Source: Patescibacteria group bacterium
Lineage (GTDB): Bacteria > Patescibacteriota > WWE3 > UBA101185 > UBA10185
Assembly: GCA_049322215.1 (NCBI GenBank)
Contig: JBMORU010000001.1
Coordinates: forward strand, 452,023-516,022
DNA: 64,000 bases
Direction of reading: 5' to 3'
Shown: one piece after another, positions 1-64,000 of the stretch
Position numbering within the stretch: the stretch's first letter is position 1
Layout: each line of letters starts with the position of its first letter
The notes under the pieces: generated by a model
The model's input: the letters and a program-made list of their open reading frames with translations, nothing else
The model's database searches: none
Told to the model about the DNA's origin: nothing
Program-made: the position numbers and the translations under genes

Positions 1-895
1 CTTCTGGTGTAGAAGGGTCTGTTAAAGTGTCTCCTATGTTAGCGTGGGGTATTCCAGTTAAAAGAACTATTTCTCCGGCAACTGCGTGATCTGTTTCTAC
101 ACGTGCAAGACCTTGATTTACATAAATTTTGTCTATTTTAACTGTTTCTTGATTTCCGTTTCTATTTATTAAAGTCAATTCTTGTTTTGCATTAATTTTT
201 CCGCGTTTAATTCGCCCAATTGCATATTTTCCCTTGTGTTCATCCCAGTCTAAAGATGTAACTAACATTTGAAATGGTGCATTTATATCTTTTTCAGGAG
301 CTGGTATTTCGTTTAGTATTGTTTCAAATACGGGTTCTAAATCAGCAGTTTTTGTTGCATCCTGCGGAAGTTCTATCCAAGCTTTTTCATCTCTGCCTAT
401 GGCATAAACTACTTTAAAGTCTAATTGAGCCTCATTTGTGGCTAATTCTAAGAATAAATCGTAAATTTTGTTTAAAGTTGTTTCAATATTTGCATTTGGT
501 TTATCTATTTTGTTTATTACAACTACAACCTGTAAATTTAATTCAAGTGCTTTTCTTAATACAAACTTGGTTTGAGGCATAGGCCCCTCTTGCGCATCTA
601 CCAAAAGCAAAACCCCATCAGCCATGTTTAGGGTTCTTTCTACTTCACCGCCAAAATCAGCATGACCTGGTGTGTCTATAATATTAATTTTTGTGCCCTT
701 GTAGGTTACAGCAGTGTTTTTAGCCAAAATTGTTATGCCTCTTTCTCGTTCTTGATCGTTTGAATCAAGAATAAGCTCTTGAGTCATATACACCTCATTT
801 TGTCTAAATGTTTTGGCTTGTTTTAGTAGTCCGTCTACTAGTGTTGTTTTACCGTGATCTACGTGAGCAATTATTGCAATATTTCTTATGTCCAT
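1..895 (-). CDS. typA: GTP-binding protein TypA/BipA, N-terminal part; the gene continues beyond the window start
   Basis: Reverse-strand translation from the ATG at 893-895 reads [26 protein letters not shown]...DTPGHADFGGEVER...NKIDKP. These are the G1, G3 and G4 motifs of a translational GTPase of the TypA/BipA type. Not in the ORF track because it is truncated at the window edge. Confidence 0.8.
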   Translation of the reverse strand, partial: MDIRNIAIIAHVDHGKTTLVDGLLKQAKTFRQNEVYMTQELILDSNDQERERGITILAKNTAVTYKGTKINIIDTPGHADFGGEVERTLNMADGVLLLVDAQEGPMPQTKFVLRKALELNLQVVVVINKIDKPNANIETTLNKIYDLFLELATNEAQLDFKVVYAIGRDEKAWIELPQDATKTADLEPVFETILNEIPAPEKDINAPFQMLVTSLDWDEHKGKYAIGRIKRGKINAKQELTLINRNGNQETVKIDKIYVNQGLARVETDHAVAGEIVLLTGIPHANIGDTLTDPSTPE

Positions 896-943
896 AAGCT
901 TTTGGATTATACAGACTTGTGGGAATAATACAAATAGTAAAGT

Positions 944-990
944 GAAATAAAGGAGAACTTCGCCCTAGGGGCGAAGTGCCCCATTATTTT
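944..990. terminator. bidirectional rho-independent terminator hairpin (cttcgccc-tag-gggcgaag) with flanking T/A runs
   Basis: Perfect 8-bp inverted repeat at 958-976. It lies between the Cys-rich ORF and typA. Confidence 0.5.
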
Positions 991-1012
991 GTATGCAAAT
1001 AAAATTCATTCG

Positions 1013-1384
1013 TTAGCTTCTAAAAAGCTTTTTTAGCATACCCATAAGACCGCCGTTTGATTCATTGGAATTGTCAGCTGAATCACCAGACATACCACCC
1101 ATATCAGCAGGTGTATCTGTAGCTGGGGAGTTCATTTCTGGCTGTGCAGGTGTAGCTGCAGGGGTAGGTTCTGCAGGTGCTTGTGTCATAGGATCCATTG
1201 GTGTTGGGTTATTGTTCATTTCATCCATTTCTGGTTCACCTCCTTCACCGTGATTGCTGCATGCACATCCTCCGCCGCAATGACAACCGTTATTGTCACA
1301 TTCGCAATCTTCTTTTTTGCACTTTTCACAAACTATTTTTTTATTATCTACATTGCCACATCCACATGTGTCGCACATTCGCAA
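1013..1384 (-). CDS. small Cys-rich (about 15 Cys in the first 45 aa) plus Met/Pro/Thr-rich protein, putative metal-binding; product unknown
   Basis: ORF track 123 aa: MCDTCGCGNVDNKKIVCEKCKKEDCECDNNGCHCGGGCACSNHGEGG followed by a low-complexity tail with MxxM-type motifs. Terminator hairpin downstream. Confidence 0.6.
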   Translation of the reverse strand: MRMCDTCGCGNVDNKKIVCEKCKKEDCECDNNGCHCGGGCACSNHGEGGEPEMDEMNNNPTPMDPMTQAPAEPTPAATPAQPEMNSPATDTPADMGGMSGDSADNSNESNGGLMGMLKKLFRS

Positions 1385-1493
1385 TCACCTCCTAGTTAAA
1401 TAAAACCAAATACTTTTATACATTCTACATATTTATTCATTTAATGGGAACTCTAGTTTGTTAAAATCGTATAAATTAGCTAAAATCATAGTC

Positions 1494-2093
1494 ATGGAAA
1501 GTACACAACATGAACAACAAAGAGTAGCAGTTTTCGTAGATGTCCAAAATCTATACTACTCGGCCAAGAATTTATTTCAGGCAAAAGTAGATTTTGGAAA
1601 CGTTTTGACCGAATCCGTAGGTCATAGAAGGTTAATTAGAGCATTTGCATATGTAATAAAAGCAGATGTAGGTGCTGAAAAAGAATTTTTTGAGGCTTTA
1701 TACCAAAGAGGCTTTGAAGTGCGTGAAAAAGAACTTCAAATTTTTTATGGTGGAGCTAAAAAAGGTGATTGGGATGTAGGTATTTGCATGGACATTGTAC
1801 GAATGCTTCCAAAAATAGATACCATGATATTAGTTTCGGGGGATGGAGACTACACTGATGTACTTGATTACTCTCGTAGTCAGGGTGTGCGTACAGAAGT
1901 AGTTGCCTTTGCAAAAACTGCTTCTTCACGATTAATAGAAGAAGCTGAGCACTTTTTAGATATGTCTCAAGAACCCGGTAAATTTTTAATCAAAAAATCC
2001 GGTTTTCTAAAAAGGTCTCGTCGCGTAGCCACTACCAAGTCCGATAGTGACAGTGCACCATCTAGCGAAAAAGATGACTCACAAGACTACTAA
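1494..2093 (+). CDS. NYN/LabA-like PIN-fold domain protein
   Basis: The motif AVFVDVQNLYYSAK...ILVSGDGDY is typical of NYN (LabA-like) domains. An ATG at 1494 is preferred over the TTG at 1458. Confidence 0.6.
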   Translation: MESTQHEQQRVAVFVDVQNLYYSAKNLFQAKVDFGNVLTESVGHRRLIRAFAYVIKADVGAEKEFFEALYQRGFEVREKELQIFYGGAKKGDWDVGICMDIVRMLPKIDTMILVSGDGDYTDVLDYSRSQGVRTEVVAFAKTASSRLIEEAEHFLDMSQEPGKFLIKKSGFLKRSRRVATTKSDSDSAPSSEKDDSQDY

Positions 2094-3849
2094 AAAGGCT
2101 AAAAATATTAGAGTAAAGTTAGTCACTTTATTTAATTCTTCAGCATTACAAATGTTGTTGTGGGTTTTTAGTGGGTTGGTTTTGTCTGTTTCTATTTATC
2201 ATGCCTACTATGCTAACAAAATTGTTCCTGGTGTTTACGTTGCAGGCGTTAACGTTGGTAAAATGTCTTACGATCAAGCAATTGGTGCTTTGCAACAAGC
2301 TGAAGAAAATGAATACACTACTGTTTCTTTAGCATATAAAGATAGAGCATTCGAAATTCCATCATCTACAATTAACTTACACTATAACTGGGACGCTTCT
2401 GTAAAACGTGCTTACGAAGTTGGGCGCACAGGAAATATTTACACAGATACAAAGGATAAAATCGCAGGTTTAGTAAAACCATTAAATATTCAAGCATTTT
2501 ATTCTTTCGATGAAGAAACACTAAGTTCTATTTTGTCTAAAATTAGTGGAGAACTAAACCAGGAACCTTCAAACGCCTCATTTGTTTTAAACGAAAATGG
2601 TTTAGAAATCACACCCTCTAAAGACGGCTTGTTAGTAGAAGTAAGCGATTTATATAACAAAGTTGTATATTCGTTTTCAGCTATGGACTTTAAAATTCAA
2701 CAAATCGGTGTAGACCAAGCAAAAGCTGATATTGCTGAAAGTGATTTAGAAAAAATGCGAGAATCAGTAGAAGCTCTAGTATTAGAACCCTTTACCATTA
2801 CCTATGAAGATAAAAAATGGACAATAGATTCTAAAGAAATGTTGAATTTTATTTTGATCAGACGTGAGTCAGGAATTTTGACCTTAACCTTAGATAACGA
2901 TCGCTTTGAAGCATATTTAGATATTTTAGCTCAAGAAATCAACCAACTTCCCAGAGGTCATGTAACAAAAACCGAAGGAGATCGTGTACTAGCTTTCGAG
3001 CTAACTCAAGAAGGTAAAGAGTTAGACGTAAAGCAATTTACCAACGATTTCAAACAAGCCTTGTTTGATGGTAAAAAAACAGTACAGGCAACTGTTAATG
3101 TAGTTTCAGGTCCAAGTGATCCTACAAAATATGGAATCTTAGCCTTACTAGGAGAAGGGCATTCAAAGTTTACAGGTTCTGCAGCAGCCCGTGTTAAAAA
3201 TTTAACTTTGGCCGCAGAAAGAACAAATGGTGTGTTGGTTCCCCCAGGAGGTGTTTATTCATTCAATAATTCTGTGGGTGAAATTAGTGGTGCAAATGGA
3301 TACGACTCAGCTTATATAATTTCTAACGGAAGAACCATTTTGGGAGAAGGTGGTGGTGTTTGTCAAACATCTACCACATTGTACAGAGCAGTTTTAAATT
3401 CCGGCTTACCTATTGTAACAAGATACCCTCACGCGTACCGTGTTTATTACTATGAAATAGATGCTCCTGTGGGCTTTGACGCGTCTATTTACCAGCCTTC
3501 TTTAGATTTTCAGTTTAAAAACGATACGCCTAACTTTATTTTAGTTCAGTCCACGTGGAACACTTCTACTCAGGAACTGGAATTTAAAATTTATGGTACC
3601 CCTGACGGGCGTGAAGTAGAAGTAAGTGAACCAGTTGTTACAAACGTAAAAGCACCTCCTGCGCCTTTGTATCAAGATGATCCTTCTTTGCCCAAAGGTG
3701 TAACTAAACAAGTAGATTTTTCAGCTTGGGGGGCAACGGTTGAATATACACGTACGGTAAAACGTGGTGGAGAAGTAATAAACCAAGAAGTGTATAAAAG
3801 CACTTATCAGCCATGGAGAGCAATTTATTTAGTGGGTACTAAAACCTAG
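2074..3849 (+). CDS. VanW-like domain protein with N-terminal TM anchor and C-terminal G5-like segment
   Basis: N-terminal hydrophobic helix, then GGVYSFNNSVGEI...GGGVCQTSTTLYRAVLNSG (VanW signature), then a KGVTKQVDFSAWGATVEYTRTV G5-like region. The in-frame ATG at 2074 overlaps the upstream gene end by 20 nt. The track start at 2047 is a GTG. Confidence 0.65.
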   Translation: MTHKTTKKAKNIRVKLVTLFNSSALQMLLWVFSGLVLSVSIYHAYYANKIVPGVYVAGVNVGKMSYDQAIGALQQAEENEYTTVSLAYKDRAFEIPSSTINLHYNWDASVKRAYEVGRTGNIYTDTKDKIAGLVKPLNIQAFYSFDEETLSSILSKISGELNQEPSNASFVLNENGLEITPSKDGLLVEVSDLYNKVVYSFSAMDFKIQQIGVDQAKADIAESDLEKMRESVEALVLEPFTITYEDKKWTIDSKEMLNFILIRRESGILTLTLDNDRFEAYLDILAQEINQLPRGHVTKTEGDRVLAFELTQEGKELDVKQFTNDFKQALFDGKKTVQATVNVVSGPSDPTKYGILALLGEGHSKFTGSAAARVKNLTLAAERTNGVLVPPGGVYSFNNSVGEISGANGYDSAYIISNGRTILGEGGGVCQTSTTLYRAVLNSGLPIVTRYPHAYRVYYYEIDAPVGFDASIYQPSLDFQFKNDTPNFILVQSTWNTSTQELEFKIYGTPDGREVEVSEPVVTNVKAPPAPLYQDDPSLPKGVTKQVDFSAWGATVEYTRTVKRGGEVINQEVYKSTYQPWRAIYLVGTKT

Positions 3850-4277
3850 CTTATATCTATAATTACAACTGTTGTTTCGAGCTTTTCCTGCTTATACGAT
3901 GTAATAGTTACACGTTCGTTGCTTTCTTTAGTTTTATATTTGGTGGAAAAAAATACTCCCGCTTCTCCTTGAGATTCAACTTCCCAATTTCTTGAGCCAA
4001 ATACGTTTTTGTAAAATTCTTGTATTTGTTCAGGTGAAATATTTTTGACGCTTAATGTAATTTGATAACCGCTGGCAGCATGTCCGCTGCTTATTTCTAC
4101 AGCATCGTCAGGATAGGGAATTCCTAAGTTATTTAGTGTGCTTTTGCCTTTAACTTGTGTTTGGTCTGTAGCTACACCTACAGGTTTAAAATTTATGAAG
4201 TTTAAATAGGCCACAGTAGCGAATACCGCAATTCCTAACATAACAGCCGCCTGAGCCTGTGTTATTTTAGTATTCAT
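3846..4277 (-). CDS. hypothetical membrane-anchored protein, co-oriented downstream of the giant esterase gene
   Basis: 143 aa with an N-terminal TM helix. Its stop overlaps the VanW-like stop (convergent). Confidence 0.5.
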   Translation of the reverse strand: MNTKITQAQAAVMLGIAVFATVAYLNFINFKPVGVATDQTQVKGKSTLNNLGIPYPDDAVEISSGHAASGYQITLSVKNISPEQIQEFYKNVFGSRNWEVESQGEAGVFFSTKYKTKESNERVTITSYKQEKLETTVVIIDIS

Positions 4278-4291
4278 GGTAAGAGTATATT

Positions 4292-7200
4292 TTAATTTGG
4301 ATATTTAATCCAGGATACTCCCAAACTTTCAGCTACATCTGCTTCATATAAGTCGGCTTCTAAAGAGCCTCTATAAGCTGCTTTACATCTATCTTGTGTA
4401 CAATTTCCAATAGGGAAATGATTTGCTTTTACTGGAACGCAATCTAACCCTGTTTGTGTACATCCTTCTACAATATCGCCGTATCTATTTGTATAGCCGT
4501 TAAATGTAAAGAAACCGTTTTTTTGGCCATCTTCGTCGTATTGTGACCCATCCATATCTTGGTATATTTTTACCCAAATTCTAAATAATGCTGCTGCACT
4601 ATTATTGTTGTCGCAAGTTATTAAATTAGTTTCAGGGTCTACACACCAAAAATGGGGATTTTGCTCGGTTGAAGGTAATAATGCCTGTGTTGGGTCTGTT
4701 TCACCTATACTTTCACCTTGATCAAAGTGAATACCAAAACCAACCATTAATCTTTTTACCCCTGTTGGATCAGAACTTAGCAGGTTATACTCATTTCCTT
4801 CTGTTTGCCATGAGTCTAAGCTGTTTTTACCAATCGGATGAATTCTGTAAGGTGCTAGTTCTGCGGGAGAGTTTGCGAATTCAGGAGGATCCCCAGGCAA
4901 GGGTGCATAGGTGCCTCTATTTGGAAAGTTTAAACGCCCAAAATCAACCCAACCTCCGCCACTGTATGTGCCACAGTTATCAGTTACTACGCCTTGAGAG
5001 GCAGGATCTACGTTATCGCTGTCACAAGCTCTAATTTGTGCATAGGTACTATGAAATCTTGTAAAAGCGCCTAATTGGCCACCAATCTGGTGATAGTGAA
5101 CTCTTGCATCTGTAATTGTGTTTGAACCAAGTAGTAACGATCCCGTAGAGGCATCTCTATCCTTTACGTATAGCCAGTGATTTCCTTCATGTTTAGCAGA
5201 GTTTTCGGTTGTAGTACCAGGAATATAGGATTCAAAGTTTGCGCCTGCTCCCGCAAATGTCTGCCAAGGGTAAGAAATATCTACAGGTTTGCCAACATCA
5301 CTGCCAAACCAGTTGTACACTTCGGTACCAAACACATCGTCCATATCATGAGGATCTTGCTTATGTTCATGATCCCAATGGCATCCTTCTGCAGGATTCC
5401 AAATACCATGCCATTTTCTTGAGTCGTGCTCTATACCTAATTCTTCGCATGAGGGTGCTTCTGCATACGGCGGTGTACCGTTTCCTATTCCTGGAGGGGG
5501 TGGTGCTGTGTCCCCACCATCACCCTCATCGTCTACAGGTGGGGGTGGCGTTGTATCATCGCAAGGTTGTGGGTTTCTTGGGCGCCTTCCAAGAACTCTA
5601 TCTACAAGATTTTGTACTCCTCTAACTGTTCTTCTAACAATGTTATCATCTTCGTAATCTCTACATTCTCGTGGATCCCCATCATCATTATCAGATTCCG
5701 TAACATTTATTGTTGTCTGATCTGTGGCTGTTTCACCAGTAGAATCAGCTATGGTTAAAGACAGTGTATAGGTTCCCGGTGTTTCATATGTATGATTAAT
5801 GTTTACTGCTTGCCCTGTTGTACCGTCGCCAAAATCCCAATTATACGAAACAATATTTCCGTTTGGCGAACTTGATGACGATGCAGATGCGGTTATATCT
5901 AATGGGGCACTTCCGGAAGTTGGAGCTACACTTATTACAGCCTGAATTTCGTTTTCTACAGGAGGTGGTGGGGGTGGAGGTGTTGTTCCTCCACCGTTGT
6001 TATTAAAACAGCTCCAGTGAAACTGTCCTAACCTTTCGCCAATAGTAAGGCCGGGTGCTTCAGAATCAGCTACCCCTAAAAGTCCATTTAAATTATGACC
6101 TACACCTGCGCCTAAACTTAGCTCCCGGCTTGCTTCAGGAACTCCTGCAACAGCTAAATAGTCATTTAAAGTGTTAATGGTTTCTTCACTGCCTAATCCT
6201 TCTACAGACCCCGCTGACATTTTAAATATCATACTTTGTGCAATGTCAGCGCTATCGGAGTTAATGTACTCTTGTATTTCTGGCCAATTGCTTGTAAAAG
6301 CGGGGGACAACGGTGCTATAGAACAAAATAAATCATTGTGTTTCAAACCTAAACGCATTGTACCTTGACCACCCATAGAAAATCCTTGCAAACCTCTTCC
6401 AAATCTATTTGCTACAGTTCTGTAAGTACTGTCAATATGAGGTATTAGTTCGTTAATTAGCATTGATTCCGGACACTCCTTTGTAGTCGCACAGTCACCT
6501 GGCGAGTCAACATACCCTAACCCTTTACCACCATTTGGAAATACCAAAATGGTTGGTGGAATTACGCCTCTTTCAACTAGGTTAATAAGGTTAGATGCAT
6601 TATTTTCAGTGGTACTTAAATAGTTACACTCTTGTCCGTTTACACCATGTAAAAAGTAAATAACAGGATACTTAGTAGTATTGCTTGGATTATCATACCC
6701 TTCGGGTTTGTAAATTGTGTAGCCAACCCAAGTATCCATTATGTTGCTGTAAAAGCTTTGTTTTTCTACTCTTGGTTCTGTTGGATTACACCACTGGGTG
6801 TTCCAAAAGCCGAATGTTTCATCAGAAGGTGGTGGAGGTGTTGTTCCTCCTCCTGAAGAACCCCCTACAAACCACATTTTTGTAGTTTCATCATTTTTAA
6901 AGAAATTTAACAGTTGCTGGCCTACATTGGTTCTACCACTAGCAGAAGGGTGTATACAATCTTGAGCTAAGTCCTGTTGAGTCCAGGAAGTACCATCTTG
7001 CCTTGGACTTTCATTAACCCAAAAATATGGACCCCATGATAACCACGGCGCCTTAACTACTCCAACATTTGGGTCGTAATTTAAGGTGGGATCTCCTTCT
7101 ATTTGACTTTGAATTAGCCACTTAACGCTGAATCCGGTTTCAAAAGCGGTTGGTTCTGGGCTTAAACCCTCCCAATATCGGTACGATCTTGTTCTACTTG

Positions 7201-8017
7201 ATATAAAAGCTTGCTTAATATTTGGGTACTTAGTTTTTAAATTTTGAACAATAAGCTCTAAATCTTCTTCTAGTGCTAAAGCTTTAGTAGGGAAGTTACC
7301 CGAACCCGATTGTGCTTGTTTTACCCAGGCAATTTGAACTTGCTCTGGGGTTATACCCGCACTAGCTAAACGTGCATCTAGTTCGTTCCATGTGGGTGCT
7401 GTTGGGTTTGTCCAAGCTACCGACGTTTGGCCACCTTGCGCGCCATTAACAATTACAAGGTTTTGGTTTAATGTAGAATCTTCTAAAGCCAAACGTGCAA
7501 ACTCTGTAAATTCTGAAGAGGTATTAGACATTCCTACGGAAATTAGCCCTATTTTCCCACTTGCGCTTGGGTTTCCATTAGCATCAAGTGGTACAACTGA
7601 GTTTCCTAGCTCTACACCTTTTGAATTATGTGCTGTAGGTCTAGTGTTTTGCCCATTTTTGTACAAACCACCTCCAATTTCAAATGAAGTTCCTGGCACG
7701 ATAGTAAAAGATTGTCCGTCCATACGTAGGTAGGGTCCTGTTAACTCATTAAGTGGCAAGCTTACATGTTGAAAAATTCCTTCACAAGTTGAAGGTGCCG
7801 TTGCTTGTAGTACGGCTTCACCGGAACTTGCCATACTAATTTGATTGGTACTATTAATACTTTTTGTTTGGTAAGTAATCCAGACACCAAAAATCCCAAG
7901 TATAAATAGCAGAGAAAATGAGAAAAGTGCTGTGTACTTGGTTTTAGACTTACTTTTGGGGGTTTGGAAAATTTCTGTTATTAGCTCATCTTGATTTTCT
8001 AATAGCTGTTCCGACAT
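4292..8017 (-). CDS. giant (1241 aa) membrane-anchored secreted multidomain protein: SGNH/GDSL-like hydrolase region, alpha/beta-hydrolase esterase (GFSMGG), PKD domain, and a Cys/Trp-rich C-terminal domain
   Basis: N-terminal TM helix. DCIHPS (DxxH block V) and GMSNT/VNGAQGG blocks suggest an SGNH fold. KYPVIYFLHGVNGQ...GFSMGGQGT is a GxSxG esterase. SYNWDFGDGTTG...HTYETPGTYTLSLTIADSTGETA is a PKD domain. Poly-Pro/Thr linkers (TTPPPPPPPV). Confidence 0.7.
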   Translation of the reverse strand: MSEQLLENQDELITEIFQTPKSKSKTKYTALFSFSLLFILGIFGVWITYQTKSINSTNQISMASSGEAVLQATAPSTCEGIFQHVSLPLNELTGPYLRMDGQSFTIVPGTSFEIGGGLYKNGQNTRPTAHNSKGVELGNSVVPLDANGNPSASGKIGLISVGMSNTSSEFTEFARLALEDSTLNQNLVIVNGAQGGQTSVAWTNPTAPTWNELDARLASAGITPEQVQIAWVKQAQSGSGNFPTKALALEEDLELIVQNLKTKYPNIKQAFISSRTRSYRYWEGLSPEPTAFETGFSVKWLIQSQIEGDPTLNYDPNVGVVKAPWLSWGPYFWVNESPRQDGTSWTQQDLAQDCIHPSASGRTNVGQQLLNFFKNDETTKMWFVGGSSGGGTTPPPPSDETFGFWNTQWCNPTEPRVEKQSFYSNIMDTWVGYTIYKPEGYDNPSNTTKYPVIYFLHGVNGQECNYLSTTENNASNLINLVERGVIPPTILVFPNGGKGLGYVDSPGDCATTKECPESMLINELIPHIDSTYRTVANRFGRGLQGFSMGGQGTMRLGLKHNDLFCSIAPLSPAFTSNWPEIQEYINSDSADIAQSMIFKMSAGSVEGLGSEETINTLNDYLAVAGVPEASRELSLGAGVGHNLNGLLGVADSEAPGLTIGERLGQFHWSCFNNNGGGTTPPPPPPPVENEIQAVISVAPTSGSAPLDITASASSSSSPNGNIVSYNWDFGDGTTGQAVNINHTYETPGTYTLSLTIADSTGETATDQTTINVTESDNDDGDPRECRDYEDDNIVRRTVRGVQNLVDRVLGRRPRNPQPCDDTTPPPPVDDEGDGGDTAPPPPGIGNGTPPYAEAPSCEELGIEHDSRKWHGIWNPAEGCHWDHEHKQDPHDMDDVFGTEVYNWFGSDVGKPVDISYPWQTFAGAGANFESYIPGTTTENSAKHEGNHWLYVKDRDASTGSLLLGSNTITDARVHYHQIGGQLGAFTRFHSTYAQIRACDSDNVDPASQGVVTDNCGTYSGGGWVDFGRLNFPNRGTYAPLPGDPPEFANSPAELAPYRIHPIGKNSLDSWQTEGNEYNLLSSDPTGVKRLMVGFGIHFDQGESIGETDPTQALLPSTEQNPHFWCVDPETNLITCDNNNSAAALFRIWVKIYQDMDGSQYDEDGQKNGFFTFNGYTNRYGDIVEGCTQTGLDCVPVKANHFPIGNCTQDRCKAAYRGSLEADLYEADVAESLGVSWIKYPN

Positions 8018-8091
8018 ATAATAGTATAGCTATATGATACAAAACATTGCAACCCATCAATATGGGTTTTTGAGTGTGTTTCTCTATAATA

Positions 8092-8120
8092 TTGAAAAAT
8101 TGGTAGGCATCTAGGATAAT
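8092..8120 (+). promoter_or_regulatory. sigma70-like promoter for tRNA-Glu (TTGAAA-17-GATAAT)
   Basis: -35 TTGAAA at 8092-8097, 17-nt spacer, -10 GATAAT at 8115-8120, about 10 nt upstream of the tRNA 5' end. Confidence 0.45.
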
Positions 8121-8130
8121 AGCGGGGTCT

Positions 8131-8205
8131 GGCCCCATCGTCTAACGGTTAGGACGGCAGGTTCTCAGTCTGCAAATCGGGGTTCGATTCCCCGTGGGGT
8201 CACCA
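8131..8205 (+). tRNA. tRNA-Glu (anticodon CUC), CCA encoded
   Basis: Hand-folded cloverleaf: acceptor GGCCCCA/TGGGGTC, D-arm GTCT-AACGGTTA-GGAC, anticodon stem GCAGG/TCTGC with loop TTCTCAG (34-36 = CTC), T-arm CGGGG-TTCGATT-CCCCG, then ACCA. TCGTCTA...AGGAC resembles bacterial tRNA-Glu. Confidence 0.75.
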
Positions 8206-8522
8206 TAAGAGACACCTTGCGTGTCAAAGGCAAAAATAGCTTGATACATTGGGTTTATTTGATGGTTCAATGTACCATCATTGTTGTAAGTAAGACCTGA
8301 AGGGAAGATTGAACCAAGTAAGGCTTTTATCTGAGGAACTGTTGATCTCCTGTGTGTTTTCCCTAAATCATTTAACGTATATTTTATAAAATCTGATAAT
8401 TTATTTATGTCGTATTTTCCCAAGTTAGAATCAGATTTTTCCACATGTGCTTTAGACTTGCACGACAGAAGAGTTGAAAACAGATTAGAGGAATTTAGAA
8501 GGCCTGGAAACCTTCATTCTGA

Positions 8523-8700
8523 ATTTCAAAGGTATTTTTCAGAGAAGATCTAGCACAAATAAAAACAAACCATGATGGATTCGGTTTAGGATTATCGATA
8601 GCACAGGATATTGTAAAAGTACACAAAGGTTCGATTAGTGTAAACAGTACTAAAAACGAAGGTTCTATGTTCACAGTAAAACTCCCCCTTAACTCTTAAG
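8523..8700 (+). pseudogene. C-terminal fragment of a sensor histidine kinase (HATPase_c G2 box), truncated remnant
   Basis: The frame translates ...NHDGFGLGLSIAQDIVKVHKGSISVNSTKNEGSMFTVKLPLNS*, a classic HK C-terminus. An upstream in-frame stop at 8520-8522 leaves only about 58 codons. No HisKA or sensor part. Confidence 0.6.
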
Positions 8701-8769
8701 CGCTATCTCAGAATAATCCCCTAAAGTAACTATAGCTTAAATATTTAACCACTAAGGGGGTGATAAGTA

Positions 8770-9240
8770 ATGAACAAGAAAATGATAATTCCAAGTCTAG
8801 TACTCGCCGCACTTGTTGGAGTCGGAAGCCATACAGTCGGCACTGTATACGCTCAGGAAAGTGATTCTATACCCACAAGGGTACAGGAAATAGCAGATAG
8901 ATTCAACCTAAATGTGAATGAAGTTTCAGATTTTTTCAAGGAAAAAAGAAAAGCTCGTATGGTTGAAAGACAAGCAGCACGTGAAGAAGCTCTTAATACT
9001 GCTGTCTCTGAAGGAAAGATAACAGAAGAACAAAAAAATACTCTTCTAGCAAGGATGGAAGAAAACAGGCCAGATAGAGAAGCCATGCAAAATCTCTCAA
9101 TGGAAGAAAGGCAGGCACAGAGAGAAGAGCACAAGGCAGGGATGGAAGCTTGGGCGGAAGAAAATGGAATCGATCTTTCAAACCTTAACCTAGGCAGAAA
9201 AGGTTTTGGAGGTGGTAGAAGATTTAATAAGGGAATATAA
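8770..9240 (+). CDS. secreted alpha-helical E/K/R-rich protein with LTXXQ-like motifs (CpxP/Spy-like periplasmic protein, tentative)
   Basis: Signal peptide MNKKMIIPSLVLAALVGVGSHTVGTVYA. Repeated ITEEQK / SMEERQ motifs. RBS AAGGGGG upstream. Confidence 0.5.
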   Translation: MNKKMIIPSLVLAALVGVGSHTVGTVYAQESDSIPTRVQEIADRFNLNVNEVSDFFKEKRKARMVERQAAREEALNTAVSEGKITEEQKNTLLARMEENRPDREAMQNLSMEERQAQREEHKAGMEAWAEENGIDLSNLNLGRKGFGGGRRFNKGI

Positions 9241-9267
9241 GAAAGATATATAATCTGCTTGCACAAG

Positions 9268-9300
9268 AACCCCCTTAGCTTAGGGGGGTTTTTGTTTTCA
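9268..9300 (+). terminator. rho-independent terminator (ccccc...ggggg + T-run)
   Basis: gaacccccttagcttaggggggtttttgtttt immediately after the 8770-9240 stop. Confidence 0.6.
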
Positions 9301-9335
9301 GTTATTTCTCAGAATACTTTTATACAATACATGCC

Positions 9336-10583
9336 ATGAAATCATTAATCAGTTTTATAAAATCCAAAAAGCGTTACCTACTCATCGCACTTTCGATTGG
9401 AGGCATAATTTTTACAGGTCAACATCTATTAAGCGAAGATACTTCCTCGGACGCTCAGCAAGAAAGTATAACGGTAACTGTGGAAAGAGGAGCTATATCT
9501 CAAACTGTTTCAGCTTCTGGACAAATTGAAACCGCAAATTATTTAGGTGTGACAACCAGTGTAAATGGAATTGTTAAGGATGTATTTGTTAAGGAAGGAG
9601 ATACAGTTACAAAAGGTCAGCCAATTATGGTAATCACTTTAAACGCGGATGGTGAAGAAAACCTAGCTTCTGCGTGGGGTTCCTATCTTTCAGCAAAAAA
9701 TTCCTTAGAAAGTGCAACAGACAGTTTAAGTTCTTTAGAGTCCGCACTCATAACAGCTAAAGAAGCCTTTCAAGATGAAAAGGAGTCCAACAGCTATCAA
9801 ACTCATGACGAAAGAACTTCCTATACACTTGCAGAAAATACTGTAGAAACAGCTCAAGCAAATTATGACAACAAGCTCGATGAAATTAACCAAAAACAAG
9901 TTGCGTTGAATAAAGCGTGGTTAACTTACCAAGCACAATCTCCTACAATTGTTGCACCTAGCAGCGGTATTGTTGCAAATATTGTAGTTGTTGAAGGTAT
10001 GGATATTACTAACTCATTATCAGAAAGGACATCTTCAACTGTTGCTTCCATTAAAAACGAGGGAACACCGATTGCAACACTAAATATTAGCGAAGTGGAC
10101 ATAAATAAAGTAAAGGTTGGTCAGAAAGTTGGAGTTACATTGAACAGTAACAGTGATGAGCTGTTTATGGCTACTGTAGTAGGAATAGATAAGATTGGTA
10201 GTACTTCAAGTGGCGTATCTAATTATCCAGTGATTGTTAAATTTGACGAAGGATCCGACCTAGTACTTCCTAACATGGGCGTAGATGCAGAAATAATTAT
10301 CCAAGAAAAGGTTGATATTTTGTATGTACCAAGCTCTGCAATAAGTTCAGTTAGAGGGAGTACAGTTGTTAACGTAGTTGATGGTGTTACAGTAAGACCT
10401 GTAGAAGTAGAAACAGGCATTTCGACAAATGAATATACAGAAATAACCTCAGGTGTAGAACAAGGTACAGTTATACAGATAGACACGTTACCGACAACAG
10501 GATTTACCTCATCTAGTAATGACCAAGAAGGCTCTGGGGGAAGACCAGGTTTGGTACCATTTAGTGGTGGTGGAAGGAGATAA
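9336..10583 (+). CDS. HlyD/MacA-family periplasmic adaptor (membrane fusion protein)
   Basis: N-terminal TM, biotinyl/lipoyl-like hairpin GIVKDVFVKEGDTVTKGQPIMVI, long coiled-coil, and beta-barrel motifs. Located upstream of ABC ATPase and permease genes. Confidence 0.75.
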   Translation: MKSLISFIKSKKRYLLIALSIGGIIFTGQHLLSEDTSSDAQQESITVTVERGAISQTVSASGQIETANYLGVTTSVNGIVKDVFVKEGDTVTKGQPIMVITLNADGEENLASAWGSYLSAKNSLESATDSLSSLESALITAKEAFQDEKESNSYQTHDERTSYTLAENTVETAQANYDNKLDEINQKQVALNKAWLTYQAQSPTIVAPSSGIVANIVVVEGMDITNSLSERTSSTVASIKNEGTPIATLNISEVDINKVKVGQKVGVTLNSNSDELFMATVVGIDKIGSTSSGVSNYPVIVKFDEGSDLVLPNMGVDAEIIIQEKVDILYVPSSAISSVRGSTVVNVVDGVTVRPVEVETGISTNEYTEITSGVEQGTVIQIDTLPTTGFTSSSNDQEGSGGRPGLVPFSGGGRR

Positions 10584-10586
10584 TAC

Positions 10587-11291
10587 GTGCTCGAGGTTAA
10601 AAACGTATCAAAAATATACGAAAATGGTTCAGTTAAAACCATAGCCTTAGATGATGTTAGCTTCAAAATTGAAAAGGGTGAATTTGTTGCAATTATAGGG
10701 CCGTCTGGTTCAGGAAAATCCACTTTAATGCATATACTTGGCGCCCTTGATATTCCCACTTCAGGTGAATACTTACTTAATAATACAAATGTTGAACACA
10801 TGGACGACGATGAACTGGCAGATATAAGAAATAAGGAAATTGGGTTTGTATTCCAAGCGTACAACCTGCTTGCTAGAAGTTCTGCATTAAAGAATGTTTC
10901 TTTACCTATGATGTACGCAGGAATACCCAAAAAGGAACGCTATTATAGGGCTGTTAGTGCTTTAGAGGCAGTCGAGCTTGGAGACAAACTTAATAATGAG
11001 CCTAATCAGCTGTCAGGGGGGCAAAAACAGCGTGTTGCTATTGCTCGCGCATTATCTATGAACCCAAGCATCTTACTAGCAGATGAACCAACTGGAAATT
11101 TACCTACAAAACAAAGTGCAGAAATAATGGATATTTTCGATACCTTGAATATTAAAGGGCATACAGTACTTGTTATTACGCATGAAGATGAAATAGCAGC
11201 AAGAGCAAAAAGGGTAATTACTTTAGTAGATGGTAAAGTGGTTAGCGATAAAAAAGGTAAACACGAAAGGGTTGAACATGCGATTAATTGA
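10587..11291 (+). CDS. ABC transporter ATP-binding protein (MacB/LolD-like)
   Basis: Walker A GPSGSGKST, ABC signature LSGGQKQRVAIARAL, Walker B LLADEPTGNL. GTG start 4 nt after the adaptor stop. Confidence 0.85.
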   Translation: MLEVKNVSKIYENGSVKTIALDDVSFKIEKGEFVAIIGPSGSGKSTLMHILGALDIPTSGEYLLNNTNVEHMDDDELADIRNKEIGFVFQAYNLLARSSALKNVSLPMMYAGIPKKERYYRAVSALEAVELGDKLNNEPNQLSGGQKQRVAIARALSMNPSILLADEPTGNLPTKQSAEIMDIFDTLNIKGHTVLVITHEDEIAARAKRVITLVDGKVVSDKKGKHERVEHAIN

Positions 11292-12498
11292 ACTTTTTGA
11301 AGAAAGTATTTCGGTCTTAACCACAAACAGATTAAGAACGGGTCTTTCCGCACTCGGAATAATAATTGGTATAGGGTCTGTAATTACTTTAATGACTTTA
11401 GGGCAAGCAAGCCAACAAAGTGTTACTGAAAATATACAATCTTTGGGAGCTAATTTGTTAACAATATCTCCAGGATCTCAACAAGGGTTTGGATTTGTTA
11501 GAAATTCCAATAATAGCGTAACTACACTAACAAACGAAGACGCTAAAGCTATAGCAAAGTCACAAAGATTAACAACCATAGACAAAGTTGCTGCAAGCTA
11601 TTCGGCCAATTCACAAGTCTCTTATGGTTCAAACAACGATAATATTCAAATTGAAGGTGTAACAGCGGAATATTTTTCACTAAGAAATATTGATTTGCTA
11701 CTTGGACAACAAATTACAGAGCAGGACAATTTGCTTGTAAGAAAAAATGCAGTAATCAGCCAAGATGTTGTTGATGAGCTTATGGAAGGCACCGCTAACC
11801 CTATTGGCGAAACAATCAGGATAAGTGGGAATACATTTACAATAATTGGTGTTACAGAAGGACAATCTGGCTTTGGAGGATCAAGTAGTGTAATTTATAT
11901 TCCTCTTAGTACAGCACAAAATATCTTATTCGGTGTAAGTCATGTTAGTTCAATTTATGTAGGTGCAGAAGATGAAAACCAAATGGAGGCAGCTGAAAAT
12001 CAACTAGGTTGGCTTCTTCTAGAGTTACATGGGCTAGATACACCAACAGATGCTGACTTTTCTATTTCATCGCAAGGAGACATTCTAGAAACTGTTGGGG
12101 AGGTAACACAAACATTTACAACACTTTTAACAGGAATAGCTGCTATTTCGCTAGTTGTTGGTGGTATTGGAATTATGAATATAATGCTTGTTACTGTAAC
12201 CGAAAGAACAAGAGAAATCGGTATTAGAAAAGCAATCGGCGCTAAAAGAAAAGTAATAATACTACAATTTTTGATTGAATCTGTTCTTTTAACAGTAACC
12301 GGTGGATTTATAGGTGTAATTCTGGGTTTAGGTTTGTCCTTTATACTTACAAATTCAATGTCCCTACCAAACGTTGTTTCCTATAACGCAATTGGTCTTG
12401 CGGTTATGGTGTCTTGCATAATCGGCGTGGTATTTGGAATTTATCCTGCTTACAAGGCTTCAAAATTGCAACCTATTGAAGCACTAAGATACGAGTAA
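11278..12498 (+). CDS. ABC transporter permease, FtsX/MacB-like, with periplasmic domain
   Basis: MRLIELFEESISVL...4 TM helices with a large periplasmic loop. ATG at 11278 overlaps the ATPase stop, indicating translational coupling. Confidence 0.75.
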   Translation: MRLIELFEESISVLTTNRLRTGLSALGIIIGIGSVITLMTLGQASQQSVTENIQSLGANLLTISPGSQQGFGFVRNSNNSVTTLTNEDAKAIAKSQRLTTIDKVAASYSANSQVSYGSNNDNIQIEGVTAEYFSLRNIDLLLGQQITEQDNLLVRKNAVISQDVVDELMEGTANPIGETIRISGNTFTIIGVTEGQSGFGGSSSVIYIPLSTAQNILFGVSHVSSIYVGAEDENQMEAAENQLGWLLLELHGLDTPTDADFSISSQGDILETVGEVTQTFTTLLTGIAAISLVVGGIGIMNIMLVTVTERTREIGIRKAIGAKRKVIILQFLIESVLLTVTGGFIGVILGLGLSFILTNSMSLPNVVSYNAIGLAVMVSCIIGVVFGIYPAYKASKLQPIEALRYE

Positions 12499-12540
12499 TT
12501 GTTTAAGCTTATTCTCAGGAAAAGGCGCTAACATTTTCTC

Positions 12541-12813
12541 ATGAACAAACAATTAATAACTTACATAGCTCTTGCAGCAATCATTACCGGTCTACTTGGT
12601 TTCTATGGTGGTAGATTTTATGAAAGAAAAACCTCCCAACGCGATATGTCTCAGAGAATGCAAAACTTTGAGGAAGGAAACTTTCAACCTGAAGATAGAC
12701 CAGCGCGTGGAAACTTTCCAGAAGGTGGGAATTTAAGAATTCCCGTACAAAACAATACTGAACAAAATACAGATCAGGAAACTGGTCAAGCTACCGAATC
12801 AGAAAAGCAATAG
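12541..12813 (+). CDS. small membrane-anchored E/Q-rich hypothetical protein
   Basis: 90 aa with an N-terminal TM and a low-complexity tail. Followed by a 15-bp inverted repeat hairpin at 12860-12908. Confidence 0.4.
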   Translation: MNKQLITYIALAAIITGLLGFYGGRFYERKTSQRDMSQRMQNFEEGNFQPEDRPARGNFPEGGNLRIPVQNNTEQNTDQETGQATESEKQ

Positions 12814-12933
12814 TCTATACAGAAAGATTACCTACTTAAGGAAACAAAGTCATTAAGTCCTTACAAATGATTAAAGCCCTATCCAGAATTGATGCGATGA
12901 TTTTGCATTCTGTATAGGGCTTTGATGTAGTGG

Positions 12934-13293
12934 CTATTTATAGAAAATTCTTGATGGATCTCGACGTTTCGACCATTCCGCTTCACTTGCTTTGTATTTG
13001 TTGTAAAGCTTTTTTAGTTCGTATGCGGCCAGGTCAGGGATATCCACATTCTTCCTCGGGATTGCCAATGAAAACAACATACTATCGTCAAGATATATGC
13101 TGTCGCACCGGCGCACCTCTAAAAGAGCTTCGTGTAATGCAGTGGCGTGAATACCCTTCGGATTTGTAGACTCAAACTGGAACCATACCCTTAGGTATTC
13201 TCCATAATCGTCGCTGGTGTCAAACCCTAACAACGTGAGCTTTCCAAACCCTACTACTGAATACTGCCGTCCTATTTGTATATTCTTGTTCAT
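12934..13293 (-). CDS. hypothetical protein (about 120 aa), compositionally distinct (higher GC, CTG/GCG/CGT codons)
   Basis: Start at MNKNIQIGRQ is preceded by a perfect RBS (reverse strand ccatataAGGAGattgaaATG). No recognisable motif. Confidence 0.5.
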   Translation of the reverse strand: MNKNIQIGRQYSVVGFGKLTLLGFDTSDDYGEYLRVWFQFESTNPKGIHATALHEALLEVRRCDSIYLDDSMLFSLAIPRKNVDIPDLAAYELKKLYNKYKASEAEWSKRRDPSRIFYK

Positions 13294-13470
13294 TTCAATC
13301 TCCTTATATGGGTATTGTAACTTTACAAAAAAAATGTATGGTCTTGCCATAAACCACACCAGATAGGAGGTTAATCAGTAATGACGCTATTATACTATAG
13401 GTTGAGATGTGTTGCAACTAAATGTTAACCCATGATTCTTGGGATCACCAAAGAATAAGTTCTATTAACG

Positions 13471-14658
13471 CTAGAGATCTTCACAAACAGTGAGTTTAAG
13501 AGAAACAGACTCTGCAGGGAATTGGTCTAAAAGGAAGTGTTCTACTCTTATGTTTACCTGACCTAGTGGTCTTGGAACTGAGGTTTTCCAGGGTTGTCCT
13601 TGAAGGGGATACCAGCCATCGTCAGGATTTAAACCACTGTCTTGATAAGTTCCTATCAATTCCTCAGGAGGGCCTTCTACAAAAACTTTAAATGACTCTG
13701 TGCTTTGTGGGGGCTCTCCGCATCTTCCACCGTTTGGGCACGCATAGCAAAGTGCACCATCAGGACAATCTGATGGATGTCCTTCCCCACCATAACCCAC
13801 AACCGTAACTCTTGAGGTACGCGTTAAATTAAATGAAAATGTTTTCACGTTATGAATCGTATGGTCTGTAGAACTAATGACAAAGTCATTTATAACTCCA
13901 ATTTCTGTAGTTCCTGCGGGGCATGAAGTAGGCGATGGTTCGACCCATACAGAACAGTTTCCGCAATCAGTTGAGCATGTTGAGCACAATTCCGCACCAT
14001 TGCAAATACCGTCACCGCATACAGGAGGCGGTAGGGAACATGTGCCGCAGTCAGACGAACAGGTGGAGCAGGATTCAGTGCCGTTGCAGGTACCATCACC
14101 GCATACAGGGGGAGGTGGGGAACATGTGCCGCAATCAGACGAACAGGTGGAGCAGGATTCAGTGCCGTTGCAGGTACCATCACCACATGCAGGAGGTGGT
14201 GGGGGTGGCGTACTTGGTACTGTGCATGAATTAACAATATAAGCGCATCCAGACACGTCTTCGAATATAGTTCTATCAATAGAGCAATAGCTTAAGCAGC
14301 CGGTATCAAAGCGCGTTGCGTCTACTGAAAATGCATTTGGAGTACCAGGTATGAAGTTATAAGTGTATATTGCTCCATCTGGAGTGCCACTTGGCCAGTT
14401 TTTTACATATGTAGATACTCCTTCTTCGTCTGCTATATCTCCGTTTCCATTTAGGTCTTGAGGAACGTATCCTTCTAGTTGTACAAAGGCGTGTAAGGAT
14501 TCACTAGCTTTAAGCAAGTTTGATCTAACTACCGCGTTTTTGGCGGCATCAGTCTTTTTGTTTCTATTTACTACATTTAAGGCAATTGTTGAAAGTCCTC
14601 CTAGGAGAATCACAACGATTAATAGCTCTATTAGTGTGAATCCTTTGGTATTGTTCAT
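13471..14658 (-). CDS. type IV pilin/pseudopilin-like protein (prepilin N-terminal methylation motif) carrying a Cys-rich tandem repeat
   Basis: The N-terminus MNNTKGFTLIELLIVVILLGG is a class III signal (G|FTLIEL). Three copies of CGDGTCNGTESCSTCSSDCGTCS separated by PPPPV. Confidence 0.75.
   Translation of the reverse strand: MNNTKGFTLIELLIVVILLGGLSTIALNVVNRNKKTDAAKNAVVRSNLLKASESLHAFVQLEGYVPQDLNGNGDIADEEGVSTYVKNWPSGTPDGAIYTYNFIPGTPNAFSVDATRFDTGCLSYCSIDRTIFEDVSGCAYIVNSCTVPSTPPPPPPACGDGTCNGTESCSTCSSDCGTCSPPPPVCGDGTCNGTESCSTCSSDCGTCSLPPPVCGDGICNGAELCSTCSTDCGNCSVWVEPSPTSCPAGTTEIGVINDFVISSTDHTIHNVKTFSFNLTRTSRVTVVGYGGEGHPSDCPDGALCYACPNGGRCGEPPQSTESFKVFVEGPPEELIGTYQDSGLNPDDGWYPLQGQPWKTSVPRPLGQVNIRVEHFLLDQFPAESVSLKLTVCEDL
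14017..14184. repeat. 84-bp coding tandem repeat (two near-identical units, diverged partial copies on both sides about 13971-14215) inside the pilin-like gene
   Basis: 14017-14100 and 14101-14184 differ at only a few positions. Each unit encodes one Cys-rich unit plus its Pro linker. Confidence 0.8.
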
Positions 14659-14872
14659 TATTTTTATTAAAAATGAATTTTTGTTTATGCAATAAAGATA
14701 CTTACTCTAAATCTATGCACATAATCACAATAACATAATTTACAGGCAGTCCAAATATTTTAAGAAAACAGATTTAATAGCTTGAAAGATGGGAAAGTGA
14801 TTTTTATTCTTATGAGAAGGGGATGTACTTTTGAAAAGTTTATTAGACTAACTTAGGAGTATAGTTTATTTA

Positions 14873-15376
14873 ATGAAAAAACTTTTCCTTATAATTTTCA
14901 TTGTATTGTTGACCCTTGTTGTTGCTGCGATTTATTTTACAAAGCAGAGCCCCGCCACCCCAGACATAAAAGTACGAAAACCCGAATCTGAAGCTTTTCC
15001 CTCAAATACTGAAGAAACTGACTCGAATTTAGAGCCTCCATCAAAAGTGGATGATTTAATAATTTTGGAATCTCCACGCGTTGAAGATACAGTTTCTTCC
15101 CCACTTGTTGTGCGTGGTGAAGCTAGAGGGACATGGTTTTTTGAAGCCACATTTCCCGTTATTTTAACCGATTGGGATGGCAGAATTATTGCCGAAACCT
15201 ATGCAACTGCACAAGATGAGTGGATGACAGAGGCCTATGTTCCATTTGAAGCTACTATAGAATTTGATGTTGATACTTCTGTAAGTAACCGTGGAAGTCT
15301 TATTCTTCAAAAGGCAAATCCTTCCGGCCTACCAGAAAATGACAATGCACTAGAAATAACTGTTTATTTTGAATAG
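14873..15376 (+). CDS. secreted/anchored protein with Gmad2-like immunoglobulin-like domain
   Basis: N-terminal TM/signal. SPLVVRGEARGTWFFEATFPVILTDWDGRIIAETYATAQDEWMTEAYVPFEATIEFD matches the Gmad2 pattern. Confidence 0.5.
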   Translation: MKKLFLIIFIVLLTLVVAAIYFTKQSPATPDIKVRKPESEAFPSNTEETDSNLEPPSKVDDLIILESPRVEDTVSSPLVVRGEARGTWFFEATFPVILTDWDGRIIAETYATAQDEWMTEAYVPFEATIEFDVDTSVSNRGSLILQKANPSGLPENDNALEITVYFE

Positions 15377-15416
15377 TTAGTCCGGTATTAAACTTTTCCT
15401 GTGTTAAGATTATCCT

Positions 15417-15506
15417 ATGCAAATCGGAGTATTTTCAGACGCGCATGATAATTTAGAAAGCTTTAAAGGTAATGTTCACGCCGTTTATGGGAACATCGAA
15501 GATTGA
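15417..15506 (+). pseudogene. N-terminal fragment of a calcineurin-like metallophosphoesterase (MQIGVFSDAHDN...), truncated after 29 codons
   Basis: MQIGVFSDAHDNLESFKGNVHAVYGNIED* carries the GDxHG-type motif-I context (xIGVxSDxHxN) of YfcE-like phosphoesterases but stops immediately. Further short unrelated ORF scraps follow up to about 15660. Confidence 0.45.
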
Positions 15507-15686
15507 TTTACCCTTACTCAGCTAGCATATACAGAATTAAATAATCTTCAATTATATGGCGAACATGCAGAACTAGAATTGGAAAGGATGTTTTATGCTT
15601 AAAGACAAAGTTGCTGGAGCAAAACCCTAACATGTTTGTTGAGTTGCCTCCTAAACTTAGTGTTATTTTTGGTGTAATATTTAAAC

Positions 15687-15986
15687 ATGCTTTTTTGGTC
15701 TGGAAAAGGCTATATGGTCTTTTTAATTTTAATTGGTAGTTTGGGCGCTACTGAATTATTGTCTGAACTTGTATTTAATAATTCCTCTTATTTTCAAACA
15801 ACATGGTGGCCGGTTTTAACGGCTTTTTTGGTTGCTGCTTATTTAGTAAAAATCTACGTGGGACATTTAAAAAATAAATCTTCTAATGATATAGCACATG
15901 CAACCGCCTTCTTTATTGGTATAGACAAGTGGGACAAAATTTTAGTTGGCTTAGGTATTTTATTTTCACTGTATATATTATTTTAA
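15687..15986 (+). CDS. small polytopic membrane protein (3 TM), hypothetical
   Basis: 99 aa, strongly hydrophobic. Confidence 0.4.
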   Translation: MLFWSGKGYMVFLILIGSLGATELLSELVFNNSSYFQTTWWPVLTAFLVAAYLVKIYVGHLKNKSSNDIAHATAFFIGIDKWDKILVGLGILFSLYILF

Positions 15987-15987
15987 T

Positions 15988-16209
15988 TTAGAGTAATCCA
16001 CCAAAAGTAAACATTAAGCTTAAAAAGGCTATTAGTGGTAAATATTTAGCTAATTTATATTGTTTATTTTTTTTATAAATTACTAAGGAAACAATATAAA
16101 ACACTAACAATGCGTATAAAACTGGTTTTTGTGCTGGGCTATAGCTTAGCAGCGTAAAAAAAGAGTAAACTGCCCAAGGGATTAGCAGTATGTAATATAT
16201 TATGCTCAT
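15988..16209 (-). CDS. small membrane protein (2-3 TM), hypothetical
   Basis: 73 aa. Overlaps the next gene by 4 nt (ATGA). Confidence 0.4.
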   Translation of the reverse strand: MSIIYYILLIPWAVYSFFTLLSYSPAQKPVLYALLVFYIVSLVIYKKNKQYKLAKYLPLIAFLSLMFTFGGLL

Positions 16210-16700
16210 TTGAATTCCTTTTTTAAATAATAGTCTTTAACATAGTTAGTGTAGCAGTTATTTATATCACATTGTTGTATTGCTTTACTATCTACCTTGC
16301 TTCTTTCGTAGGCTGCATTTTCAATATACTTAGCATGTAAGTCTCTTAATATGTACCCGGTGGAAAACATTACTACGTTTACTGCCCATAAAGTTAATCC
16401 TAAAGTTATTGCATATAAAATGTAGTAAGTAGTTACTTTTTGTATGCTAGACATCATTAAAAGAAAAAACATTAAGAGTATTAATGTAAGTAACATAGCT
16501 ATTCCTATTTTGTAAGTAAGGCCATTAAGTAAATCGTTAAAGAGTAGTTCCCGCACGGTCAAAGTAGGCGCATTTGCATGTTCTACAACGTCTAAAAGTT
16601 TAGGTAATACAAAAACAAATAACAAATATATTGAATATCCCATATATATGGTTGTTATGAATAATGGAATTCCTAAAACAAGTTTGTGTTTTGGTTGCAT
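16206..16700 (-). CDS. membrane protein (4 TM), hypothetical
   Basis: 164 aa. Translationally coupled to the 15988-16209 ORF. Confidence 0.45.
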   Translation of the reverse strand: MQPKHKLVLGIPLFITTIYMGYSIYLLFVFVLPKLLDVVEHANAPTLTVRELLFNDLLNGLTYKIGIAMLLTLILLMFFLLMMSSIQKVTTYYILYAITLGLTLWAVNVVMFSTGYILRDLHAKYIENAAYERSKVDSKAIQQCDINNCYTNYVKDYYLKKEFK

Positions 16701-16789
16701 ATTAAAATTTTAGCATTTTATTTTATTGAGGAAAAAAATGAGGAGTCGGTATACAAGTTTTATTTTGTATACAGAGCTCCTCGTAGGGT

Positions 16790-17167
16790 TTAGGCCGGGT
16801 TTGCTTTTGCGTTATCTGCTGGAGAGAGCTTTTCCCAGGCTTTCATGATTAGGCCGACAGCAAAGTTTTCCATGGGGGTTTTCCAGTGGTCGCGAATGTA
16901 GTGTTCGGGAATTTCGATATTCCACTTTTGACCATCAGGAGAAGTGAAGGTTAGTTTGCCACCTTTGTCGTCTTCAAGCTGTTTGGTCAACCATTCTGCC
17001 ATTAGAATTTGTCCGCCGGGAAGGAACTTAAACTCTGCATTGGCGACAGTTTTGCCGTTACGTTCAAGTTGCATACCAAAACGGTGCGCTGGGATGTTAA
17101 TAGCATCCAAAACTTTGTATGCTAGTCGATACCAAGCCATTTGCAAATTCGTCAAGTTTTCGTCCAT
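16790..17167 (-). CDS. hypothetical protein (125 aa), higher GC than surroundings
   Basis: Hairpin terminator downstream (gaggag...ctcctc at about 16738-16785). No recognisable motif. Confidence 0.5.
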   Translation of the reverse strand: MDENLTNLQMAWYRLAYKVLDAINIPAHRFGMQLERNGKTVANAEFKFLPGGQILMAEWLTKQLEDDKGGKLTFTSPDGQKWNIEIPEHYIRDHWKTPMENFAVGLIMKAWEKLSPADNAKANPA

Positions 17168-17386
17168 TTTTTATGGAACCTCCAATTAGTATTTGATTGT
17201 AAATCTACCCGTATTCTACACTATAGGATGTTGGGTGTCAATCACGATTAAAGAATATCTAGCTTATAAAAAAGGAATTTTACAGTGTGCTGTTAGCCCC
17301 TTTATTTTTATAGGTTGAAACGTTTTCATGTATGTATTACAATCCCTCTACCTTTAATTACAAATAAAAGAAGTAAGGAGCTAAAG

Positions 17387-18076
17387 ATGGACTTTAATAA
17401 AGCCGATTTCGGCTTGCGTTGGGGTTTAATTTCGAAACGCGAGACTATCCCACTTGGGGGTTCTGCTGTTGAATTTGGTTCGGGGACTGGCCGTAATGTT
17501 GTGGCTATGGCTAAATATATTCCCGGAGCAATAGGATACGACTTGAGTCCTCATTTAATTGCGGGTGCAAAAAAGCGTATTTCTGAAGCAGGGGTTAATG
17601 CTCAGGTAGTATACGGAAACGCTTGGGACGTAGAAATAAAAAAAGGTTCGTTAGCTGTTGCAAGTGTAGACATGCTAATTTACCTTCCCAAGGGACGCGC
17701 CCGTAAAATGCTAAAAAAAGTTTGGCAGGGACTTAAACCAAATGGGTTGTTACATGTCGTATTTGCAATGCCTGATGATAATTCTCATCTGGATGAATTT
17801 TTTGAGTTTACACTTGCGCCTTTTCCCGAAGAGAAAGAACAGTTTTCGTACTATCACAGCTGTGGGGGATTTTACGGCATGTGTGAACATCAAGCTGAAG
17901 GTGTAGAAGGCGCAAGCTTTTGGACTCGCAGACAAGCATTTGGGGCACTACGTCAACTAGGTCCCTTTAGTTTTGTTTTCGCTCAACGTACCGCATGGTG
18001 GCAAAATAATGTTTACTCTGATGGTACAGAAAGATTAAGACGTGCTTTTTACCGCGTAACGGTCCAAAAAAAGTGA
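17387..18076 (+). CDS. class I SAM-dependent methyltransferase
   Basis: RBS AAGGAG then ATG at 17387. Motif I VEFGSGTGRN. Post-I acidic residue YDLSP. Motif LLKPNGLL. Confidence 0.7.
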   Translation: MDFNKADFGLRWGLISKRETIPLGGSAVEFGSGTGRNVVAMAKYIPGAIGYDLSPHLIAGAKKRISEAGVNAQVVYGNAWDVEIKKGSLAVASVDMLIYLPKGRARKMLKKVWQGLKPNGLLHVVFAMPDDNSHLDEFFEFTLAPFPEEKEQFSYYHSCGGFYGMCEHQAEGVEGASFWTRRQAFGALRQLGPFSFVFAQRTAWWQNNVYSDGTERLRRAFYRVTVQKK

Positions 18077-18126
18077 TTTGTCGTTAGACCTAAGGTATTT
18101 GTTAAAACAACTGCTTTAGGTCTTTT

Positions 18127-18702
18127 TTATACTTTAATATTTCTCAATATTTCCACCAGTTGTGTTTGATGCGTATAAATAAACCACATTATATAAACAG
18201 CAACCGATGGCAGGACAACATAATTTTCCACCCATTTTCCGGTAGTAACTCTTAACGCGCGTATTGGCGGAAATCCAATATCTACTGTAAATGGAAAAAA
18301 TAAAGGCAAACCATCTTTTGTTAGGGCATCTGCAATTAAGTGTGAAAAATAACCAATCATTATGCTCCATAAAATTATTTCAGGATTAACAAACTGTTCA
18401 TTTAATACTTTAGGTAGAATAAATTCTAAAAATTTAAAAATTATAAAAGCGCCAAGAAACGAATGGGATAAAGTACGATGTTTGTAAAAAATTCTTCTAA
18501 AAACTTTTCCTAAAGTGTCTCCTGCAGGAAGTAGATCCCATAAGCGGTTTCCTGCTTGATCCATATCGGGAATTAATGCCCCTACAATGTTTGCAACTAT
18601 TGCAACCGCTAGTGTTAATAGGTTTAAGTTTTGTGGAGGCATAAAAGTAGCAATAGTAACTAATGATGCAAATGCAAATGCGTCGTGTGTTCGGGCAGTC
18701 AT
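18127..18702 (-). CDS. membrane-bound metal-dependent hydrolase (YdjM/DUF457-like)
   Basis: Polytopic, with HSF...H...D/H pattern (RTLSHSFLG, FSHLIADALTKDG) typical of LexA-regulon YdjM-type proteins. Confidence 0.5.
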   Translation of the reverse strand: MTARTHDAFAFASLVTIATFMPPQNLNLLTLAVAIVANIVGALIPDMDQAGNRLWDLLPAGDTLGKVFRRIFYKHRTLSHSFLGAFIIFKFLEFILPKVLNEQFVNPEIILWSIMIGYFSHLIADALTKDGLPLFFPFTVDIGFPPIRALRVTTGKWVENYVVLPSVAVYIMWFIYTHQTQLVEILRNIKV

Positions 18703-18798
18703 ATTTTAATTATAGCGTGCTTGTTTTATGTGTCATGTTTACGTTTGTACAGGCCTATAGTATAATTAGCAAACAAATCTATCCGTAAGGAGCTGAAA

Positions 18799-19080
18799 AT
18801 GGCTAAAGATTTAACTGATAATCAAATTATTCGCCAAGCTGTTGATCTGATTCAAGGGCAATTAGTTGTACGAATTATTGACCAGGGTGGGGGTGCTTAT
18901 CATGTTGTAACCCGCAACCCTAAAGATGATGGGCGCCGCTGGCTTATGGTTGTAAAACTGAGCGCATCTAAACAGAGTGCTTCAATGGAAGATCATGGTG
19001 TTACTGATGTTCCACTGCCAAAAGCTCGTGGTCTGTACAAATTTAACTGGCGTTGCGGTAAAGTGGTAGACGAACCCTAA
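18799..19080 (+). CDS. hypothetical protein (93 aa)
   Basis: RBS AAGGAG. Followed by a clean terminator. Confidence 0.5.
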   Translation: MAKDLTDNQIIRQAVDLIQGQLVVRIIDQGGGAYHVVTRNPKDDGRRWLMVVKLSASKQSASMEDHGVTDVPLPKARGLYKFNWRCGKVVDEP

Positions 19081-19093
19081 ACCTTAACGCCTT

Positions 19094-19141
19094 GAGGATA
19101 TCGTTATGTTTTTAACCAAACATTTCGATATCCTTTTTTTG
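19094..19141 (+). terminator. rho-independent terminator (gaggatatcg...cgatatcct + T8)
   Basis: 10-bp stem at 19094-19133, then ttttttt. Confidence 0.7.
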
Positions 19142-19248
19142 TATCAAGTTGTCTAATACAACAGCACATAATTACCCTATAGCTTGTCTAAGTGCTAAAT
19201 ATTGCTATAATAAAGCACTCACAAATATTGAAATACAAGGAGATAAAC

Positions 19249-19488
19249 ATGTTAGATGAATTAGCTGGCTTTCTTTCGTTAGTTAGTGCTTTTAAGCAAG
19301 ACGGAGCAAAAATTGTTCCTCCTGCAGACGCACAAGACATGCAAAACGGAGCAAAGCGTATTCCTTCTGAGGTAACCGATGCGCGACGTGCGGGCAAAAA
19401 CTGTACCTTTCACAGCATTGGTCACATGTCACAGTGGTACTGGGAAATGCCTGACGGTTCGCATTTAATGCACGGCGTTTACGATTAG
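19249..19488 (+). CDS. hypothetical protein (79 aa)
   Basis: Preceded by promoter-like TTGTCT-16-TATAAT (19184-19211) and RBS AAGGAG. The ORF-track start at 19192 is an out-of-context upstream ATG. Confidence 0.5.
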   Translation: MLDELAGFLSLVSAFKQDGAKIVPPADAQDMQNGAKRIPSEVTDARRAGKNCTFHSIGHMSQWYWEMPDGSHLMHGVYD

Positions 19489-19498
19489 CCTTCAAGGG

Positions 19499-20110
19499 AT
19501 GATGTACCATAATTTTTTTGTACATTATCCCTTTATTTTTATGAGTCAAAATACAGTACGAAAAAAACCAAGATTAAATCATAAGTTTCGATTTCAGCTT
19601 TTGCATGAATGGCTTGTAGAAACTTTTGAACCCTGCAATGCTGCAGATATTGGCGGTGGTAAGGGTCTTTTATCTTATTTGCTTATTAACAGTGGTTGGA
19701 ATTCTACGGTTATTGACCCCATACATCAGCTTTTACCTTGGAAATTTAGAGACATAAAAAATAATCAACGTATAAAACTTACTTATGAAGAAAGAAAGAT
19801 TGTTCCACGTGTAAATGCTCCGTTTGAAGAAGAAATGGCAAAAGATTATGATTTGCTAATTGGTTTGCATGCGCATGGGTGTAACATGAAAATTATAAAT
19901 GCATGTAGCACCTATAAAAAAGATTTCGTATTGCTGCCTTGTTGCGTAATTGACGAACCTATTATAAAAGAGCCGGGTATAAATTGGTTAAATTCTTTGG
20001 TTGATTACGGCATTGACATGGGATTTAATGTTAAAAAGACTAAACTAAACTTTGCAGGCCAAAGAACAGTAATTTATTCGGATAAATATTTGAAAAAGAA
20101 AAATGTCTAA
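19499..20110 (+). CDS. methyltransferase-like protein (DxGxGxG motif)
   Basis: AADIGGGKGLLSYLL matches SAM motif I. Its stop overlaps the start of the RsmB-like gene, suggesting a functional pair. Confidence 0.45.
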   Translation: MMYHNFFVHYPFIFMSQNTVRKKPRLNHKFRFQLLHEWLVETFEPCNAADIGGGKGLLSYLLINSGWNSTVIDPIHQLLPWKFRDIKNNQRIKLTYEERKIVPRVNAPFEEEMAKDYDLLIGLHAHGCNMKIINACSTYKKDFVLLPCCVIDEPIIKEPGINWLNSLVDYGIDMGFNVKKTKLNFAGQRTVIYSDKYLKKKNV

Positions 20111-21059
20111 AGAAGAACAATTTTTAAAACGAATGGCTTCGCTTCTTAACGTTTCTGAAAGTAAAGCAAGAGAGTTGTTTTCCCAAGAAAGAAAAAGTGT
20201 ATTAAGATTAAACACCTTAAAAGTAGCCAATCCTTCCACCTTATTAATAAGCCTAAATAGTATTGCAAAGCTCGAACCAATTCCTTGGTGTGCAAATGCG
20301 TATTTTATTGTAGATGGTAAATATGAGCTAACTAAATCTACCGAATATGCTCATGGGCTTTTTTACCTTTTGAATGCTTCAAGTTTAATTCCCCCCTTAG
20401 TTTTAGATCCTAAACCTGGTGACGTAATTTTAGATATGTGTGCTGCCCCTGGTGGAAAAACGCTGCATATAGCTGAATTAAGCCACAACAAAGCTTTTAT
20501 TTATGCAAACGATGAATCTTCGGCACGCATGGGAATAATGAAGGGTTTAGTTAAAAAACATGGCGCTGAAGTTTTACATTTTATGACAGTACCAGCACAG
20601 TTTTTAACTTCAAACACAAAACAAAAATTCGATAAAATTTTGCTAGACGCTCCTTGCAGTGGAGAAGGTTTATTAAGCTTAAATTCTTCGGAGCCAATGC
20701 GCTACTGGAGTACTTCAAAAATAAAAAGATTAGCAAAACTTCAAAAGAGAATAATTTTACAAGCCTTTGATTTGCTTTTACCGGGGGGAACTTTAGTTTA
20801 TTCAACATGCACACTTGCACCAGAAGAAAACGAAGAAGTTGTTCAATACTTGCTAGAAAACAGACCAGCTGCTTATATAACCGAAATTAATTTACAATTA
20901 CCTAATGTGCAAAAAGCTATAACCGCATGGAATGACACTAACCTAAAAGTCGATTTAAACAAAGCAATTAGGGTCATTCCTAGTGACTATATGGAAGGGT
21001 TTTTTGTTTGTAAGATAAATAAAAAAACCAAAAGCCCTAGTATTGAAACCCATAGTTAG
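20103..21059 (+). CDS. NOL1/NOP2/Sun-family RNA (m5C) methyltransferase, RsmB/RsmF-like
   Basis: DMCAAPGGKT (motif I), DAPCSGEG (motif IV with catalytic Cys), STCTLAPEENEEVV (motif VI Cys). Confidence 0.8.
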   Translation: MSKEEQFLKRMASLLNVSESKARELFSQERKSVLRLNTLKVANPSTLLISLNSIAKLEPIPWCANAYFIVDGKYELTKSTEYAHGLFYLLNASSLIPPLVLDPKPGDVILDMCAAPGGKTLHIAELSHNKAFIYANDESSARMGIMKGLVKKHGAEVLHFMTVPAQFLTSNTKQKFDKILLDAPCSGEGLLSLNSSEPMRYWSTSKIKRLAKLQKRIILQAFDLLLPGGTLVYSTCTLAPEENEEVVQYLLENRPAAYITEINLQLPNVQKAITAWNDTNLKVDLNKAIRVIPSDYMEGFFVCKINKKTKSPSIETHS

Positions 21060-21113
21060 TTTGATATAATCCCTAAGACGTGTAGTGAACAAAAAATAAT
21101 AAAGGAGATCAAA

Positions 21114-21959
21114 ATGACAACAGTTTCATCTACAACGCTGCTTGATGTTTCAATGCTTTTAGAGTTTGGTGAATTATTGGCTACAGTGGCTGATATTTCA
21201 CTTTATGTACATGTAGAACAGCTTCGTACCGGGCGCATGCAGGCTACAAATGCAAAAGGTGTTTGGTTAAACGAGCCTTTGGCCTTGGCTCAAAATTATC
21301 CTGAACTTTCTACAGCACCTTTAGTGGCTCGTGTGAAGTCTGGAGAGCTATTGGTTGCCTCAAAAGGTCATCCTCAATATGAAGCCATGTTGCTAACGCC
21401 TTTGATTTCACGTGAAAAACGAGGCTCAGGTTGGGCAGGTGGTGCTATGTACGGTACTACTTTGGTGGGTGCTAGTAAGCTTGCTGCTTTGCAAGATAAA
21501 ATGTTTGCGGCAGTCTTGGCTTATGCGTCTATGGATATGTACTTTGACTTGCATCACTTTGGTATGAGGTATTCTTCACGGGGTGCCTGGGAACAAGTAG
21601 TAAATACGCTTTTAAAGCTTGAGCCTGACCGCACTTGGGTTCTTCCTTCTGATGATCATTTGCGTGTTTATAATCTTGTTGGGCAGAATCGGCGAGGCGC
21701 CTCATACTTTGTTGAGCACCAACTGTTTGAAAATTCGTTAGAAACGCATGGGTCAGGTATTCATTGGGATTTTATGGTTTCGGATCCTGATCATTTTTTG
21801 CGCATTCTGGCTTTGGCTTTTGGTGTTGAACCAGTAGTTTGGGGAGAGCACGCTAAAGATCCATATGGAATGGTTAAGCTTCCTGCAATTGAGGGTCAAA
21901 TTCCATGGATGGTAATGGCGCGTTCATACAAAAACCCTTGGGTTCCGGAAGCAGACTAA
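21114..21959 (+). CDS. hypothetical protein (281 aa)
   Basis: RBS AAGGAG. Terminator downstream. No motif recognised. Confidence 0.5.
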   Translation: MTTVSSTTLLDVSMLLEFGELLATVADISLYVHVEQLRTGRMQATNAKGVWLNEPLALAQNYPELSTAPLVARVKSGELLVASKGHPQYEAMLLTPLISREKRGSGWAGGAMYGTTLVGASKLAALQDKMFAAVLAYASMDMYFDLHHFGMRYSSRGAWEQVVNTLLKLEPDRTWVLPSDDHLRVYNLVGQNRRGASYFVEHQLFENSLETHGSGIHWDFMVSDPDHFLRILALAFGVEPVVWGEHAKDPYGMVKLPAIEGQIPWMVMARSYKNPWVPEAD

Positions 21960-21968
21960 TGTAAACAT

Positions 21969-22016
21969 AGGGAACAGGTTTATTAATTCTTTTAGTAAAC
22001 TTGTTCCCTAATTTTC
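21969..22016 (+). terminator. rho-independent terminator
   Basis: agggaacaggttta...taaacttgttccct stem, then aatttt. Confidence 0.65.
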
Positions 22017-22080
22017 TATGGGCTATGTTATAATCTTTTTTAACAAATCCAACATTTAAATAACAAATAAGGAGACAAAA

Positions 22081-22785
22081 ATGACTAAAGAACGTGAGTA
22101 TTTTGAGCGAATTCAATTGATTGGTTGGGTTGTTTACGTGGTGAGTGAAGTTTTGAGTTCGGCTTGGGAAGTCTCTGGCGTATTTTTACTAGGGGATTCA
22201 ATTATTGAATGGACTATTGAAGTAGGCTTGGTTGCCCCTATTCTACTGATTTTGGTTGGAATTCTTTTATGGTCCAGCAAAAGTGATCGTCCTAGTCGCA
22301 AAAAACATTACGATGGTGCTTTTCTACGAGTTGTTTTGCTTTTGATGGCAGGCATTGTTGCTAGCATTCTTGGCGATAATATTCCTGAAGCATGGTATTT
22401 CACGCCGAATGTTTTTTGGACGCTCATCGCTAACTTAAACGGTTTGATTCAGTTTATCTGTTTCATTCTGCTTTTAGCGCCCTCTCCTGAGTGGTACGGT
22501 TGGTATCAGCCCTCTGATTCCCCAGGAGACTATACGTGGCATGATTTGGCGAAGCTTGCAGCAAACGGCAATTTTCCAGTTAGAGTTGCTACTCCAGTAA
22601 ACAACCCTTGGTTACGCGGCCTAGGTTGGAATTTTACTGTTGGTGTTATGGGCAATCTTAAGTTGGTAGAAGACGGCAAAAACCATTGGTTGTTTAAACA
22701 CCCCGGATTTGATGGAGGTACTTTTCAGCCTAGCAAATATGCTGATTCATCAACATACAACCGTTACTTAATTACCGAGAAGTAA
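22081..22785 (+). CDS. hypothetical membrane protein (234 aa, 4 TM in the N-terminal half)
   Basis: RBS AAGGAG. Hydrophobic N-terminal half, soluble Trp/Gly-rich C-terminal half. Confidence 0.5.
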   Translation: MTKEREYFERIQLIGWVVYVVSEVLSSAWEVSGVFLLGDSIIEWTIEVGLVAPILLILVGILLWSSKSDRPSRKKHYDGAFLRVVLLLMAGIVASILGDNIPEAWYFTPNVFWTLIANLNGLIQFICFILLLAPSPEWYGWYQPSDSPGDYTWHDLAKLAANGNFPVRVATPVNNPWLRGLGWNFTVGVMGNLKLVEDGKNHWLFKHPGFDGGTFQPSKYADSSTYNRYLITEK

Positions 22786-22792
22786 CCTTTAA

Positions 22793-22875
22793 GGCACATA
22801 TATTGTTGTTTAAGCAATATATGTGCTTTTTTTTAAAAAAAATGCCACAAAAACTAATCAAAGCGTTTGTGGCAT
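22793..22875. terminator. two back-to-back terminators for convergent genes (gcacatatattg...caatatatgtgc+T8 on the plus strand; atgccacaaa...tttgtggcat preceded by A8, for thyA on the minus strand)
   Basis: Perfect 12-bp and 10-bp inverted repeats flank a shared T8/A8 run. Confidence 0.7.
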
Positions 22876-22881
22876 GTACTG

Positions 22882-23691
22882 TTACACTGCAATGGGCACA
22901 TTTTTAAAATTTGGATGTGCTATGTAGTCTCGTAGTTCAAAACTTTCCAGTGTGAAGTCATCAATTCCTCTAATAGTTGGATCAATCCAAAGATTAGGTA
23001 ATGGGTATGGTTTTCTTCCCAGCTGTATATCTACAAACTCTAAGTGATTCAAGTAAATATGCGTATCCCCTAAAATGTGAGTAAATATACCGGGCTTGTA
23101 TCCACATATTTGGGCAATCATCATGTTTAGGGCAGCGTACGAAGCAATGTTAAAGGGTAACCCTAAAAGCATGTCCACTGACCGTTGATACCCTTGTAAA
23201 TCCAAATAAGTGCCTGTTGCTGTTTTTCTTACGTAAAACTGGAAAAACAAGTGGCATGGTTGTAACGCCATTTGTTTAAGCTGTCCCACGTTCCAGGCGC
23301 TTACCAAATGTCTACGACTTGCCGGGCTGTACTGTAATGACTCAATTACCCCCGCTATTTGGTCTACAGAGCCATCTGGTGTTGGCCACGATCTCCATTG
23401 ATATCCATAAACAGGCCCCAACTCTCCGTTTTCATCTGCCCATTCATCCCAAATAGTAATTCCTTGCTCTTTAAGCCACTTAATATTGGTGCTGCCTTGT
23501 AAAAACCAAAGTAGCTCACCTATGATGCCTTTAAACCAAAGTTTTTTCGTTGTTACTGCAGGAAACCCAGCTTGCAAGTCAAACACTAATTTCTCTGCAA
23601 ACAACGATAATGTTCCTACACCTGTTCTATCATTTTCTACTAATTGACCCTGCTCTCTAACTTTTCTGAGAAGATCAAGATACTGGTACAT
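22882..23691 (-). CDS. thyA: thymidylate synthase
   Basis: [31 protein letters not shown]...[12 protein letters not shown] (catalytic Cys-His)...DxHxY. 269 aa. Confidence 0.9.
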
Positions 23692-23761
23692 TTAACTCTC
23701 CTTTATTTGGGATTTATTTGGGTTATTATATTTTTACGTTTTATGAGGACGCTAGTCAACC

Positions 23762-25663
23762 TTATATTTTTGATTTGTTAACCCCCAATTTTGTTAATTC
23801 TGAATAACACTCGCTTATATCTTTATTTAGTATGAATTCATGAAATGTTTGAGTGTTGTAGTTTCGTCCTGATTCAAGTAGTAGCCATAAAAACATGGCG
23901 CGAGCATCTTTAGTTTGCTCCCAGGTTTCGCCAAACCTTTGTTTAAATGCTGATGGCATATCAATTTGGCTATTTTTCTGTTTTTTTTCTGAATGGTTTC
24001 TTTCGGCTTCTGATTCCACTTCCTTTACTATATATCTTTTCATGTACACAAGGCCGTCGTCAGGGTTATATGGGTGTAAATAGCGTAGTCCCGAGGGAAC
24101 TCTTCTTGTTGTTTTTAGCCCTAGTGTTTCAATTTCATCAGTTTTGTCTTCAAACTTCTGTTTTAGTTCCCAAAGCATTCTCTCAGTTAAGTATTGGTGT
24201 CCCTCCTTCAACCAGTTATCAAATATTTTGCGCACACCTAATTGTACAAGTGCAAATGGGACTTGTGCCCTAATAGTTATTCCGGTCATAAAATTGGGAA
24301 ACTCTTCACCTTTGAATTGTTTTTTATATGGCAAGTGCTTGTCTTTATAAAACTGATGTTCCAGTAGCTGAGAAAAGTCTTCCATTACCGATGAAGGTAC
24401 TCTATCTTGCGCACCTTTTTCTAGTATGTTGTGTTCCTCTCCTAAGCTTAAAATTATTCTATGTAAAGCATGGGCTGTTTCGTGTGCAAAAACTGGCAAG
24501 TATTCATCTTTCATCAGTACTCTTGGTGTCATAACAATTGCGTTTACTTGTAAGCCTTTAGTGTTTTTTGTCGCAGATTGAAATGCGCGTGTTGTAGCAG
24601 AGGGATGTGTTGGGTTAAACAATACACTTCTAGGTGAGTCTACCTTCGCAAGAGGAAATAGTTTATATACTTCTTTTTTACACGCATCAATCATCTTTTC
24701 AATTTCTGCAAGATTTCTTAATTTTTTAGGGTATTTTTTTCGGGTAGCTTCTTCGGCAAATAAATCATCAAATAAAATATAGCCCTGCTCTTTGTACTTT
24801 TTAAAACTTTCGGGTAAGTCGTCTTTCATATGTTTTTCAAGTTCACTTACATGATTTTTATCGTTTTGAAATGCAAGTAAATTTCTTTTTACTACTTCGT
24901 ATTTTGGTAAATCATTTATTTGTAAGAATTCATCAACATTTAATCCTATGTAGTGGATTTTTTTCCATACCTCCCAGGCAAGTTGAACATCTGAAATTAG
25001 CAATGTTAGATCTCTTCTTAAAACATCAAAAATACCCTGAATATCTTTTCTTAATTCAACTGGAACATCACAGTTAGAATAGTAGTTAGATAAAACGCTT
25101 ACGCGTCCTTCGCTTATTTCAAATATTTTGTTTCTAAGTTTTTTGTAGTCTTTGTTTGCAAAGTTGGCATACTCTTTTATTGCAAATTCTAATCTAGTTA
25201 AATTTATTATTGTTGGTTCAATTTCTCCGTTATCGCGTTGTTGAGCAGTTCTACCATAGTATTCGTCACCTCTACGCAAATCGTCTAAGTCATATTTTGC
25301 GTTTAAAGCACACTTCAACAAAGTAGAAATTCCTACTTTTAATTTGTTTTTATATTCTGAATCTTCCAACGTTTTATAGTATGCATAGGAATCTTTAAGT
25401 AATTCTATTATTGTTTCAAAACTTTTGTTTATATCTGAGTTAAACCCCAATTTTGATTTATATGGTTTTCTTTCAGGATGTTCAGAAAACTCTTTCCACT
25501 CCTTTAAATTCATAACGGTATCGTAGCGTATGCTGTTATAGTCCCATGTACTTTCAGTAGTATTTATTAAATCTGTGTGCAATTCAAGCCATTTTTCATT
25601 AAAGTTTGTTGATTTGGTTTTTTCCAAATGCGTTTGATACTTTTTTGATAGTTTACTTTTCAT
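23762..25663 (-). CDS. large (633 aa) HExxH zinc-metallopeptidase-like protein, possibly a divergent M3/oligoendopeptidase-like protein
   Basis: FAHETAHALHRII contains HExxH with a downstream Glu. No signal peptide. ATG at 25663 preferred (MKSKLSKK). Confidence 0.5.
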   Translation of the reverse strand: MKSKLSKKYQTHLEKTKSTNFNEKWLELHTDLINTTESTWDYNSIRYDTVMNLKEWKEFSEHPERKPYKSKLGFNSDINKSFETIIELLKDSYAYYKTLEDSEYKNKLKVGISTLLKCALNAKYDLDDLRRGDEYYGRTAQQRDNGEIEPTIINLTRLEFAIKEYANFANKDYKKLRNKIFEISEGRVSVLSNYYSNCDVPVELRKDIQGIFDVLRRDLTLLISDVQLAWEVWKKIHYIGLNVDEFLQINDLPKYEVVKRNLLAFQNDKNHVSELEKHMKDDLPESFKKYKEQGYILFDDLFAEEATRKKYPKKLRNLAEIEKMIDACKKEVYKLFPLAKVDSPRSVLFNPTHPSATTRAFQSATKNTKGLQVNAIVMTPRVLMKDEYLPVFAHETAHALHRIILSLGEEHNILEKGAQDRVPSSVMEDFSQLLEHQFYKDKHLPYKKQFKGEEFPNFMTGITIRAQVPFALVQLGVRKIFDNWLKEGHQYLTERMLWELKQKFEDKTDEIETLGLKTTRRVPSGLRYLHPYNPDDGLVYMKRYIVKEVESEAERNHSEKKQKNSQIDMPSAFKQRFGETWEQTKDARAMFLWLLLESGRNYNTQTFHEFILNKDISECYSELTKLGVNKSKI

Positions 25664-25686
25664 GTTGCAAGTATATAACATAGTTT

Positions 25687-26505
25687 ATGAGTAGTTTCGA
25701 TCTTAAAATAAGTAAATTGCAAAAAAATCCTGAATCTAAGGTATTAGAAAAGGGTTATATCAATATTTACTCAAGTCTGAATTCTAAGGAACGTAGGCAA
25801 ATTTTTTATAAAGAGCTTTATAAAAGGCAACATTCTGATTGGGATGAAACAATGGTTTTTTTGTCAGAATATTTTAAAAAGCTATTTGTGGGTAAAGAAC
25901 ATGTAACCGTGCTAGATGCCGGTTGTGGCAATGGTAACTTTGTAATAGATGAGAACCGTGAGCTAATTTCATGGGCAGTAGGTTTAGACGTTAAGCCAGA
26001 GTTTACTTCAAAAAACATTTGCCTTGATCAAATTGAATATGGTTCATTAAATACTATTCCGTTTGAAAATAACTCTTTTGACAGTGTAATCAGCCTTTGG
26101 GTATTAGAGCACATACATAATGCCAACAACACTTTTAAAGAAATAAACAGAGTACTTAAGTTAAATGGAGTTTTTTTGTTTGCTACCCCAAACAAAAATT
26201 ATCTTCCCTTACGTTTGCTTGATCTCTTAAAGTCTTCAAAAATTAATCATACTTTAAACCGAAGTTTGTTTGGTAGGGAAGCTAAAGAGGTATTTGAAGC
26301 TTATTACGAAGCAAACTCTCTAAAAACACTCAATCATTTAGCCGAAAAAAATGGTTTTTCTGTTGAAGTTTTAAAACTTAATTACGATCCAGGATATACC
26401 TCGTTTAATAAGTTATTGTATGAACTATTTTCTAAATTAAGCAAATTCTCTATTTTTCAACCTCACATAATTGGTGTACTAAGGAAAACTTCTAACAGTA
26501 GATAG
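25687..26505 (+). CDS. class I SAM-dependent methyltransferase (Methyltransf_11-like)
   Basis: VLDAGCGNGNF motif I. DVKPEF. LKLNGVFLFATPN. Confidence 0.7.
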   Translation: MSSFDLKISKLQKNPESKVLEKGYINIYSSLNSKERRQIFYKELYKRQHSDWDETMVFLSEYFKKLFVGKEHVTVLDAGCGNGNFVIDENRELISWAVGLDVKPEFTSKNICLDQIEYGSLNTIPFENNSFDSVISLWVLEHIHNANNTFKEINRVLKLNGVFLFATPNKNYLPLRLLDLLKSSKINHTLNRSLFGREAKEVFEAYYEANSLKTLNHLAEKNGFSVEVLKLNYDPGYTSFNKLLYELFSKLSKFSIFQPHIIGVLRKTSNSR

Positions 26506-26743
26506 TGCAACTATCGTTGTTTGACACAAATCCCCTTTTTTGATAACATCCACTAGTTGTGATAGTTAATTACTAAAAATTTCCCCGGCAATATGTGGGG
26601 GTTTTTCTTTTTGTGCCGAATATTTCGGTAAAGTGAAAGGCTCTACCACTCCAGGGTATATTATTTTATGTGCCCCCTTTATACCTCGAGTTTAAATGTT
26701 ATTGAACTAGTGGTGTTTTGTGTGGCAAATTACTTAAGGAAAT

Positions 26744-27199
26744 ATGAGTGACATAGTATATCTAACAAAACAAGGATTAGAAGAATTAAAAAAAGAGCTT
26801 AATCAGCTTGTGGATAAAAGACCAGAAGTTGCAAAGCGCATTAAAACAGCTCGCGACATGGGTGATATATCTGAAAATGCTGAATATGTTGCAGCTCGTG
26901 AAGAACAGGCTTTCGTAGAAGGTCGTATTGCTGAACTTGAAGATATTATTAAGAATTCCAAAGTCAGTGAACAAAAGCCCGGTGACGGTATTTACGTGGG
27001 TGCTAAAGTAGTACTTCATATAGAAGGTGACGAAGAAACCTTTCATATAGTGGGTGCTCCTGAAGCAAATCCTTCTGCAAGAAAGATTTCGCACGAATCT
27101 CCTTTAGGTTCTGCTTTGTTAGGTAAAAAAATAGGAGAAAAAGTAGAAGTAGAAGCTCCTGTAGGTAAGCTTGTTTACACAATTTTATCTATAGAGTAA
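26744..27199 (+). CDS. greA: transcription elongation factor GreA
   Basis: LTKQGLEELKKEL...ARDMGDISENAEYVAAREEQAFVEGRIAELE with catalytic D/E in the coiled-coil tip. 151 aa. Confidence 0.9.
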   Translation: MSDIVYLTKQGLEELKKELNQLVDKRPEVAKRIKTARDMGDISENAEYVAAREEQAFVEGRIAELEDIIKNSKVSEQKPGDGIYVGAKVVLHIEGDEETFHIVGAPEANPSARKISHESPLGSALLGKKIGEKVEVEAPVGKLVYTILSIE

Positions 27200-27229
27200 G
27201 ATCGGCTTAGTTAACAACTAAATAATAAA

Positions 27230-27556
27230 GGCTTTGAAAAAGACAAGTAGTTATAAGCAGAAGCTATAAAGGACTAAATGTCCCGAGAGAGCGGCGTTAG
27301 GGTGAAAGTGTCGCATAGAAGAACTAATAATGAAAAGACTTTTAGCTGTTGGAAGAAAAGTGCTTTGCACTTAGTAGACCCAAACGGGGGCGCCCGTAAT
27401 AGCGCTACACTGTGTCGGTGAAAACTGGAGCAGTTAATAAGGTTTGGCTGGCAACAGTCGAATAAATTGAGGTGGTAACACGACCTTTAATAAAGGATCG
27501 TCCTCATTTGGAAGCAATTATTTGTTTTCAGGTGAGGGCGATTTTTTTTGTCTTAA
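27230..27556 (+). ncRNA. candidate T-box riboswitch leader (T-box motif aaattGAGGTGGtAaCaCG at about 27464-27486, then terminator hairpin 27499-27540 with T9)
   Basis: Match to AATTAGGGTGGNACCGCG. An alternative antiterminator can be drawn: UGAGG/CCUCA and ACACGACC/GGAUCGU flanking a UGGUA bulge. The 13-bp terminator (cgtcctcatttgg/tcaggtgagggcg) is followed by attttttttg. AGAGAG and GGTGAAAG elements lie upstream. Confidence 0.45.
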
Positions 27557-27587
27557 CTACAACAACAAAAAAATAAGGAGATGAATC

Positions 27588-28172
27588 ATGAATGACTTAA
27601 AGCAAAGCCTTTTAAATAAAAAGGTAGTGTATTCAGGCAGTGAACTAATTTTTATTCACCGCTGGTTAGTAAGTTTAATTTTATCGGCATATACCAGAAG
27701 GGCTAATAACCGGGGAGAGCAAATATTAGTGCAAAATCCATTCAGAATAAACATGCAGCTTAAAAAAGGCTTAAGCGTGCTCATTTTGGTTTATGGGTTT
27801 CCTATTGGTTATTTAACTACTTACGATTTAGGTGTTGATAAGCGCAATAGACGTTGGTGGGAAGTTGGTACTGGCTATGTTCCAAGACCTTTTCGTGGTT
27901 TTGGTTTGGGTCATGTTTTATATGATGGCGCAGCTCAAAGGCATAAAAAAGATGTACTTGTTGGTACTACAAAAAATCCTGTAGCTTTGCATTTAAGTGT
28001 GACTGCTGGGTTTAAAGTAGAATCTTTTGCCAAAGTCCCTGCAGTTATTCGCAAAAGTTTATGTTATGAGGCGCCTTGTTTTGTAGTTAGTAGCGCTTGC
28101 TCCGGGTGTTGCAAATCTGAGCATAACCTGAATGGTACTTGTTATGCTCGTGTGCGTTGGCCGGTAATGTAA
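27588..28172 (+). CDS. GNAT-like acetyltransferase-fold protein (tentative), first gene after the T-box-like leader
   Basis: RPFRGFGLGHVLYDGAAQ resembles the GNAT motif A (R/QxxGxG/A). RBS AAGGAG. 194 aa with a Cys-rich C-terminus. Confidence 0.4.
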   Translation: MNDLKQSLLNKKVVYSGSELIFIHRWLVSLILSAYTRRANNRGEQILVQNPFRINMQLKKGLSVLILVYGFPIGYLTTYDLGVDKRNRRWWEVGTGYVPRPFRGFGLGHVLYDGAAQRHKKDVLVGTTKNPVALHLSVTAGFKVESFAKVPAVIRKSLCYEAPCFVVSSACSGCCKSEHNLNGTCYARVRWPVM

Positions 28173-28236
28173 AGTTTATATATGCAGAAACGAAATTTAT
28201 TCAAGTAAATTCCGTTTCTGCACCACACAATACAAA

Positions 28237-29313
28237 ATGATTAATGAAAAAAGATTACTTAATACATTCTTAAAAATAGTAAGCATTGATAGCCCATCTG
28301 GGTTTGAGCAGGGTATGGTTGCTTATGTAAGTGATTATTTAAATTCATTAAAATACAAGATTCAAATCGATTCTTATGGAAATTTGATTTGCAAAATTCC
28401 AGGAGAAAAAAATTCTACCCTTTTACTTACAGCTCATTTAGATACCGTTGAGCCCGGATGCGGAATAATTCCACTAGTAGAAGACGGCGTTGTAAAAAGT
28501 GTAGGTAATACTATTTTAGGTGCAGATAACAAAGTTGGTGTGGCTTGCTTACTAGAGGTAGCCCATACAATAAGCGAAAACAATATTGAGCATCCCAGCC
28601 TAGAACTTGTTTTTACCTTGTCTGAAGAGGTTGGAAACTACGGTGCCTTAAACCTAAATTACTCTTTACTAACTGCAAAAGAAGGTTTTTCATTTGATGG
28701 TAGTGACACATTTGGTGCTATCACAGTAGCTTCTCCTTTTTATAACAGGTTTGATATTTCTTTAGAAGGTACTGCAAGTCATGCAGGTAAACCCGAGGGA
28801 GCTAATAATGTAATTATGCCATTATTAAATGTCCTTAATTCTATTAACTTAGGTAGGATAACAGACAACACGCTATGTAACATAGGTGTTGTAGCCTTAG
28901 GTACTACTCGAAACACTGTTCCAGGTAAAGTTGAAGTAAAGGGTGAGGTTAGAAGTTATACAGAAGCTGAGTTAAATAAATATACAGATTTAATAGTTGG
29001 CTATTTTCAAAGTAGTGCTCAAAAGTTTAATGCTACTGTTAGTTGTGATGTGGTTAGAGAAAATGGTGGGTTTAAACTTTCGGAATCAGACAGACTACTA
29101 AGTAAAGGAGTTGCAACTCTTGAAAAACTCAACATAAAACCAATATTACATGAGTCTACAGGATGTTATGATGCGAATATATTTTTCGACCATGGAATTA
29201 AAGTATTAAATTTTAGTAACGGTTCAAAAAATAATCACACAATTGAAGAAGAAGTTTCGGTTGAAAACTTAAGCTTAACTGCTAAACTTGCATTCAATCT
29301 TGTGTTATCTTAG
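28237..29313 (+). CDS. M20-family peptidase, peptidase T (tripeptidase)-like
   Basis: LLTAHLDTVEP (His ligand), GADNKVGVA (Asp ligand, PepT-type), EEVGNYGA, TASHAG. Confidence 0.7.
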   Translation: MINEKRLLNTFLKIVSIDSPSGFEQGMVAYVSDYLNSLKYKIQIDSYGNLICKIPGEKNSTLLLTAHLDTVEPGCGIIPLVEDGVVKSVGNTILGADNKVGVACLLEVAHTISENNIEHPSLELVFTLSEEVGNYGALNLNYSLLTAKEGFSFDGSDTFGAITVASPFYNRFDISLEGTASHAGKPEGANNVIMPLLNVLNSINLGRITDNTLCNIGVVALGTTRNTVPGKVEVKGEVRSYTEAELNKYTDLIVGYFQSSAQKFNATVSCDVVRENGGFKLSESDRLLSKGVATLEKLNIKPILHESTGCYDANIFFDHGIKVLNFSNGSKNNHTIEEEVSVENLSLTAKLAFNLVLS

Positions 29314-29321
29314 AAAAAGTT

Positions 29322-31529
29322 ATGGCTACACTTAAAGAATTACGCGAAGTTCGTTTGCAAAAACTAAAAAAATTAAAAGAACTTGGTATTGATCCTTACC
29401 CAGCACGCGTGGAACGCGATACTGAAATTAATACCATACTTACAAAATTTGATTCTTTAGAAGGACAAACAGTTGCAGTTGCAGGTCGTATAAAAGCCAT
29501 GCGTGAACACGGTAAACTAGCTTTTATTGATCTAAAAGATGCTAGTGGCGTAATTCAACTTTATATTAAAGAAGAAAATTTAATAACGGCCAATTATTCA
29601 TTAAGCCAACTTAAGTTTGAAAATTTAGAATTACTTGATATGGGCGACTTTATAGAAGCAAAAGGTGTTGTTACAAAAACTCAAAGAGGTGAGCTTTCTA
29701 TAGAAGTGACTGCTTTGCGTTTATTAACTAAGGCATTACGCCCTTTGGCAGACAAGTGGGAAGGTTTAAAAGACAAAGAAACCAGGTTAAGACGTCGCTA
29801 CATTGATACAAATGTTAATCAAGAGGTTTTTGATCGCTTTGTTAGGCGCGCAAAATTTTGGGAAGCCCAGAGAGAATTTTTAAATGGTCACGGATTTTTG
29901 GAAATTAATGTTCCTGTTTTAGAACACATTCCCGGTGGAGCTGATGCTACACCTTTTGTTACTCATATGGATGCTATTGATCAGGATTTCTTTTTACGAA
30001 TTTCTCATGAGCTTCAATTAAAAAGACTAATTGGTGGAGGTTATGAAAAAGTTTATGAAATAGGTCCTCGTTTTAGAAATGAGGGATTATCGGACGAACA
30101 TTTACCAGAACACATCGCTATGGAGTTTTATTGGGCATATGCCGATTGGGAACAAGGCATGCAATTTGTTGAAGATATGTTTAAGTACGTAATTGATAAG
30201 GTTTACCATAAAGATGTCTTTGAAATTCGAGGTTTCTCCGTAGACTTTTCAAAAAAGTGGGAAAGAATTGATTTTGCTGAAATAATGAAAAAGCACTATG
30301 GAATAAATGTTTACAGTACAAGTGTTGAAGAAGTGTCAGTAGTATTAAAAAAACACAATATAAAAATAGAATTTGATATGAATGTGGCCCGTGGCATTGA
30401 CTATTTGTGGAAAAATTTACGCAAAGATATTGCAGGTCCTGCATTTTTAATTAATCATCCAAAATTTTTATCTCCTTTGTCTAAATCTAAAGTAGAAAAT
30501 CCAAAAATCACCGAAAGATGTCAGCCTATTATTGCAGGATCTGAGTTGGGAAATGGTTGGTCTGAGTTGAATGACCCATTAGATCAGCTAGATAGATTTA
30601 CAGCACAACAAAAGCTACGCGAAATGGGGGATGCTGAGGCGCAATGGCTAGATATCGACTATATTGAAATGCTTGAATATGGCATGCCTCCTACTTTTGG
30701 GTGGGGACATAGCGAACGCGTATTTTGGTTTTTAGAAGATGTAACCGCACGTGAGGGTGTTCCTTTTCCACAATTAAAATTTGAGCTAGATGAAGTTACG
30801 CGTGAAATATATGGTGATGCTCTGCTTGCTGCTTCTCAATACAAAGAAAGCGAGGAAAAAGAGTTTTTAGGTTCAACAGTTGAAAAAAAAGTGACAGCTC
30901 CTAAAGATTTAGAACCAGTTGCCGAAGGAAGTTTACCCCTAACGGTAGACTCCGCTAAAGATTTATTAACCACAAATATGGAAAATGTTAATTTGCAAAG
31001 ACACTGTTTAGCTGTAGGGTATACCTTGCAAGCCCTTAGACGTTACTATGTAGAAAATGGCAGAGAGCATGAAGTAGGGAACTTAACCGAAGACGCTTGG
31101 CAAATAGTTGGTGTTTTACACGATGCAGACTGGGAAAAAACTTCTGAAGCACCTGAGTTACACACATTAATGCTTTTAAACTGGTTAAAAGCTTATGAAG
31201 TTTACGAGGAAATTTTAAATGTATTTAGGTCTCACAATAACAAAGTAACTCAGCTTCGAGAACCTGAAACATTGTTGGAGTGGTCACTAGAATGCTGTGA
31301 TGAGTTAACAGGCTTTATTGCTGCCGTTACATTAGTAAGACCATCAAGGCAAATATCAGACGTTAAAGTAAGTAGTGTTAAAAAGAAGTTTAAAACAAAA
31401 GAGTTTGCACGGGCTGTTCATAGAGAGCAAATTTCACAGTGCGAAGAAAAACTTGGAATTTCTTTAGACACATTTATTGAAATTACTTTAAATGCTATGA
31501 AAGAGCACGCTGAGGAGTTAGGTTTATGA
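29322..31529 (+). CDS. lysS: lysyl-tRNA synthetase (class II) with about 230-aa C-terminal HD-domain-like extension
   Basis: N-terminal MATLKELREVRLQKLKKLKELGIDPYP, OB anticodon-binding domain, class II motifs (FLEINVPVLE, PRFRNEG, GWGHSERVF). The tail from about residue 500 carries H...HDADWEK (HD motif). 735 aa versus about 500 typical. Confidence 0.8.
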   Translation: MATLKELREVRLQKLKKLKELGIDPYPARVERDTEINTILTKFDSLEGQTVAVAGRIKAMREHGKLAFIDLKDASGVIQLYIKEENLITANYSLSQLKFENLELLDMGDFIEAKGVVTKTQRGELSIEVTALRLLTKALRPLADKWEGLKDKETRLRRRYIDTNVNQEVFDRFVRRAKFWEAQREFLNGHGFLEINVPVLEHIPGGADATPFVTHMDAIDQDFFLRISHELQLKRLIGGGYEKVYEIGPRFRNEGLSDEHLPEHIAMEFYWAYADWEQGMQFVEDMFKYVIDKVYHKDVFEIRGFSVDFSKKWERIDFAEIMKKHYGINVYSTSVEEVSVVLKKHNIKIEFDMNVARGIDYLWKNLRKDIAGPAFLINHPKFLSPLSKSKVENPKITERCQPIIAGSELGNGWSELNDPLDQLDRFTAQQKLREMGDAEAQWLDIDYIEMLEYGMPPTFGWGHSERVFWFLEDVTAREGVPFPQLKFELDEVTREIYGDALLAASQYKESEEKEFLGSTVEKKVTAPKDLEPVAEGSLPLTVDSAKDLLTTNMENVNLQRHCLAVGYTLQALRRYYVENGREHEVGNLTEDAWQIVGVLHDADWEKTSEAPELHTLMLLNWLKAYEVYEEILNVFRSHNNKVTQLREPETLLEWSLECCDELTGFIAAVTLVRPSRQISDVKVSSVKKKFKTKEFARAVHREQISQCEEKLGISLDTFIEITLNAMKEHAEELGL

Positions 31530-31572
31530 AGTCCGCGCACTTTCGTATGGGGTTTTAAGATTAATTGCTATA

Positions 31573-31625
31573 AAAAAAGTAGGTAAAGAAATTACATAAG
31601 AGCGTAACTTCTTTACCTAAAAAAT
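31573..31625. terminator. bidirectional terminator (aggtaaagaa-18 nt-ttctttacct flanked by A7/A6)
   Basis: Perfect 10-bp stem between the convergent lysS and 31630-31869 ORFs. Confidence 0.7.
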
Positions 31626-31629
31626 TTAG

Positions 31630-31869
31630 TTAACTAACCAGTGCTGCCAAGCGGTGTTTTACCGTAGAGGCGCGTGATTCTAAATGCCAGTCGCTGCGTA
31701 GACCAATGACTGTGGTGCATTGCGCACGCGTTTGATTGCATCCTTTTTCTGGGCTTACTCGCACCCAACGGCCATTTACAAAAAACTTGCCAGTTTCAGG
31801 GCACTTAATACCGTATTTGCCTCCTCTTTTTACCAAATGAACAATCGTCCTTCCGTTGTTGTTTTCCAC
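31630..31869 (-). CDS. small hypothetical protein (79 aa), Cys-containing, high GC for this genome
   Basis: Reverse-strand RBS aaAAGGAGataaaATG. Protein MENNNGRTIVHLVKRGGKYGIKCPETGKFFVNGRWV... Confidence 0.45.
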   Translation of the reverse strand: MENNNGRTIVHLVKRGGKYGIKCPETGKFFVNGRWVRVSPEKGCNQTRAQCTTVIGLRSDWHLESRASTVKHRLAALVS

Positions 31870-31939
31870 ATTTATCTCCTTTTCTATGGGTTTTAGATTT
31901 GTGCAGTATACATCATGATAATATTGACAATCAAGGGTA

Positions 31940-32112
31940 GTAACGCTATTTTAGTAGAAAGACAAAAAGCGCTGATAGAGGAAGTTTCCGCCTCTTGAGC
32001 TGCTAGGAGGAAATGCCTAGCCGGGAATGCCCGTGATAGCTGTAAATTAAGTTAAAAGTACCAGGTGGCACCGTCCACCATTAGGACCCTGGCAAATGGC
32101 CAGGTTTTTTTG
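31940..32112 (+). ncRNA. T-box riboswitch leader upstream of serS (T-box aaaagtaccaGGTGGcACCGtcc 32054-32076; terminator cctggc-aaatg-gccagg + T7 at 32088-32111)
   Basis: Good match to the AGGGTGGNACCG core, GC stem followed by ttttttt, and the first downstream gene is an aminoacyl-tRNA synthetase. Putative -35 TTGACA at 31923. Confidence 0.55.
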
Positions 32113-32144
32113 TATCTGGTAAGTGTAAATTTAGGAGTTTAAAA

Positions 32145-33458
32145 ATGTTAGATATTAAATATGTACGTGAAAACCCAGATGAGTTAAAAAAAGTTATTGA
32201 AGACCGCCAAATGGTTGGTAAGGCCAACGTTGATACTGTGCTAGAACTGGATGATTCATATCGGGCTTTGTTGTTTAAAGTTGAGACACACCGAAGCTTG
32301 CGCAATCAGTTATCTAAAGATATATCAAAAGTAAATACTGCTGAGCGTAATAAGTTAATAAAAGAAGCAGCTAAGGTAAAAGAAGAGCTTTTAAAAATGG
32401 AAGAAGAATTAAAAGAGCTTCAAGCTAATTTAGAACTAGAGTTAAAAAAACTTCCAAATACTGTTGCTGAAGATGTTCCCTTTGGCGTTGATGAGAACGA
32501 AAACAAAGTAATTAGAACTTGGGGAAAGTTGTCCGAATTTGACTTTGAACCTAAAGACCATGTGGATTTAGGTGAAGCTTTAGACTTAATTGACATAGAA
32601 TCATCAGCGCGTATTTCAGGAAGTCGTTTTAACTACCTAATGAATGAGGCTGTAATGCTTCAGTTTGGGATTATTCAAATGACTTTTGAAATTTTAACAA
32701 ACGAAGACATTATTGGTGAGCTCGCAGAAAAAGTAGGTAACCCGTTTACTAAGCCTTTTATACCTGTGTTGCCTCCTGTGTTCATAAAGTCCGATATTGC
32801 TCAAAAAATGGATAGGTTTGACCCAATAGAAGATCGTTACTTTTTTGAAAAGGACGACGCTTTATTGGTTGGTAGTGCAGAGCATACTTTAGGCCCATTA
32901 TACTTAGACGCGTTGCTTGAAGAGGATCAATTACCTATTCGTTTAGTGGGTTATTCTACCGCATTTCGTCGTGAAGCTGGATCTTACGGGAAAGATACAC
33001 GTGGAATTCTCAGAAGACACCAATTTGACAAAATTGAAATGGAAACGTTTACTATGCCTGAGCATGGTTTAGCAGAACAAAACTTAATAGTTGCAATTCA
33101 AGAATATTTGGTTCAGCAACTAAAAATTCCATATCAAGTAATGGCCATTTGTACAGGTGATATGGGTAAACCAGACTTTAGGCAAATAGACATTGAGTGT
33201 TGGATGCCCGGAGAAAATAAATATAGAGAGACGCATACCTCAGACTATATGACTGACTTTCAATCACGCAGACTAAATACCAGATATAAAGCTAAAAATG
33301 GAGAAAACTACTTTGTGCACATGAACGATGCAACAGCTTTTGCTATAGGTAGAATATTAATAGCTATATTAGAAAACAATCAACAAAAGGATGGAAGTGT
33401 GGTAATTCCTGAAGTTTTACACAAGTATGTTGGTAAAGAGGTTATTGGTAATAAATAA
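32145..33458 (+). CDS. serS: seryl-tRNA synthetase
   Basis: N-terminal MLDIKYVRENPDEL coiled-coil arm. Class II motifs FRREAGSYGKDTRGILRRHQFDKIE, ETHTSD. 437 aa. Confidence 0.9.
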   Translation: MLDIKYVRENPDELKKVIEDRQMVGKANVDTVLELDDSYRALLFKVETHRSLRNQLSKDISKVNTAERNKLIKEAAKVKEELLKMEEELKELQANLELELKKLPNTVAEDVPFGVDENENKVIRTWGKLSEFDFEPKDHVDLGEALDLIDIESSARISGSRFNYLMNEAVMLQFGIIQMTFEILTNEDIIGELAEKVGNPFTKPFIPVLPPVFIKSDIAQKMDRFDPIEDRYFFEKDDALLVGSAEHTLGPLYLDALLEEDQLPIRLVGYSTAFRREAGSYGKDTRGILRRHQFDKIEMETFTMPEHGLAEQNLIVAIQEYLVQQLKIPYQVMAICTGDMGKPDFRQIDIECWMPGENKYRETHTSDYMTDFQSRRLNTRYKAKNGENYFVHMNDATAFAIGRILIAILENNQQKDGSVVIPEVLHKYVGKEVIGNK

Positions 33459-33482
33459 TGTTTTAGGCTAAAATCTTAATTA

Positions 33483-34172
33483 ATGTCTATATTCGCGGGA
33501 GTAGAAATGCCACGTGTTATACATCAAACTTCGTCGGAGTTTAATGGCAACATTGAGGTGGTAGAGAAAAATAACGTAAGAAAAATTTTTGTAGACGGAC
33601 ATTTACAGTCCGTCAGTGCAAACTCCCAAAATATAGAAAGGATGGTTTGGGGTAAAATTGCAAAGCTTATAAAAAGCGAAAATCCTGATATGCGCAGAGC
33701 TATGATATTAGGTTTGGGCGGAGGCACACTTCAGTGGCTATTAGCAACCAACTTTCCTCACTGTCATATGACTTCCGTGGAAATTGACCCTGTAATGGTA
33801 GATGTAGCTAAAAACTTTTTTGCTATAGAGCAGTTACAAAATCACAAAATAATTTTAGATGATGCCTGTCGTGTAATTGCTTCTCCGGAAGAATTTCAAA
33901 TAGCCCAGCATTCTTATGACACGTTGGTAGTAGATATTTTTCAGGGCGAAAGATACCCGGATTTAGGTACCTCTGGTACTTTTTTGTCAGGAATAAAAAA
34001 TGTGGTTGTTCCCGGCGGTTTAGTTATTTTCACTAGATTATATTTAGACGATCATCAGCATGACACTAATATGTTTATAGAAACAGTCGAAATGTACTTC
34101 AGCAATATTCAATCTTTAGTTGTTGCCGGTAAAACAAACTCAGATCATGCTTTAATATTTGGTCGTGCATAA
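33483..34172 (+). CDS. spermidine-synthase-like / class I methyltransferase-fold protein
   Basis: ILGLGGGTLQWLLATNFPHCHMTSVEIDPVMVDVAKNFF resembles the PABS/SAM-binding region. 229 aa. Confidence 0.45.
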   Translation: MSIFAGVEMPRVIHQTSSEFNGNIEVVEKNNVRKIFVDGHLQSVSANSQNIERMVWGKIAKLIKSENPDMRRAMILGLGGGTLQWLLATNFPHCHMTSVEIDPVMVDVAKNFFAIEQLQNHKIILDDACRVIASPEEFQIAQHSYDTLVVDIFQGERYPDLGTSGTFLSGIKNVVVPGGLVIFTRLYLDDHQHDTNMFIETVEMYFSNIQSLVVAGKTNSDHALIFGRA

Positions 34173-34179
34173 TACTTTT

Positions 34180-35004
34180 ATGTCATTATTACAAGCATTA
34201 TTGCTAGGGTTGATTCAAGGAATTACTGAGTTCGTTCCGGTTTCTTCTTCGGGACATTTGGTTATTGTTCCGCAATTAATAGATATAACAGTGCAGTCTT
34301 TGGTTTTTGATCTAATTTTGCATGTGGGAACTGTTTTTGCATTGTTAGTTTATTTTTGGAAAGATGTTTTTTCTATAACTCTTTCACTTTTTAAAGATTT
34401 AATTTCAAGAGGGGTTAAATTTTCTCAATACAGCAAAATGGGGAAATTAGGATTATATGTTGCAGTAAGCTTTATTCCTGCAGCAGTTTTTGGGTTTTTT
34501 CTTGACTCTTTAATTGAATCTACATTTAGAAGTGTATTTTCGGTGGCAGTAATTTTACTTATTGGAACAGTATTTATGTTATTGGCTGATTTACGCTATA
34601 AAGAAGGGCAAAACAAAGATTTTAGTTTAGTACCTTGCTTGACCATAGGTTTTGCGCAGGTTTTAGCCCTGTTCCCAGGCTTTTCGCGTTCGGGGGCTAC
34701 TATTTCTGCAGGTATATTATTGGGCTTAAGTAGAGTTCAAGCAGCAAGGTTTTCTTTTTTAATGTCAATTCCCGTAATTTTAGGAGCGGCGGCATATAAG
34801 TTAATAAGTCTTCCTTCGTATAGTGAAGTACTAACTTTACCTACATTTGCTGGTTTTGCTTCTAGTTTTGTAGTAGGTATATTAGCTATTCAATTCATGC
34901 TTAAATATTTAGGTAAGCGAAGCTTGAGGTTGTTTATTATATATAGGTTTTTGTTGTTTATATTTTTATTTTTTTATTTTTTGTTATTTATACAAGTCCC
35001 ATAG
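34180..35004 (+). CDS. uppP: undecaprenyl-diphosphatase (BacA/UppP)
   Basis: MSLLQALLLGLIQGITEFVPVSSSGHLVI...FSRSGATISAG...polytopic. Start at the in-frame ATG 34180 preferred over 34159. Confidence 0.85.
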   Translation: MSLLQALLLGLIQGITEFVPVSSSGHLVIVPQLIDITVQSLVFDLILHVGTVFALLVYFWKDVFSITLSLFKDLISRGVKFSQYSKMGKLGLYVAVSFIPAAVFGFFLDSLIESTFRSVFSVAVILLIGTVFMLLADLRYKEGQNKDFSLVPCLTIGFAQVLALFPGFSRSGATISAGILLGLSRVQAARFSFLMSIPVILGAAAYKLISLPSYSEVLTLPTFAGFASSFVVGILAIQFMLKYLGKRSLRLFIIYRFLLFIFLFFYFLLFIQVP

Positions 35005-35036
35005 ATTTTGGGCAGTAGTGTTATAATCACTGCGCT

Positions 35037-37595
35037 ATGTTTTTGAAGAAATTTTTTGACTCAAACGAAAGACAATTACAAAAGCTTCAACCCATTTTGA
35101 ATGAAGTAAATGCCCTAGAAGATAAATTTTCTAATTTTTCTGAAAGTGAAATAAAATCCAAAACTAATCAATGGAAAAAAGATTTATCTAATTTGCCTTA
35201 TGAAGAACACTCCGCATATTTAAATAAAATATTACCTGAAGCGTTTGCATTAGTACGAGAAGCTGCAAAAAGAACTGTAGAAATGCGACCTTATGATGTT
35301 CAAATTTTAGCTGGAATTGTATTGCATCAAGGTAAAATTGCAGAACAAAAGACAGGTGAAGGTAAAACTTTAACTGCTACGCTTCCTTTATATCTTAACT
35401 CTTTAACTGGAAGAGGTGCTCACTTAGTAACACCTAATGATTACTTGTCTCGGCATGGTGCTGGTTGGATGGGCAAGTTGTACACCTACCTAGGAATAAC
35501 TGTTGGTGCTGTTATTCAAGAAAGAGCATTTGTATATGATTTAGAATACGAAGGCAGTGAGTTTCAAGACGAATATACTGTTCATTTAAAAGAGGTTTCA
35601 AGAGCAGATGCGTATAAATGTGATATCACATATGGAACAAACCACGAGTTTGGGTTTGATTACTTAAGAGACAATATGTCTCGCAGTTTAGACAGACTAG
35701 TTCAAACTAATCCTAATGGGGAATTTGGAATTCACACTTTTGCAATTGTAGACGAAGTAGATTCTATTTTAATTGATGTAGCCAGAACTCCGCTAATTAT
35801 TTCTACATCAGCCCAACAACCTACCGACCGCTATCATGATGCATCTAAAGTTGTCAAAAATCTTATTAAAGACACCGATTATGAAGTTGAGGAAAAATTT
35901 AGAAGTTCTTCTTTAACAGATTTAGGTATTCGCAAAGTAGAAAAGATGCTTGGTATTTCTAACTTGTATGAGCAAGACTTTGAAATGGTTCATTTAATTG
36001 AGCAAGCACTGACAGCACATACTTTGTACGAAAAAGACAAAGACTATATAGTAAAAAATGATCAAGTAATTATTGTAGATCAATTCACTGGTCGTTTGCT
36101 TCCAAGTAATAGATATTCCCAAGGGTTACATCAGGCAATAGAAGCCAAAGAAAACGTAACTATTCAGCAAGAATCGCGTACTATAGCTGAAATTTCTTAT
36201 CAAAATTATTTCAGATTGTACGGCAAGTTAGCAGGTATGACCGGTACTGCCATTACTGAAGCCGAAGAATTTTACAAAATATATGGTTTAGACGTTGTTG
36301 TAATGCCAACAAATAAACCTGTAAAACGTACTGATCACAATGACGTTATTTACAAAACCGAGTCTGCCAAATTTAGAGCAGTAGCAGAAGAAATTGTAGA
36401 AAGGCACAAAAAGGGTCAGCCAGTATTGGTTGGTACTACTTCTGTAGAAAAAAGCCAAATGCTTCATGAACTTTTAAAGAGGCGTGGGGTTTCTCACGAA
36501 ATTTTAAATGCTAAAAATCACGAAAGAGAAGCTATGATAATTTCACAAGCTGGTAAAAAGGGTTCGGTTACGGTTTCTACGAATATGGCAGGTAGAGGTG
36601 TTGACATTATTTTAGGGGGAGATCCCTCAACGGCTGAAGAACAAAGTGAAGTTAAAAAACTAGGGGGACTTCATGTAATAGGTACTGAAAGACATGATTC
36701 CCGCCGTATTGACAATCAATTGCGCGGACGTTCAGGTCGTCAAGGAGATCCAGGGTCTTCCAGATTTTATGTTTCACTTCAAGATGATTTAATGCGAATT
36801 TTTGGTGGCGCTCAAGTAGAAAGCTTAATGAATAGGTTTGGCCTTGAGGAAAATGTTCCACTTGAAGCAAAAATTGTTAGCCGTGCTATAGAAAATGCGC
36901 AAAAAAAGGTAGAAGGATTTAACTTTGATGCACGAAAGCGTGTGGTAGAAGAAGATGACGTTATAAATACACACCGTAGTGTAATTTACAAATTAAGACG
37001 AAAAATTTTAGAGGGTATGGCGGGTTCTGAAGAGTTTACTGATTGGTTTTTAGATCAACTTGATAAGTATGCTGACACCGAAATTGAATTTGAAGACAAT
37101 TGGGAAAAATTTGAAAACAAAATAGGTGTGAAAAATTGGCTACAAGTAGTAGGGCAACTGAGTTTGCCGGTTATTGATACCTTATGGATGGAACACCTAG
37201 TGGATATGGATTACTTAAAAGATGGCAGCAAACTAAAAGGTTATGCACAGCGAGACCCAATAGTTGAGTATAAAAGAGAAGGTCATGAGCGTTTTGAAAT
37301 ACTTGTGAGAAAGATTTACAGCATTATTGCTGAGCGAATTTCAAATATAAAAGATACTGAAGAGGCAAATGCACGTGAAAGTACAGAACTCACCGAAGAG
37401 CGTAATTTATCATACAAACGTGGAAACTTAGAATCGGGAGTCGCTCAAGAAACTGCAGAAACTAAGCTTGCAAATCGTGTAGCTCCCGTTACTTCGAGTA
37501 AAGATAAAGTGGGTAGAAATGATCCTTGCCCTTGCGGTAGTGGGTTAAAGTATAAAAAATGCGGAATGATTAATGCTCCTGAGCATAAGGGTTAG
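35037..37595 (+). CDS. secA: preprotein translocase ATPase SecA
   Basis: MFLKKFFDSNERQLQKLQ, Walker A EQKTGEGKTLTATLP, DEVDSILIDVARTPLIIS, C-terminal zinc finger GRNDPCPCGSGLKYKKCG. 852 aa. Confidence 0.95.
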   Translation: MFLKKFFDSNERQLQKLQPILNEVNALEDKFSNFSESEIKSKTNQWKKDLSNLPYEEHSAYLNKILPEAFALVREAAKRTVEMRPYDVQILAGIVLHQGKIAEQKTGEGKTLTATLPLYLNSLTGRGAHLVTPNDYLSRHGAGWMGKLYTYLGITVGAVIQERAFVYDLEYEGSEFQDEYTVHLKEVSRADAYKCDITYGTNHEFGFDYLRDNMSRSLDRLVQTNPNGEFGIHTFAIVDEVDSILIDVARTPLIISTSAQQPTDRYHDASKVVKNLIKDTDYEVEEKFRSSSLTDLGIRKVEKMLGISNLYEQDFEMVHLIEQALTAHTLYEKDKDYIVKNDQVIIVDQFTGRLLPSNRYSQGLHQAIEAKENVTIQQESRTIAEISYQNYFRLYGKLAGMTGTAITEAEEFYKIYGLDVVVMPTNKPVKRTDHNDVIYKTESAKFRAVAEEIVERHKKGQPVLVGTTSVEKSQMLHELLKRRGVSHEILNAKNHEREAMIISQAGKKGSVTVSTNMAGRGVDIILGGDPSTAEEQSEVKKLGGLHVIGTERHDSRRIDNQLRGRSGRQGDPGSSRFYVSLQDDLMRIFGGAQVESLMNRFGLEENVPLEAKIVSRAIENAQKKVEGFNFDARKRVVEEDDVINTHRSVIYKLRRKILEGMAGSEEFTDWFLDQLDKYADTEIEFEDNWEKFENKIGVKNWLQVVGQLSLPVIDTLWMEHLVDMDYLKDGSKLKGYAQRDPIVEYKREGHERFEILVRKIYSIIAERISNIKDTEEANARESTELTEERNLSYKRGNLESGVAQETAETKLANRVAPVTSSKDKVGRNDPCPCGSGLKYKKCGMINAPEHKG

Positions 37596-37706
37596 TTTGC
37601 AATACGAACTTGGTTTAGTCCTATAACTTTTAAATTCCTCGTTTACCTAATATAATACTCAAAATTAGTAAAACACTAAAAACAAAGTCAGAAGGAGATT
37701 TAGACA

Positions 37707-38099
37707 ATGGATAATGTGAGTCAGCGTACAATGTTGCGCAGCGCAAAGAAAAAGTCTGGTGATTTTACTCAAAAGGATTTAGCACAATTCGTGAGAGAAC
37801 GTGCCCAGCCAGATGCCCAAGTTACCGTTTTGAAAGAAAACAAATGGGTTAAAGTTGGTAACTGGTGGTTAAAGCTAGTTAGTCAGGCTAGTAATATGGA
37901 TGACGCCTGGATTACTGTTATTGTGCGTCCCAACACTCCCTACATGAACTGGGTTCGCCACCTCAACATTCATGAGAATGGAATGGAAACACTAACTGTA
38001 TTATGGTGGTATGAAATTGGTAAGACCGGGCTTTTATTAGACATTTGGTATGTTGGCGATGGTAGTGAGGGCGTTGCCTTGGTTGTTCCAGCAAAGTAA
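37707..38099 (+). CDS. hypothetical protein (130 aa)
   Basis: RBS GAAGGAG and a -10 TATAAT upstream. Trp-rich. No motif recognised. Confidence 0.5.
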   Translation: MDNVSQRTMLRSAKKKSGDFTQKDLAQFVRERAQPDAQVTVLKENKWVKVGNWWLKLVSQASNMDDAWITVIVRPNTPYMNWVRHLNIHENGMETLTVLWWYEIGKTGLLLDIWYVGDGSEGVALVVPAK

Positions 38100-38206
38100 A
38101 GAGTTTTATTTATAGGGTGCTGCTGTAGTTATTTTAAACGTCAGTAGCATCTATTTTTTTCGTTTCAATAGAGGTGGCGTTTAAAACTAGCTATAATGAT
38201 TGCTAG

Positions 38207-38737
38207 CTAATAAACTATTTCAACATTAGCTGGTAAGCCTTGTTTTATAATGTTTAAATCCTGTTCAGAATATGCGTTTCCCGATAAATCTAACTTTTTC
38301 AAATTCTTAAGGTTTCCTAGTTCGTAGGGAAGTCCTGTTAATTTGTTATTAGCTAAGTTAAGTACTTCTAAATTTTTAAGTTGTCCCACTTCTGCGGGTA
38401 CACCAGTCATTTGATTGTTACTTGCATCTAATACATGTAAGTTACTTAGATGCCTTATTTCTGCGGGCAAAGCGCCTGTTAAATTATTGTTTGAAATATC
38501 TAGCACTTCTAGTGAAGTTTTGTTTAAAACATATGAGGGTAGTTTATCGAGATTTTGTCCGCTTAAGTTTAATGTTTCACCATTTGGTTCTTCTTTAGCA
38601 CTATCGTTTAAAGTAGTTGTTGTATTGGCTGGTTTATCTACAGTTTTTTCTTCATTATTTTTTTGAGTTGTTTTTGTAGAAACCAAAAAAAATGCAAGTG
38701 CCCCAATAAGGAGTAGAATTATAATGTTTTTTAACAC
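38207..38737 (-). CDS. membrane-anchored leucine-rich-repeat (LRR) protein
   Basis: N-terminal TM, then 5-6 consecutive LxxLxxLxLxxNxLTG repeats (LEVLDISNNNLTGALP, LHVLDASNNQMTGVP, LEVLNLANNKLTGLP, LKKLDLSGN). Confidence 0.75.
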   Translation of the reverse strand: MLKNIIILLLIGALAFFLVSTKTTQKNNEEKTVDKPANTTTTLNDSAKEEPNGETLNLSGQNLDKLPSYVLNKTSLEVLDISNNNLTGALPAEIRHLSNLHVLDASNNQMTGVPAEVGQLKNLEVLNLANNKLTGLPYELGNLKNLKKLDLSGNAYSEQDLNIIKQGLPANVEIVY

Positions 38738-38780
38738 GTTTACATTATAGCATCTAGATAAAAGTTCTACTGTGGTCTTT

Positions 38781-39737
38781 TTAATTAATACTTAACGTAG
38801 TTATAAAATCAGGAGTATTTGCATTGTCGGCGGTTGTAACTGTTTCTATATAAATCCCATCAATATTATTTTCAATATCGTTTACTAAATCACTACAATG
38901 ATTCCAGTTAAACTTTGGTTTTTCATTAGTGCATGAAAAGTAGTTTTTATCTGCTAAAACACATTGCTTTGGGTTTAGGGTTACATACACTTTAATATTT
39001 GGATTAATATTTTTTAATTCAGCAGAGGTTCTTTTAACTTGCGTACTAACATTTGTATCGCATTGTTCAGCAATTTGAGTGTGTGTTCTCAAAATTATTC
39101 CATAAGCTTCGCTAATTAGTTTTGCGGTGTCTTCATTTTTTGAAACTGTGTTTAGCTCATCAAGAGTTGGAGAAAATATAAAACTGAAATCATTGCTTTT
39201 TGCATACTGTAAAAATTCTTCAGTATCTTGTTGTTTTATGTACGAATTGTATAAAATTCCTTTTGTACCTAACGATTTAGCTAGTTCTAAATAGTTAGCA
39301 AAATTACCTTTTGGATCTCTTTGTGATAAAAGCTTTTGTGCAACTTGAAAGTTTGTAAATTCTAACCATTTATCTTCTTCTACAAACTGTAATTTAAACA
39401 TTTCTGAAGTAAATTGGTTTTCAGCTTCTGTAATATTATTTCCTTTTATTTTTGCTGTAATAATAAACGGTCCTAAGTTATGTAATATTCCACCACCAGT
39501 ATATGTGTAAGCGTCTACACCCATTACATATTCATAATCCCCTTTGAGGTTAATTTTTGTTGTAGTTGTTTCACTACCTGTTTCGTTTGATTTAGTGACT
39601 TCTGGTGTTTTAACAGCATTACTATAAGAATCATAGTTTATGGCTCTAATTATTAATACAGCTACAAATAAGCCTACAAGTATAAATAGCACAATTAAAG
39701 ATAAATAGCGTTTTTGTGCGCCAACACTAGGTTGCAT
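38781..39737 (-). CDS. membrane-anchored secreted hypothetical protein (318 aa)
   Basis: N-terminal TM helix, extracytoplasmic Cys pairs. No motif recognised. Confidence 0.5.
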   Translation of the reverse strand: MQPSVGAQKRYLSLIVLFILVGLFVAVLIIRAINYDSYSNAVKTPEVTKSNETGSETTTTKINLKGDYEYVMGVDAYTYTGGGILHNLGPFIITAKIKGNNITEAENQFTSEMFKLQFVEEDKWLEFTNFQVAQKLLSQRDPKGNFANYLELAKSLGTKGILYNSYIKQQDTEEFLQYAKSNDFSFIFSPTLDELNTVSKNEDTAKLISEAYGIILRTHTQIAEQCDTNVSTQVKRTSAELKNINPNIKVYVTLNPKQCVLADKNYFSCTNEKPKFNWNHCSDLVNDIENNIDGIYIETVTTADNANTPDFITTLSIN

Positions 39738-39828
39738 AACGTAGTTACATTAGACCTTTTAGGAAATTTTATGTCAAGATACTAAAGTTAAATTTCCTTA
39801 AGGCATAATTATTTGTATACTAGTAAGT

Positions 39829-40221
39829 ATGAGAATGAAGTTATTGTTGGTTACTATACTTATCCTATTGGGTATTGGTGTGATTGTTTTAAAAAATACA
39901 GGCCCGGTTGCTACTGCTTTGAGGAGTTGTTATGAATGGGCAGATAATGAATTTACTAAAGACAGGCTTGATTCTGAGGCCTATGGTTGGAGTGATGAAA
40001 AACTTTGTAAAGAAAACTCTAAAACGCTTCAATCTCTCGATTATTGCGTGTTAAATATTGGCCTTGATTTAGATAGAACAGAAAAAGAAGTGAAGAAAAC
40101 TTTTGACTTTATGACCTTTATGCGCCCCAACATTAAAGATACCAATGAACGCAAAGCAGCTCACAATCGTTCTTGTATTGAGTATTCTGAAACATTGTTG
40201 AAGCTAAGAGTTGTTCAATAA
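39829..40221 (+). CDS. small secreted Cys-containing hypothetical protein (130 aa)
   Basis: Signal peptide MRMKLLLVTILILLGIGVIVL. Confidence 0.45.
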   Translation: MRMKLLLVTILILLGIGVIVLKNTGPVATALRSCYEWADNEFTKDRLDSEAYGWSDEKLCKENSKTLQSLDYCVLNIGLDLDRTEKEVKKTFDFMTFMRPNIKDTNERKAAHNRSCIEYSETLLKLRVVQ

Positions 40222-41250
40222 ATGCACATCTCTTTGAGGAAAAGGTATCGTTATGTTTTCTCTTCTTAGTGTTGCATAAATGTCTTTTATTAGCTCGTGT
40301 CTCACTTTTTCTGCTTGGGAGGGATTTGCTACAACAGCAAACGCCTTTAGCTCTATAGAAGATTCTCCAAAGTTTTTATATCGAACAATTGGTTGTGGGT
40401 GTTCAACTACACTTTTGTGGTTTTTTAGTGTTTGAACTATTACATTTTCTGCATGTTCCAAATTTGTGTTATACGCTATTCCAATACTTATACCTATTCG
40501 GAGTTTAGGATCAAATCCGGTTTCATTAATTACTGCGTTAGTTACCATTACACTATTTGGCACTGTTAATAAAACATTGTCTAATGTGCGAATTTTTGTA
40601 CTTCTCATTCCTATCTCTATTACTTCTCCCTTGTACAAGTCACTAAAAATCACGAAATCGCCAGTTTTGTAAGGTTTGTCAAAGAATACAGATATTCCAC
40701 CAAATAAATTTGCAATTGTGTCTTTGGCAGCGAAGGCAATTGCTAAACCTAAAACTCCTGCCGAGGCTAATGCCGGGCGTATATCTATTCCCCAAGAACT
40801 TAGTATTATGAGCAATGCAGCTAGAATTATTGCTAATTTCGTAAGTGTATATAAAAATGGCAAAACATCATTAATTCTGTTTCCTTGCTCTTTTAATGCT
40901 CTTTCTTCTATCTCTTGAAATATAACCTTTGAAACTTTGGTAAAAGCTAGTCCCCATAAAATTGTACTTATCGTAAACAATAAATTTTTGAGTAAGTTAA
41001 GATGATTGTGTAAAAATGTAATTCCGTTGAGCGCAATATAAATACCACCTAAAACAATTGACCAAAAAATTGGACTGCTTACTATTTTTAGTATTTTGTC
41101 ATCAGCTTCTGTTTTAGTTTTTTTTATAAGCTGCTTTAATACGATTCCTGTGATAACATTTGTCAGTACAGCAGTTACTATTGCAAGTAACACAATCACA
41201 ATTGGCTCAAGAAATGGATAGCTTTTTAATATATAAGTAAGTTCACTCAT
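40204..41250 (-). CDS. mechanosensitive ion channel, MscS family
   Basis: TM helices followed by DKPYKTGDFVIFSDLYKGEVIEIGMRSTKIRTLDNVLLTVPNSVMVTNAVINET (MscS beta-domain signature). Confidence 0.8.
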   Translation of the reverse strand: MSELTYILKSYPFLEPIVIVLLAIVTAVLTNVITGIVLKQLIKKTKTEADDKILKIVSSPIFWSIVLGGIYIALNGITFLHNHLNLLKNLLFTISTILWGLAFTKVSKVIFQEIEERALKEQGNRINDVLPFLYTLTKLAIILAALLIILSSWGIDIRPALASAGVLGLAIAFAAKDTIANLFGGISVFFDKPYKTGDFVIFSDLYKGEVIEIGMRSTKIRTLDNVLLTVPNSVMVTNAVINETGFDPKLRIGISIGIAYNTNLEHAENVIVQTLKNHKSVVEHPQPIVRYKNFGESSIELKAFAVVANPSQAEKVRHELIKDIYATLRRENITIPFPQRDVHLLNNS

Positions 41251-41264
41251 TAACTAAATAATAC

Positions 41265-41567
41265 ATGTATACAAAGGGTTTTTACAAAGGACAAACAAAC
41301 GAAGAAATAAAAGAGGAAATAATGGCTGAGGGTTTTGTTCCAGTGAAAATAACAAATTCCTCAGGGTATGTTTATAATGCTCATTCACACTCAGAGACTA
41401 AACTGCTCGCTTTTTTGCAAGGGGGTATGGAAGTTCGTGTAGAAGAAAGCTTTTTTAAGTGTTCTGAAGGGGATAAACTAGTTATACCGGGCAACAAAGT
41501 ACATTCCGCAATTGTTTTATCTGGAGGTTGTGTGTTTTACTGGGCCGAAAAACGGGTTAGTGTTTAG
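41265..41567 (+). CDS. cupin-fold small protein
   Basis: HSHSETKLLAFLQGGMEVRVEE...GDKLVIPGNKVH beta-barrel pattern. 100 aa. Confidence 0.45.
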   Translation: MYTKGFYKGQTNEEIKEEIMAEGFVPVKITNSSGYVYNAHSHSETKLLAFLQGGMEVRVEESFFKCSEGDKLVIPGNKVHSAIVLSGGCVFYWAEKRVSV

Positions 41568-41577
41568 TACCAGTGCT

Positions 41578-43323
41578 TTAGTTTTCGTGTAGTGCTTTTA
41601 AGGCGGTTTGAGCCTCAATAAAGTTTGGATTTATTTCTACTGTCTTTTCAAAGTATTCAATTGCTTTTTCTCTATTTCCTCTCTGTGTTTCTATTAGGCC
41701 TAGCTTATATGTACTTTGAAATAGCTGTGGATTTATTTCGTACGACTTTTTTAAATAAGTTTCTGCATTGTCTAAGTCTCCTGCTCTCATGTAGGTAAAT
41801 CCTAAATTATGCATTGCCTCAAAGTAGGTAGGATTAATTAGCAGTGCTATTTGAAATTCGCTCACCGCTCTTTCGTAGTTACCCTCAAGGGCATATACAT
41901 CACCCAGGTTGTTGTGTACTCTTGCCGAGTTTGGTGACGTTTGGGCTGTTGCCTCCCATAGTGACTTTCTTGTTTTCCAATCGGTATTTCTCTTTATTGA
42001 TCTGGCAGAATATGTTACTACCAGCAAAGTCAGTAATACTAAAGTTAGAGCATTATTTTTGGTTTTCTTTTCTAATTTTAGTAAAAACAGCGCTACTAGT
42101 ATTCCAAATGCAATTGTAGAAATATACAAGTAGCGGTCTGCTATAAACCACGCAACCTGAATAGGGCTAAACACAGGACTAATAGCGATAAAAATCATAG
42201 CTATTAGTCCTGCATAGGTTCGTTCGTTTTTCTTCCATAAGTATACAATTAATGAAAACGTTATTATTGTTGCTATGATCATTAGGTTGTATTTAACTGT
42301 AGTTATAGGTTCTCCCTCGTGGTATATAGTTAGGTTTTTTGGGAAAATAAGTAGCTCCAAGGTTTTAAATATAGTGTAAGGAATTGTTTTATATAAAGGC
42401 TCTTGCCTTCCTGCTAAACCACCGGTTAGTTCGATTTTTGACTGTAGTACACTTTGCAAAAAAACTAGCAGTAGGGGAATGCTTAAAAACATAGGGCTAA
42501 TTTTTATAGCAGATTTTATATTTATCTTTTTTTCTAAAAATAGCTGATCAATTAAAAGTATTAGAAAAGGAATAACCAATGACCAGGGATTTTGACTTAT
42601 AAGCAACATACCAAAAAAAAGTATTGTAGGTGTAACGGGCCATTTGTATGCTTTTGTATTTTTGTACCAAACATATGAAATTGCCACAATCAAAAATGTT
42701 GTTGCGTTGGTTAAATAGTTTATAGCCGAAATCCAGGAAACCGCTTCTGTGTTTACTGGGTGTAGTGCAAATATTAACGATGTAATCATAGCAACTCTTT
42801 TTCCAAATATATTACTTACTAAAACAATTACTAAAACAGTGTTTAGTATGTGTAAGCATAGAGAGAATAAGTGTAAAGGCAGTTGCTCTGTTCCAAATAA
42901 ATTATAAAAAAGGGAATAGATAATATTTTGTAAGTTAAATTGGCCAATACTTTGTGGATATTGTTTTATGCTTGGGTTATTTACAAATCCGGGTATATCG
43001 TCTGAAATAAATTCGCCATTAAGTGCAACGGCATAAACAATTAAGCAGAAAACAACCAATATAGTAATGAAGTCTATGTTAGCCCTGAAAAACTGTAAAA
43101 AGTCATCTGCGGTTTTTAGTTCAATCGCAAGATTTGAGGCTTTCATGTCGTTTTTGTATGCTGTAATTTTTGTGTCTTTTCCTAATTTTTTTAGATATGC
43201 CTTAACACTTTCTTGTGGAAGTTTAGTTTTTATAGCCAATTCTTCTAAAGTGAATTTACTGTAATTTGTTCTTATAAACTTTTTTTGACCTTTTGTAAGT
43301 TTCATTAATATTAATTTTAGCAA
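41578..43323 (-). CDS. polytopic membrane protein with C-terminal TPR repeats, GT-C-like (PMT/TMTC-like O-mannosyltransferase family) glycosyltransferase candidate
   Basis: About 11 TM helices. Early extracytoplasmic loop with DD (GEFISDDIPG). C-terminal about 150 aa form 4 TPR units (AQTSPNSARVHNNLGDVYALEGNYERAVSEFQIALLINP...). Confidence 0.55.
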   Translation of the reverse strand: MLKLILMKLTKGQKKFIRTNYSKFTLEELAIKTKLPQESVKAYLKKLGKDTKITAYKNDMKASNLAIELKTADDFLQFFRANIDFITILVVFCLIVYAVALNGEFISDDIPGFVNNPSIKQYPQSIGQFNLQNIIYSLFYNLFGTEQLPLHLFSLCLHILNTVLVIVLVSNIFGKRVAMITSLIFALHPVNTEAVSWISAINYLTNATTFLIVAISYVWYKNTKAYKWPVTPTILFFGMLLISQNPWSLVIPFLILLIDQLFLEKKINIKSAIKISPMFLSIPLLLVFLQSVLQSKIELTGGLAGRQEPLYKTIPYTIFKTLELLIFPKNLTIYHEGEPITTVKYNLMIIATIITFSLIVYLWKKNERTYAGLIAMIFIAISPVFSPIQVAWFIADRYLYISTIAFGILVALFLLKLEKKTKNNALTLVLLTLLVVTYSARSIKRNTDWKTRKSLWEATAQTSPNSARVHNNLGDVYALEGNYERAVSEFQIALLINPTYFEAMHNLGFTYMRAGDLDNAETYLKKSYEINPQLFQSTYKLGLIETQRGNREKAIEYFEKTVEINPNFIEAQTALKALHEN

Positions 43324-43342
43324 AAGTTTCTATGATAGTATT

Positions 43343-44824
43343 TTGTGCAGAGTTTTTGATAAACTTGCTTTAGTGTTTTTAACAAAACCTCGGTTGTACA
43401 TTTTAATAGTGTTTTGTATTTTTTTGCTTTTGCGCTTACCTGGTTTAGGTACCGATATTTCAAACTCTGATTCACTGCGCTGGCATAGAAGATCTGAAAG
43501 ATTTTTAGACGCACTAAAACAAGGGGATTTCAAACAAACATATCAGCATTATCAACCTGGTGTTACATTAATGTGGGTTAATTCTTTTGTTAAACAGGTA
43601 GGCTTTTCATATCAACTTACGTATACAGATACCCCTAAAACGCTAGAGAATGCTGATTGGTTTCCTATAATTCATGGTTTTTCTAAGGCAGTATTAGTAG
43701 CTTTTAACGCTATGGTGCTTGTATATACTTTTTATTTGATTAAAAAATTATGGAACTTTCAAATAGCCGCTTTTTTTATTTTCGTTTTGGCTTTAGAACC
43801 TTATGTTATAGGAATAGATCGGTATTTTCACTTAACTTCCCTTGAAACTTACCTTAGTTTTGCCGCTTTTTTATCTGCGTTGGTTTGGTATAAAAACAGC
43901 GCACGTAAGTATTTAATACTTTCTTCACTTTTTTTAACACTCTCTATTTTGGCAAAAACCTCTACGGGAATAACCTTGCCTATTTATTTGGTTTTATTTG
44001 CACTTAAGTTTATTAAAGAAAAAAACTATGACTTTTTATATTTTGGGATTTCTACCTTTTTCTTTGGATTTTTATTTTTTCCGGCATTTTGGGTAGATTT
44101 TATTTTTGTTGTGCAAAAGTTAGTTTTTGGTGTAACTAATGCCATATCTGATGATTCTCGAAACTTTTATACTGGATACTTTTCGTTTTTCTTTTATCCC
44201 TTAGTTTTGTTTTTCAAAACTTCGCCAATATTTTTTGTTTCTCTTATATTTAGCCTTGTAACTTTAGTTAAAGATAGAAAGACATTTAATAATAAAATGC
44301 TTATTTTTTACTTTCTTTTGTATTTTATTTCTTTTTCCATTTCAGTAAAAAAAATAGACAGGTATAGTTTTTCACTAATAATTCCGTTGGCTTTATTTGT
44401 GGCTCAAACATTTTCTAAATTAAATTTAAGGTCTCAAAGGCTAATAATTGCGTTGTACGTGGTTTTTAGCTTTTGGAGTATAGTTACATATTTTCCTGTA
44501 TTTTCGGCATATTATTCTCCTTTGGGGGGAAATTCTTTAGCAAAAAGGCTTAACATTTTTGATAACAGTGGAGAATATTTTGCCCAGGCTGCTATTTATT
44601 TAAACAAATTTGGTAGGGATGTGGTTGTGTATGTTCCACATAATATAGAAACTTTTTCACCGTTTTTTAAAGGCGAGTTATCACGCAGCTTCACCTTAAA
44701 TACTGATTATATTGTTGTGTCTTCAAACAGATTAAGTACAGTTCCGCCTGAATGTGGTAATCTTCATACCACCTTTGGGAATTATCTTTCGAACGAAGTA
44801 TTTATTTACGAGTGCTACAATTAA
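43343..44824 (+). CDS. polytopic membrane protein, ArnT/PMT-like GT-C glycosyltransferase candidate
   Basis: 12+ TM helices. First loop carries DS/DxxxR (GTDISNSDSLRWHRR). Length and topology fit GT39/GT83. Divergently transcribed from the TPR-GT-C gene. Confidence 0.45.
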   Translation: MCRVFDKLALVFLTKPRLYILIVFCIFLLLRLPGLGTDISNSDSLRWHRRSERFLDALKQGDFKQTYQHYQPGVTLMWVNSFVKQVGFSYQLTYTDTPKTLENADWFPIIHGFSKAVLVAFNAMVLVYTFYLIKKLWNFQIAAFFIFVLALEPYVIGIDRYFHLTSLETYLSFAAFLSALVWYKNSARKYLILSSLFLTLSILAKTSTGITLPIYLVLFALKFIKEKNYDFLYFGISTFFFGFLFFPAFWVDFIFVVQKLVFGVTNAISDDSRNFYTGYFSFFFYPLVLFFKTSPIFFVSLIFSLVTLVKDRKTFNNKMLIFYFLLYFISFSISVKKIDRYSFSLIIPLALFVAQTFSKLNLRSQRLIIALYVVFSFWSIVTYFPVFSAYYSPLGGNSLAKRLNIFDNSGEYFAQAAIYLNKFGRDVVVYVPHNIETFSPFFKGELSRSFTLNTDYIVVSSNRLSTVPPECGNLHTTFGNYLSNEVFIYECYN

Positions 44825-44827
44825 CCT

Positions 44828-45385
44828 ATGGATCCTGAAACAAAGCAAAAACCAAGTGCAGTCGCAGAATTATTCGAAACTTTTATAGTCTCTATAGTTT
44901 TACTACTTATAGTGTATTTAGTATTAGCTTTTCCGGAAGTTGTATTTGGAGCAAGTATGGAACCCACTTTAAAAACTGGAGATAGAATTTTGGTCGAGCG
45001 CGTTACCAAAAGATTTAATGGGTTACAACGTGGAGATGTGGTAGTTTTACATCCTCCTGGTGATGATGACGTTGATTACGTTAAGCGCGTGGTGGGTATA
45101 CCTGGAGATATTTTTAAAATTGATGACTGCAAAGTTTATATTACGCGTGCGGGAGAAAAGTATGAACTTGACGAACCCTATTTAGCATTAGAAACTTGTA
45201 CTAGCGGAGGAGATTCAATTAAAGAAGGTAGAGCCTTAAAGTTAGAAGAAGATGAGTATGTTGTGCTAGGAGATAACAGAACAAGGTCAGTTGATTCCAG
45301 GTCTTTTGGGCATATTACAGAGGATCGTGTATTGGGTAAGGTGCTTGTAAGGTTTTGGCCGTTAAATAAGTTGAATGTTTTTTAA
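44828..45385 (+). CDS. lepB: signal peptidase I (S26)
   Basis: GASMEPTLKTGDRILVER (Ser nucleophile box), RVVGIPGD, GDNRTRSVDSRSFG (box E). 185 aa. Confidence 0.9.
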   Translation: MDPETKQKPSAVAELFETFIVSIVLLLIVYLVLAFPEVVFGASMEPTLKTGDRILVERVTKRFNGLQRGDVVVLHPPGDDDVDYVKRVVGIPGDIFKIDDCKVYITRAGEKYELDEPYLALETCTSGGDSIKEGRALKLEEDEYVVLGDNRTRSVDSRSFGHITEDRVLGKVLVRFWPLNKLNVF

Positions 45386-45488
45386 ATAATTAAAGAAATT
45401 TAGTGTATTGATCCTCTAGCATATTTTCTGTAACATTTAAAATTGCAGTAACATATGCTGTTTAACTAAATAAGTTATTCAATAATTG

Positions 45489-45517
45489 TTGACACTGACT
45501 TTGTGCTGTGATAATGT
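45489..45517 (+). promoter_or_regulatory. sigma70-like promoter for the rpoBC operon (TTGACA ... TGtGATAAT) with about 130-nt structured leader
   Basis: -35 TTGACA at 45489-45494. Extended -10-like TGTGATAATG at 45507-45516. Confidence 0.4.
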
Positions 45518-45646
45518 TCACCAGCACAATTTAGTTGCGCAACTCTTGGCCAAGAAATTTCCAATAATGTTGCGTTTCCGTCTAGGCAGTGCATAATCAT
45601 GCGCTGTTTGTCAGTATTTTTTTAAAATTTATGAAGGGTCAATTGA

Positions 45647-48600
45647 ATGCGTCACAATTTATCCAAAAGGAAAAATGTCCTGCCACTACCTAATTTATCA
45701 ATGGTTCAACAAAATTCCTATGATTGGTTGCAATCTTACGGAATTACCGAAGTTTTAGAAGAGCTGGGTCCTGTCGAAGATTATACAGGGCGTGGTTGGC
45801 TATTAACTTTTTCTAAACCAACTGTAGAAAAAGAAAACATTTCAATAGATGAAGCGTTAGAATCAGGAAGAACCTATGACGCACCCTGGTATTTAACGGC
45901 TACTTTAGAAGACCCTATTGCAAAAAAGAATAAAGTTCAACAAATATATATGGGTGATATTCCCTTAATGACATCTAAGGGTACCTTTATTATTAATGGA
46001 GTAGAAAGAGTCGTTGTAAATCAACTCACCCGTTCAGAGGGTGTTTTATTTACTGATAGCATTTCTCCCACTACTGGAAAGACTCTAGGTGGTGCAAAAG
46101 TACTACCAAAAAACGGCGTTTGGCTAGAAATTGAAACATCTAGAAACGGTGTAATTAGCGTAAAAATTGATAGAAGAAGAAAACTAACTATAACTTCTTT
46201 ATTAAGAGTTTTCGGTTTAGAAGATGATGACGACATAAGAGATGCTTTTGCTGCAGTAGATGCTGATCCTGAAATTAGCTATATAGAGTCTACTTTAGCC
46301 AAAGATCCTGCATCCTCTGTTGAAGAAGCTGCTATCGAAATTTATAGAAAAATGCGTCCCGGCGAACCTTTAGTTTTAGAAAATGCACAGGCTCTAGTTG
46401 AATCTATGTTTTTTAATCCTAGACGCTATAGTTTAGGAAGTGTTGGTAGATTTAAACTAAACCAAAAGTTAGGTTTGAATTTTCCTAATGAACCTGAACA
46501 TAGACTTTTACACTTAGAGGATTTAATCAAAATAATTGAAAGAATAATATTAATAAACCGCGGTGAAGCAGAAGCTGACGATGTGGATAACTTAGGTAAT
46601 CGTCGCGTAAGAAGCGTAGGTGAATTGTTACAAAACCAAATTCGTATTGGTTTCTTACAAATGGAGAAGAATATTAAAGAAAGAATGAGTTTGCAGCCAA
46701 GAGACGAATTACCCGAACCTTCTGTTTTAATTTCACCTAGATCAGTTACTGCAAAAATTCACAGTTTCTTTGCTTCTGGTCAGTTATCTCAATTCCAAGA
46801 CCAACAAAACCCACTAACATCTTTAGATCATTTGAGACGTTTATCGGTTATGGGTCCTGGAGGTTTAACAAAAGAACGTGCAAGTATGGCAGTAAGAGAC
46901 GTGCACTTTTCTCATTACGGAAGAATTTGTCCTGTACGCACACCAGAGGGTCCAAACATTGGTCTTATCAATTATTTAGCTATGTACGCTCGTGTAAACG
47001 ACTACGGCTTTTTAGAAACCCCATATTTCAAGTTAGAAAAAATGGAAGATGGTAGAGTAAAAGTTACAGACGAAATAGTATACTTGGCAGCTTACGATGA
47101 AGAAGGTATTTACATAACTGATGGATCAGTAAGTGTTGATGAAAAAGGTTTCATAACACAAGATCAAGTTCCTCTTAGAAAAGGTGGGGAATTTACTTTG
47201 GGCGCTGCAACACAAGCTGAATATATTGAAATAGTTCCTCAGCAAATAGTAGGTATTTCTGCAGGACTTATACCCTTTTTGCAAAACGATGACGTAACTC
47301 GTGCTCTTGTAGCTACACAACAAATGTCCCAGGCCGTGCCTTTAATTCATGCAGAAGCACCTATTGTAGGTACCGGTATAGAAGATGTTATAGCACAAAA
47401 TGCAGGTATTGTTATTAGAGCTGAAGAGCCCGGTGAAATTGTTTATGCTGATGCCAATAGGGTTGAAGTTAAATATAAGGGTAGCAATTCGGCAGTAACT
47501 TACAAAACTCAAAAGTACATAAAATCAAACCATGACACCTGTTTTAATCAAATAGTTAAGGTTAAAACCGGTGATAAAGTAAAGAAAAACGATATCTTAA
47601 TTGAGGGTCCTGCTTCTGTAAATGGTGAATTAGCAAACGGCACAAACGTTAAAGTAGCATACATGATTTGGGAAGGTTATGAATACGAAGACGGAATAGT
47701 CATTTCAGATAGATTAGTGCAGGATGATGTTTTAACATCTGTACATATTTCTGATTACTCCGTTTCTGTTTTAGAAACAAAATTAGGCCCTGAAGAAGTT
47801 ACCCGCGATATCCCAAATGTTTCTGAGGAAGCATTAAGAAGCTTAGATGCACAGGGTATTGTTGCTATTGGATCAAAAGTTAAAGCAGGTGATATTTTAG
47901 TAGGTAAAGTTGCTCCAAAAGGTGAGGTGGAACTTTCTGCAGAAGAAAGACTATTAAGAGCTATTTTTGGTGAAAAAGCTAAAGATGTAAGAGACAACTC
48001 ATTGGTAATGCCTCATGGTGAGCACGGTACCGTTATTGGAATTAAAACAGTCACTAAAGATGACAATAACAATTTATCTGCAGGTGTATTAAAAGAAATT
48101 ACTGTTTACACTGCACAATTAAAGAAAATCCAAGTTGGTGACAAACTAGCGGGTCGTCACGGTAACAAAGGTGTTATTTCAGCAGTAGTTCCCGTAGTAG
48201 ATATGCCAAGAATGGAAGACGGAACTCCTATTGATATTGTTTTTTCATCTGAAGCAGTACTAAAAAGAATGAATGTAGGCCAAATACTAGAGGCTCCTAT
48301 TGGACTTGCGGGTAGTAGGCTTGGCAAAAAGTACTCAGTTCCCGTATTTGAGCGTTTCTCAGAAAAAGACTATGAAGATGAATTGGTTGAAGCCGGTTTA
48401 CCTAAAACAGGAAAAATGCGTTTAGTAGATGGTCGTACTGGCGATTACTTTGATGGTGAAATAGTTGTAGGTGAAACGTATTTATTAAAGTTATATCACT
48501 TAGCTGAAGATAAAATGCATGCTCGTTCCACAGGACCTTACTCTTTAATCACACAGCAACCTTTAGGAGGTAAAGCTCAATTTGGTGGTCAAAGATTTGG

Positions 48601-48949
48601 TGAAATGGAAGTTTGGGCACTTGAAGCATACGGTGCAGCACATATATTAAGAGAAATGTTAACTATAAAATCTGATGATTTGGTGGGTAGAACTCAAGCT
48701 TATAGGGCTATATTGCAAGGCAATCCTATACAAGAATCTACAGTACCAGAATCATTCAAACTGCTGGTTCGTGAACTCAATGGTTTGTGTTTAGGAATCG
48801 AACCACTTTCATTTACTACCGAAGAAGAATCAGATGAGGAAGAATTGGTAAGTTTAGGGAGCGATGTTACTACCACTGTAATTACTGAATCTGACGAGGA
48901 AGCACTAAGTGCGGTAGACAGTTTAGAAAGTTCCGAGGAGGAAGAATGA
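45647..48949 (+). CDS. rpoB: DNA-directed RNA polymerase beta subunit
   Basis: 1100 aa. Conserved blocks GRFRQNLLG-equivalent, RLSALGPGGL-like (RLSVMGPGGL), GRHGNKGV, NVGQILE, acidic C-terminus. Confidence 0.97.
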   Translation: MRHNLSKRKNVLPLPNLSMVQQNSYDWLQSYGITEVLEELGPVEDYTGRGWLLTFSKPTVEKENISIDEALESGRTYDAPWYLTATLEDPIAKKNKVQQIYMGDIPLMTSKGTFIINGVERVVVNQLTRSEGVLFTDSISPTTGKTLGGAKVLPKNGVWLEIETSRNGVISVKIDRRRKLTITSLLRVFGLEDDDDIRDAFAAVDADPEISYIESTLAKDPASSVEEAAIEIYRKMRPGEPLVLENAQALVESMFFNPRRYSLGSVGRFKLNQKLGLNFPNEPEHRLLHLEDLIKIIERIILINRGEAEADDVDNLGNRRVRSVGELLQNQIRIGFLQMEKNIKERMSLQPRDELPEPSVLISPRSVTAKIHSFFASGQLSQFQDQQNPLTSLDHLRRLSVMGPGGLTKERASMAVRDVHFSHYGRICPVRTPEGPNIGLINYLAMYARVNDYGFLETPYFKLEKMEDGRVKVTDEIVYLAAYDEEGIYITDGSVSVDEKGFITQDQVPLRKGGEFTLGAATQAEYIEIVPQQIVGISAGLIPFLQNDDVTRALVATQQMSQAVPLIHAEAPIVGTGIEDVIAQNAGIVIRAEEPGEIVYADANRVEVKYKGSNSAVTYKTQKYIKSNHDTCFNQIVKVKTGDKVKKNDILIEGPASVNGELANGTNVKVAYMIWEGYEYEDGIVISDRLVQDDVLTSVHISDYSVSVLETKLGPEEVTRDIPNVSEEALRSLDAQGIVAIGSKVKAGDILVGKVAPKGEVELSAEERLLRAIFGEKAKDVRDNSLVMPHGEHGTVIGIKTVTKDDNNNLSAGVLKEITVYTAQLKKIQVGDKLAGRHGNKGVISAVVPVVDMPRMEDGTPIDIVFSSEAVLKRMNVGQILEAPIGLAGSRLGKKYSVPVFERFSEKDYEDELVEAGLPKTGKMRLVDGRTGDYFDGEIVVGETYLLKLYHLAEDKMHARSTGPYSLITQQPLGGKAQFGGQRFGEMEVWALEAYGAAHILREMLTIKSDDLVGRTQAYRAILQGNPIQESTVPESFKLLVRELNGLCLGIEPLSFTTEEESDEEELVSLGSDVTTTVITESDEEALSAVDSLESSEEEE

Positions 48950-51900
48950 AAACATTAAACGAATTAAAAGACTTCGAATCCCTAAGAATATACCTTGCTT
49001 CGTCTGAAGATATTCTAAATTGGTCGTTTGGTGAAGTAACAAAGCCTGAAACTATTAACTATCGAACTTTTAGACCTGAACGCGAAGGTTTATTTGATGA
49101 AAGAATATTTGGACCTGTTAAAGATTACGAATGTTATTGCGGAAAATATAAGAGAATAAGATATAAGGGCGTAATTTGTGACAAATGTGGTGTGGAAGTT
49201 ACTCACTCAAGAGCACGTCGTGAAAGAATGGGTCATATTAAGTTAGCATCTCCCGTTGTTCATGTGTGGTTTTTTAAGGGAATTCCTTCTAAATTAGCCT
49301 CATTACTTGAATTATCTCCTAGAAATTTAGAAGCAGTAATATACTTCTCTTCTTTCATTGTTACTGAAATAGAAGGTGCTAAAAAAGCACAGGTTATAAC
49401 TCAAATAGAGCTAGATTTAGAAGAAGAAAAGAAAATTTTATCAAACAGATTAGATGAAAAAATTAAAGAAGTTGAAAATGAAAGAAAGAAACTAGAAAAA
49501 GACAAAAAAGATGAATTTTCAGCTCAGGAGGCCGACTTAAAGCTTAAGCAAAAAATTAAGAATTTAAGAGACGCAAATACTGCAGAAGTTGATGAAATTG
49601 AAAAAGAATACAAGTTAATGCAAAAGAAAATTGAAAGTATAGAACTTCATACTGTTTTATCTGACAATGAGTACTTGAAATTAGCTGATTATGTTGATGA
49701 ATTTTGTAAAGTAGAAATTGGTGCCGAGGCGATTCATTCAATTTTAGAAAAATTAGACTTAAATGCTTTATCTGCACAATTACGTGAGGATTTAGAAAAA
49801 GCAAAAGGTCAAAAAGCTATTAAAATATCTAAAAGATTAAAGGTTGTAGAAGGTTTTAGGCGCGCAGATATATCACCAACTAGAACAGTTTTAGATATAG
49901 TTCCAGTAATTCCACCTGACTTAAGACCTATGGTTCAGTTAGAAGGTGGTAGATTTGCCACTTCGGACCTAAACGATTTATACAGAAGAGTTATAAACAG
50001 AAACAATCGTTTAAAGAGATTGTTAGATTTAGGAGCTCCCGAAATTATTATTAGAAACGAAAAAAGAATGCTTCAAGAATCTGTAGATGCTTTATTTGAT
50101 GCTTCAAAACAGCGTCAGTCAGTAAGAAACAGCAGAAGCAGAAAACAGCTAAGGTCTTTGGCAGATATGTTAAAAGGCAAGCAAGGTCGTTTCCGCCAAA
50201 ACTTACTTGGTAAACGTGTTGATTACTCTGGTCGTTCAGTTATTGTAAACGGGCCCGACTTAAAATTAAATGAATGTGGTCTTCCAAAAGAGATGGCTCT
50301 TGAATTATTTAAACCATTTGTTTTGCGTGAGTTACTAGGAAGAGGTTTAGCTCCCAATGTTAAGAGTGCTAAGTACGTTTTAGAGCAAAGGGGTCCTGAA
50401 GTTTGGGATATATTAGAAGAATTGGTAAAAGATCATCCGGTGCTATTAAACAGAGCCCCAACATTATGGCGCTTAGGTATACAAGCTTTTTATCCAAAAC
50501 TAGTTGATGGAAATTCAGTTCGCTTACACTTAGCTGTATGTCCTGGTTATAACGCTGACTTTGATGGTGACCAAATGGCTGTACATTTACCTTTATCTCA
50601 GAAGGCCATAGAGGAAGCAAAAACGCTATTAATTTCAACAAATAACTTATTGAAACCATCTGACGGTACGCCAATATCTGTTCCAACTAAAATAATGTTA
50701 TTTGGTATTTACTATATGACTGCGATAAATCCCGATTTAGATTTATGGCCTGTTTCTTTCTCAAGTGCTGAAGAGGCGTTGTATGTGTATGAGGTGGTTA
50801 AAGATTTGAACCTAAAACAAAAAATTAAAGTTTTGGTGGACGGTAACCTTGTTGAAACATCTCCTGGGCGTTTACTGTTTAATAAGGTAATACCTAATGT
50901 ATTTGGCTTTATAAACGAAGAAATGGATAAGAAAAAAGTTAGCGCATTGTTAGCTAAAGCTTTTGACGAACAGCCACATGAAGTAGTTGTTAAACTTATT
51001 GATGATCTTAAAGATGTGGGGTTAAAATACGGTACCATTTCAGGCCATTCAGTCGCATTATCGGATGTTGAAATACCAAACTCCCGAGAAAAACACATAG
51101 AAGCTGGCCGTAAAGAGGTCGCTGAAATAAACAAAAACTTTAGACGTGGTCTTATAACCAAAAACGAATCTCAAAGACTTTCAGAAGATGTATGGAACAA
51201 AATAACAGCAAACATCGATGAAGATGTATGGGGCAACTTACCCGAAGATAATCCTGTTAAAATATTGGTTAAATCAGGAGCTACTCGTGCTTCTAGAGAC
51301 CAGGTTAAGCAAATTGGTGGTATGCGAGGTTTGATTGCTGATCCTACTGGTAAAATTGTAGAATTGCCTATTTTGGGTAACTACAAACTTGGTTTGTCAG
51401 GTATAGAGTACTTTGCAAGTTCAAGAGGTGCTAGAAAAGGATTAGCCGACCGTGCTTTGAAAACCGCCGACTCTGGTTACTTAACTCGTCGTTTGGTTGA
51501 TGTTGCACAAGATGTTTTAGTTCGCGAAGATGATTGTGGTACTACTGACGGCAGGGAAGTTATAGTTGGTGAAAAAACTGTATTAAATGACTTCGCTGAT
51601 CGTGTCGCCGGACGTTATTTAGCAGATACTGTTAAAGACGGTAAATCTATAGTCGCAAAAGCAGGCACACTATTAACTGAAGATGTAGTTGCTGCTATTG
51701 AAGCTGCCGGAATTGAAACTATAAAACTAAGATCCCCATTAAACTGTGAAACTAACAGAGGTATTTGCGCTAAATGTTATGGAATAGACTTAATGACTCG
51801 TGATCTAATAAAAGCAGGCTCCGCAGTAGGTGTTTCTGCTGCTCAAGCAATTGGAGAACCAGGAACTCAGTTAACAATGAGAACATTCCACACAGGAGGT

Positions 51901-52638
51901 ATTGCAGGACGTGATATTACACAAGGTTTGCCAAGAATAGAAGAAATAGTAGAGGCGCGTGCTCCTAAAAACTTATCCATAATGAGTGAAATAACGGGTA
52001 CTGTAAAGATTACCGAAAATGGAGACGACAGAAAACTATCAATAATTGCTACTGATGATACTGAAGATTTACAAGTTGTTGAATATATGGTTGATCCTTT
52101 AGCCGAGATACTAGTTGAAAACAATCAGTTAGTTGCTCAAGGTGAAAAATTAACTGCAGGGCACTTAGACTTAACCGAGCTTTTACGCGCGGTGGGTGTT
52201 AATGCAACTAAGCGCTACATAGTAGACGAAATTCAAAGAGTATATTCTTCTCAAGGTGTTGCTATTAATGAAAAGCACATTGAAGTTATTGTTAAGCAAA
52301 TGTTTAACAGTGTAAAAGTTGAGGATATAGGTGATACTGACTTACTACCCGATGAAGTTGTTACAAAAGCAACGTTTGAAGAAGCTAATGAAAGAGCTAT
52401 TGCTGAAGGCGGAAATCCTGCTACAGCAAAAGTAACATTACTTGGTATTACTAAAGCATCTTTGGGTACAGATAGCTTTTTATCGGCAGCATCCTTTATT
52501 CAAACAAGCAATGTGTTGACTGACGCAGCTGCGTCTGGTAAAGTCGATTCGCTTTTGGGACTAAAAGAAAACGTTATCATAGGTAGATTAATCCCAACAG
52601 GTGAAAGAGCATTAATTGAAGAATCTGAAGAAGATTAG
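48946..52638 (+). CDS. rpoC: DNA-directed RNA polymerase beta' subunit
   Basis: 1230 aa. Zn-finger [35 protein letters not shown] catalytic motif, trigger loop region. ATGA overlap with the rpoB stop. Confidence 0.97.
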
Positions 52639-52649
52639 AAAGAAATAAT

Positions 52650-53057
52650 ATGCCAACTGTTAATCAATTACTAAGAAAAGGTAGAAAAACAAAAATAAAA
52701 AAGGCAAATACTCCTGCGCTTTCTGAGATATTTTCTTCTCTAGCACGTAGAAGTAAGCCTGGTAACTCTCCATTTAAGAAGGGTGTTTGTTTGCAAGTTA
52801 AAACAATGACTCCTTCTAAACCAAATTCAGCCTTGAGAAAAGTTGCTAGAGTTAGGTTATCGAATGGTAAAGAAGTTACTGCTTACATACCTGGAGAAGG
52901 TCATAACCTACAAGAGCACTCAGTTGTGTTAATTAAGGGTGGAAAAGTTAAAGACTTGCCAGGAATTAAATACACTATTGTTAGAGGAACGTATGATTTG
53001 CAGGGTGTAGATAGTAGAAAATCTTCAAGATCAATTTATGGAGTTAAAAAGAGTTAA
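52650..53057 (+). CDS. rpsL: 30S ribosomal protein S12
   Basis: [13 protein letters not shown]...[13 protein letters not shown]...VRGG. Confidence 0.97.
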
Positions 53058-53068
53058 CTTAGGAAATT

Positions 53069-53533
53069 ATGAGATCAAAACGTATTAAAAAGAAACAAAT
53101 ATCCCCTGATGCAATTTATAAGTCTCGGGTTGTAACAAGATTAATAAACTATGTAATGCTTCATGGTAAAAAAGCTGTAGCTGAAGATATTGTTTATTCT
53201 GCTATTGGCCGTATATCAGAAGATCGTAAAGATGCAGCCGCTTTTTTTGAAAAAGCAGTAAAAGAACTTATGCCTAAGCAAGAAGTAAGGTCTAGAAGAG
53301 TTGGGGGTGCCACTTATCAAGTGCCCGTTCCAGTAAAACATGACCGTGCTGAAGCTTTAGCCCTAAGATGGTTAGTTGATGTATCTAGAGGAAAAAAAGG
53401 AAAACCAATGGCGGATGCCCTATTTGAAGAGTTAAATCACATTAATGAAGGCATTGGTGATGCCTTAAAGAAGCGTGATGACACTCATAAAATGGCTGAA
53501 GCTAATCGTGCGTTTGCACACTTTAGGTTTTAA
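53069..53533 (+). CDS. rpsG: 30S ribosomal protein S7
   Basis: Characteristic S7 sequence, 154 aa. Confidence 0.95.
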   Translation: MRSKRIKKKQISPDAIYKSRVVTRLINYVMLHGKKAVAEDIVYSAIGRISEDRKDAAAFFEKAVKELMPKQEVRSRRVGGATYQVPVPVKHDRAEALALRWLVDVSRGKKGKPMADALFEELNHINEGIGDALKKRDDTHKMAEANRAFAHFRF

Positions 53534-53661
53534 AGTGGGTAAGCAACAGTTTTTTGCTGTTTATTACGTCAGTAAACTTTTACCTCAAACCATTTACTAA
53601 AGTGCACGCCGACTTAAGTTAAATAATTAGAAAGTTTATAAATAGAAAGTTAGAAATTAAT

Positions 53662-55758
53662 ATGGCTCAAAATAAAGCATCTACAAAAGAATATCCGTTA
53701 GAGAGAATTCGTAATATTGGTATTATTGCTCATATTGATGCGGGTAAAACTACAACTACTGAAAGAGTGCTTTTTTATACAGGCCGTTCCCACAAAATAG
53801 GTGAAGTTCATGAAGGCGAAGCTCAAATGGACTGGATGGCACAGGAGCGTGAAAGAGGTATTACAATTACTTCTGCTGCTACTACATGTTTTTGGCTCGA
53901 TCACAGAATTAATATTATAGACACACCGGGTCACGTTGACTTTACTGCAGAAGTAGAACGTTCTCTAAGAGTTTTAGATGGTGGTGTAGTTGTTTTAGAT
54001 GGTTCTCAAGGCGTTGAGCCTCAAACTGAAACTGTTTGGAGACAAGCAGAAAAATACAAAGTACCCTTACTATGTTTTGTAAATAAACTTGACAAAGTAG
54101 GTGGTGATTTTTACATGTCTTTAAAATCTATTCACAATCGTTTATCTAGTAAGGCGGTTGCAGTACAACTACCTATAGGTATTGAAGGTGATTTTAATTC
54201 AGTAATTGACCTTGTTGAAAGAAAAGCTTACACGTTTACAGGTAACTTAGGTTCTGAAATTAAAGAAGTACAAATTCCTGAAGATATGAAAGATAAAGTT
54301 GAGGAATACAGAGCAATTTTAGTAGAAAAAGTTGCAGAGTCAGATGACACTTTAATTGAAAGATTTTTAAATGGTGAAGAGCTCAGCATAGATGAAATAA
54401 AAAATGGCATAAGAAAAATGACAATGTCTGTTCAAATGTATCCTGTATTTGTGGGTTCAGCCTTGGCTAATGTTGGTGTGCAAAAACTTTTAGATGGTGT
54501 TATTGCATATTTACCATCTCCTAAAGATGTTCCTGCTGTAATTGGGCACAAACCTAATTCTGAGGAAGAAGTTCAGCTTCATGCTGATGAAAACGGTCCT
54601 TTTGCTGCGTTAGCATTTAAAATTCAAACCGACCCATATGTAGGTAGGTTAACTTACTTCAGAGTGTATTCAGGAAGCTTAGATGCTGGTTCTTACGTTA
54701 TGAACACAACTAAAGGACAAAAAGAGCGTTTGGGTCGCATTTTATTAATGCATGCAAATCACAGAGAAGAAATAAAACATATTGGAGCTGGTGAAATTGC
54801 AGCCGCTGTTGGTTTGAATGCTACAACAGGAGATACTTTAGCAAGTGATGATCATCCGCTAGTTTTAGAAGCAATAAGTTTTGCTGAGCCTGTTATTGGG
54901 TTAGTGGTAGAACCTAAAACAAAAGTTGATAGAGATAGATTAGGTGAGTCTTTAAGAAAACTTGTAGAAGAGGATCCTACACTAAAAATTAAAACCAATG
55001 CTGAAACTGCAGAAACTGTGCTTTATGGTATGGGTGAACTTCATTTGGAAATTATTGTAGACCGTTTAAAAAGAGAGTTTAATGTAGAGGTAAATACCGG
55101 AACACCACAAGTGGCTTATAGAGAGTCTGTTAAAAAGACTGTAGAAGTAGAAAATAAGTATATTAGACAATCTGGTGGTAAAGGTCAGTATGGACATGTT
55201 TATATAACCATGGAACCATTAGAACCAGGTAAAGGTATTGAATTTGAAAACAAAATTACCGGAGGTTCAATTCCTCGTGAATACATACCTGCAGTAGAAA
55301 AAGGTATTAGAGAAGCGTCTGAATCTGGTGTTGTTGCCGGGTACCCAGTTGTAGATGTTAAAGTGACTTTAACTGATGGTTCATATCACGATGTGGACTC
55401 TTCAGAAATGGCATTTAAAATTGCAGCTTCTGGTGCCTTTAAAGAGGCACAGAAAAAAGCAGGATCTTATTTACTAGAACCAATTATGCATGTAGAAGTT
55501 TCTACACCTGAGGAGTTTATGGGTGACGTTATGGGTAACTTATCTAGTAAGCGCGGAAAAATTGAAGGTAACGAATCTAGAGGACAAGCTGTTGTTATAT
55601 CAGCAAAAGTGCCTTTAGCAGAGATGTTTGGTTATGCCACAGAATTAAGAGGTATGACACAAGGTAGAGCAGGTTTCACTATGGAACCAAGTCACTACGA
55701 AGAGGTTCCTGCAAATATTGCAGCAGAAATCTCTAAAAAAACAGGGAACAGCTATTGA
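53662..55758 (+). CDS. fusA: elongation factor G
   Basis: [33 protein letters not shown]. 698 aa. Confidence 0.97.
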
Positions 55759-55940
55759 TTTTCCTGTTATAATGCTTTAAAATCCGAAGGGCGCGCAGCC
55801 CACGGTATGTGGACTGCAGCTATTTGAAGCACAGCTTCGGTAAATTGCCTTTGGCAATAAAAGTAAGAAATTTTTTAAGTTTATTTACTTGATGTAACTT
55901 TAGTTAGTAAGTTCTATCAAGCAAGTAGAGAAAGGGTACA

Positions 55941-57119
55941 ATGGCAGAATTTGTACGTAACAAGCCCCATATGAACATTGGTACCATTGGTCACGTTGAC
56001 CATGGGAAAACCACTCTGACTGCAGCCATTACTAAAGTACTCGCCGACAAAGGCATGGCTGAAGCAAGAGCTTTCGATACCATCGATAAAGCTCCTGAAG
56101 AAAAAGAAAGAGGTATAACAATTAACATTACTCATGTTGAGTATGAAACAGAAAAAAGGCACTATGCACACATAGACGCCCCAGGACACGCTGACTACAT
56201 TAAAAACATGATTACAGGTGCTGCTCAAATGGACGGTGCTATTTTAGTAGTTTCAGCCCCAGATGGACCTATGCCTCAAACAAGAGAACACATACTATTG
56301 GCTAAGCAAGTTAATGTTCCAGCATTAGTAGTTTTCTTAAACAAGGTGGATATGGTTCAAGATCAGGAAATCTTGGAATTAGTTGAGCTTGAAGTTAGAG
56401 AATTATTAAATAAATACGGTTTTGATGGTGATAATACTCCTATTATCGCAGGTTCAGGTTTAAAAGCTTTAGAAGGCGATGCTGAATATGGCGAAAAAAT
56501 AATGGATCTTATGAATGCTGTAGACGAGTTTATTCCAGAACCAGTAAGAGAACTAGACAAACCTTTCTTAATGCCTATTGAAGACGTATTCTCTATAAAA
56601 GGTAGAGGTACAGTTGCAACAGGTAGAATTGAAAGAGGTGTTGTTAAGGTTGGAGAAGAAATAGAAATAGTAGGTATTAAAAATACAACAAAAACAACGG
56701 TAACCGGTGTAGAAATGTTTAAAAAACAACTACAAGAAGGTCAAGCTGGTGATAACGTAGGTATATTGTTAAGAGGTATTGAAAGAGATGACATCGAAAG
56801 AGGTCAAGTATTAGCTAAAACAGGTACAGTAACACCACATACAGAATTTGAGGCTAAAGTTTACATACTTTCCAAAGAGGAAGGTGGTAGACATAAGCAA
56901 TTCTTTAGTGGTTATAGACCTCAGTTTTATCTACGAACAACCGATGTTACAGGTGAAATCACTTTACCTGACGGTGTCGAAATGGTAATGCCTGGTGATA
57001 ATGTTACATTAAGTGTTAAATTAATTACTCCAGTTGCTTTAGAAGAAGGACTAAGGTTTGCTATCAGAGAAGGTGGTCAAACTGTTGGTGCTGGAGCAAT
57101 CACAAAAGTAGTTAAGTAA
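55941..57119 (+). CDS. tuf: elongation factor Tu
   Basis: [37 protein letters not shown]. 392 aa. Confidence 0.97.
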
Positions 57120-57133
57120 GTAGAATCTAAGAT

Positions 57134-57160
57134 GTGCCCCGGAAACGGGGCACATATTTT
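57134..57160 (+). terminator. rho-independent terminator after tuf (gtgccccg-gaaa-cggggcac + atatttt)
   Basis: Perfect 8-bp GC stem. The rpsJ start codon lies 5 nt downstream. Confidence 0.7.
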
Positions 57161-57164
57161 AAAG

Positions 57165-57485
57165 ATGGCAAAAGAAACAAAAGAAACAAGAATAAGAATA
57201 AAATTAAAAGCTTATGATAGTCGTATTATCGATATAAGTGCCTCTAAAATAGTTGATACTGCGATTAGAACAGGCGCAAAAGTTGTAGGTCCTGTTCCTT
57301 TACCTACGCGTATAGAAAGATATACCGTAATTAGAGGACCTCACATTGACAAAAGATCTAGAGAGCAATTTGAGTTAAGAACTCATAAAAGAGTAGTAGA
57401 TATTTTAGGTCCTACTAGCTCAACAATAGATAGCTTATCGCATCTTGATTTACCAGCAGGTGTTGGTATATCTATAAAGATGTAA
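57165..57485 (+). CDS. rpsJ: 30S ribosomal protein S10
   Basis: [18 protein letters not shown]...[24 protein letters not shown]. The track start at 57132 would put the terminator hairpin inside the coding sequence. Confidence 0.95.
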
Positions 57486-57632
57486 GAAGAAATCGAGACA
57501 ATACTAATATTCTTGTTGGAATATTGGGGAATTATTGCTACAATGCAAAACGTGTTAAACCAAGAAACATAATAAATTTAGGGCGATTAAGTAGTTTTTA
57601 ATTGGCGCCCAGGCGCCATTTTTATTTGGAAA

Positions 57633-58064
57633 ATGGAAGAAGTAATAATAAAAGGAAAAAAGAAAAATATGTCTCAAGTCTTTTTAGAAGATGGTACTGT
57701 TGTTCCTGTAACAATAGTTATAGCTGATGCCGCTTTTGAATCAGAAGACTTAGAAGGTAAGCCTATTACTATTGTAGGAAAATCAAAAGGAAAAGGTTTT
57801 ACTGGTGTAATGAAAAAATGGAATTTTGCTGGGCAACAAGCTACCAGAGGTCAGTCTGATAAACCTAGAGCTGCTGGTTCTATTGGCGCACAAACTCCTG
57901 GCAGAGTATTTAAAGGTAAAAAAATGGCAGGACGTCATGGAAACAAAAAAGTAACATTAAAAAGTTCAAAAGTAATAAAGGTTTTTCCCGAATCAAATGA
58001 ATTAATGGTTTCAGGTCCAATTCCAGGAGCAAGAAATTCTGCTGTAATTTTGAAGGTAAAGTAA
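57633..58064 (+). CDS. rplC: 50S ribosomal protein L3, unusually short (143 aa)
   Basis: KGKKKNMSQVFLEDGTVVPVTIV...GKSKGKGFTGVMKKWNFAGQQATRGQS...KGKKMAGRHG. The central about 60-aa region of canonical L3 is absent. Confidence 0.85.
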   Translation: MEEVIIKGKKKNMSQVFLEDGTVVPVTIVIADAAFESEDLEGKPITIVGKSKGKGFTGVMKKWNFAGQQATRGQSDKPRAAGSIGAQTPGRVFKGKKMAGRHGNKKVTLKSSKVIKVFPESNELMVSGPIPGARNSAVILKVK

Positions 58065-58065
58065 T

Positions 58066-58692
58066 ATGAAGTTTGACGTATTGGATAAAACAGGAAAATC
58101 AATAGAAAAAGTTGAAGTTGAGGATACAATATTTAATGCTGAAGTAAACGAGCCGCTATTGTCTCAGTACTTAAGAATTTTTAACTTAAATCAACGACAG
58201 GGAACTTCATCTACTAAAACTAGAGGAGAAATTTCTGGTGGCGGTAAAAAGCCTTGGAAGCAAAAGGGCACAGGCCGAGCACGTCACGGTTCAACAAGAA
58301 GTCCTTTGTGGAGACACGGAGGTATAGTTCATGGCCCAAAGCCTAAAGATTGGACACTAAAGCTTTCAAAAAAACTAAAGCAAAAAGCTATAGTTTCAGC
58401 CTTATCCGCAGTAACACGTGATAAAGAGGTTTTTGTTTTAAATGAGCTTTCTATAAACGAGCCTAAAACAAAAGAAGTTGCTTCTATAATAAAAGCTTTA
58501 GGTTTAAATAGAAAAGTGCTATTAGTCGTAGCTGAAAACGATAATAACGTGTACAAAAGTGCTGGCAACATTAAAGATTTAAACATTTCGTTAGCAGATA
58601 ATTTAAATGCTTACGACTTGTTGAACGCTAATAACGTTTTATTTATAAAAGATGCACTAATTAAAGTTAATGAAAAGTATAAAAGTTTATGA
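58066..58692 (+). CDS. rplD: 50S ribosomal protein L4
   Basis: Position in the S10 operon and L4 motifs (KPWKQKGTGRARHGS). Confidence 0.95.
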   Translation: MKFDVLDKTGKSIEKVEVEDTIFNAEVNEPLLSQYLRIFNLNQRQGTSSTKTRGEISGGGKKPWKQKGTGRARHGSTRSPLWRHGGIVHGPKPKDWTLKLSKKLKQKAIVSALSAVTRDKEVFVLNELSINEPKTKEVASIIKALGLNRKVLLVVAENDNNVYKSAGNIKDLNISLADNLNAYDLLNANNVLFIKDALIKVNEKYKSL

Positions 58693-58982
58693 GATTAAAC
58701 AACGTAGTAATAAAACCAATTGTAACTGAAAAAACAATGGCATTAGCTGCTGATGGAAGATACGTTTTTAAAGTAAATTTAAAGGCAAGTAAAAATGCTG
58801 TAGCTGAAAATGTTGCTGAAGTTTATGGCGTTAATGTTGAAAATGTAAAAACACTTATTATGCCTGGGAAAAAGAGAAGAATATCAAAAACAAATAAATT
58901 TACAAAAACAAAAAAGTGGAAAAAGGCAGTAGTGCAATTAGCTAAAGGTGAATCAATAAATTTAATTGAGGAGTCCAAATGA
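58689..58982 (+). CDS. rplW: 50S ribosomal protein L23
   Basis: Operon position. 97 aa. Confidence 0.9.
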   Translation: MRLNNVVIKPIVTEKTMALAADGRYVFKVNLKASKNAVAENVAEVYGVNVENVKTLIMPGKKRRISKTNKFTKTKKWKKAVVQLAKGESINLIEESK

Positions 58983-59809
58983 TAAAGTCATATAAACCAA
59001 CAAGCAATGGAATGAGATTTAGAAAAACCTTGGTTTTGGATATAACTAAGAATAAAAAACGTGAAAAGAAATTAAGCTCTCCTCTTAAAGGACCTGCAGG
59101 TAGAAATAATGGAACAGTATCAAGCAGACATCGACAACGTGGCCATAAAAAACATTATAGGGTCATTGACTTCAAACGAGATAAACGTGATATTCCGGCA
59201 AAGGTAATGGCTTTAGAATATGATCCAAATCGTGGCGCAAACATTGCCCTTGTTAGTTACGCCGATGGAGAAAAGCGATATATTTTAGCGCCCGAAAAAC
59301 TTAAAGTAGGTACAAAAGTAATAGCTGGTGATAACGTTGAGCCTGTACCAGGAAACGCCTTACCGTTAGCCAATATACCTTTAGGTGCACCTATTCATAA
59401 TATAGAGATAAATCCCGGAAAAGGTGGTCAAATGGTAAGAGGTGCAGGAAATAGCGCAATATTAATGGCAAAAGAAGGCAAGTATGTTAATATCAAGCTC
59501 CCAAGCGGGGAGATTAAAAAGGTTTTGAAAACATGTTATGCAACCATGGGTGTTTTAAGTAATGCTGATTTAAGAAATACTCAAATGGGTAAGGCAGGAC
59601 GCGCCCGCCATAAAGGTAAAAGACCTCACATTAGAGGTATTGCTATTGCGAATCCTTCCGACCACCCACACGGAGGTTCATATAAAGATAATGGTATAGG
59701 TATGCCATCACCAAAATCACCTTGGGGATGGAAAACTAGAGGTAAACTAACAAGAAAGAGAAAACATACCGACAAATTTATAGTAAAAAGTAGAAGAAAG
59801 AAAAGGTAA
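58979..59809 (+). CDS. rplB: 50S ribosomal protein L2
   Basis: [21 protein letters not shown]...[11 protein letters not shown]. Confidence 0.97.
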
Positions 59810-59811
59810 AA

Positions 59812-60078
59812 ATGGCTAGATCACTGAAAAAAGGACCATACATAGATGAAAAACTTTTAAAGAAAATTCAAAAGGCAATTAATGAAGGTTCAAGAAAGCC
59901 TATAAAGACGTGGGCTAGAAGTTCAACCATAAGCCCTGAAATGGTAGGGTTAACTATGGAAGTTCATAATGGCAAAGAGCATGTAGCTGTTTACATTACC
60001 GAAGCAATGGTAGGGCACAAATTAGGTGAGTTTGCTCCAACTAGAAAATTTAGAGGGCATTCATCGAAGAAGTTATAA
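59812..60078 (+). CDS. rpsS: 30S ribosomal protein S19
   Basis: [12 protein letters not shown]...[18 protein letters not shown]. Confidence 0.97.
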
Positions 60079-60087
60079 AAGGGTATT

Positions 60088-60435
60088 ATGCAAAAAGCAC
60101 AAGTTTATGCAAAAGATAAATACGTAAGAACATCTACTAAAAAAGTAGGAATTGTAATGGATTTAGTACGTGGCTTAAATGCTTCTGAAGCAAAAAGAGT
60201 TTTGACTTTTGATCAAACAAAAGCTGCTAAGCTTATTTTAAAAGTTTTAAATTCGGCTATGGCTAATGCAAAACATAACTTTGATCTAAATGAAGATTCT
60301 TTGTATGTATCCGAATTGTTTGTTGAAAATGGCCCCACAATAAAACGAGGACATTTTGTTGGTAGAGGTAGATTTAGCCCAATTTTAAAAAGAACTGCTC
60401 ATATAGTTGTTGGTTTGTCTGAAAGGAAAAAGTAA
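60088..60435 (+). CDS. rplV: 50S ribosomal protein L22
   Basis: Operon position, 115 aa, L22-like sequence. Confidence 0.9.
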   Translation: MQKAQVYAKDKYVRTSTKKVGIVMDLVRGLNASEAKRVLTFDQTKAAKLILKVLNSAMANAKHNFDLNEDSLYVSELFVENGPTIKRGHFVGRGRFSPILKRTAHIVVGLSERKK

Positions 60436-60438
60436 TCG

Positions 60439-61071
60439 ATGGGTCAAAAAATACATCCAACCGGATATAGAATTGGAATTTCAAAAGATTGGTCATCTAA
60501 ATGGTTTTCAGATAAAGCTGATTATGCTTCTAATGCATTGGAGGATTACAAAATTAGAAACTTACTTAAAAAGCGTTTTGATTTAGCTGGTTTGAAAACA
60601 ATAGTAATTGAAAGATCTGCCAGCAATTTAAAAATTATTGTTAAAGTATCAAAGCCAGGTATGGTTATAGGTAAAGGTGGCGTGATTGTAGAGCAAGTAA
60701 AGAAAGACTTATCTAAAATTACAAATTCTAAAGTTACTTTATCGGTTGAGGAAATAAAAGTTCCTGAAGTAGAGGCACAATTGGTTGCAGATTATATTGC
60801 ACGTCAGTTAAAAAGACGAATGCCATATAGAAGAATATCAACAATGGCTGCCAACGCAGCTATAGATAAAGGGGCTAAGGGAATAAAGATTAGAATGGCA
60901 GGTTTGTTGGGTGGAGGAAACTCTATTGCTCGTAGTGAAGTTGTTTCAAGAGGAACAATACCAACCCAAACTTTACGTGCTGATATTGATTATGCGCAAG
61001 TTCACTGCAACATGCTATACGGAACCATTGGTATAAAGGTATGGATTTACAAAGGAGAAATTGATTTATGA
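60439..61071 (+). CDS. rpsC: 30S ribosomal protein S3
   Basis: MGQKIHPTGYRIGISKDW... KH domain. 210 aa. Confidence 0.95.
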   Translation: MGQKIHPTGYRIGISKDWSSKWFSDKADYASNALEDYKIRNLLKKRFDLAGLKTIVIERSASNLKIIVKVSKPGMVIGKGGVIVEQVKKDLSKITNSKVTLSVEEIKVPEVEAQLVADYIARQLKRRMPYRRISTMAANAAIDKGAKGIKIRMAGLLGGGNSIARSEVVSRGTIPTQTLRADIDYAQVHCNMLYGTIGIKVWIYKGEIDL

Positions 61072-61142
61072 TTAATTTCGAGTTTGCAGCACAACGTGCT
61101 GACAAAGGGGAAATTGATCTGTAATAGATGATTAATTTCGAG
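61049..61142 (+). repeat. local direct duplication of the rpsC 3' end/junction (about 34-40 nt, copy 1 at 61049-61082, copy 2 at 61102-61142) flanking a small hairpin (cagcac-aac-gtgctg)
   Basis: acaaaggagaaattgatttatgattaatttcgag versus acaaaggggaaattgatctgtaatagatgattaatttcgag. Only the first copy is in the rpsC frame. Confidence 0.7.
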
Positions 61143-61149
61143 AAAAACT

Positions 61150-61566
61150 ATGTTACTACCAAAAAAAGTAAAATACAGAAAACAGCAACGTGGAACAAAC
61201 AAGGGTTTAGCAACTCGAGGGTCTAGAATATCTTATGGAGATTATGCCCTTAAGGCAGTAGACCGTGGTTTATTGACCTCACGTCAAATCGAAGCTGCAA
61301 GAAAAGCTATTTCCCATAGAACCAAAAGAGGTGGAAAGCTTTGGATAAGAGTTTTTCCTGACAAACCAATTGCTAAAAAGCCTCAGGAAACAAGAATGGG
61401 TAGTGGTAAATCTCCTACAGATCACTATGCAGCCGTAATTAAGCCAGGAAAAATTGTATTCGAGATTTCTGGTGTGTCTGAGGAGTTAGCTAAAGAAGCT
61501 TTTAGACGTGCCTCAGATAAGCTTCCAATTAAAATGAAATTTATTTCTGTACATGATTTAGGTTAA
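61150..61566 (+). CDS. rplP: 50S ribosomal protein L16
   Basis: [15 protein letters not shown]... 138 aa. Confidence 0.95.
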
Positions 61567-61573
61567 AGGTATA

Positions 61574-61783
61574 ATGCAAGTTGCTGAATTAAGATCAAAA
61601 ACAAAAGAAGAATTATTAGAAATGCTTGATTCTTTAAAAATAGATTATAAGAATGCGGGTGAAGACTTAATAAAGGGTAATGAAAAAAACCTGAAAGTGC
61701 AAAAATACCTTAGAAAAGATATTGCCCGTGTGAAAACAATATTAAGGGAAAAAGAAATTTTAGAAAGTATTGAAAATGCCTAA
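61574..61783 (+). CDS. rpmC: 50S ribosomal protein L29
   Basis: Operon position, 69 aa helical. Confidence 0.85.
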   Translation: MQVAELRSKTKEELLEMLDSLKIDYKNAGEDLIKGNEKNLKVQKYLRKDIARVKTILREKEILESIENA

Positions 61784-62033
61784 GAAAATTTTTATAGGAC
61801 AAATAGTGTCCGACAAAATGGAAAAAACTGTTGTCGTTAGCGTAGAAGTTCCTAAGCTTCACCCACGCTATGGGAAGAGCATAAAAAATACAGTTCGATT
61901 TAAAGCTCGCAACGAAATAGACGCTAAATTAGGTGATATTGTAACTATAGAAGAAACACGCCCTTTTAGTAAAACAGTAACATGGATAGTTAAAGATATA
62001 GTAGAAAGTTTAGAAGAGGAAGGATCAAAGTAA
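61776..62033 (+). CDS. rpsQ: 30S ribosomal protein S17
   Basis: MPKKIFIGQIVSDKMEKTVVV. An ATG at 61776 is preferred over the TTG at 61770. Confidence 0.9.
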   Translation: MPKKIFIGQIVSDKMEKTVVVSVEVPKLHPRYGKSIKNTVRFKARNEIDAKLGDIVTIEETRPFSKTVTWIVKDIVESLEEEGSK

Positions 62034-62401
62034 TGGTTCCCGTAGGTACAGAACTAAATGTCGCCGATAATTCAGGCGCCAAAAAACTTAAAATGATCGG
62101 TATTCCGGGCTCTTCTATTAGGAAGTTTGCAAGCATAGGTGACATAGTTACCGTTGCTGTAAATGGTGCTTCTTCAACAGGTTATGTAAAAGATCACTCT
62201 GTTGTTAAGGCTGTTATTGTAAGAACAAGGAAAGAAGTTAGAAGAAAAGATGGAAGTTATATTCGCTTTGATGACAACGCTGCGGTTGTGGTGAAAGATG
62301 ATAAAAACATGCTCGCCACACGTGTTTTTGGCCCTGTTGGCAGAGAATTGCGTGATAGAGGATTTTTAAAAGTAGTATCTTTAGCAAAGGAAGTTTGGTA
62401 A
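62033..62401 (+). CDS. rplN: 50S ribosomal protein L14
   Basis: Starts MVPVGTELNVADNSGAKK (canonical L14 begins MIQ...), 122 aa. Confidence 0.95.
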   Translation: MVPVGTELNVADNSGAKKLKMIGIPGSSIRKFASIGDIVTVAVNGASSTGYVKDHSVVKAVIVRTRKEVRRKDGSYIRFDDNAAVVVKDDKNMLATRVFGPVGRELRDRGFLKVVSLAKEVW

Positions 62402-62404
62402 AAA

Positions 62405-62725
62405 ATGTCATTAAAAATTAAAAAGAACGACAAAGTAAAAGTAATAGCAGGAAAAGATAAAGGAACAGTTGGTGTGGTTCAGCGTATTTATTCTTCAAAA
62501 GGTAAAATTGTGGTAGAAGGTGTAAATATAGTAAAAAGACATGTTAAGCCAGGCGTTGTATCTAAAGAGGGCGGAATTATAAGTATAGAAAAGCCTATAG
62601 ACATGTCAAATGTTATGGTTATAGACCCTAAAACTGATGAGCCTACGCGTGTTGGCTTTAAAGTTATAGATGGTAAAAAATATAGAATTTCTAAAAAAAG
62701 CGGGGAAGTACTAGATAATTCATAA
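62405..62725 (+). CDS. rplX: 50S ribosomal protein L24
   Basis: KIKKNDKVKVIAGKDKG KOW motif. Confidence 0.9.
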   Translation: MSLKIKKNDKVKVIAGKDKGTVGVVQRIYSSKGKIVVEGVNIVKRHVKPGVVSKEGGIISIEKPIDMSNVMVIDPKTDEPTRVGFKVIDGKKYRISKKSGEVLDNS

Positions 62726-62753
62726 TTATTGTGTAAAATTCTAGCTTGCTGGT

Positions 62754-63302
62754 ATGAATAGACTACAAGAACAATATAAAAACGAAATAAAAGCAAAACT
62801 ACAGTCCGAACTAAAACTGGACAATGTTATGGAACTTCCCAATTTGAAGAAGATAGTGGTTAATGCGGGTATAGGTGAATTTAGAGATAACAAAGAAGCG
62901 TTAAACTCTTTTCTAGAAGAACTTGCAGATATTACGGGCCAACAGCCTGCACTAAGAAAAGCAAGAAAATCTATTGCTGGTTTTAAAATAAGACAAAACG
63001 ATGTTGTGGGGGTTTCGGTAACACTTAGAGGTGAAAAAATGTGGGCATTTTTAGACAAAATAATAAGTATAGTTTTACCAAGAGTAAGAGATTTTCAAGG
63101 ATTAAGTAATAAAGCTTTTGATAAAGCAGGAAATTACTCTATTGGTATAAAAGAGCACGTTTTGTTTCCTGAGGTTAATGCTAATAAAACTAAAGGAATT
63201 AGAAGTTTACAAGTTACTTTGGTAACATCTGCTAATGATGCAGAGTCAGGTAAAGCGTTTTTAGCATCTTTAGGTTTACCGTTTCGAAAGGACAATAAAT
63301 AA
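62754..63302 (+). CDS. rplE: 50S ribosomal protein L5
   Basis: MNRLQEQYKNEI...NYSIGIKEHVLFPE. Confidence 0.95.
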   Translation: MNRLQEQYKNEIKAKLQSELKLDNVMELPNLKKIVVNAGIGEFRDNKEALNSFLEELADITGQQPALRKARKSIAGFKIRQNDVVGVSVTLRGEKMWAFLDKIISIVLPRVRDFQGLSNKAFDKAGNYSIGIKEHVLFPEVNANKTKGIRSLQVTLVTSANDAESGKAFLASLGLPFRKDNK

Positions 63303-63488
63303 ATGGCTAAAAAGTCACAAGTAGAAAAACATAAGCGTGGACAAAAATTTAAAGCACGTGAGTATAACAGATGTAATATCTGCGGAAGACCTAGAGGTTT
63401 TTTGAGAAGATTTGGAATTTGTCGTATTTGTTTTAGGGAATTAGCCCATAAAGGCGAACTTCCGGGTGTAAAAAAGGCTAGCTGGTAA
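63303..63488 (+). CDS. rpsN: 30S ribosomal protein S14 type Z (zinc-ribbon form)
   Basis: 61 aa with CNICGRPRG...CRICFRE. Confidence 0.9.
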
Positions 63489-63489
63489 T

Positions 63490-63891
63490 ATGAGTGTTGA
63501 TACAATTTCGAACATGTTAAGTTCAATAAAAAATGCCTCAATGGTAAATAAAGATTTTATAGAAGTACCCCACACTAAAGTTTGTGAGGAAGTAGCTAAA
63601 TCATTAAAAGGCGCAGGTTTTTTGGAAAATGTTAAGGTATTTAAAGACAAGGATTCGGGATTTAAAATGTTAAATCTTGCTTTAGCTAAAGATGAAGAAG
63701 GTAATTCTAAAATTACAGAACTTAAGCGTGTATCAAAACCAGGATTAAGAGTTTATAAGCCTAGTGATGATTTAAGACGTGTTAGAGGTGGTTATGGTGT
63801 TGCTGTAATTTCAACCAATAGAGGTATTGTCTTGGATTCTGAGGCACGCAAGAAAAAACTTGGTGGAGAAGTTATTTGTATAGCTTGGTAA
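63490..63891 (+). CDS. rpsH: 30S ribosomal protein S8
   Basis: MSVDTISNMLSSIKNA... Confidence 0.95.
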   Translation: MSVDTISNMLSSIKNASMVNKDFIEVPHTKVCEEVAKSLKGAGFLENVKVFKDKDSGFKMLNLALAKDEEGNSKITELKRVSKPGLRVYKPSDDLRRVRGGYGVAVISTNRGIVLDSEARKKKLGGEVICIAW

Positions 63892-63896
63892 ATATA

Positions 63897-64000
63897 TGTC
63901 AAGAATAGGTAAAAAACACATTGAAATACCAAACGGAGTAAAAGTTGATATAAAAGATGGCACCGTTACTATAAATGGTCTAAAGGGGACATTATCGTAT
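63897..64000 (+). CDS. rplF: 50S ribosomal protein L6, N-terminal part (continues beyond the window)
   Basis: MSRIGKKHIEIPNGVKVDIKDGTVTINGLKG. Confidence 0.85.

Follow-up and report, generated by a model that had tools for sequence, protein, structure and literature searches.

A membrane-anchored Patescibacteria protein that combines two predicted sugar-polymer esterases with an orphan C-terminal domain

The locus and its genes

The 64,000-nucleotide stretch analyzed here (the window) carries on its minus strand a gene (4292..8017) for a protein of 1241 residues, deposited at NCBI as MFZ5424635.1 with the annotation 'PKD domain-containing protein'. On the same strand it is followed by a gene for a 143-residue protein (3846..4277) and, convergently on the plus strand, by a VanW-like gene (2047..3849); in the ORF list all three reading frames lie where the original prediction had placed them. 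From the N- to the C-terminus, the 1241-residue protein contains a hydrophobic anchor, an SGNH-fold domain (N-domain), a CE1-type esterase, a single PKD domain, an acidic Pro-rich linker and a C-terminal domain of 393 residues (C-domain). Coordinates of these modules refer to the minus strand. The two esterases are ordinary sugar-polymer enzymes by type and only the C-domain is unusual.

A hydropathy scan revealed one hydrophobic segment only, at residues 27-50 (7868..7939; mean Kyte-Doolittle value 2.21), preceded by the Lys-rich stretch KSKSKTK, from which we infer an N-in signal anchor, with the remainder of the protein outside the cell. The PKD domain (residues 697-772; 5702..5929) scores above the Pfam cut-offs for both PKD_4 (71.6 bits) and PKD (49.5 bits) and is flanked by GGGTTPPPPPPP and acidic linkers. 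The linker at residues 776-848 (5474..5692), recognized by its composition, contains two Cys residues and evolves fastest, with 89% identity to the orthologue at locus L009 versus 97-100% for the folded modules. All four modules named in the original prediction are present. Its Pro/Thr linkers correspond to poly-Pro linkers at residues 394, 680, 824 and 839, and the presumed small-genome bacterium is a Patescibacteria MAG with a 1.11-Mb contig.

The 143-residue gene starts 14 nt past the stop of the large gene, with no terminator-like site between the two, and its 3' end overlaps that of the VanW-like gene by 4 nt. Co-transcription with the large gene, as had been proposed for this small anchored protein, is probable; its product has one hydrophobic segment (residues 7-30) followed by about 110 residues. 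The protein matched nothing in Pfam or NCBIfam, and a single relative was found, in L009, with none in JGI metagenome contigs; it is a species-level orphan. A promoter-like site (TTGCAA, an 18-nt spacer and TATACT at 8023..8052 on the minus strand, with 9/12 consensus matches) ends 5 nt ahead of the ATG at 8017; such sites are no more numerous in the region than in shuffled sequence. The mRNA of the 1241-residue gene could, on weak evidence, be leaderless or have a very short leader.

The longest ORF of the VanW-like gene comprises 600 residues; a call of 591 residues in an independent assembly makes 2074 the probable true start. The predicted VanW-G5-like product was confirmed, with a TM segment (32-51; hydropathy) followed by two PG_binding_4 domains, VanW and G5, all above the Pfam cut-offs. 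VanW domains have meanwhile been recognized as L,D-transpeptidases, and outside C. difficile three of seven VanW proteins, no more, showed LDT activity (PMC11348318). Like the C. difficile enzymes Ldt4 and Ldt5 (PMC11348318), the VanW-like protein has a single Cys (C439) in the conserved GGGVCQ, with H462 and D478 nearby, and its domain layout is that of Ldt4; by analogy it is a candidate for an ordinary L,D-transpeptidase in Patescibacteria. The adjacency of the VanW-like and 143-residue genes was seen only in the ~97% identical L009 and at no other C-domain locus. The functional cell-surface locus including VanW that had been envisaged is therefore not retained: the L,D-transpeptidase function is unrelated housekeeping, and the gene is not counted in the functional unit of the 1241-residue protein.

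The SGNH and CE1 modules

The N-domain (residues 64-390; 6848..7828) has no sequence match in Pfam, NCBIfam or PDB. It belongs to a family of at least 807 proteins, mostly from Chloroflexota, in which the Lipase_GDSL profile matched 3/45 members, at only E ~0.07. Its assignment derives from motifs and structure. The AF2 model (pLDDT 89.9) matched SGNH hydrolases and esterases in Foldseek with a probability of 1.0, among them 4s1p, 2apj, 7br2, 4xvh (CE2), 3mil, 7pzh (sialate esterase), 1zmb (acetylxylan esterase) and 5b5s (CE3). Carbohydrate esterases head the matches; phospholipases and lysophospholipases are also listed, and the peptidoglycan O-acetylesterase Ape1 (8gkd) appears at rank 33 (E 0.029). 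The TM-scores are low (0.3-0.42), and therefore the structural matches do not reveal the substrate specificity. Candidate catalytic residues are Ser164 in GMSN together with Asp353 and His356 in DCIH, the DxxH block already noted in the original prediction, and the invariant Asn191-Gly192 are candidates for the oxyanion hole. The motifs GMSN, NGA and DCxH are invariant among 45 homologues.

With the SGNH carbohydrate O-acetylesterases of CE2 (4xvh), CE3 (5b5s), the CE6-like group (putative acetylxylan esterase 1zmb, and 2apj) and the sialate type (7pzh), the N-domain shares the predicted fold, a Ser that opens the first helix and a DxxH before the last helix; its GMSN is similar to the GQSN motif of CE6/SASA-type enzymes. 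It differs in lying outside their sequence profiles, in belonging to a family that has no Pfam or NCBIfam model, and in its length of ~325 residues, as compared with a core of ~200 residues, which includes an extra N-terminal beta region with the invariant GGLY..G.N.RP..H. The N-domain is best described as a divergent SGNH hydrolase that most likely strips O-acetyl groups from glycans.

The second esterase (residues 402-676; 5990..6814) was identified by Pfam and PDB relatives. Pfam Esterase PF00756 spans residues 424-573 with 61.1 bits (cut-off 22), the module is also matched in NCBIfam, and the PDB entries 6mot, 5vol, 1jjf and 7b5v were retrieved with E values of ~1e-17 to 1e-19. Among solved structures, its closest relatives are plant-cell-wall esterases of the feruloyl and acetyl-xylan types. 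GFSMG at residue 545 provides the GxSxG of the predicted alpha/beta-hydrolase, and the triad consists of Ser547, His641 and Glu606, the last replacing the usual Asp. In an alignment of 84 sequences the Ser is present in 84 and the His in 83, and the acid column holds Asp in 61, Glu in 7 and Gly in 13. The alignments reveal complete catalytic sets in both the SGNH and the CE1 module, not the incomplete triads that had been considered beforehand.

Modular CE1 feruloyl/acetyl-xylan esterases from Clostridium thermocellum (feruloyl-esterase modules of XynZ, 1jjf, and XynY, 1gkk), Bacteroides intestinalis (6mot, 5vol) and Dysgonomonas (7b5v) resemble this module in the PF00756 fold, the GxSxG elbow, the invariant Ser and His, and their extracellular setting among linkers and accessory modules; in relatives the likeness extends to cohesin or dockerin-like tethering. 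In contrast to them, the acid here is the Glu variant, the Pfam profile is matched over no more than its N-terminal ~150 of 251 positions, the esterase has neither a glycoside hydrolase nor a known CBM as partner, and in this Patescibacteria cell the protein is tethered directly through a transmembrane helix.

The orphan C-domain

The original prediction had described a 470-residue Cys/Trp-rich C-terminal domain. A domain is present, but its folded part comprises the 393 residues 849-1241 (4295..5473), residues 776-848 being linker, and with 15 His, 10 Cys and 11 Trp it is better termed His/Cys/Trp-rich. The AF2 model is confident (pLDDT 86.6, pTM 0.89) and beta-rich. It yielded no significant Foldseek match in PDB or BFVD; searches of Pfam with 43 members found nothing even at E<=5, NCBIfam gave no match, and PDB returned nothing by sequence or by profile.

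The invariant core consists of C857, H864, H870, C879, H883, H885, E938, K942, H943, H976, H989, S990, C998, G1027, W1070, C1125 and C1135. Across 102 C-domain sequences, whose median identity to the window's copy is 31%, seven His as well as Glu, Lys, Ser and Trp residues do not vary, and three to four Cys pairs are conserved. The His-rich set resembles a metal site or an active site.

Members of the family come from the Chloroflexota class Anaerolineae and from a small number of Patescibacteria, and most members of both orphan families, the N-domain's and the C-domain's, are stand-alone Chloroflexota proteins. Stand-alone C-domain proteins come with an N-terminal hydrophobic segment of their own and a PT-rich linker; some members carry no other domain and exist as autonomous proteins of 470-600 residues, either anchored or secreted, and some bear dockerin-like repeats that score below the Pfam cut-off. 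Repeats of this kind are usually found on the enzymatic subunits of such systems.

According to the original prediction, the C-terminal region is a binding domain. It could be a new non-catalytic module for binding or adhesion, to carbohydrate or host, that only targets both esterases to their substrate, with its His and Cys serving a structural metal and disulfides. It lies at the distal end beyond the PKD domain and the linkers, where the targeting modules of modular CAZymes typically sit, its predicted body is beta-rich, and the Cys pairs suggest a disulfide-stabilized extracellular module. Arguing against this possibility are the seven invariant His together with Glu938, Lys942, Ser990 and Arg987, retained at that median identity where binding modules usually keep far less, and the existence of autonomous members and of members with dockerin-like repeats. 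The conservation pattern looks catalytic or metal-binding instead, and we regard a pure binding module as unlikely.

The fusion and its probable role

Among 1.84 billion representatives, the four-module combination, which had been called unfamiliar, was found in a single protein cluster. Smaller sets of the modules recur elsewhere as fusions or neighbouring genes: CE1 with the C-domain, CE1 with SGNH, SGNH with PKD (P0228, P0318, P0275) and CE1 with PKD (P0210). P0288 from Candidatus Sumerlaeota (MCX7016976.1) unites a BD-FAE/AXE1-like hydrolase, CE1 and SGNH in one secreted or anchored polypeptide; it contains the same two esterase families as the 1241-residue protein but differs in module order, lacks PKD and the C-domain, and belongs to a different phylum. 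CE1 and the C-domain form a single protein of 803 residues in P0192/L010 and adjoining genes in the Microgenomates-type MAGs L007, L008 and L012; these C-domains are 58-67% identical to the window's, and SGNH and PKD modules are absent. In L007 the next gene after the esterase encodes a membrane-anchored protein with a cohesin domain (30.4 bits, exceeding the cut-off); the gene at the same position in L008 has a weaker Cohesin match (22.4 bits), which falls short of the cut-off. The 1241-residue protein has its own anchor instead. In L023, L034 and L052 the gene immediately upstream of that for the C-domain encodes an SGNH protein. Neither esterase is near the C-domain at about 30/39 genome loci and 79/80 metagenome loci; the C-domain is therefore not strictly dependent on the esterases.

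Our preferred interpretation, to which we give an even chance, is that the 1241-residue protein is an extracytoplasmic enzyme, held in the membrane in type-II orientation, that removes acyl groups from polysaccharides. The CE1-type fold is shared by polyester and PHA depolymerases and by further esterases, and this breadth, like the low SGNH TM-scores, was counted against this interpretation.

Alternatively, the esterases might deacylate peptidoglycan or surface glycans of the cell itself or, in a possible episymbiont, of its host, together with the VanW enzyme; remodelling by deacetylation was the role originally proposed. The surface anchoring predicted by hydropathy, the SGNH-fold matches to Ape1 and the sialate O-acetylesterase, the adjoining candidate L,D-transpeptidase and the 1.1-Mb contig of the Patescibacteria MAG are consistent with it, and a C-domain family common to Patescibacteria and Chloroflexota would fit interaction or gene exchange. 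Against it stand the restriction of the VanW adjacency to a near-identical locus, the plant-cell-wall feruloyl and acetyl-xylan esterases as nearest CE1 relatives, the fusion of the SGNH family to BD-FAE/AXE1-like esterases in Sumerlaeota, and the mostly stand-alone occurrence of both orphan families in Chloroflexota. Such remodelling is possible but not favoured, and we consider it doubtful.

It is highly improbable that the target is polyester or lipid-like (PHA, cutin/suberin-like polyesters, lipids) instead of polysaccharide. Weak CE1 matches to an extracellular short-chain PHA depolymerase (E 2.3e-5) and esterase_phb in NCBIfam and to cutinases and PET-hydrolase-type enzymes in PDB (E ~2e-3) point in this direction, as do the phospholipases and lysophospholipases among the SGNH matches; compared with the feruloyl-esterase matches, these CE1 matches are weaker by 10-13 orders of magnitude, and carbohydrate esterases top the SGNH list.

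The fusion is real and under purifying selection. The identical protein was obtained from two assemblies, the NCBI MAG (1,112,869-bp contig) and a Logan assembly, and the L009 orthologue from another sample (ERR15087771), ~97% identical, has the same module order and all key residues. Synonymous versus replacement differences between the two are 53/9 in SGNH, 20/7 in CE1 and 41/13 in the C-domain. An assembly chimera, considered at the outset, or a decaying functionless fusion might be suspected from the single cluster with the full module set and from the contig of one assembly, which stops at a tRNA gene, 186 nt upstream of the 1241-residue gene, but it is hardly credible and, to the extent that sequence data permit, has been refuted, because the independent sample has the same junctions with a synonymous excess in each module, while both assemblies enclose the whole ORF and its GC3 agrees with the rest of the genome.

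In the deacylation model, one N-terminal helix would hold the protein in the membrane of the monoderm cell, and the Pro/Thr-rich linkers and the PKD spacer would string three functional modules outward: an SGNH hydrolase (Ser164/His356/Asp353), most likely removing O-acetyl groups from glycans; a CE1 esterase (Ser547/His641/Glu606) of the feruloyl/acetyl-xylan type; and a C-domain that we infer to be a metal-dependent catalytic or at least substrate-engaging module acting on the same polymer. What related Patescibacteria keep as separate neighbouring CE1 and C-domain genes, in one case beside a cohesin-domain membrane protein, has here been merged with SGNH in a single polypeptide. The likely purpose would be to remove the ester-linked groups of complex acylated glycans at the cell surface; if so, sugars or acyl groups would be freed for an organism with a very limited metabolism.

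Architecture of the anchored protein and its two esterase modules

The large gene at 4292-8017 on the minus strand encodes a 1241-residue protein that is exactly the protein deposited as MFZ5424635.1 (NCBI, 'PKD domain-containing protein'); its source is a Patescibacteria MAG that includes a contig of 1,112,869 bp. A single hydrophobic segment (residues 27-50), preceded by a Lys-rich stretch, suggests an N-in signal anchor that would leave the remainder of the protein outside the cell. The anchor is followed by an N-terminal SGNH-like domain (N-domain, residues 64-390), a CE1 module (residues 402-676), a PKD domain, a linker, and a C-terminal domain (C-domain, residues 849-1241), with poly-Pro/Thr linkers at 394, 680, 824 and 839. 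Pfam assigns only PF00756 Esterase (424-573) and PKD (697-772), the latter with 71.6 bits for PKD_4 (cut-off 27) and 49.5 bits for PKD (cut-off 23.5). No paralogue of any of these modules was found elsewhere in the 64-kb window.

The PF00756 match reaches 61.1 bits against a cut-off of 22, and on this profile score the protein qualifies as a member of the family. Because the match spans only the first 149 of 251 profile positions, the catalytic triad was checked in an alignment of 84 sequences. Ser547 is present in all 84 and His641 in 83 of the 84, and the acid position is occupied by Asp in 61, Glu in 7 and Gly in 13. In the window protein the acid residue is Glu606; the change from Asp to Glu is common to its closest relatives on Patescibacteria contigs, and its GxSxG elbow aligns with the elbows of 6mot and 5vol. 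As judged from the alignment, the triad is complete and the acid change conservative. The closest solved relatives are the feruloyl and acetyl-xylan esterases 6mot, 5vol, XynZ 1jjf and 7b5v (E 1e-17 to 1e-19), and the best NCBIfam match of the module is a bifunctional xylanase/feruloyl esterase.

The N-domain has no sequence match in Pfam, NCBIfam or the PDB, and the window protein is not matched by the curated models Lipase_GDSL, Lipase_GDSL_2 and SASA. Lipase_GDSL matches 3 of 45 members of the N-domain family, with E 0.066. The family comprises at least 807 proteins, chiefly stand-alone and 340-450 aa long, many of them from Chloroflexota. In an alignment of 45 sequences G162-M163-S164-N165 is invariant, as are Asp, Cys and His of D353-C-I-H356, the DxxH of block V; N191, after the second core strand, is invariant and G192-A193 nearly so, and this segment is a candidate for the oxyanion hole, with block II (Gly) or block III (Asn) as its possible counterpart. 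An AlphaFold2 model (pLDDT 89.9, pTM 0.90) places GMSN, the block I Ser motif, after strand 92-99 at the opening of helix 101-115 (segment numbering) and DxxH just before the last long helix, the same arrangement of Ser at the first helix and DxxH before the last helix as in SGNH enzymes. A Foldseek search of the PDB with the model returned the flavodoxin-like SGNH fold, with 12 SGNH structures at probability 0.99-1.0 and E 1e-4 to 3e-3; the TM-scores are only 0.3-0.42 because of large insertions. The best matches are CE2, CE3 and CE6-like acetylxylan esterases, sialate O-acetylesterase and isoamyl-acetate esterase. By its catalytic motifs and modelled structure the N-domain belongs to the SGNH fold class, outside every curated SGNH sequence family, and forms a divergent clade that lacks a sequence model. 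The original prediction had called this region SGNH-like, which was right for fold and motifs, though the clade is divergent. It had also tied its case to complete catalytic triads, and in this respect neither esterase is deficient. That the protein carries two active extracellular esterases is predicted with high confidence.

The histidine-rich C-terminal domain and its associations

The C-domain has no sequence-profile or structural match to any described family. Its family extends through Chloroflexota (class Anaerolineae) and a few Patescibacteria. In 102 sequences that are, at the median, 31% identical to the window domain, C857, H864, H870, C879, H883, H885, E938, K942, H943, H976, H989, S990, C998, G1027, W1070, C1125 and C1135 are conserved to at least 97%, and C1186 and C1193 to 96-98%. 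Seven invariant His thus occur together with Glu, Lys and Ser, mostly in the first ~150 residues, and three to four disulfides are probable. Lysyl oxidase (copper motif C-H-x-H-x-H), amidohydrolase-type binuclear sites (HxH...K...H...H), M23/LAS zinc peptidase, alpha-carbonic anhydrase and multicopper oxidase were considered as relatives and set aside, none being among the Pfam and Foldseek matches listed; the resemblance to them is confined to the motif level.

Conservation of this kind, seen across the aligned sequences, would mark a metal site or active site in an extracellular domain and is unlike that of a simple binding module. A catalytic C-domain is nevertheless a tentative proposal, to which we give somewhat less than an even chance. 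More doubtful is the fuller reading that the domain is the founder of a new enzyme family with an unseen fold, in which His864/870/883/885/943/976/989 with Glu938 and Lys942 would form a mono- or binuclear metal centre acting on the acylated polymers of the esterases, for instance as a carbohydrate-active hydrolase, lyase or oxidase of a new class. The alternative that the C-domain is purely a binding module is compatible with the reading preferred for the rest of the protein, that of a polysaccharide deacylase; set beside the invariant His-rich site, we regard it as improbable.

Two paralogous C-domain genes occur in a single Patescibacteria MAG (JBGTEY010000009.1 and JBGTEY010000010.1, loci L011 and L012), of which only the one at L012 adjoins a CE1 gene, and another paralogous pair is found in a 'Microgenomates group bacterium' (WAU07_02090 and WAU07_02730). 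An apparent C-domain protein of 1039 aa at locus L070 was discarded, its length having resulted from an ORF extended through stop codons.

When 1.84 billion cluster representatives were searched exhaustively with HMMER, using residues 61-1241 as the query, the protein's own cluster was the only one with all modules together. A full-architecture homologue of at least ~30% identity would be expected to score above the protein that combines CE1 and C-domain (793 bits) and would therefore have appeared in the list. Partial combinations recur. CE1 is fused to a C-domain 67% identical to that of the window in P0192 (locus L010); P0288 from Sumerlaeota joins a DLH/BD-FAE/AXE1-like hydrolase, a CE1 module and a member of the N-domain family, in this order; the N-domain is combined with PKD in P0228, P0318 and P0275, and CE1 with PKD in P0210; and tandem pairs of the N-domain occur. 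As separate genes, CE1 directly adjoins a C-domain gene in divergent orientation at L007, L008 and L012, and an N-domain gene lies immediately upstream of a C-domain gene at L023, L034 and L052. That the three families are fused or adjacent in such varied combinations argues for a substrate common to them. The linkage of the C-domain to esterases is not obligatory: the fetched flanks contain neither esterase at ~30 of the 39 genome loci and at 79 of the 80 metagenome loci.

Some relatives may be tethered differently. Next after the esterase gene of L007 comes a gene for a membrane-anchored protein with a Cohesin domain (30.4 bits, above the Pfam cut-off), and the equivalent gene at L008 scores 22.4 bits, just below the cut-off. 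The Microgenomates-type CE1 esterases of these loci (L007:4095-5998 and L008:3108-5215) end in duplicated repeats, e.g. DYNGDNLITYSDF...DLFDYNAF, which appear dockerin-like by eye and receive no Pfam call at E<=0.1. The repeats and the Cohesin gene may constitute a minimal cohesin-dockerin surface tether in Patescibacteria. Dockerin_1 (18.6-19.3 bits) and CarboxypepD_reg, both below cut-off, also match divergent Chloroflexota C-domain proteins of the L046 and L103 type. By contrast, the window protein has an anchor of its own and is without cohesin, dockerin or CarboxypepD_reg modules; Pfam detected neither dockerin nor cohesin in it. A literature search for carbohydrate esterases and for cohesin-dockerin systems of CPR/Patescibacteria brought up nothing specific to these families.

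The L046-type proteins (L046:8738-11155, L103, L087, L091, L075, L117 and L127, on Anaerolineae-type metagenome contigs) form a divergent C-domain subgroup of ~670-816 aa. They have a ~400-aa N-terminal extension with a cohesin-like region, a CarboxypepD_reg-like domain and two dockerin-type repeats, the Pfam matches being below cut-off.

Other genes were observed next to C-domain genes. A Fur-family regulator and a ZIP metal transporter lie no more than ~3-4 kb from the C-domain gene on two Patescibacteria contigs (L002:12653-14013 and L008:1550-2668), cupredoxin and DsbD/thioredoxin genes are nearby at L002, and a triple-DsbA gene is present at L005; such neighbours may be a sign that the domain depends on metal or on disulfides, or may just reflect shared synteny. 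At 11 Chloroflexota loci (L005, L013-L016, L018-L020, L023, L026 and L034) a gene for a ~270-aa membrane methyltransferase-like protein is located just upstream of the C-domain gene; these loci cover C-domain clades 31% to 50% identical to the window, and the gene is absent at the Patescibacteria loci. Conserved neighbours were rejected as a functional clue, being inconsistent and mostly shared synteny within one Chloroflexota clade.

Genomic setting and integrity of the fusion

The three ORFs described in the original prediction are all present: a VanW-like gene (2047-3849, plus strand; 600 aa as the longest ORF), a 143-aa gene (3846-4277, minus strand) and the large gene. An independent gene call gives the VanW-like protein 591 aa and a start at 2074, so that 2047 probably lies 27 nt upstream of the true start. 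The 143-aa gene starts 14 nt past the stop codon of the large gene, with no terminator-like site in the gap, and the two are probably co-transcribed; its 3' end overlaps that of the VanW-like gene by 4 nt. In the 143-aa protein ~110 residues follow a hydrophobic segment at the N-terminus. The protein matches no Pfam or NCBIfam family, is unrelated to the small neighbours at L002, L007 and L008, and a search of JGI metagenome contigs found no relatives.

The VanW-like protein scores above the Pfam cut-off for VanW (136.1 bits), PG_binding_4 (80.4 bits) and G5 (25.7 bits). A 2024 study identified VanW domains as a second family of peptidoglycan L,D-transpeptidases; Ldt4 of C. difficile is built as TM, PG4, VanW, G5 with a Cys-His-Asp triad, and the catalytic Cys residues of Ldt4 and Ldt5 are C286 and C298 (PMC11348318). 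The window protein has exactly the same architecture as Ldt4. Its sole Cys, C439, lies in GGGVCQ, with H462 and D478 nearby as possible members of such a triad. It is best regarded as a candidate housekeeping cross-linking enzyme.

The original prediction had joined the esterases and VanW into a cell-surface locus and had seen in the dual esterase a candidate for remodelling host or own cell-wall polysaccharide. A conserved locus of VanW, small protein and esterase was found nowhere beyond the ~97% identical relative, and there is no evidence for a functional unit that includes VanW. Among the structural matches of the N-domain, the peptidoglycan O-acetylesterase Ape1 (8gkd) ranks 33rd (E 0.029), behind CE2, CE3 and CE6-type esterases and a sialate esterase, so that the similarity to Ape1 does not exceed that to other SGNH enzymes. 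The VanW-like gene, with its relation to peptidoglycan, is a direct neighbour; still, remodelling of the cell wall or a host envelope is an unlikely function of the large protein. The observation behind the original prediction is confirmed; its interpretation is supported in part only, for the esterases and not for the locus. Polyester or lipid substrates are very improbable.

That the ORF is an artefact can practically be dismissed: a chimeric assembly, the other hazard foreseen in the original prediction, was rejected on the basis of identical junctions in two assemblies and in an orthologue from an independent sample, together with signs of purifying selection. The entire ORF lies inside contigs from both assemblies; one of these contigs stops at the tRNA gene upstream, beyond the ORF. 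The orthologue (L009), on a 6.4-kb contig from sample ERR15087771, retains all candidate catalytic residues and the order large gene, 143-aa gene, VanW, NYN. Its identity to the window is 97.0% in the N-domain, 97.5% in CE1, 100% in PKD, 89% in the linker and 96.7% in the C-domain, with synonymous/replacement differences of 53/9, 20/7, 2/0, 11/8 and 41/13, respectively. As far as sequence comparison can tell, the fusion is real. The gene occupies the GC-richest part of the window; its GC3 of 0.27 matches that of the genome (0.255 +/- 0.042 in 24 other ORFs), so that there is no compositional sign of recent acquisition. Recent horizontal transfer was rejected on composition, the excess GC stemming from amino-acid content.

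Several features surround these genes. A tRNA-Glu(CTC) gene (8131-8205, plus strand) lies just upstream of the large gene; a Logan contig terminates there, and an opposing 100-aa ORF (8142-8444, minus strand) that overlaps the tRNA gene is probably spurious. A -35/-10-like pair (8023-8052, minus strand) ends 5 nt before the ATG of the large gene and, if used, would yield a leaderless or near-leaderless transcript; directly upstream of it is a terminator-like hairpin (8068-8051, minus strand). Both are consensus matches only. The longest ORFs of an NYN-domain gene (1458-2093, plus strand) and the VanW-like gene overlap by 47 nt, and the independent calls (199 aa instead of 211 for NYN, 591 instead of 600 for VanW) still by 20 nt. 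The N-terminal half of a 123-aa ORF (1013-1384, minus strand) is very rich in Cys (MRMCDTCGCGNVDNKKIVCEKCKKEDCECDNNGCHCGGGCACSNHG...) and calls a metallothionein to mind; an acidic Pro/Thr/Met-rich tail follows, and the ORF has no meaningful Pfam match. On the other side, 9336-12498 (plus strand) has the appearance of a MacAB-like three-gene set encoding a membrane-fusion/HlyD-like protein (415 aa), an ABC ATPase (234 aa) and an FtsX-type permease (422 aa), preceded by a gene for a small secreted coiled-coil-like protein (8770-9240) for which a Pfam scan found no match.

Proposed function and significance

The analysis establishes the ORF, its modules, the intact catalytic residues, purifying selection and the recurring associations of modules, from which the topology, the class of substrate and an activity of the C-domain are inferred. 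In the model we favour, the protein would be anchored at the cell surface and remove acyl groups from polysaccharides. Its SGNH module would take off O-acetyl groups and the CE1 module feruloyl or acetyl esters, the PKD domain and linkers would serve as spacers, and the His-rich C-domain, in all likelihood a catalytic module that depends on metal, would act on or grip the same polymer. For this package as a whole, with the roles of all modules, we consider the chances even. The protein would work like the modular CE1/SGNH carbohydrate esterases of plant-biomass degraders. With CE1 and PKD as classic modules and the SGNH module as a divergent line within a well-known fold, the whole protein amounts to a familiar type of modular carbohydrate esterase in a new arrangement. 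Its overall architecture is new, yet it re-combines modules that are also combined elsewhere, and the C-domain family is the part that could be new in kind.

Two sizeable extracellular families without a Pfam or NCBIfam model emerge from this analysis, that of the N-domain and that of the C-domain, the latter at more than 100 loci. The structure of the C-domain is predicted with confidence and without any relative that could be detected, its invariant His-rich site is like that of an enzyme, and its genetic links to esterases suggest a concrete set of candidate substrates. Genes that are separate, neighbouring and possibly cohesin-tethered in its relatives have been merged by a small-genome Patescibacteria lineage into a single anchored polypeptide. 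If the C-domain is catalytic, it would represent a new enzyme family for polysaccharide breakdown in soils and wastewater communities.

Follow-up and report, generated by a model that had tools for sequence, protein, structure and literature searches.

Patescibacteria (CPR) have a lifestyle of attachment to other cells, for which type IV pili (T4P) are the best-supported device; to our knowledge, few of their adhesins are known. Among the closest described systems are the modular pilins such as PilB and PilC of Streptococcus sanguinis with their vWA and lectin modules, respectively, or CofB of ETEC, which combines a pilin module with a beta-repeat and a beta-sandwich (Raynaud et al. 2021, PMC8179133). 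The minor pilins of Saccharibacteria TM7x include PilX1, which has a jelly-roll-like C-terminal domain with a fold resembling lectins and capsid proteins and was proposed to be a tip adhesin for the episymbiotic lifestyle, as well as PilX2, which has a beta-propeller and is required for host binding (PMC11623550). Variable-length stalk proteins, finally, are represented by the Periscope proteins SasG, Rib, and Sgo_0707 (Whelan et al. 2021, PMC8201768). Both modular pilins and stalk proteins of variable length are known already, so that the gene described here introduces no new principle and its value is incremental; what is new, as a modest twist, is a pilin joined via three Cys-rich modules to a previously undescribed beta-sandwich domain.

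The gene is encoded on the minus strand of a patescibacterial contig, of which we analyzed a stretch of 64 kb (hereafter "the window"), and it has the extent, orientation, and length of 395 aa that an earlier, sequence-only reading of this DNA had claimed (Table 1). The window shows 36% GC and a housekeeping content with rpoBC, a ribosomal cluster, secA, and tRNA synthetases. Among GTDB species representatives, its RpoB is closest to that of candidate division WWE3 CSP1-7 (60%), while other Patescibacteria are at around 50%. The interpretation that we favor, with reasonable though not high confidence, is that the gene product is a modular type IV pilin of WWE3-like Patescibacteria, probably a low-abundance or tip-exposed minor pilin.

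Table 1. Features of the modular pilin gene and its 3' flank (positions in the window).
Feature	Position	Strand	Basis
Complete coding sequence of the modular pilin, 395 aa, with stop codon at 13471-13473	13471..14658	-	ORF list, translation
Class III (prepilin) leader MNNTKG with Gly(-1) at its end; predicted cleavage before Phe7	14641..14658	-	sequence
Pilin module, mature residues 7-150: hydrophobic alpha1-N, long alpha1, four-Cys head	14209..14640	-	profile matches
Proline run PPPPPPA between pilin head and repeats	14188..14208	-	sequence
Unit 1: 22-aa Cys6 module CGDGTCNGTESCSTCSSDCGTC (14122-14187) and linker SPPPPV (14104-14121)	14104..14187	-	
Unit 2: Cys6 module identical to that of unit 1 (14038-14103) and linker SLPPPV (14020-14037)	14020..14103	-	
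Unit 3: diverged Cys6 module CGDGICNGAELCSTCSTDCGNC	13954..14019	-	aligns with the last unit of homologs
C-terminal domain, residues 236-395: jelly-roll-like beta-sandwich of a rare, uncurated family	13474..13953	-	hmmsearch, AF2
Terminator-like hairpin and T run, 112 nt 3' of the stop codon	13336..13359	-	weak consensus match

The protein starts with MNNTKG|FTLIELLIVVILLGGLSTIAL, and its prepilin signal MNNTKG|FTLIELLIVV scores above the cut-offs of both PF07963 N_methyl (24.7 bits; cut-off 21.2) and TIGR02532 (25.3 bits; cut-off 16.3), in agreement with the type IV pilin-like protein that the sequence-only reading had recognized. That reading had named an alignment as the check for features of prepilin peptidase processing, and residues G6, F7, and E11, which correspond to G(-1), F1, and E5, are indeed invariant across the family alignments. 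When residues 1-150 together with a few relatives were used as a profile, solved type IV pilins were matched from mature residue 1 over 60-80 residues, with E-values of 9e-14 for Geopilin, 3.5e-7 for Neisseria PilE, 1.8e-6 for Myxococcus xanthus PilA, and 3e-5 for GspG. The 28 cysteines of the protein are distributed over the pilin head (4), the repeats (18), and the C-terminal domain (6), and those of the head (C121, C125, C138, and C145) are kept in paralogs, in a region where AF2 reaches a pLDDT of around 30. The full-length AF2 model contains a helix at residues 9-55 with low confidence and is poor as a whole (pLDDT 44), so that the folds of pilin head and repeats are not established by it. 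Word-indexed searches with the profiles of the N-terminal and C-terminal domains returned only 2 matches apiece, an exact look-up of the 395-aa protein gave no record, and the 64-kb window holds neither a second prepilin motif nor an additional Cys unit elsewhere.

The pilin gene stands alone amid housekeeping and transporter genes. No pilB/C/D/M/T or dsb genes (pilus machinery and disulfide oxidoreductases) were found among around 30 ORFs scanned in the 64-kb window, nor any pilus assembly genes within the 21 kb of the homologous locus on another contig (L090, see below). The hairpin downstream of the gene is 1 site against 1.6 expected in shuffled sequences, which alone is not significant, and it is possibly the transcript end. 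T4P machinery is near-universal in CPR bacteria, which also encode MdbA/VKOR-type disulfide oxidoreductases, and since no pilus machinery gene turned up among the ORFs scanned in the window, it is from this near-universal occurrence that we infer processing and assembly of the protein (10.1101/335083). P0121, which comes closest to the pilin module with 43% identity, belongs to an operon in which pilin genes precede PilM, PilN, and PilO, and the gene for a prepilin with around 10 Cys6 units (P0012) sits between PilC/pilins and PilM/N; its position within T4P genes indicates that the display of Cys6 modules on pilins is recurrent.

Proteins with class III signal peptides that form surface assemblies other than pili are precedents for a different fate of such a protein, in which the prepilin-type N-terminus would merely serve for export and membrane anchoring and the protein would be displayed at the surface or released instead of entering a filament. 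This scenario would be in line with a gene that is unlinked to any pilus operon and a mature protein of 389 residues, far above typical major pilins, and the layout of stalk and head would function straight from a monoderm-like CPR membrane. We nevertheless consider it improbable because the homology is not confined to the cleavage site and covers all of the alpha1 helix, E5 with its importance for filament assembly included, because relatives of the pilin module as well as another Cys6-bearing pilin are encoded within T4P operons, and because the modular pilins studied so far do enter pili (PMC8179133).

The middle of the protein was resolved by Tandem Repeats Finder as a repeat with a period of 84 and 2.9 copies (score 341) at 13961-14204, and in frame it comprises three units of 28 aa, the last of which spans 13936-14019 at its full length. 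Units 1 and 2 are identical at 79 of 84 DNA positions (94%) and 27 of 28 residues, a similarity far above chance; four of their five differences fall on third codon positions, and they have a perfect core of 50 nt in common (14135-14184 = 14051-14100). Unit 3 shows 63-64% DNA identity to both of them. These figures support the view, already put forward in the sequence-only reading of a Cys-rich 84-bp tandem repeat, that units 1 and 2 are the product of one comparatively recent in-frame duplication. The same reading had placed diverged units on either side of this pair, which has to be corrected: The single diverged unit is unit 3 on the C-terminal side, and N-terminal of unit 1 there are only the PPPPPP run and the four-Cys end of the pilin head, which is kept in homologs and off the unit pattern. 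Two antisense ORFs (13877-14242 and 13935-14234, plus strand) and an out-of-frame ORF on the same strand (13890-14279, minus strand) were discarded because they read the repeat in other frames.

An assembly in which the repeat was collapsed or expanded could also account for the three-unit structure, and the near-identical pair would then be absent from the organism. Three Logan contigs of sample SRR32167788 match the window at 100% identity, but two of these stop within the gene, at 14080 and 14155. A strain in ERR15087771 (L005) that is 98.4% identical has the C-terminal half of the gene intact with 3 amino-acid changes, and its contig breaks within the repeat as well, at 14077. What could be said for an artifact is that k=31 assemblies made independently from two samples do not cross the repeat. 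However, the breakpoints of the Logan contigs lie exactly 30 nt past the SNPs that border the 50-nt core of units 1 and 2, as predicted from this core and expected from the behavior of a k=31 graph, so that these assemblies neither confirm nor contradict the presence of three units. Both unit-specific flanks are found in the Logan contigs at 100% identity, the reading frame is intact, and homologs have the same architecture; furthermore, five SNPs tell unit 1 from unit 2, which is enough for any assembler with k>50 to put them in order. In view of these points, we find an artifact hardly credible and treat the three units as real.

Beyond this gene, more than 300 database proteins match the repeat only. 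Among the best 120 of these matches, the Cys6 module has a strict length of 22 residues (C-G-D-G-x-C-N-G-x-E-x-C-x-[ST]-C-x-x-D-C-G-x-C) with around half of the positions invariant, and the usual array consists of 3-8 tandem copies joined by Pro-rich linkers of 2-5 residues. The 6-residue linkers SPPPPV and SLPPPV of the window protein are at the long end of the range for such arrays. Elsewhere, the module joins very different extracellular domains including CAP, PKD, peptidase M23, RCC1, PPC, DUF11, and others. Many of the matching proteins bear Myxococcota-type names. The Cys6 repeat is a widespread, uncurated extracellular module.

The sequence-only reading had likened this module to the Myxococcus-type "cysteine-rich acidic repeat" of TIGR02232, which is similarly short, acidic, and rich in cysteines, starts with C-G-[DN]-G, and forms tandem arrays in secreted proteins, but has a unit of 38 residues with a different cysteine pattern. 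Membership in this family was not borne out: The TIGR02232 HMM (cut-off 20.8 bits) found nothing at E<=1 in the gene product, P0012, P0005, or P0104, while the positive control P0071 was matched with 56.1 bits on a different repeat that adjoins its Cys6 units. No match of the unit was obtained with DUF4215 or any other Pfam or NCBIfam model either, even in proteins with around 10 copies, and the best match of the repeat among PDB sequences was fibrillin cbEGF with a non-significant E-value of 2.6.

The six cysteines of each module presumably form three disulfides. Alternatively, the modules might be metal-binding or redox elements (for Zn, Fe, Cu, or, via the invariant residues D3, E10, and D18, Ca2+) rather than disulfide-knotted spacers, in which case the protein might capture metals or transfer electrons at the pilus. 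Disulfides outside the cell are less expected under anoxic conditions, in which many CPR bacteria live, and a metal-binding function would be compatible with 18 cysteines per 84 residues with CxxC spacing among them, with the invariant acidic residues, and with one protein (P0055) that has a Cys6 unit together with the PF11617 putative metal-binding motif. Even so, we regard both the metal-binding nature of the modules and the corresponding function of the protein as very unlikely because the number of cysteines is even in each module and each domain, because hundreds of proteins have the module as a spacer between extracellular domains that are unrelated to each other, because no metal-binding family was matched, and because disulfide machinery of the MdbA/VKOR type is enriched in CPR genomes (10.1101/335083), which fits disulfide formation.

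In a set of 5.8 billion proteins, the sole full-length relative of the window protein is P0001 with 362 aa and two units, which shows 47% identity by BLASTP and 53% in the alignment; unit 1 stays unmatched in this alignment, i.e., one member of the pair of units 1 and 2 has no counterpart. Its 90%-cluster mate P0147, labeled [quoted passage not shown] by NCBI, is encoded on L090, a 197-kb Logan contig from the same sample as the window. Directly 5' of the P0147 gene, with an overlap of 8 nt, lies a gene of the same architecture that encodes 438 aa with five units and has PPPPPPPT where the window protein has PPPPPPA. The unit numbers in this family are 2, 3, and 5, and the homologs with 2 and 5 units come from the same metagenome as the window. 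When L090 was compared to contig L003 of ERR15087771, the 362-aa gene and its flank were 99.8% identical, while one whole 75-nt unit of the five-unit gene upstream was missing in L003; the first visible unit of that gene is only 78% identical between the two contigs and its C-terminal domain 97.1%. The units of the five-unit homolog are 53-77% identical among themselves, and the longest exact stretch common to any two of them has at most 17 nt, too few for a k=31 assembler to create the 75-nt indel. The homolog therefore provides direct evidence that, in this family, even very close strains differ in their number of units.

How the three genes relate to each other at the level of genomes is a matter of conflicting evidence. 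L090 and the window are equal in GC content and occur in the same two samples, and their tetranucleotide correlation (r=0.979) is the same as between the two halves of the window; they have no other gene in common and none duplicated. At the same time, the 1.11-Mb NCBI contig with P0147 lacks four of the window proteins. The three genes are thus either paralogs in one genome or homologs in co-occurring sister populations.

Since the unit of 84 bp (75 bp in the homolog) is divisible by three and part of the coding sequence, its gain or loss alters the length of the protein and not its expression. Of the phase or size variation that the sequence-only reading had considered plausible, the first is excluded as an on/off switch because an in-frame unit causes no shift of the reading frame, and the second stands within the family with its different unit numbers and the 75-nt indel. 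In the window gene itself, length variation might be ongoing.

A stronger version of this idea would see the gene as a Periscope-type contingency locus at which near-identical units recombine often, giving a population mix of alleles with 2, 3, and 4 units, with selection on stalk length for reach or for evasion of phage or host recognition. The 50-nt perfect core of units 1 and 2 would be sufficient for homologous recombination, and the homolog shows that a whole unit can differ between strains that are nearly identical in the adjacent gene. Neighboring units are at least 90% identical in 25 of the 120 best-matching Cys6 proteins, which makes unit duplication a general habit of the module, and in the Periscope concept, repeats that are highly identical in their DNA are linked to variation in copy number (PMC8201768). 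Against frequent recombination it can be held that unit 3 is unlike the other two, which themselves have already diverged at 5 of 84 positions, and that the contig of the 98.4% identical strain breaks at nearly the same place; this strain thus appears to have the same repeat core, which suggests that the duplication predates the split of the strains. On balance, such a contingency locus appears unlikely to us, and selection on stalk length as its driving force equally so. Given that a unit was gained or lost in the homolog although its units are only 53-77% identical, the process looks slow and evolutionary rather than like a high-frequency switch.

The C-terminal domain is rare. An exhaustive hmmsearch with residues 236-395 against 1.84 billion representatives yielded only 24 matches, the named sources of which include Chloroflexaceae and Candidatus Dojkabacteria, and the domain recurs in non-pilin secreted proteins beside pAdhesive_15, GEVED, SdrD_B, beta-helix, and DUF11 domains. 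Nearly invariant residues are E292, G293, H294, P295, C298, G301, C304, Q318, E321, D340, W349, W357, H374, S384, V385, and C392. A fragment that comprises only this domain, P0125 on the 856-nt contig L086, was uninformative and set aside. AF2 with the family alignment predicted a confident beta-sandwich (pLDDT 85.9, pTM 0.82) with no more than a weak likeness to receptor-binding jelly rolls. Its best Foldseek matches (TM 0.35-0.46) are jelly rolls, among them IBDV VP2, the phage lambda tail tip, Eph ligand-binding domains, the furin P domain, CBM36, and phage minor tail, tail-fiber, and "galactose binding" proteins. None of the Foldseek matches in the PDB reached E<=1e-3, and these matches identify no ligand. 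No relatives were found in Pfam for any of the 22 members at E<=1, among PDB sequences at E<=10, in the GTDB genomes scanned with the domain, or in either of two JGI metagenome scans, which used patterns from the domain and a degenerate DNA pattern for NWPxGTPxGAxYxY, respectively. With neither a Pfam nor a PDB relative at hand, we base a putative function in ligand binding on the fold class of the domain and the company that it keeps in other proteins.

From these observations, we infer how the protein may work. Prepilin peptidase would cut off the leader of 6 residues, and the hydrophobic alpha1 would anchor the protein first in the membrane and then, upon incorporation into the pilus, in the core of the type IV filament. 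The three 22-residue Cys6 modules with their conserved acidic residues and presumably three disulfides each would form, together with the polyproline linkers, a stiff stalk that keeps the C-terminal jelly-roll beta-sandwich off the filament so that it can bind a ligand, most likely one exposed by a host cell or some other surface. The length of this stalk would evolve as similar units recombine or slip and whole units are thereby added or lost in frame. By analogy to modular minor pilins (PMC8179133; PMC11623550), the most likely role of the protein is that of a pilus-borne adhesin, as the sequence-only reading had proposed, with its C-terminal domain on a stalk of family-variable length.

The locus is thus a concrete candidate for a CPR adhesin composed of pilin module, stalk, and head, and it may serve as a testable case of a pilus subunit whose stalk length shifts by gain and loss of whole units. 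Two uncurated building blocks, the widespread 22-aa Cys6 spacer and the rare jelly-roll domain, merit definition as families. More speculatively, and with the odds clearly against it, the gene could belong to a small CPR family of T4P tip adhesins that combine an adjustable "periscope" Cys6 connector and recombining stalk lengths with a new ligand-binding jelly-roll head. If this were true, the connector would tune the reach or host range of an episymbiont, and the head domain would be common to surface proteins of Chloroflexota.

Compared to known systems, the protein has in common with Periscope proteins the tandem array of small similar modules with proline-containing linkers that would project a putative terminal binding domain, and in a homolog from its family the number of units differs between related strains. 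Periscope proteins are, however, wall- or membrane-anchored and have many highly identical repeats with large ranges of copy number, whereas the arrays described here are anchored by a pilin, short (2-5 units), and mostly diverged, and their rod-like behavior is putative. The "Pam pilus" reported for CPR was not considered further since donor-strand-exchange pili are of a different kind than the window pilin. Parallels also exist to modular pilins, which similarly consist of a class III signal peptide, a small pilin module, and then a C-terminal module that is also found outside pili (PMC8179133). The extra modules of the window protein are not T4P-specific either, given that its C-terminal domain occurs in non-pilin secreted proteins and its Cys6 unit in hundreds of non-pilin proteins. 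Ligand binding is predicted to occur at the filament tip in both cases, and CofB even has the same three-part layout. What sets the window protein apart from these modular pilins is its connector, an array of 22-aa Cys6 modules with polyproline linkers instead of a short loop or a beta-repeat domain, its C-terminal domain of an uncurated family without sequence relation to the vWA, lectin, or CofB domains, its CPR host, and the location of its gene outside any pilus operon. PilX1 and PilX2 of TM7x were reported without a predicted PilD signal and from within T4P loci (PMC11623550), while the window protein has a textbook signal, a stalk of Cys-rich repeats, and an isolated gene. Like the window protein, PilX1 is a large pilin-like protein of a CPR bacterium with an accessory beta-rich domain at its C-terminus (PMC11623550).

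The repeat tract of the pilin gene (13936-14187) is atypical in composition, within the limits of a small sample of only 28 codons per unit: GC content at third codon positions amounts to 0.46 in unit 1, 0.54 in unit 2, and 0.39 in unit 3, compared to 0.28-0.29 in the pilin domain and C-terminal domain of the same gene and 0.22-0.28 in other genes of the window. Possible explanations are that the module was newly acquired, that it has been subject to gene conversion, or that its codons are constrained.

This repeat is also where Logan contigs (k=31) of the same sample, SRR32167788, are interrupted. One of them (L004) stops at 14080 and another (L002) begins at 14155, which leaves a gap corresponding to 14081-14154 of the window, and both breakpoints lie exactly k-1 nucleotides past SNPs bordering a 50-nt repeat core that is common to units 1 and 2. 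The pilin protein is therefore "not on record" because Logan contigs split repeat genes of this kind. For protein catalogues derived from Logan, this means that genes with such repeats are systematically split and their products are absent.

The surroundings of the pilin gene include an exporter operon that adjoins it, in which genes for a periplasmic adaptor-like protein, an ABC ATPase, and an FtsX permease are followed by one whose product measures 90 aa and is hydrophobic at its N-terminus (see table). The 1241-aa ORF, located 5 kb from the pilin gene, may encode another secreted or surface protein.

Features neighbouring the pilin gene in the window
Feature	Position	Strand	Characteristics
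1241-aa ORF	4292-8017	-	Esterase domain and PKD domain
MacA/MacB-type ABC exporter operon	9336-12813	+	Adjoins pilin gene
167-aa protein gene, divergent from pilin gene	14873-15376	+	Hydrophobic N-terminus; Gmad2 immunoglobulin-like domain (PF10648, 53.6 bits)

In a strain 98.4% identical to the window (ERR15087771, contig L005), an insertion of ca. 175 nt is found at contig positions 2452-2625, between window positions 13465 and 13462, just 3' of the pilin stop codon. Judged by eye, the fragment encoded there (…GGIGLMNIMLV…IRKAIGAKRK…IQFLIES) seems to resemble the FtsX/MacB permease of window 11230-12498, and the insertion has the appearance of either a remnant of a pseudogene or a short duplicated segment.

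Among the matches to the C-terminal domain, P0125 is a stand-alone ORF of 93 aa (contig L086, 130-411) that spans only the final two-thirds of the domain with 55% identity to the query and is preceded by unrelated sequence. This ORF is either part of a broken gene or a pseudogene, and the ENA contig that carries it is 856 nt long.

Strain-to-strain identity is mosaic between a second ERR15087771 contig (L003, 1-744) and a SRR32167788 Logan contig carrying two homologues of the pilin gene (L090, 9190-10008). Across the upstream 438-aa gene, the C-terminal domain is 97.1% identical, with mostly synonymous changes, and the repeats are 78-97% identical, whereas identity reaches 99.8% over the adjoining 362-aa gene together with its flank. 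This pattern suggests a recombination import limited to the 438-aa gene.

Follow-up and report, generated by a model that had tools for sequence, protein, structure and literature searches.

The window analysed here, a stretch of 64,000 nt from contig JBMORU010000001.1, belongs to an ultrasmall bacterium, a Patescibacterium near candidate division WWE3, i.e. to an organism outside the Firmicutes, as the original prediction for this locus had supposed. On its forward (+) strand, on which all the features described below lie, the greA gene ends at 27199 and the next open reading frame (ORF) starts at 27588, leaving a gap of 388 nt that agrees with the untranslated region of about 390 nt originally reported downstream of greA. 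The gap is followed by three genes, whose first identification also held: a GNAT-fold protein of 194 aa (27588-28172) with a conserved C-terminal four-cysteine motif, preceded by a strong Shine-Dalgarno sequence AAGGAG (27575-27580); an M20 metallohydrolase of the PepT-like clade of 358 aa (28237-29313), which has no clear Shine-Dalgarno sequence; and lysS (29322-31529), which encodes a fusion of class II lysyl-tRNA synthetase (LysRS, residues 1-~490) with an HD-domain hydrolase (~530-735), the LysRS scoring 498.7 bits against NF001756 (cut-off 468).

The original prediction placed a T-box leader in this gap and proposed a scan with the Rfam covariance model RF00230; the leader is confirmed as real. 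The full model (positions 1-219) matches 27225-27508 with 71.4 bits, at an E-value of 1.4e-15 on 501 nt and of 1.8e-13 when the whole window is compared with all 4227 families. Since this score falls below the RF00230 gathering score of 93, the leader was missed by a default Rfam scan. A promoter-like site, TTTACA-17-TAAGAT (27174-27202; 9/12 matches, by consensus match only), overlaps the greA stop codon and lies before the T-box match at a distance of 23 nt. The homologous leaders L004 and L001 (see below) are preceded by an equivalent site at 23-24 nt, and L086 by one at 5 nt, so that promoter-like sites directly precede four leaders. Transcription would probably start near 27210.

Alignment to the covariance model places Stem I at 27230-27347. 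Its helices are backed by compensatory changes, its specifier loop is formed by AGUA (27246-27249) on the 5' side and GAA-AAG-A on the 3' side, and it is not the fold of lowest free energy for the window sequence taken in isolation (z -0.19). It departs from the consensus in a degenerate 3' strand of the K-turn (UAG versus GA), and the alignments reveal a hairpin insertion of 13 nt, GGAC-UAAAU-GUCC (27271-27283), which is lineage-specific, being found in the window and L003 only. The platform region (27286-27307) contains the AG bulge AGAGAG (27286-27291) and the distal loop GGGUGAAA (27300-27307), both motifs being invariant across all leaders; in characterised T-boxes these elements form the platform that touches the tRNA elbow. 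The Stem II region (27349-27403), in which the alignment flags mismatches and the pairing is poorly supported, includes a Stem IIA/B hairpin CGGGGGCGCCCG (27385-27396) and an F-box-like sequence CCCGUAAUAGC (27393-27403). Stem III (27442-27463), on the other hand, is a hairpin of 9 pairs with the loop GCAA, in which 97.8% of the cells are paired and 7 of the 9 pairs have changed on both sides.

The specifier codon is AAG (Lys) at 27335-27337, followed by the conserved purine A27338, in the loop GAA-AAG-A that adjoins the closing helix. The Lys specificity originally proposed is thus retained, and a Lys codon does lie in a specifier loop of Stem I, but the triplet first chosen was the wrong one: the AAGA at 27319-27322 (in atagAAGAact) belongs to an internal loop in the upper part of Stem I that is not conserved, other leaders having GUGC, AUAC or UGAU there. 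In six leaders the specifier column reads AAG, AAG, AAA, AAA, AAG and AAG. A T-box for another amino acid, i.e. Arg through AGA in the +1 frame, Glu through GAA, or Asn by cross-reaction, seems extremely improbable. AGA and GAA do overlap the specifier in the window, and the Bacillus cereus lysK T-box responds to tRNA-Asn as well (PMC2916919); however, the frames beside the specifier vary (AGA or AAA at +1, GAA or CAA at -3), which leaves AAR as the sole conserved frame over the six leaders, and the UGGU of the T-box bulge suits A73 of tRNA-Lys. No tRNA-Lys gene occurs in the window; a tRNA-Lys gene on the contig that carries the L001 leader encodes both A73 and CCA, which fits the UGGU bulge. 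Judged by its sequence, the leader is specific for lysine.

The T-box sequence and the antiterminator occupy 27464-27506 (-11.8 kcal/mol), and the near-consensus T-box sequence noticed at the outset, AAAUUGAGGUGGUAACACGA, lies at 27464-27483. The antiterminator that had been drawn by hand with a UGGUA bulge was reproduced by the alignment: helix A1 pairs UGAGG (27468-72) with CCUCA (27502-06), and helix A2 pairs ACGA with UCGU, extended by CCUUU/AAAGG, around a bulge of 7 nt, UGGUAAC, where UGGNACC is expected. Within this bulge UGGU (27473-27476) is predicted to pair with A73-C-C-A of the tRNA. The first A2 pair has undergone compensatory change: the window has A-U where the other leaders have G-C. 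The intrinsic terminator (27495-27549) is present as claimed, and is strong, although its stem has 20-23 pairs rather than 13 and its run is T8 rather than T9: a 23-pair stem joins 27495-27517 with 27522-27544 and is followed by T8 at 27542-27549. With -31.8 kcal/mol (z -10.7) it is far more stable than the antiterminator, and its 5' arm shares a strand with the 3' arms of the latter, so that the two folds are mutually exclusive. The terminator is kept in all leaders, with compensatory changes.

Conservation in relatives, also proposed as a check, was found together with covariation. Five independent homologous leaders were recovered, and four of the five, with a complete Stem I, have AAA or AAG at the specifier position. 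The scores of leaders that precede orthologous GNAT genes are 85.6 (L001), 93.8 (L004), 79.2 (L086) and 72.3 bits (L003), L004 being the one that attains the Rfam cut-off; two more, L095 (complete) and L094 (3' part only), were read directly. Over 44 pairs from Stem I, Stem III and the antiterminator in five aligned leaders, 92.1% of the cells are paired versus 35-49% when the partners are slid, and 19 of the 44 have changed on both sides, values reached by none of 500 shuffles. One could still suppose that the window leader is a decaying, non-functional relic, given its Rfam score below the threshold, its degenerate K-turn, the insertion in Stem I, and a bulge and A2 helix that are off consensus. 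We consider this very unlikely, as all its functional motifs are intact (AGUA/GAA, the specifier and its purine, AGAGA, GGUGAAA, UGGU, and the competing terminator and antiterminator), and the few substitutions that separate the window from L003 are structure-neutral or improve pairing (an A-A mismatch of Stem I to U-A, a G-U pair of the terminator to A-U, and C-G to U-G in the A2 extension). Furthermore, with so strong a terminator, a sensor that no longer worked would keep the downstream genes silent.

Metal-ligand motifs (H-x-D, D, EE and H) can be read in the M20 protein, whose best sequence matches are PepT-like M20 proteins (TIGR01883; PDB 3gb0, with E 3e-57, and 3rza). Against TIGR01883, a family that lacks an experimentally defined substrate, it scores 218.7 bits, below the cut-off of 274. 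The nearest solved folds of the GNAT protein are N-alpha-acetyltransferases and aminoglycoside acetyltransferases, and no relative of it was found among 185,579 species-representative genomes. A link to lysine that is independent of the T-box is provided by two loci: L091, a distant member of the GNAT family, is flanked by a LAT-family L-lysine 6-transaminase and an AstE/AspA-type deacylase, and at L097 the T-box is replaced by a lysine-rich leader ORF of 18 aa with a terminator and an antiterminator.

An acyltransferase together with an M20 deacylase is the pair that defines acyl-protected biosynthetic branches such as DapD/DapE, DapH/DapL and ArgA/ArgE. If the two enzymes were the acylating and deacylating steps of such a lysine pathway, the T-box would control lysine synthesis, and both the match of the M20 protein to the DapE/ArgE subfamily (107.9 bits) and the joining of the GNAT family to a class III aminotransferase and a deacylase at L091 agree with this. 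However, the M20 protein is nearest to the PepT-like clade and lies under every DapE/ArgE equivalog cut-off, none of the 20 other window proteins checked is a dap or lys product, and Patescibacteria reportedly have no amino-acid biosynthesis and depend on proteases and uptake (PMC11665869); we regard the biosynthetic role as unlikely. Slightly less unlikely, though still improbable, is that the module protects the cell from a lysine antimetabolite or LysRS inhibitor instead of serving nutritional salvage. In that case inhibition of LysRS would raise uncharged tRNA-Lys and so turn on the T-box, the GNAT would acetylate a toxic analogue of lysine or a mimic of lysyl-adenylate, and hydrolysis of this compound by the M20 enzyme would follow. 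Such a module would resemble MccE and MccF, which act on processed microcin C. It would give both enzymes a role, explain the induction of an acetyltransferase at low Lys-tRNA, and suit both the GNAT fold and the position of the cassette directly before lysS. The proposal is wholly inferential, however: specific similarity to MccE or RimL is absent, toxin or biosynthetic genes are absent nearby, and the L091 neighbours suggest ordinary lysine metabolism.

The host LysRS gene lies within a conserved housekeeping greA-lysS-serS block. In ~65 of 80 related CPR loci greA abuts lysS with no GNAT or M20 gene between them, and in relatives lysS follows greA by 15-60 nt, with hardly any upstream spacer of its own; in this lineage only, the interval holds a unit of ~2.1 kb (promoter, T-box, four-cysteine GNAT and PepT-like M20), and it is therefore solely by an insertion specific to this lineage that lysS stands downstream of the T-box. 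GNAT and M20 genes are adjacent in the window, L001, L087, L088, L092, L094, L096 and L097, and the T-box accompanies them in at least 6 lineages, while the more distant loci L088 and L092 have no T-box. Wherever the sequence after the M20 gene was recovered in other lineages, it was not lysS. The operon ending in lysS that was originally described is thus not a conserved unit; since the T-box/GNAT-M20 unit occurs elsewhere without lysS, GNAT-M20 is the conserved cargo and the linkage to lysS is secondary.

Co-regulation of LysRS-HD by the T-box is nevertheless plausible, because lysS starts 8 nt past the M20 gene and the gap contains no terminator. On the other hand, lysS may have its own promoter, as the final 200 nt of the M20 gene, directly upstream of lysS, hold a cluster of four promoter-like sites (29120-29288). 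It is possible, if not the reading we favour, that lysS-HD is transcribed mainly from there and that the T-box governs GNAT-M20 only, the more so as the cassette is complete elsewhere without lysS and housekeeping LysRS is reported not to be under T-box control (PMC2916919). The region is AT-rich, however, and its promoter-like sites are no more numerous than in shuffled sequence (14 across 28000-32200 versus 12.5), and the short gap as well as the near absence of a spacer before lysS in relatives also speaks against such a promoter.

The usual lysine sensor of Firmicutes is the L-box (lysine) riboswitch, which is likewise a cis-acting leader controlling lysine supply genes via a terminator, but belongs to another RNA family, senses free lysine directly and turns genes off; the Rfam scan found no L-box match in the window. 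GNAT and M20 deacetylase pairs are known from sulfur-amino-acid salvage in Bacillus subtilis (SnaA/SndA and SnaB/SndB). These resemble the window pair in that an N-acetyltransferase and an M20 amidohydrolase act together to turn a modified precursor back into a proteinogenic amino acid, but their operons also encode an intervening transforming enzyme and are not known to be under T-box(Lys) control. Experimentally Lys-responsive T-boxes precede lysK in B. cereus and B. thuringiensis and lysS2 in Clostridium beijerinckii (PMC2916919). They share with the window leader the class I transcriptional mode, the Lys specifier, the terminator/antiterminator switch and a downstream LysRS gene; however, they directly control an accessory second LysRS in Firmicutes, whereas in the Patescibacterium the T-box has GNAT-M20 as its conserved cargo, and LysRS, part of a housekeeping block, comes third through the insertion only. 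In Bacillus halodurans, the MFS permease BH0807 is preceded by a Lys T-box (PMC2494555) whose cargo is likewise not a synthetase and is presumed to raise lysine supply, but this is a transporter in a Firmicute rather than an enzyme pair in a Patescibacterium.

Taken together, the first interpretation is partly supported, and we conclude, with a probability of about 0.8, that the 388-nt leader is a canonical class I transcription-attenuating tRNA-Lys T-box whose GNAT-M20 lysine-recovery cargo has been inserted before lysS. By default, the 23-pair terminator would form and RNA polymerase would halt upstream of the first gene. When uncharged tRNA-Lys accumulates, its anticodon would pair with the AAG specifier of Stem I, its elbow would stack onto the platform of AG bulge and distal loop, and its free A73-CCA end would pair with UGGU of the T-box bulge, which would stabilise the weaker antiterminator and lead to read-through. 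At low Lys-tRNA, the GNAT-M20 module would most likely raise the free-lysine pool of an amino-acid-auxotrophic Patescibacterium, the M20 enzyme acting on small peptides or N-acyl-lysine to set lysine free; acetylation of lysine by the GNAT would be counter-productive under lysine starvation. Read-through transcripts would probably run into lysS-HD, making a share of LysRS expression T-box-dependent. The RNA family itself is already known; what is new is its regulon and its occurrence in a phylum from which it had not been reported.

The 388-nt gap between greA (26744-27199) and the next ORF at 27588 contains a T-box leader, as the original prediction had proposed from the sequence. The Rfam T-box covariance model RF00230 matches positions 27225-27508 (+) over model positions 1-219 with a score of 71.4 bits when E-value thresholds are used; the E-value is 1.4e-15 on a 501-nt stretch, and 1.8e-13 on the whole 64-kb window searched against all 4227 families. 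The match thus covers the full length of the model and is significant window-wide, with a score below the gathering level: because 71.4 bits does not reach the 93 bits set as the curated gathering threshold, the window copy falls outside strict Rfam membership, and a default gathering scan listed nothing but a tRNA in the window, the leader appearing only under E-value thresholds. Chance is excluded as the source of this match, and as the E-values of the leaders range from 1e-13 to 1e-21, T-box homology is not in doubt. As an RNA the leader is a T-box of the ordinary kind; the novelty lies in its host phylum, in its cargo and in having lysS behind it.

The elements of the leader follow one another on the plus strand. 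A promoter-like consensus match, TTTACA-17-TAAGAT, is located at 27174-27202, and Stem I occupies 27230-27347, including AGUA, the 5' strand of the S-turn in the specifier loop (27246-49), the AG bulge AGAGAG (27286-91), the distal loop GGGUGAAA (27300-07), and GAA-AAG-A on the 3' side of the specifier loop (27332-38). These are followed by a Stem IIA/B hairpin with an F-box-like CCCGUAAUAGC (27385-27403), Stem III (27442-63), the T-box sequence AAAUUGAGGUGGUAACACGA (27464-83), and a terminator of 23 pairs (27495-27544) and then T8. Because GAA-AAG-A adjoins the closing helix, the specifier is AAG at 27335-37, followed by the purine A27338, and not the AAGA at 27319-22 that had been guessed earlier, which sits further up Stem I, in an internal loop that is not conserved. 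The observation is confirmed and its interpretation partly supported; the specifier had been misplaced, and the terminator, though present, had been undersized at 13 bp and T9.

The antiterminator, formed by UGAGG/CCUCA and ACGA/UCGU around the bulge UGGUAAC, has a folding energy of -11.8 kcal/mol, and the terminator one of -31.8 kcal/mol (z -10.7); the two share 27495-27506 and are mutually exclusive. Given these energies, termination is the default state, as in characterised T-boxes. The window copy also departs from the canonical form in several respects: at the base of Stem I the 5' strand of the K-turn (UGA) is present, and the 3' strand is a degenerate UAG, one nucleotide short and not GA, a feature shared with a 95% identical strain (L003); 27271-83 is an inserted hairpin of 13 nt; the bulge reads UGGUAAC, not UGGNACC; and Stem I in isolation does not adopt this structure as its minimum-free-energy fold. 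An unlikely alternative reading would treat the window leader as a decayed relic. The same copy retains the S-turn AGUA/GAA with codon and purine adjoining the closing helix, as do five other leaders, and the motifs that contact the tRNA elbow in characterised T-boxes, the AG bulge (AGAGA) and the distal loop (GGUGNRA), are invariant across all leaders.

Homologous leaders were sought upstream of orthologous GNAT genes on relatives' contigs, and were recovered there, so that the leader is conserved in related genomes. T-box matches were obtained at L003 (72.3 bits, specifier AAG), L001, which is the same as L002 and L085 (85.6 bits, AAA), L004 (93.8 bits, which reaches the Rfam cut-off; AAA) and L086 (79.2 bits, AAG); the leader of L095 was read directly and aligned (AAG). 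A further contig, L094, begins within the T-box sequence and has the terminator, its specifier being unrecoverable. The specifier column of the six leaders including that of the window is thus AAG, AAG, AAA, AAA, AAG and AAG, varying only by a synonymous third base, and reading frames that overlap the specifier are not conserved across the leaders. This AAR-only column bears out the proposed lysine specificity. No T-box was found by Rfam at E<=1e-3 at four other loci of relatives (L088, L090, L091 and L092).

The fold is supported by covariation as well. Across five aligned leaders, pairing is 92.1% over 44 base pairs drawn from Stem I, Stem III and the antiterminator, compared with 35-49% when the partners are slid by one to three columns as a control. 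Changes on both sides were seen in 19 pairs, and the observed values were reached by 0 of 500 shuffles. Two-sided changes affect 7 of the 9 pairs of Stem III, and the terminator shows compensatory changes too. The leaders have kept the Stem IIA/B hairpin and CCCGUAAUAGC; the pairing of Stem II is weak, with mismatch flags in the covariance-model alignment. A canonical K-turn G-A is found in L001, L004, L086 and L095. In the window, L001 and L004 a promoter-like site precedes the leader by 23-24 nt, and in L086 by 5 nt. A tRNA-Lys(CUU) gene with A73 and an encoded CCA lies about 2.3 kb downstream of the L001 cassette (L001 11999-12073, -), and from their sequences the window bulge UGGU would complement its A73-CCA end. 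The AAA specifier of the L001 leader would pair fully with a UUU anticodon, not with the CUU of this neighbouring tRNA-Lys.

The host lies outside the Firmicutes, as had been suggested: all the LysRS relatives are from Patescibacteria, the best of them (~70% identity) being MAGs of candidate division WWE3. When the window proteins were compared by tblastn with 80 such loci, greA was directly upstream of lysS in about 65 of them, with a gap of usually 15-60 nt and never a GNAT or M20 gene between the two; lysS is often followed by serS and a spermidine-synthase-like gene. The GNAT and M20 genes are adjacent in the window and in L001, L087, L088, L092/L093, L094, L096 and L097. Elsewhere the cassette is followed by a uvrD-like gene (L001), recA (L088) or a small ORF (L094), so that lysS, taken initially as the end of the operon, is not a conserved part of it. 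From the promoter sites and these other downstream genes, it follows that the promoter, Lys T-box, GNAT and M20 genes form a self-contained unit, which in the window lineage is inserted into the conserved greA-lysS junction. No compositional anomaly was seen at the cassette in the window. From ORF sizes and order, the rpoB/rpoC genes and a ribosomal-protein/fusA/tuf operon appear to lie at 45647-63891, so that the T-box locus would belong to a core region of the chromosome; other window genes confirmed by Pfam include secA, thyA, uppP (BacA), rsmB, a MacB-type ABC permease and a 1241-aa PKD/esterase protein.

The first gene of the cassette encodes a protein of 194 aa, which scores 13.1 bits against PF00583, below the cut-off of 20.7; four orthologues pass it (P0002, 21.2; P0003, 28.0; P0023, 28.8; P0088, 41.8 bits). 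GNAT structures are matched by the AF2 model (pLDDT 75.6) with a probability of 1.0 and TM values of 0.5-0.6, and motif A for acyl-CoA binding (R/Q-x-x-G-x-G/A) is conserved as R103-G-x-G-x-G108. On the orthologue profiles, the modelled fold and motif A, the protein is a GNAT, confirming the earlier description of it as GNAT-like. Four cysteines (C159, C164, C175 and C185, encoded at 28062-28145) are invariant or nearly so in 28 family members; located in the low-confidence C-terminal tail of the model, they may form a metal site, which is unusual for a GNAT. The family is small, with about 80 cluster representatives among 1.84 billion in an exhaustive HMMER search, where a word-index protein search had returned 3 and then 16 close homologues. 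A scan of 185,579 GTDB species-representative genomes with the GNAT alignment returned zero relatives, and a metagenome scan with an alignment of eight GNAT sequences gave only three loci, one of them a duplicate.

The second gene encodes an M20 metallohydrolase (Pfam M20) of 358 aa, which matches PDB 3gb0 at E 3e-57. Its nearest clade is the PepT-like family TIGR01883, in agreement with the initial assignment, though at 218.7 bits it is below the family cut-off of 274.25; the next-best family, the DapE/ArgE subfamily, scores 107.9 bits, so that PepT-like leads by a wide margin. The orthologues of L088 and L001 score 247 and 240 bits against TIGR01883, respectively. In the 64-nt spacer between the GNAT and M20 genes, a 9-bp hairpin GCAGAAACG...CGTTTCTGC with a 20-nt loop is located at 28184-28230, and no U-run comes after it. 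Unlike the GNAT gene, neither the M20 gene nor lysS has an obvious Shine-Dalgarno sequence.

The third gene was expected to encode a LysRS-HD fusion, and does so: the LysRS part is of class II and above the cut-offs (498.7 bits versus 468 for NF001756; 448.8 versus 427.6 for TIGR00499), and an HD domain is fused to it. This domain (30820-31529, ~235 C-terminal aa) has no direct Pfam match in the window, and is 45-65% identical to stand-alone proteins of ~188 aa carrying PF01966, a very large family with at least 7995 matches. The metal motif H...HD...H...D is present, with H35, H74-D75, H88 and H112 invariant, and the AF2 model (pLDDT 95.2) matched only HD-fold proteins in Foldseek, weakly, with bacterial GlyRS beta providing the top one through its HD domain. 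The nearest WWE3 relatives encode the HD domain as an ORF of its own, immediately after a lysS of ~500 aa, and it is fused in the window and in many Microgenomates; LysRS-HD was noted at L012-L019, L025 and L028 too. LysRS makes Ap4A, so that a partner domain hydrolysing Ap4A is a possible lead. Identification of the domain as a YqeK-type Ap4A hydrolase is likewise no more than a lead, the profile match being weak (E 0.002) and YqeK ranking 32nd in Foldseek. Because only 8 nt separate lysS from the M20 gene and no terminator intervenes, read-through transcripts should include lysS. Four overlapping promoter-like sites lie just upstream of lysS at 29120-29288, within the final 200 nt of M20; they could be an internal lysS promoter or an artefact of AT-richness, and leave room for independent lysS expression.

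A second T-box-like leader is located upstream of serS (32145-33458), where RF00230 matches 31963-32110 (+) with 37.4 bits (E 1.1e-6 on 701 nt). Very little is left of its Stem I, whose terminal loop GAAGUUUCCGC may hold a UCC Ser specifier; its bulge UGGC fits G73 of tRNA-Ser, and it is accompanied by a promoter-like TTGACA-17-TATTTT (31924-31952) and a terminator CCTGGCAAATGGCCAGG+T7 at 32088-32110. Short leaders upstream of serS were also found at four other CPR loci (L065 ~9920-10110, L067 ~10010-10210, L069 ~9930-10120 and L072 ~9490-9680), with the loop UAGCA (AGC Ser) and cores GGUGGCACCACG followed by terminators. Rfam reported no T-box at E<=1e-3 in L065, L069, L007 or L011; the short T-box-like elements of L065 and L069 were seen by eye, and are probably lost by the Rfam speed filters. 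Ultrashort Stem I structures are known from actinobacterial ileS T-boxes, which are translational, whereas the serS leaders here appear transcriptional. The lysS-serS spacer is unusually long (615 nt) and contains a 79-aa ORF at 31630-31869 (-) and a terminator-like hairpin of 17 pairs at 31619-31580 (-). In several WWE3 relatives serS directly follows lysS/HD.

The GNAT family may also be tied to lysine independently of the T-box, by leads, not proof, from L091 and L097. At L091 (520-3569), the gene of a distant member, P0028, is divergent from genes for an AstE/AspA-type deacylase and an L-lysine 6-transaminase of the LAT family (437.5 bits, short of the 520.8 needed for membership), a context that suggests an N-acyl-lysine pathway. 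At L097 (1931-2085), one of the more distant GNAT-M20 loci and without a T-box, the GNAT gene is preceded by a promoter, an 18-codon ORF MIKISLKQSKKMKYLLAG* with five Lys residues, and alternative hairpins in which GCGGGAUGAU/GUUGAUCCCGC compete with a CCCGC-GCGGG+U6 terminator; the mRNA may be leaderless. A weaker analogue occurs at L088 (864-1000), with the ORF MKMNFILQTEKKSLLRREGVLRY* and interchangeable CCUUCUC/GAGAAGG arms. In both, the lysine codons overlap the alternative hairpins directly before the terminator, and these leaders may be ribosome-mediated lysine attenuators of the same GNAT-M20 pair.

On the best-supported account, the window leader would be a canonical transcription antiterminator responsive to tRNA-Lys and would switch GNAT-M20 on under Lys-tRNA shortage, with a probable contribution to LysRS-HD expression in that state. 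Amino-acid biosynthesis is lacking in Patescibacteria, which live on peptides and uptake (PMC11665869), and this auxotrophy leads us to favour lysine recovery from peptides or N-acyl-lysine as the role of the M20 enzyme. Less probably, GNAT and M20 might detoxify a lysine antimetabolite or LysRS inhibitor, or run an acyl-protected biosynthetic branch; against the latter, though not decisively, no lysine biosynthesis genes were found among 20 additional proteins of the window, itself a small part of the genome. A more far-reaching reading, to which we give a probability of only about 0.3, is that the four-cysteine GNAT and the PepT-like M20 constitute a previously unrecognised lysine-starvation module restricted to Patescibacteria, coupled to tRNA-Lys charging through two different sensors (Lys T-boxes, known from at least six lineages, and elsewhere lysine-rich leader-peptide attenuators), and that insertion has put the housekeeping LysRS-HD behind the T-box terminator in the window lineage.

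Lys is among the rarest T-box specificities (PMC7778990); most TBDB entries come from Firmicutes, with Actinobacteria, Chloroflexi and Deinococcus-Thermus next. A Lys T-box is found on an MFS permease in Bacillus halodurans (PMC2494555), and T-box control of LysRS was reported from just four species, all Firmicutes and each with a second, unregulated LysRS (PMC2916919). A T-box on the primary LysRS is absent according to the literature, and the insertion in the window would place the housekeeping LysRS-HD behind a T-box terminator; if lysS is co-transcribed, this would be a possible counter-example to the housekeeping enzyme never being under T-box control. In the literature searched, no paper connects T-boxes with either Patescibacteria or the Candidate Phyla Radiation. 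The need for regulatory elements in Patescibacteria genetics has been stated (PMC11665869), and the leader could serve there as a native, ligand-defined one. It extends tRNA-sensing riboswitches to ultrasmall, auxotrophic episymbionts, and gives an unannotated gene pair a testable functional label, 'induced by lysine-tRNA shortage'.

Follow-up and report, generated by a model that had tools for sequence, protein, structure and literature searches.

A lysyl-tRNA synthetase tethered to a predicted HD-superfamily hydrolase in WWE3-type Patescibacteria

Domains appended to aminoacyl-tRNA synthetases (aaRSs) usually signal editing, regulation or signalling functions. Class II CCA-adding enzymes and the RNA end-healing HD-Pnk enzymes possess HD phosphoesterase domains whose targets are the 3' ends of tRNA or RNA; to our knowledge, neither enzyme is partnered with an aaRS. 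LysX, composed of lysyl-tRNA synthetase (LysRS) and an MprF-type lysyl-phosphatidylglycerol synthase, is a bifunctional LysRS in which the appended domain uses the LysRS product, lysine being transferred from Lys-tRNA to lipid, and in which the synthetase is C-terminal. The yqeK gene, which encodes the symmetrical Ap4A hydrolase of Gram-positive bacteria, usually adjoins nadD. An HD-fold domain within an aaRS is known from the β subunit of the heterotetrameric bacterial glycyl-tRNA synthetase (GlyRS-β); this domain has other residues (Ser393/Lys394 in E. coli) in place of the catalytic His-Asp dyad and, integrated in the synthetase, helps to bind the tRNA acceptor arm and serves aminoacylation (PMC8464048). 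LysRS is a classical source of Ap4A, and YqeK is an HD-family Ap4A hydrolase (PMC10148737). YqeK (COG1713), a small HD protein of ~190 aa built entirely of helices, has a two-metal H...HD...H...H...D site formed by H29, H58-D59, H91, H117 and D135; mutation of Lys62, located at HD+3 in the S. pyogenes enzyme, significantly lowers Ap4A cleavage (PMC11857287).

In the window (the whole 64,000-nucleotide stretch of DNA analysed here), a complete lysS::HD fusion gene was found at positions 29322..31529 (+); all features of the protein given below lie on the same strand. The translation is one continuous frame of 735 codons from ATG, followed by a stop, with no internal stop or frameshift, and an identical protein (P0121) is recorded from an NCBI Patescibacteria MAG. 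The initial annotation had described a LysRS ORF about 230 aa longer than typical; the extension indeed amounts to ~235 aa, unfused relatives being 488-514 aa long. The protein was confirmed to consist of a complete class II LysRS (residues ~1-499), a tether of ~38 residues and, at its C terminus, a module of 198 residues that is predicted to be all-helical, and the full-length AF2 model had a mean pLDDT of 92.0 and a pTM of 0.69.

The synthetase half comprises an N-terminal OB-fold anticodon-binding domain (residues 51-135, positions 29472..29726; PF01336 tRNA_anti-codon, E=4.9e-14) and a class II aaRS catalytic core (residues 151-484, positions 29772..30773; PF00152 tRNA-synt_2, E=2.1e-61). 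Over residues 6-486 the curated cut-offs of NF001756 (lysine--tRNA ligase; 498.7 vs 468) and TIGR00499 (448.8 vs 427.6) were both exceeded; the LysX model NF002821 matched this half with a score under its cut-off. Motif 2 (R252-N253-E254-G255) is invariant among 57 fused homologues, as are G462 and R466 of motif 3, the G460 of which is at least 90% conserved. The half closes with a conserved LysRS C-terminal tail (residues 485-499, PFPQLKFELDEVTREIY, positions 30774..30818): unfused LysRS relatives terminate at the equivalent of residue ~499, and the first 12 residues of the query segment 487-540 align with the final residues of 500-aa unfused LysRS proteins.

Positions 27225..27543 (+), upstream of a string of genes encoding ORF194, an M20-like peptidase and the fusion protein, contain a T-box leader whose specifier is for Lys (AAG), together with its terminator. 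The leader scored 71.4 bits (E=1e-15) with RF00230, below the gathering score of 93; its specifier loop reads GAA-AAG-A, and the terminator hairpin (27496-27543) is followed by a T-run. The spacing of the three genes suggests that they may form one operon, and the Lys-specifier T-box would be consistent with the predicted lysylation of tRNA-Lys. T-box regulation is not family-wide, since no T-box was found upstream of lysS in the relatives L001, L002, L004, L005 and L007. Between lysS::HD and serS lies a small ORF on the minus strand that does not resemble its positional counterpart in L005. When the 135 ORFs of the window, a part of a 1.1-Mb genome, were scanned crudely with motifs and HMMs, neither an HD paralogue nor any protein with a Nudix box or a HIT motif turned up.

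The tether (residues 500-537, positions 30819..30932) continues the preceding helix to residue ~515 and then becomes a disordered, E/K-rich segment (pLDDT <50 for residues 515-537 in the full-length model). It is not covered by stand-alone HD homologues, and its sequence is not conserved: among fused homologues the linker varies in length and sequence, the LysRS and HD matches of simple fusions being separated by 20-90 residues. Such a junction could in principle have been produced by an assembly or sequencing artefact, with two separate genes merged through the loss of a stop codon or through an indel. The closest HD relatives are mostly separate genes directly downstream of lysS, and the exact window protein is recorded on one contig only, with no independent record in the index of encoding contigs. 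Against an artefact, the frame stays open across ~38 linker codons despite the 36% G+C genome; the position at which the homologues start (here GSLPL) offers no ATG, GTG or TTG, the nearest in-frame ATG being M553, inside helix 1; the orthologue in L007, from an unrelated sample, is fused as well and has a linker of comparable length; and dozens of divergent fused clusters are on record. An artefact is therefore highly improbable and was rejected on the continuous frame, the missing alternative start and the fusion in L007.

The C-terminal module (residues 538-735, positions 30933..31526) was assigned to the HD/HDIG superfamily from an AF2 model, Foldseek matches and homologues. Modelled in isolation, it gave a pLDDT of 94.4 and a pTM of 0.91. 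It is 52-65% identical to stand-alone proteins of ~197 aa, which bear the JGI name "predicted hydrolase (HD superfamily)". The PF01966 search suggested in the initial annotation gave a negative answer for the window's own sequence: neither PF01966 nor TIGR00277 matched the module at E≤1 in the Pfam and NCBIfam scans, in which the extension returned noise only (Ins_allergen_rp, DUF2750, Octopine_DH). PF01966 did match 31 of 38 close homologues, weakly (best E=4.3e-5), and modules of a sister subfamily passed the TIGR00277 (HDIG) cut-off of 27.6 bits with 33.0 and 28.6 bits. Because PF01966 is negative on the module itself, the assignment rests on homologues, conserved motifs and predicted fold, and because all three indicate HD, the lack of a direct match was not read as absence of the domain. 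The predicted fold points towards the HD-like module that had been proposed: the best Foldseek matches were mainly HD proteins, at weak similarity (best E=0.01, TM 0.4-0.5), namely the GlyRS-β HD domain (E=0.01, prob 1.0), YqeK (8wmy, rank 5), Ddi2, dGTPases, YfbR, HD-GYP and a small alarmone hydrolase. Sequence searches of the PDB with the single module, the A1 profile or a sister-subfamily module found nothing meaningful. The broader A4 profile gave seven weak matches to YqeK, YpgQ and PgpH proteins, all at E≥0.011 and covering the H..HD region only; four of the seven, including the best (8jja, E=0.011), are YqeK entries (also 3ccg, 2o08 and 2ogi; E=0.011-0.38), and the YpgQ-like proteins 3b57 and 3dto are also among them. 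These results support the placement of the module as a divergent member of the HD/HDIG superfamily that belongs to an uncharacterised family.

The H...HDADWEK signature noted at the outset was located at positions 31002-31139, which translate to HCLAV...GVLHDADWEK (H561...H600-D601-A-D-W-E-K606). The putative two-metal ligands are H561, the first metal-ligand histidine (RHCLAV, 31002..31004); the dyad of H600-D601-A-D603-W-E-K606 (31119..31139), in which D603 is a family-specific Asp; and H614, H638 (SHN) and D660 (CCDELTGF) at 31161..31301. All seven residues, D603 included, are invariant in 81 of 81 modules taken from species-representative genomes. H561 is also invariant in alignments A1, A2 and A4, as are H561, H600-D601, H614, H638 and D660 across both subfamilies. 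The resulting H...HD...H...H...D pattern equals that of the YqeK ligands. A basic motif near the C terminus (K688-K-K-F-K-T-K-E-F695-A696-R-A-V-H-R701, positions 31383..31424) is conserved in the same set, with F695 and R701 invariant and K688, K689 and K693 retained in 72-78 of the 81 modules; it is a candidate phosphate- or RNA-binding element. Judged from its sequence, the module is predicted with good confidence to be an active enzyme. The HD motif is no longer present in one of the fused proteins, P0308.

A survey of related genomes showed that the fusion is not peculiar to this window. L007, an independent WWE3 MAG, encodes a 728-aa orthologue (LysRS 71% and HD 65% identical, linker not conserved). 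Set against P0122 and P0124, the window protein and that of L007 show an apparent replacement of the module. The module was present in 36 of 150 cluster representatives at 50% identity, and the fusion in at least 30 clusters; the search profile was the full-length fusion (719 positions including the LysRS columns), and this census accordingly covers LysRS contexts. The architecture had been called non-standard in the initial annotation, which holds for model organisms and fails for Microgenomates/WWE3-type Patescibacteria, in which it is widespread; literature searches for a LysRS-HD architecture returned nothing relevant. In these lineages the HD gene is normally immediately downstream of lysS. 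Among 80 loci, 16 were fused, 35 adjacent to and 13 near a class II lysS, and 10 adjacent to a class I LysRS gene, and in 74 of 76 informative species genomes (~97%) the HD gene was fused to, beside or near a LysRS gene. Fusion has occurred repeatedly, with class II and class I LysRS, in either order and sometimes with other modules in between: five proteins are class I LysRS-B3_4-HD fusions, P0276 (on two contigs) has the reverse order HD-LysRS, and the LysRS and HD parts of P0294 are separated by a NUDIX domain. The module further shares a polypeptide with tRNA_bind and B3_4 (P0259, P0242) and with DUF2000 (P0310), and a HAD partner occurs in the LysRS-HD fusion P0244. A LysRS-LPG_synthase_C protein (P0362) was found in the same search; as in LysX, a domain is appended to LysRS that may handle its product, the C-terminal partner in the window protein being an HD hydrolase instead.

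Adjacency alone is weak evidence of a functional tie, because the entire block greA-lysS-HD-serS-(MTase)-(bacA)-secA is syntenic (greA in 59 and serS in 52 of the 80 loci). The linkage of ~97%, together with fusion to both unrelated LysRS classes, is a "Rosetta stone" pattern of the sort from which a direct partnership in function is predicted, and the HD family is, from its genomic distribution, probably coupled functionally to LysRS. It is unlikely, by comparison, that the module is a general housekeeping hydrolase, acting for instance on (d)NTPs and NMPs or on (p)ppGpp, that has no particular connection with LysRS, and that its fusions arose repeatedly and near-neutrally from an ancient gene block with tight or overlapping junctions in streamlined genomes. 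The conserved block and the frequent, easily fused 4-nt overlaps at gene junctions speak in its favour, as do the fusion of other neighbours or domains to LysRS in these lineages, the weak matches to YpgQ-like proteins, dGTPases, YfbR and a small alarmone hydrolase, and two loci (L017, L074) in which the HD gene is present without lysS. Against it, Fitch parsimony demands at least 10 fused/unfused transitions on either NJ tree, and a single ancestral junction, if read through, cannot account for the class I and reverse-order fusions. Moreover, every simple fusion keeps its tether of 20-90 residues, with no bare junction, the catalytic residues are invariant in the fused forms, and none of the retrieved proteins combined LysRS with the product of serS or greA, which are just as syntenic.

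The explanation that we prefer overall, and hold tentatively, is a LysRS-partnered HD hydrolase that acts on a phosphate compound made or held by LysRS. The window protein would be a two-enzyme protein, in which a class II LysRS is flexibly tethered by ~38 residues to a predicted two-metal HD-superfamily hydrolase, and the HD family would be a dedicated LysRS partner in Microgenomates/WWE3-type Patescibacteria. First-choice substrates would be Ap4A-type dinucleoside polyphosphates, formed from lysyl-adenylate and ATP or another nucleotide, which would be cleared at their site of synthesis; by analogy with YqeK, an Ap4A-type compound is a possible substrate, a narrower claim that we make with more reserve. 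Turnover of Ap4A or an alarmone had been put forward as a hypothetical function in the initial annotation. YqeK and ApaH are reported to be mutually exclusive in their occurrence. We know of no report of ApaH or a Nudix Ap4A hydrolase fused to LysRS. These enzymes would share the proposed role of clearing aaRS-made dinucleoside polyphosphates (PMC10148737), with unrelated folds and catalytic machinery. YqeK resembles the module in size, predicted helical structure and metal-site pattern, its substrate is a LysRS product, and among characterised families it came closest when the PDB was searched with a profile, at a marginal, sub-threshold level and over the H..HD region only. Neither the window protein nor the sister subfamily matched an NCBIfam model specific to YqeK, the latter giving a faint, partial match to PRK07152 (NadD-YqeK; E=0.002-0.026, ~45 residues), and no significant match in the Foldseek, PDB profile or NCBIfam searches links the module to YqeK or another characterised HD enzyme. 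In contrast to Lys62 of YqeK, position HD+3 is W/Y here (HDADWEK or HDxDY) and HD+2 is the invariant Asp, as read from motif register and not from superposition; the C-terminal motif KKKFKxKxFA..V.R is specific to the LysRS-linked HD family, whose genomic context is lysS and not nadD. Class I LysRS is expected to be a poor Ap4A producer, and a pure class II by-product reading is weakened because linkage and fusion of the HD family extend equally to this tRNA-requiring class. Class I LysRS activates lysine only with tRNA bound (PMC11961388). In P0294, NUDIX and HD would be partly redundant if both cleaved Ap4A, and the appended tRNA_bind, B3_4 and DUF2000 modules point towards tRNA and against Ap4A.

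A role directed at tRNA-Lys is a close rival to Ap4A hydrolysis. The module could then heal tRNA ends (phosphorylated or 2',3'-cyclic phosphate), process RNA by cleavage or trimming, or serve chiefly to bind the acceptor arm, as part of a modular LysRS assembly for tRNA handling and quality control together with tRNA_bind, B3_4 and DUF2000; taken by itself, we regard this as rather unlikely. Its best structural match is the GlyRS-β HD domain (7eiv_C, E=0.01, prob 1.0; the tRNA complex 7yse_C, TMq 0.52), the CCA-adding and HD-Pnk enzymes provide a precedent for HD domains that act on RNA ends, and the basic motif KKKFKxKxFAxxVxR is conserved. What the two LysRS classes have in common is tRNA-Lys and lysine, not fold or by-product chemistry. 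P0308 retains the module after loss of the HD motif, and a non-catalytic role may therefore suffice in that lineage. The similarity to GlyRS-β is weak, however (TM 0.43-0.52), no specific similarity of the module to the CCA-adding or HD-Pnk domains was detectable, and the HAD and NUDIX partners suggest small-molecule chemistry; we also know of no reason for a LysRS-specific tRNA end-repair activity. Whereas the dyad of GlyRS-β is replaced by Ser-Lys, no metal ligand is missing from any of the 81 members of the HD family, so that tRNA binding alone is an insufficient explanation. A non-catalytic HD domain of the GlyRS-β type was rejected on this retained dyad, the disordered tether and the existence of the module as a free-standing gene.

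A more far-reaching view, which we consider doubtful, is that the HD family would be an obligate partner of lysyl-tRNA synthesis in many Patescibacteria, fused independently to both LysRS classes and catalysing a reaction undescribed for aaRS-associated domains (e.g., metal-dependent editing, repair or decapping specific for tRNA-Lys or lysyl-adenylate), within a hub that recruits B3_4, DUF2000, tRNA_bind, NUDIX and HAD modules. The protein is small and soluble-looking and is an easy target for biochemistry. Should the module act on tRNA-Lys or an adenylate, it would bring a novel type of quality control or repair to the functions associated with aaRSs; should it act on Ap4A or Np4N, an alarmone synthase and its hydrolase would be paired in one polypeptide, which would explain alarmone control in organisms with tiny genomes.

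The lysS::HD gene occupies positions 29322..31529 of the plus strand as one ATG-initiated reading frame of 735 codons, in surroundings of about 36% G+C. Lysine--tRNA ligase models match residues 6-486 above their curated cut-offs (NF001756, 498.7 versus 468; TIGR00499, 448.8 versus 427.6), and the OB anticodon-binding domain (residues 51-135) and the class II core (residues 151-484) were located with Pfam; this half is an ordinary class II LysS member. Near unfused LysRS relatives measure 488-514 aa and stop at a position corresponding to residue ~499, so the additional ~235 residues are genuine, and the long C-terminal extension described in the initial annotation was confirmed. The HD motif quoted there was likewise present: positions 31002-31139 translate to H561 ... 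L-H600-D601-A-D603-W-E-K606.

The frame is uninterrupted, and no start codon was found where stand-alone HD homologues begin (the codons read G-S-L-P-L), the nearest in-frame ATG being M553, within the first helix. In the model of the full-length protein (mean pLDDT 92.0) both halves were folded confidently, and a helix (491-515) is followed by a segment with pLDDT below 50 (515-537); the pTM of 0.69 is consistent with two domains joined by a predicted flexible tether. An orthologous fusion of 728 aa is encoded in an independent MAG (locus L007, WWE3 isolate HKST-UBA79; LysRS 71% and HD 65% identical), with a linker of similar length and non-conserved sequence. Dozens more fused proteins of 690-765 aa were found, and among the 150 best representatives of 50%-identity clusters in an exhaustive search, 36 had the HD module. 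With the frame unbroken and the ortholog in L007 also fused, the fusion is genuine, and an artefact is very unlikely indeed.

The extension itself gave no match at E<=1 to any Pfam or NCBIfam model, including PF01966, the model proposed for its verification. Its assignment to the HD superfamily was made from homologues, motifs and predicted fold. About 500 stand-alone proteins of ~197 aa in WWE3/Patescibacteria share 52-65% identity with the extension, several of them named "predicted hydrolase (HD superfamily)" (JGI) and some "HDIG domain-containing protein" or "phosphohydrolase" (NCBI). PF01966 matches 31 of 38 stand-alone homologues, weakly (best E=4.3e-5), and the sister subfamily, carried by other LysRS fusions, scores above the TIGR00277 HDIG cut-off. 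The pattern H...HD.D...H...H...D is unchanging across the family alignments and in 81/81 modules from species-representative genomes; two-metal HD enzymes, YqeK among them (H29, H58-D59, H91, H117, D135; PMC11857287), have this arrangement of ligands. The AlphaFold2 model of the module is confident (pLDDT 94.4, pTM 0.91) and all-helical, and nearly all PDB structures matched to it with Foldseek are HD proteins (GlyRS-beta HD domain, YqeK, Ddi2 cyanamide hydratase, dGTPases, YfbR, HD-GYP), all of them distant (best E-value 0.01; TM-scores 0.4-0.5). The HD half can be placed in the HD superfamily by its motif and approximate fold, although its own sequence does not pass the HMM test; YqeK/COG1713 membership is not demonstrable. 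The protein is a complete LysRS with a tethered HD-superfamily domain bearing an invariant two-metal ligand set.

This HD subfamily is encoded at no fewer than 521 loci in species-representative genomes, with WWE3, Gottesman-, Woese-, Ames- and Blackburnbacteria and Microgenomates among the named hosts. The usual place of its gene is directly downstream of lysS (4-nt overlap at locus L001, 3-nt gap at L004, one small intervening gene at L002 and L003). The arrangement was classified for the best 80 of the at least 521 loci: immediately 3' of class II lysS (35), fused in frame to class II LysRS (16), 0.5-2.5 kb downstream of class II lysS on the same strand (13), immediately 3' of class I LysRS (10), without LysRS upstream (2; L017, L074), or with upstream sequence too short to judge (4). 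The HD gene is paired with a LysRS gene in 74 of the 76 informative loci among these 80. Since the block greA-lysS-HD-serS-...-secA is conserved as a whole, adjacency alone is weak evidence of a LysRS-HD tie; the fusion pattern is stronger. Many MAG records with a Patescibacteria-type locus (L030, L034, L035, L042-L047 and many more) bear the title 'uncultured Gammaproteobacteria bacterium' or 'Candidatus Saccharibacteria'; these names probably arose through automatic mislabelling at the source, gene content and synteny matching Microgenomates/WWE3.

Class I LysRS was assigned at HD loci with PF01921 (E=1e-81 to 6e-93), and its gene often overlaps the HD gene by 4 nt. Five class I LysRS-B3_4-HD fusions were found (P0403, P0412, P0422, P0452, P0509; HD-module E 5e-71 to 2e-27), of which P0412 occupies the usual syntenic position. 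Fusion of the same partner to two non-homologous enzymes of one function argues for coupling of the HD family to lysyl-tRNA synthesis itself. The HD family is tightly and repeatedly linked to LysRS, whichever its class, both in the genome and physically.

In Gottesmanbacteria-like and other Microgenomates genomes, the gene that lies between greA and the HD gene encodes a class I LysRS (PF01921) instead of class II, which looks like non-orthologous displacement in place within a conserved gene block (L030, L032, L038, L040, L042, L047, L055, L059, L072, L084; LysRS ahead of the HD match at ~4000). Most of these class I enzymes (761-769 aa) carry a C-terminal B3_4 domain. At class I loci (L032 4576-5205, L087 8034-8654 and similar) a gene for a Ham1/RdgB-type non-canonical NTP pyrophosphatase (PF01725) comes next after the HD gene, followed by serS and secA.

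On NJ trees for each of the two halves, fused proteins are intermingled with unfused ones, and Fitch parsimony gave at least 10 changes on these trees, which carry no support values. The window's LysRS half clusters with proteins that have an HD module of the sister subfamily (LysRS 74-76% identical, HD 31-35%), suggesting that the module was replaced. The homologous protein P0276 (L088 4001-6148; on two contigs) has the reverse order, HD module (1-179) before class II LysRS (213-712), an arrangement that could not arise by read-through from lysS into HD in the usual gene pair. Further variants are LysRS-B3_4-HD, LysRS-tRNA_bind-B3_4-HD, LysRS-DUF2000-HD, LysRS-HAD-HD and LysRS-NUDIX-HD.

In these lineages LysRS is a hub for added modules (B3_4, DUF2000, tRNA_bind, HAD_2, NUDIX, LPG_synthase_C and combinations such as LysRS-B3_4-DUF2000; P0242, P0244, P0247, P0251, P0259, P0294, P0301, P0310, P0362; P0211, P0213, P0239; L004 2045-3997), B3_4 having been added to both LysRS classes. 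In P0308, a fused LysRS of 671 aa, the C-terminal module (~562-666) lacks the HD motif, 'GRASVVAPE' replacing 'LHDxDYE', and has also lost most of its N-terminal half; the module is degenerate yet kept.

Downstream of greA (26744-27199) and ahead of the string formed by ORF194, the M20-like peptidase gene and lysS::HD, a T-box leader was detected at 27225-27543 (plus strand; RF00230, E=1e-15; the 71.4 bits fall short of the gathering score, 93). Its specifier loop reads GAA-AAG-A, that is, Lys (AAG), and its 20-bp terminator hairpin (27496-27543, plus strand) is followed by a T-run; no T-box was found at five related loci (L001, L002, L004, L005, L007). ORF194 (27588-28172, plus strand; 194 aa, no Pfam match) and the gene for the M20/M28-family peptidase-like protein (28237-29313, plus strand; 358 aa), both between the Lys T-box and lysS::HD, are missing from the relatives' syntenic block; a Lys-responsive peptidase could have a lysine-supply function. 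A reduced T-box-like leader upstream of serS (31963-32104, plus strand; 37.4 bits, E=4.7e-7) was missed by the standard 8-kb scan and seen in a 301-nt search. Its Stem I is sharply shortened (7 nt in place of 71 model positions), a possible UCC (Ser) specifier lies within GGAAGUUUCCGCC, and its terminator (32088-32104, plus strand) is followed by a T7 run. Between lysS::HD and serS, a candidate 79-aa ORF with a GTG start (31630-31869, minus strand) and a terminator-like hairpin (31619-31580) were located; the ORF showed no similarity to the 87-aa gene at the same position in L005.

Of the initial interpretation, LysRS fused to an HD module for Ap4A or alarmone turnover, the fusion to an HD-superfamily domain was upheld, and Ap4A turnover remains a best guess. 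The HD domain is probably an active metal-dependent hydrolase that would act on something that LysRS makes or binds, and Ap4A-type dinucleoside polyphosphates are tentatively put forward as substrate. LysRS is a classical source of Ap4A and YqeK an HD-family Ap4A hydrolase (PMC10148737); the profile search likewise had YqeK as its nearest characterised family (8jja at E=0.011 and three more YqeK entries, seven matches in total), and one relative carries an inserted NUDIX domain. Against this guess, every YqeK similarity is sub-threshold, and the functionally important Lys of YqeK at HD+3 is replaced in the HD family by W/Y, with an invariant Asp at HD+2. Class I LysRS is expected to yield little Ap4A, a further point against this substrate. 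The reason lies in its activation of lysine, which requires bound tRNA (PMC11961388).

The main rival, a tRNA-Lys-directed role of the HD module, is possible though somewhat doubtful: the GlyRS-beta HD domain provides a precedent (PMC8464048), the module is co-fused with tRNA_bind, B3_4 and DUF2000, the basic motif K688...R701 is conserved, and the P0308 lineage retains the module despite the lost HD motif, whereas the GlyRS-beta domain is of a degenerate type to which the window's HD half does not demonstrably belong, all catalytic residues being kept in the HD family. A nearly neutral fusion of LysRS with a syntenic housekeeping hydrolase is unlikely, being hard to square with the class I and reverse-order fusions.

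LysRS-HD fusions carry the plain label "lysine--tRNA ligase" in public databases, and no paper on the LysRS-HD architecture or the HD family was found in a literature search. The lysS::HD product is an aaRS with an appended, putatively catalytic domain, for which the comparative signal is unusually strong and which is open to direct testing.
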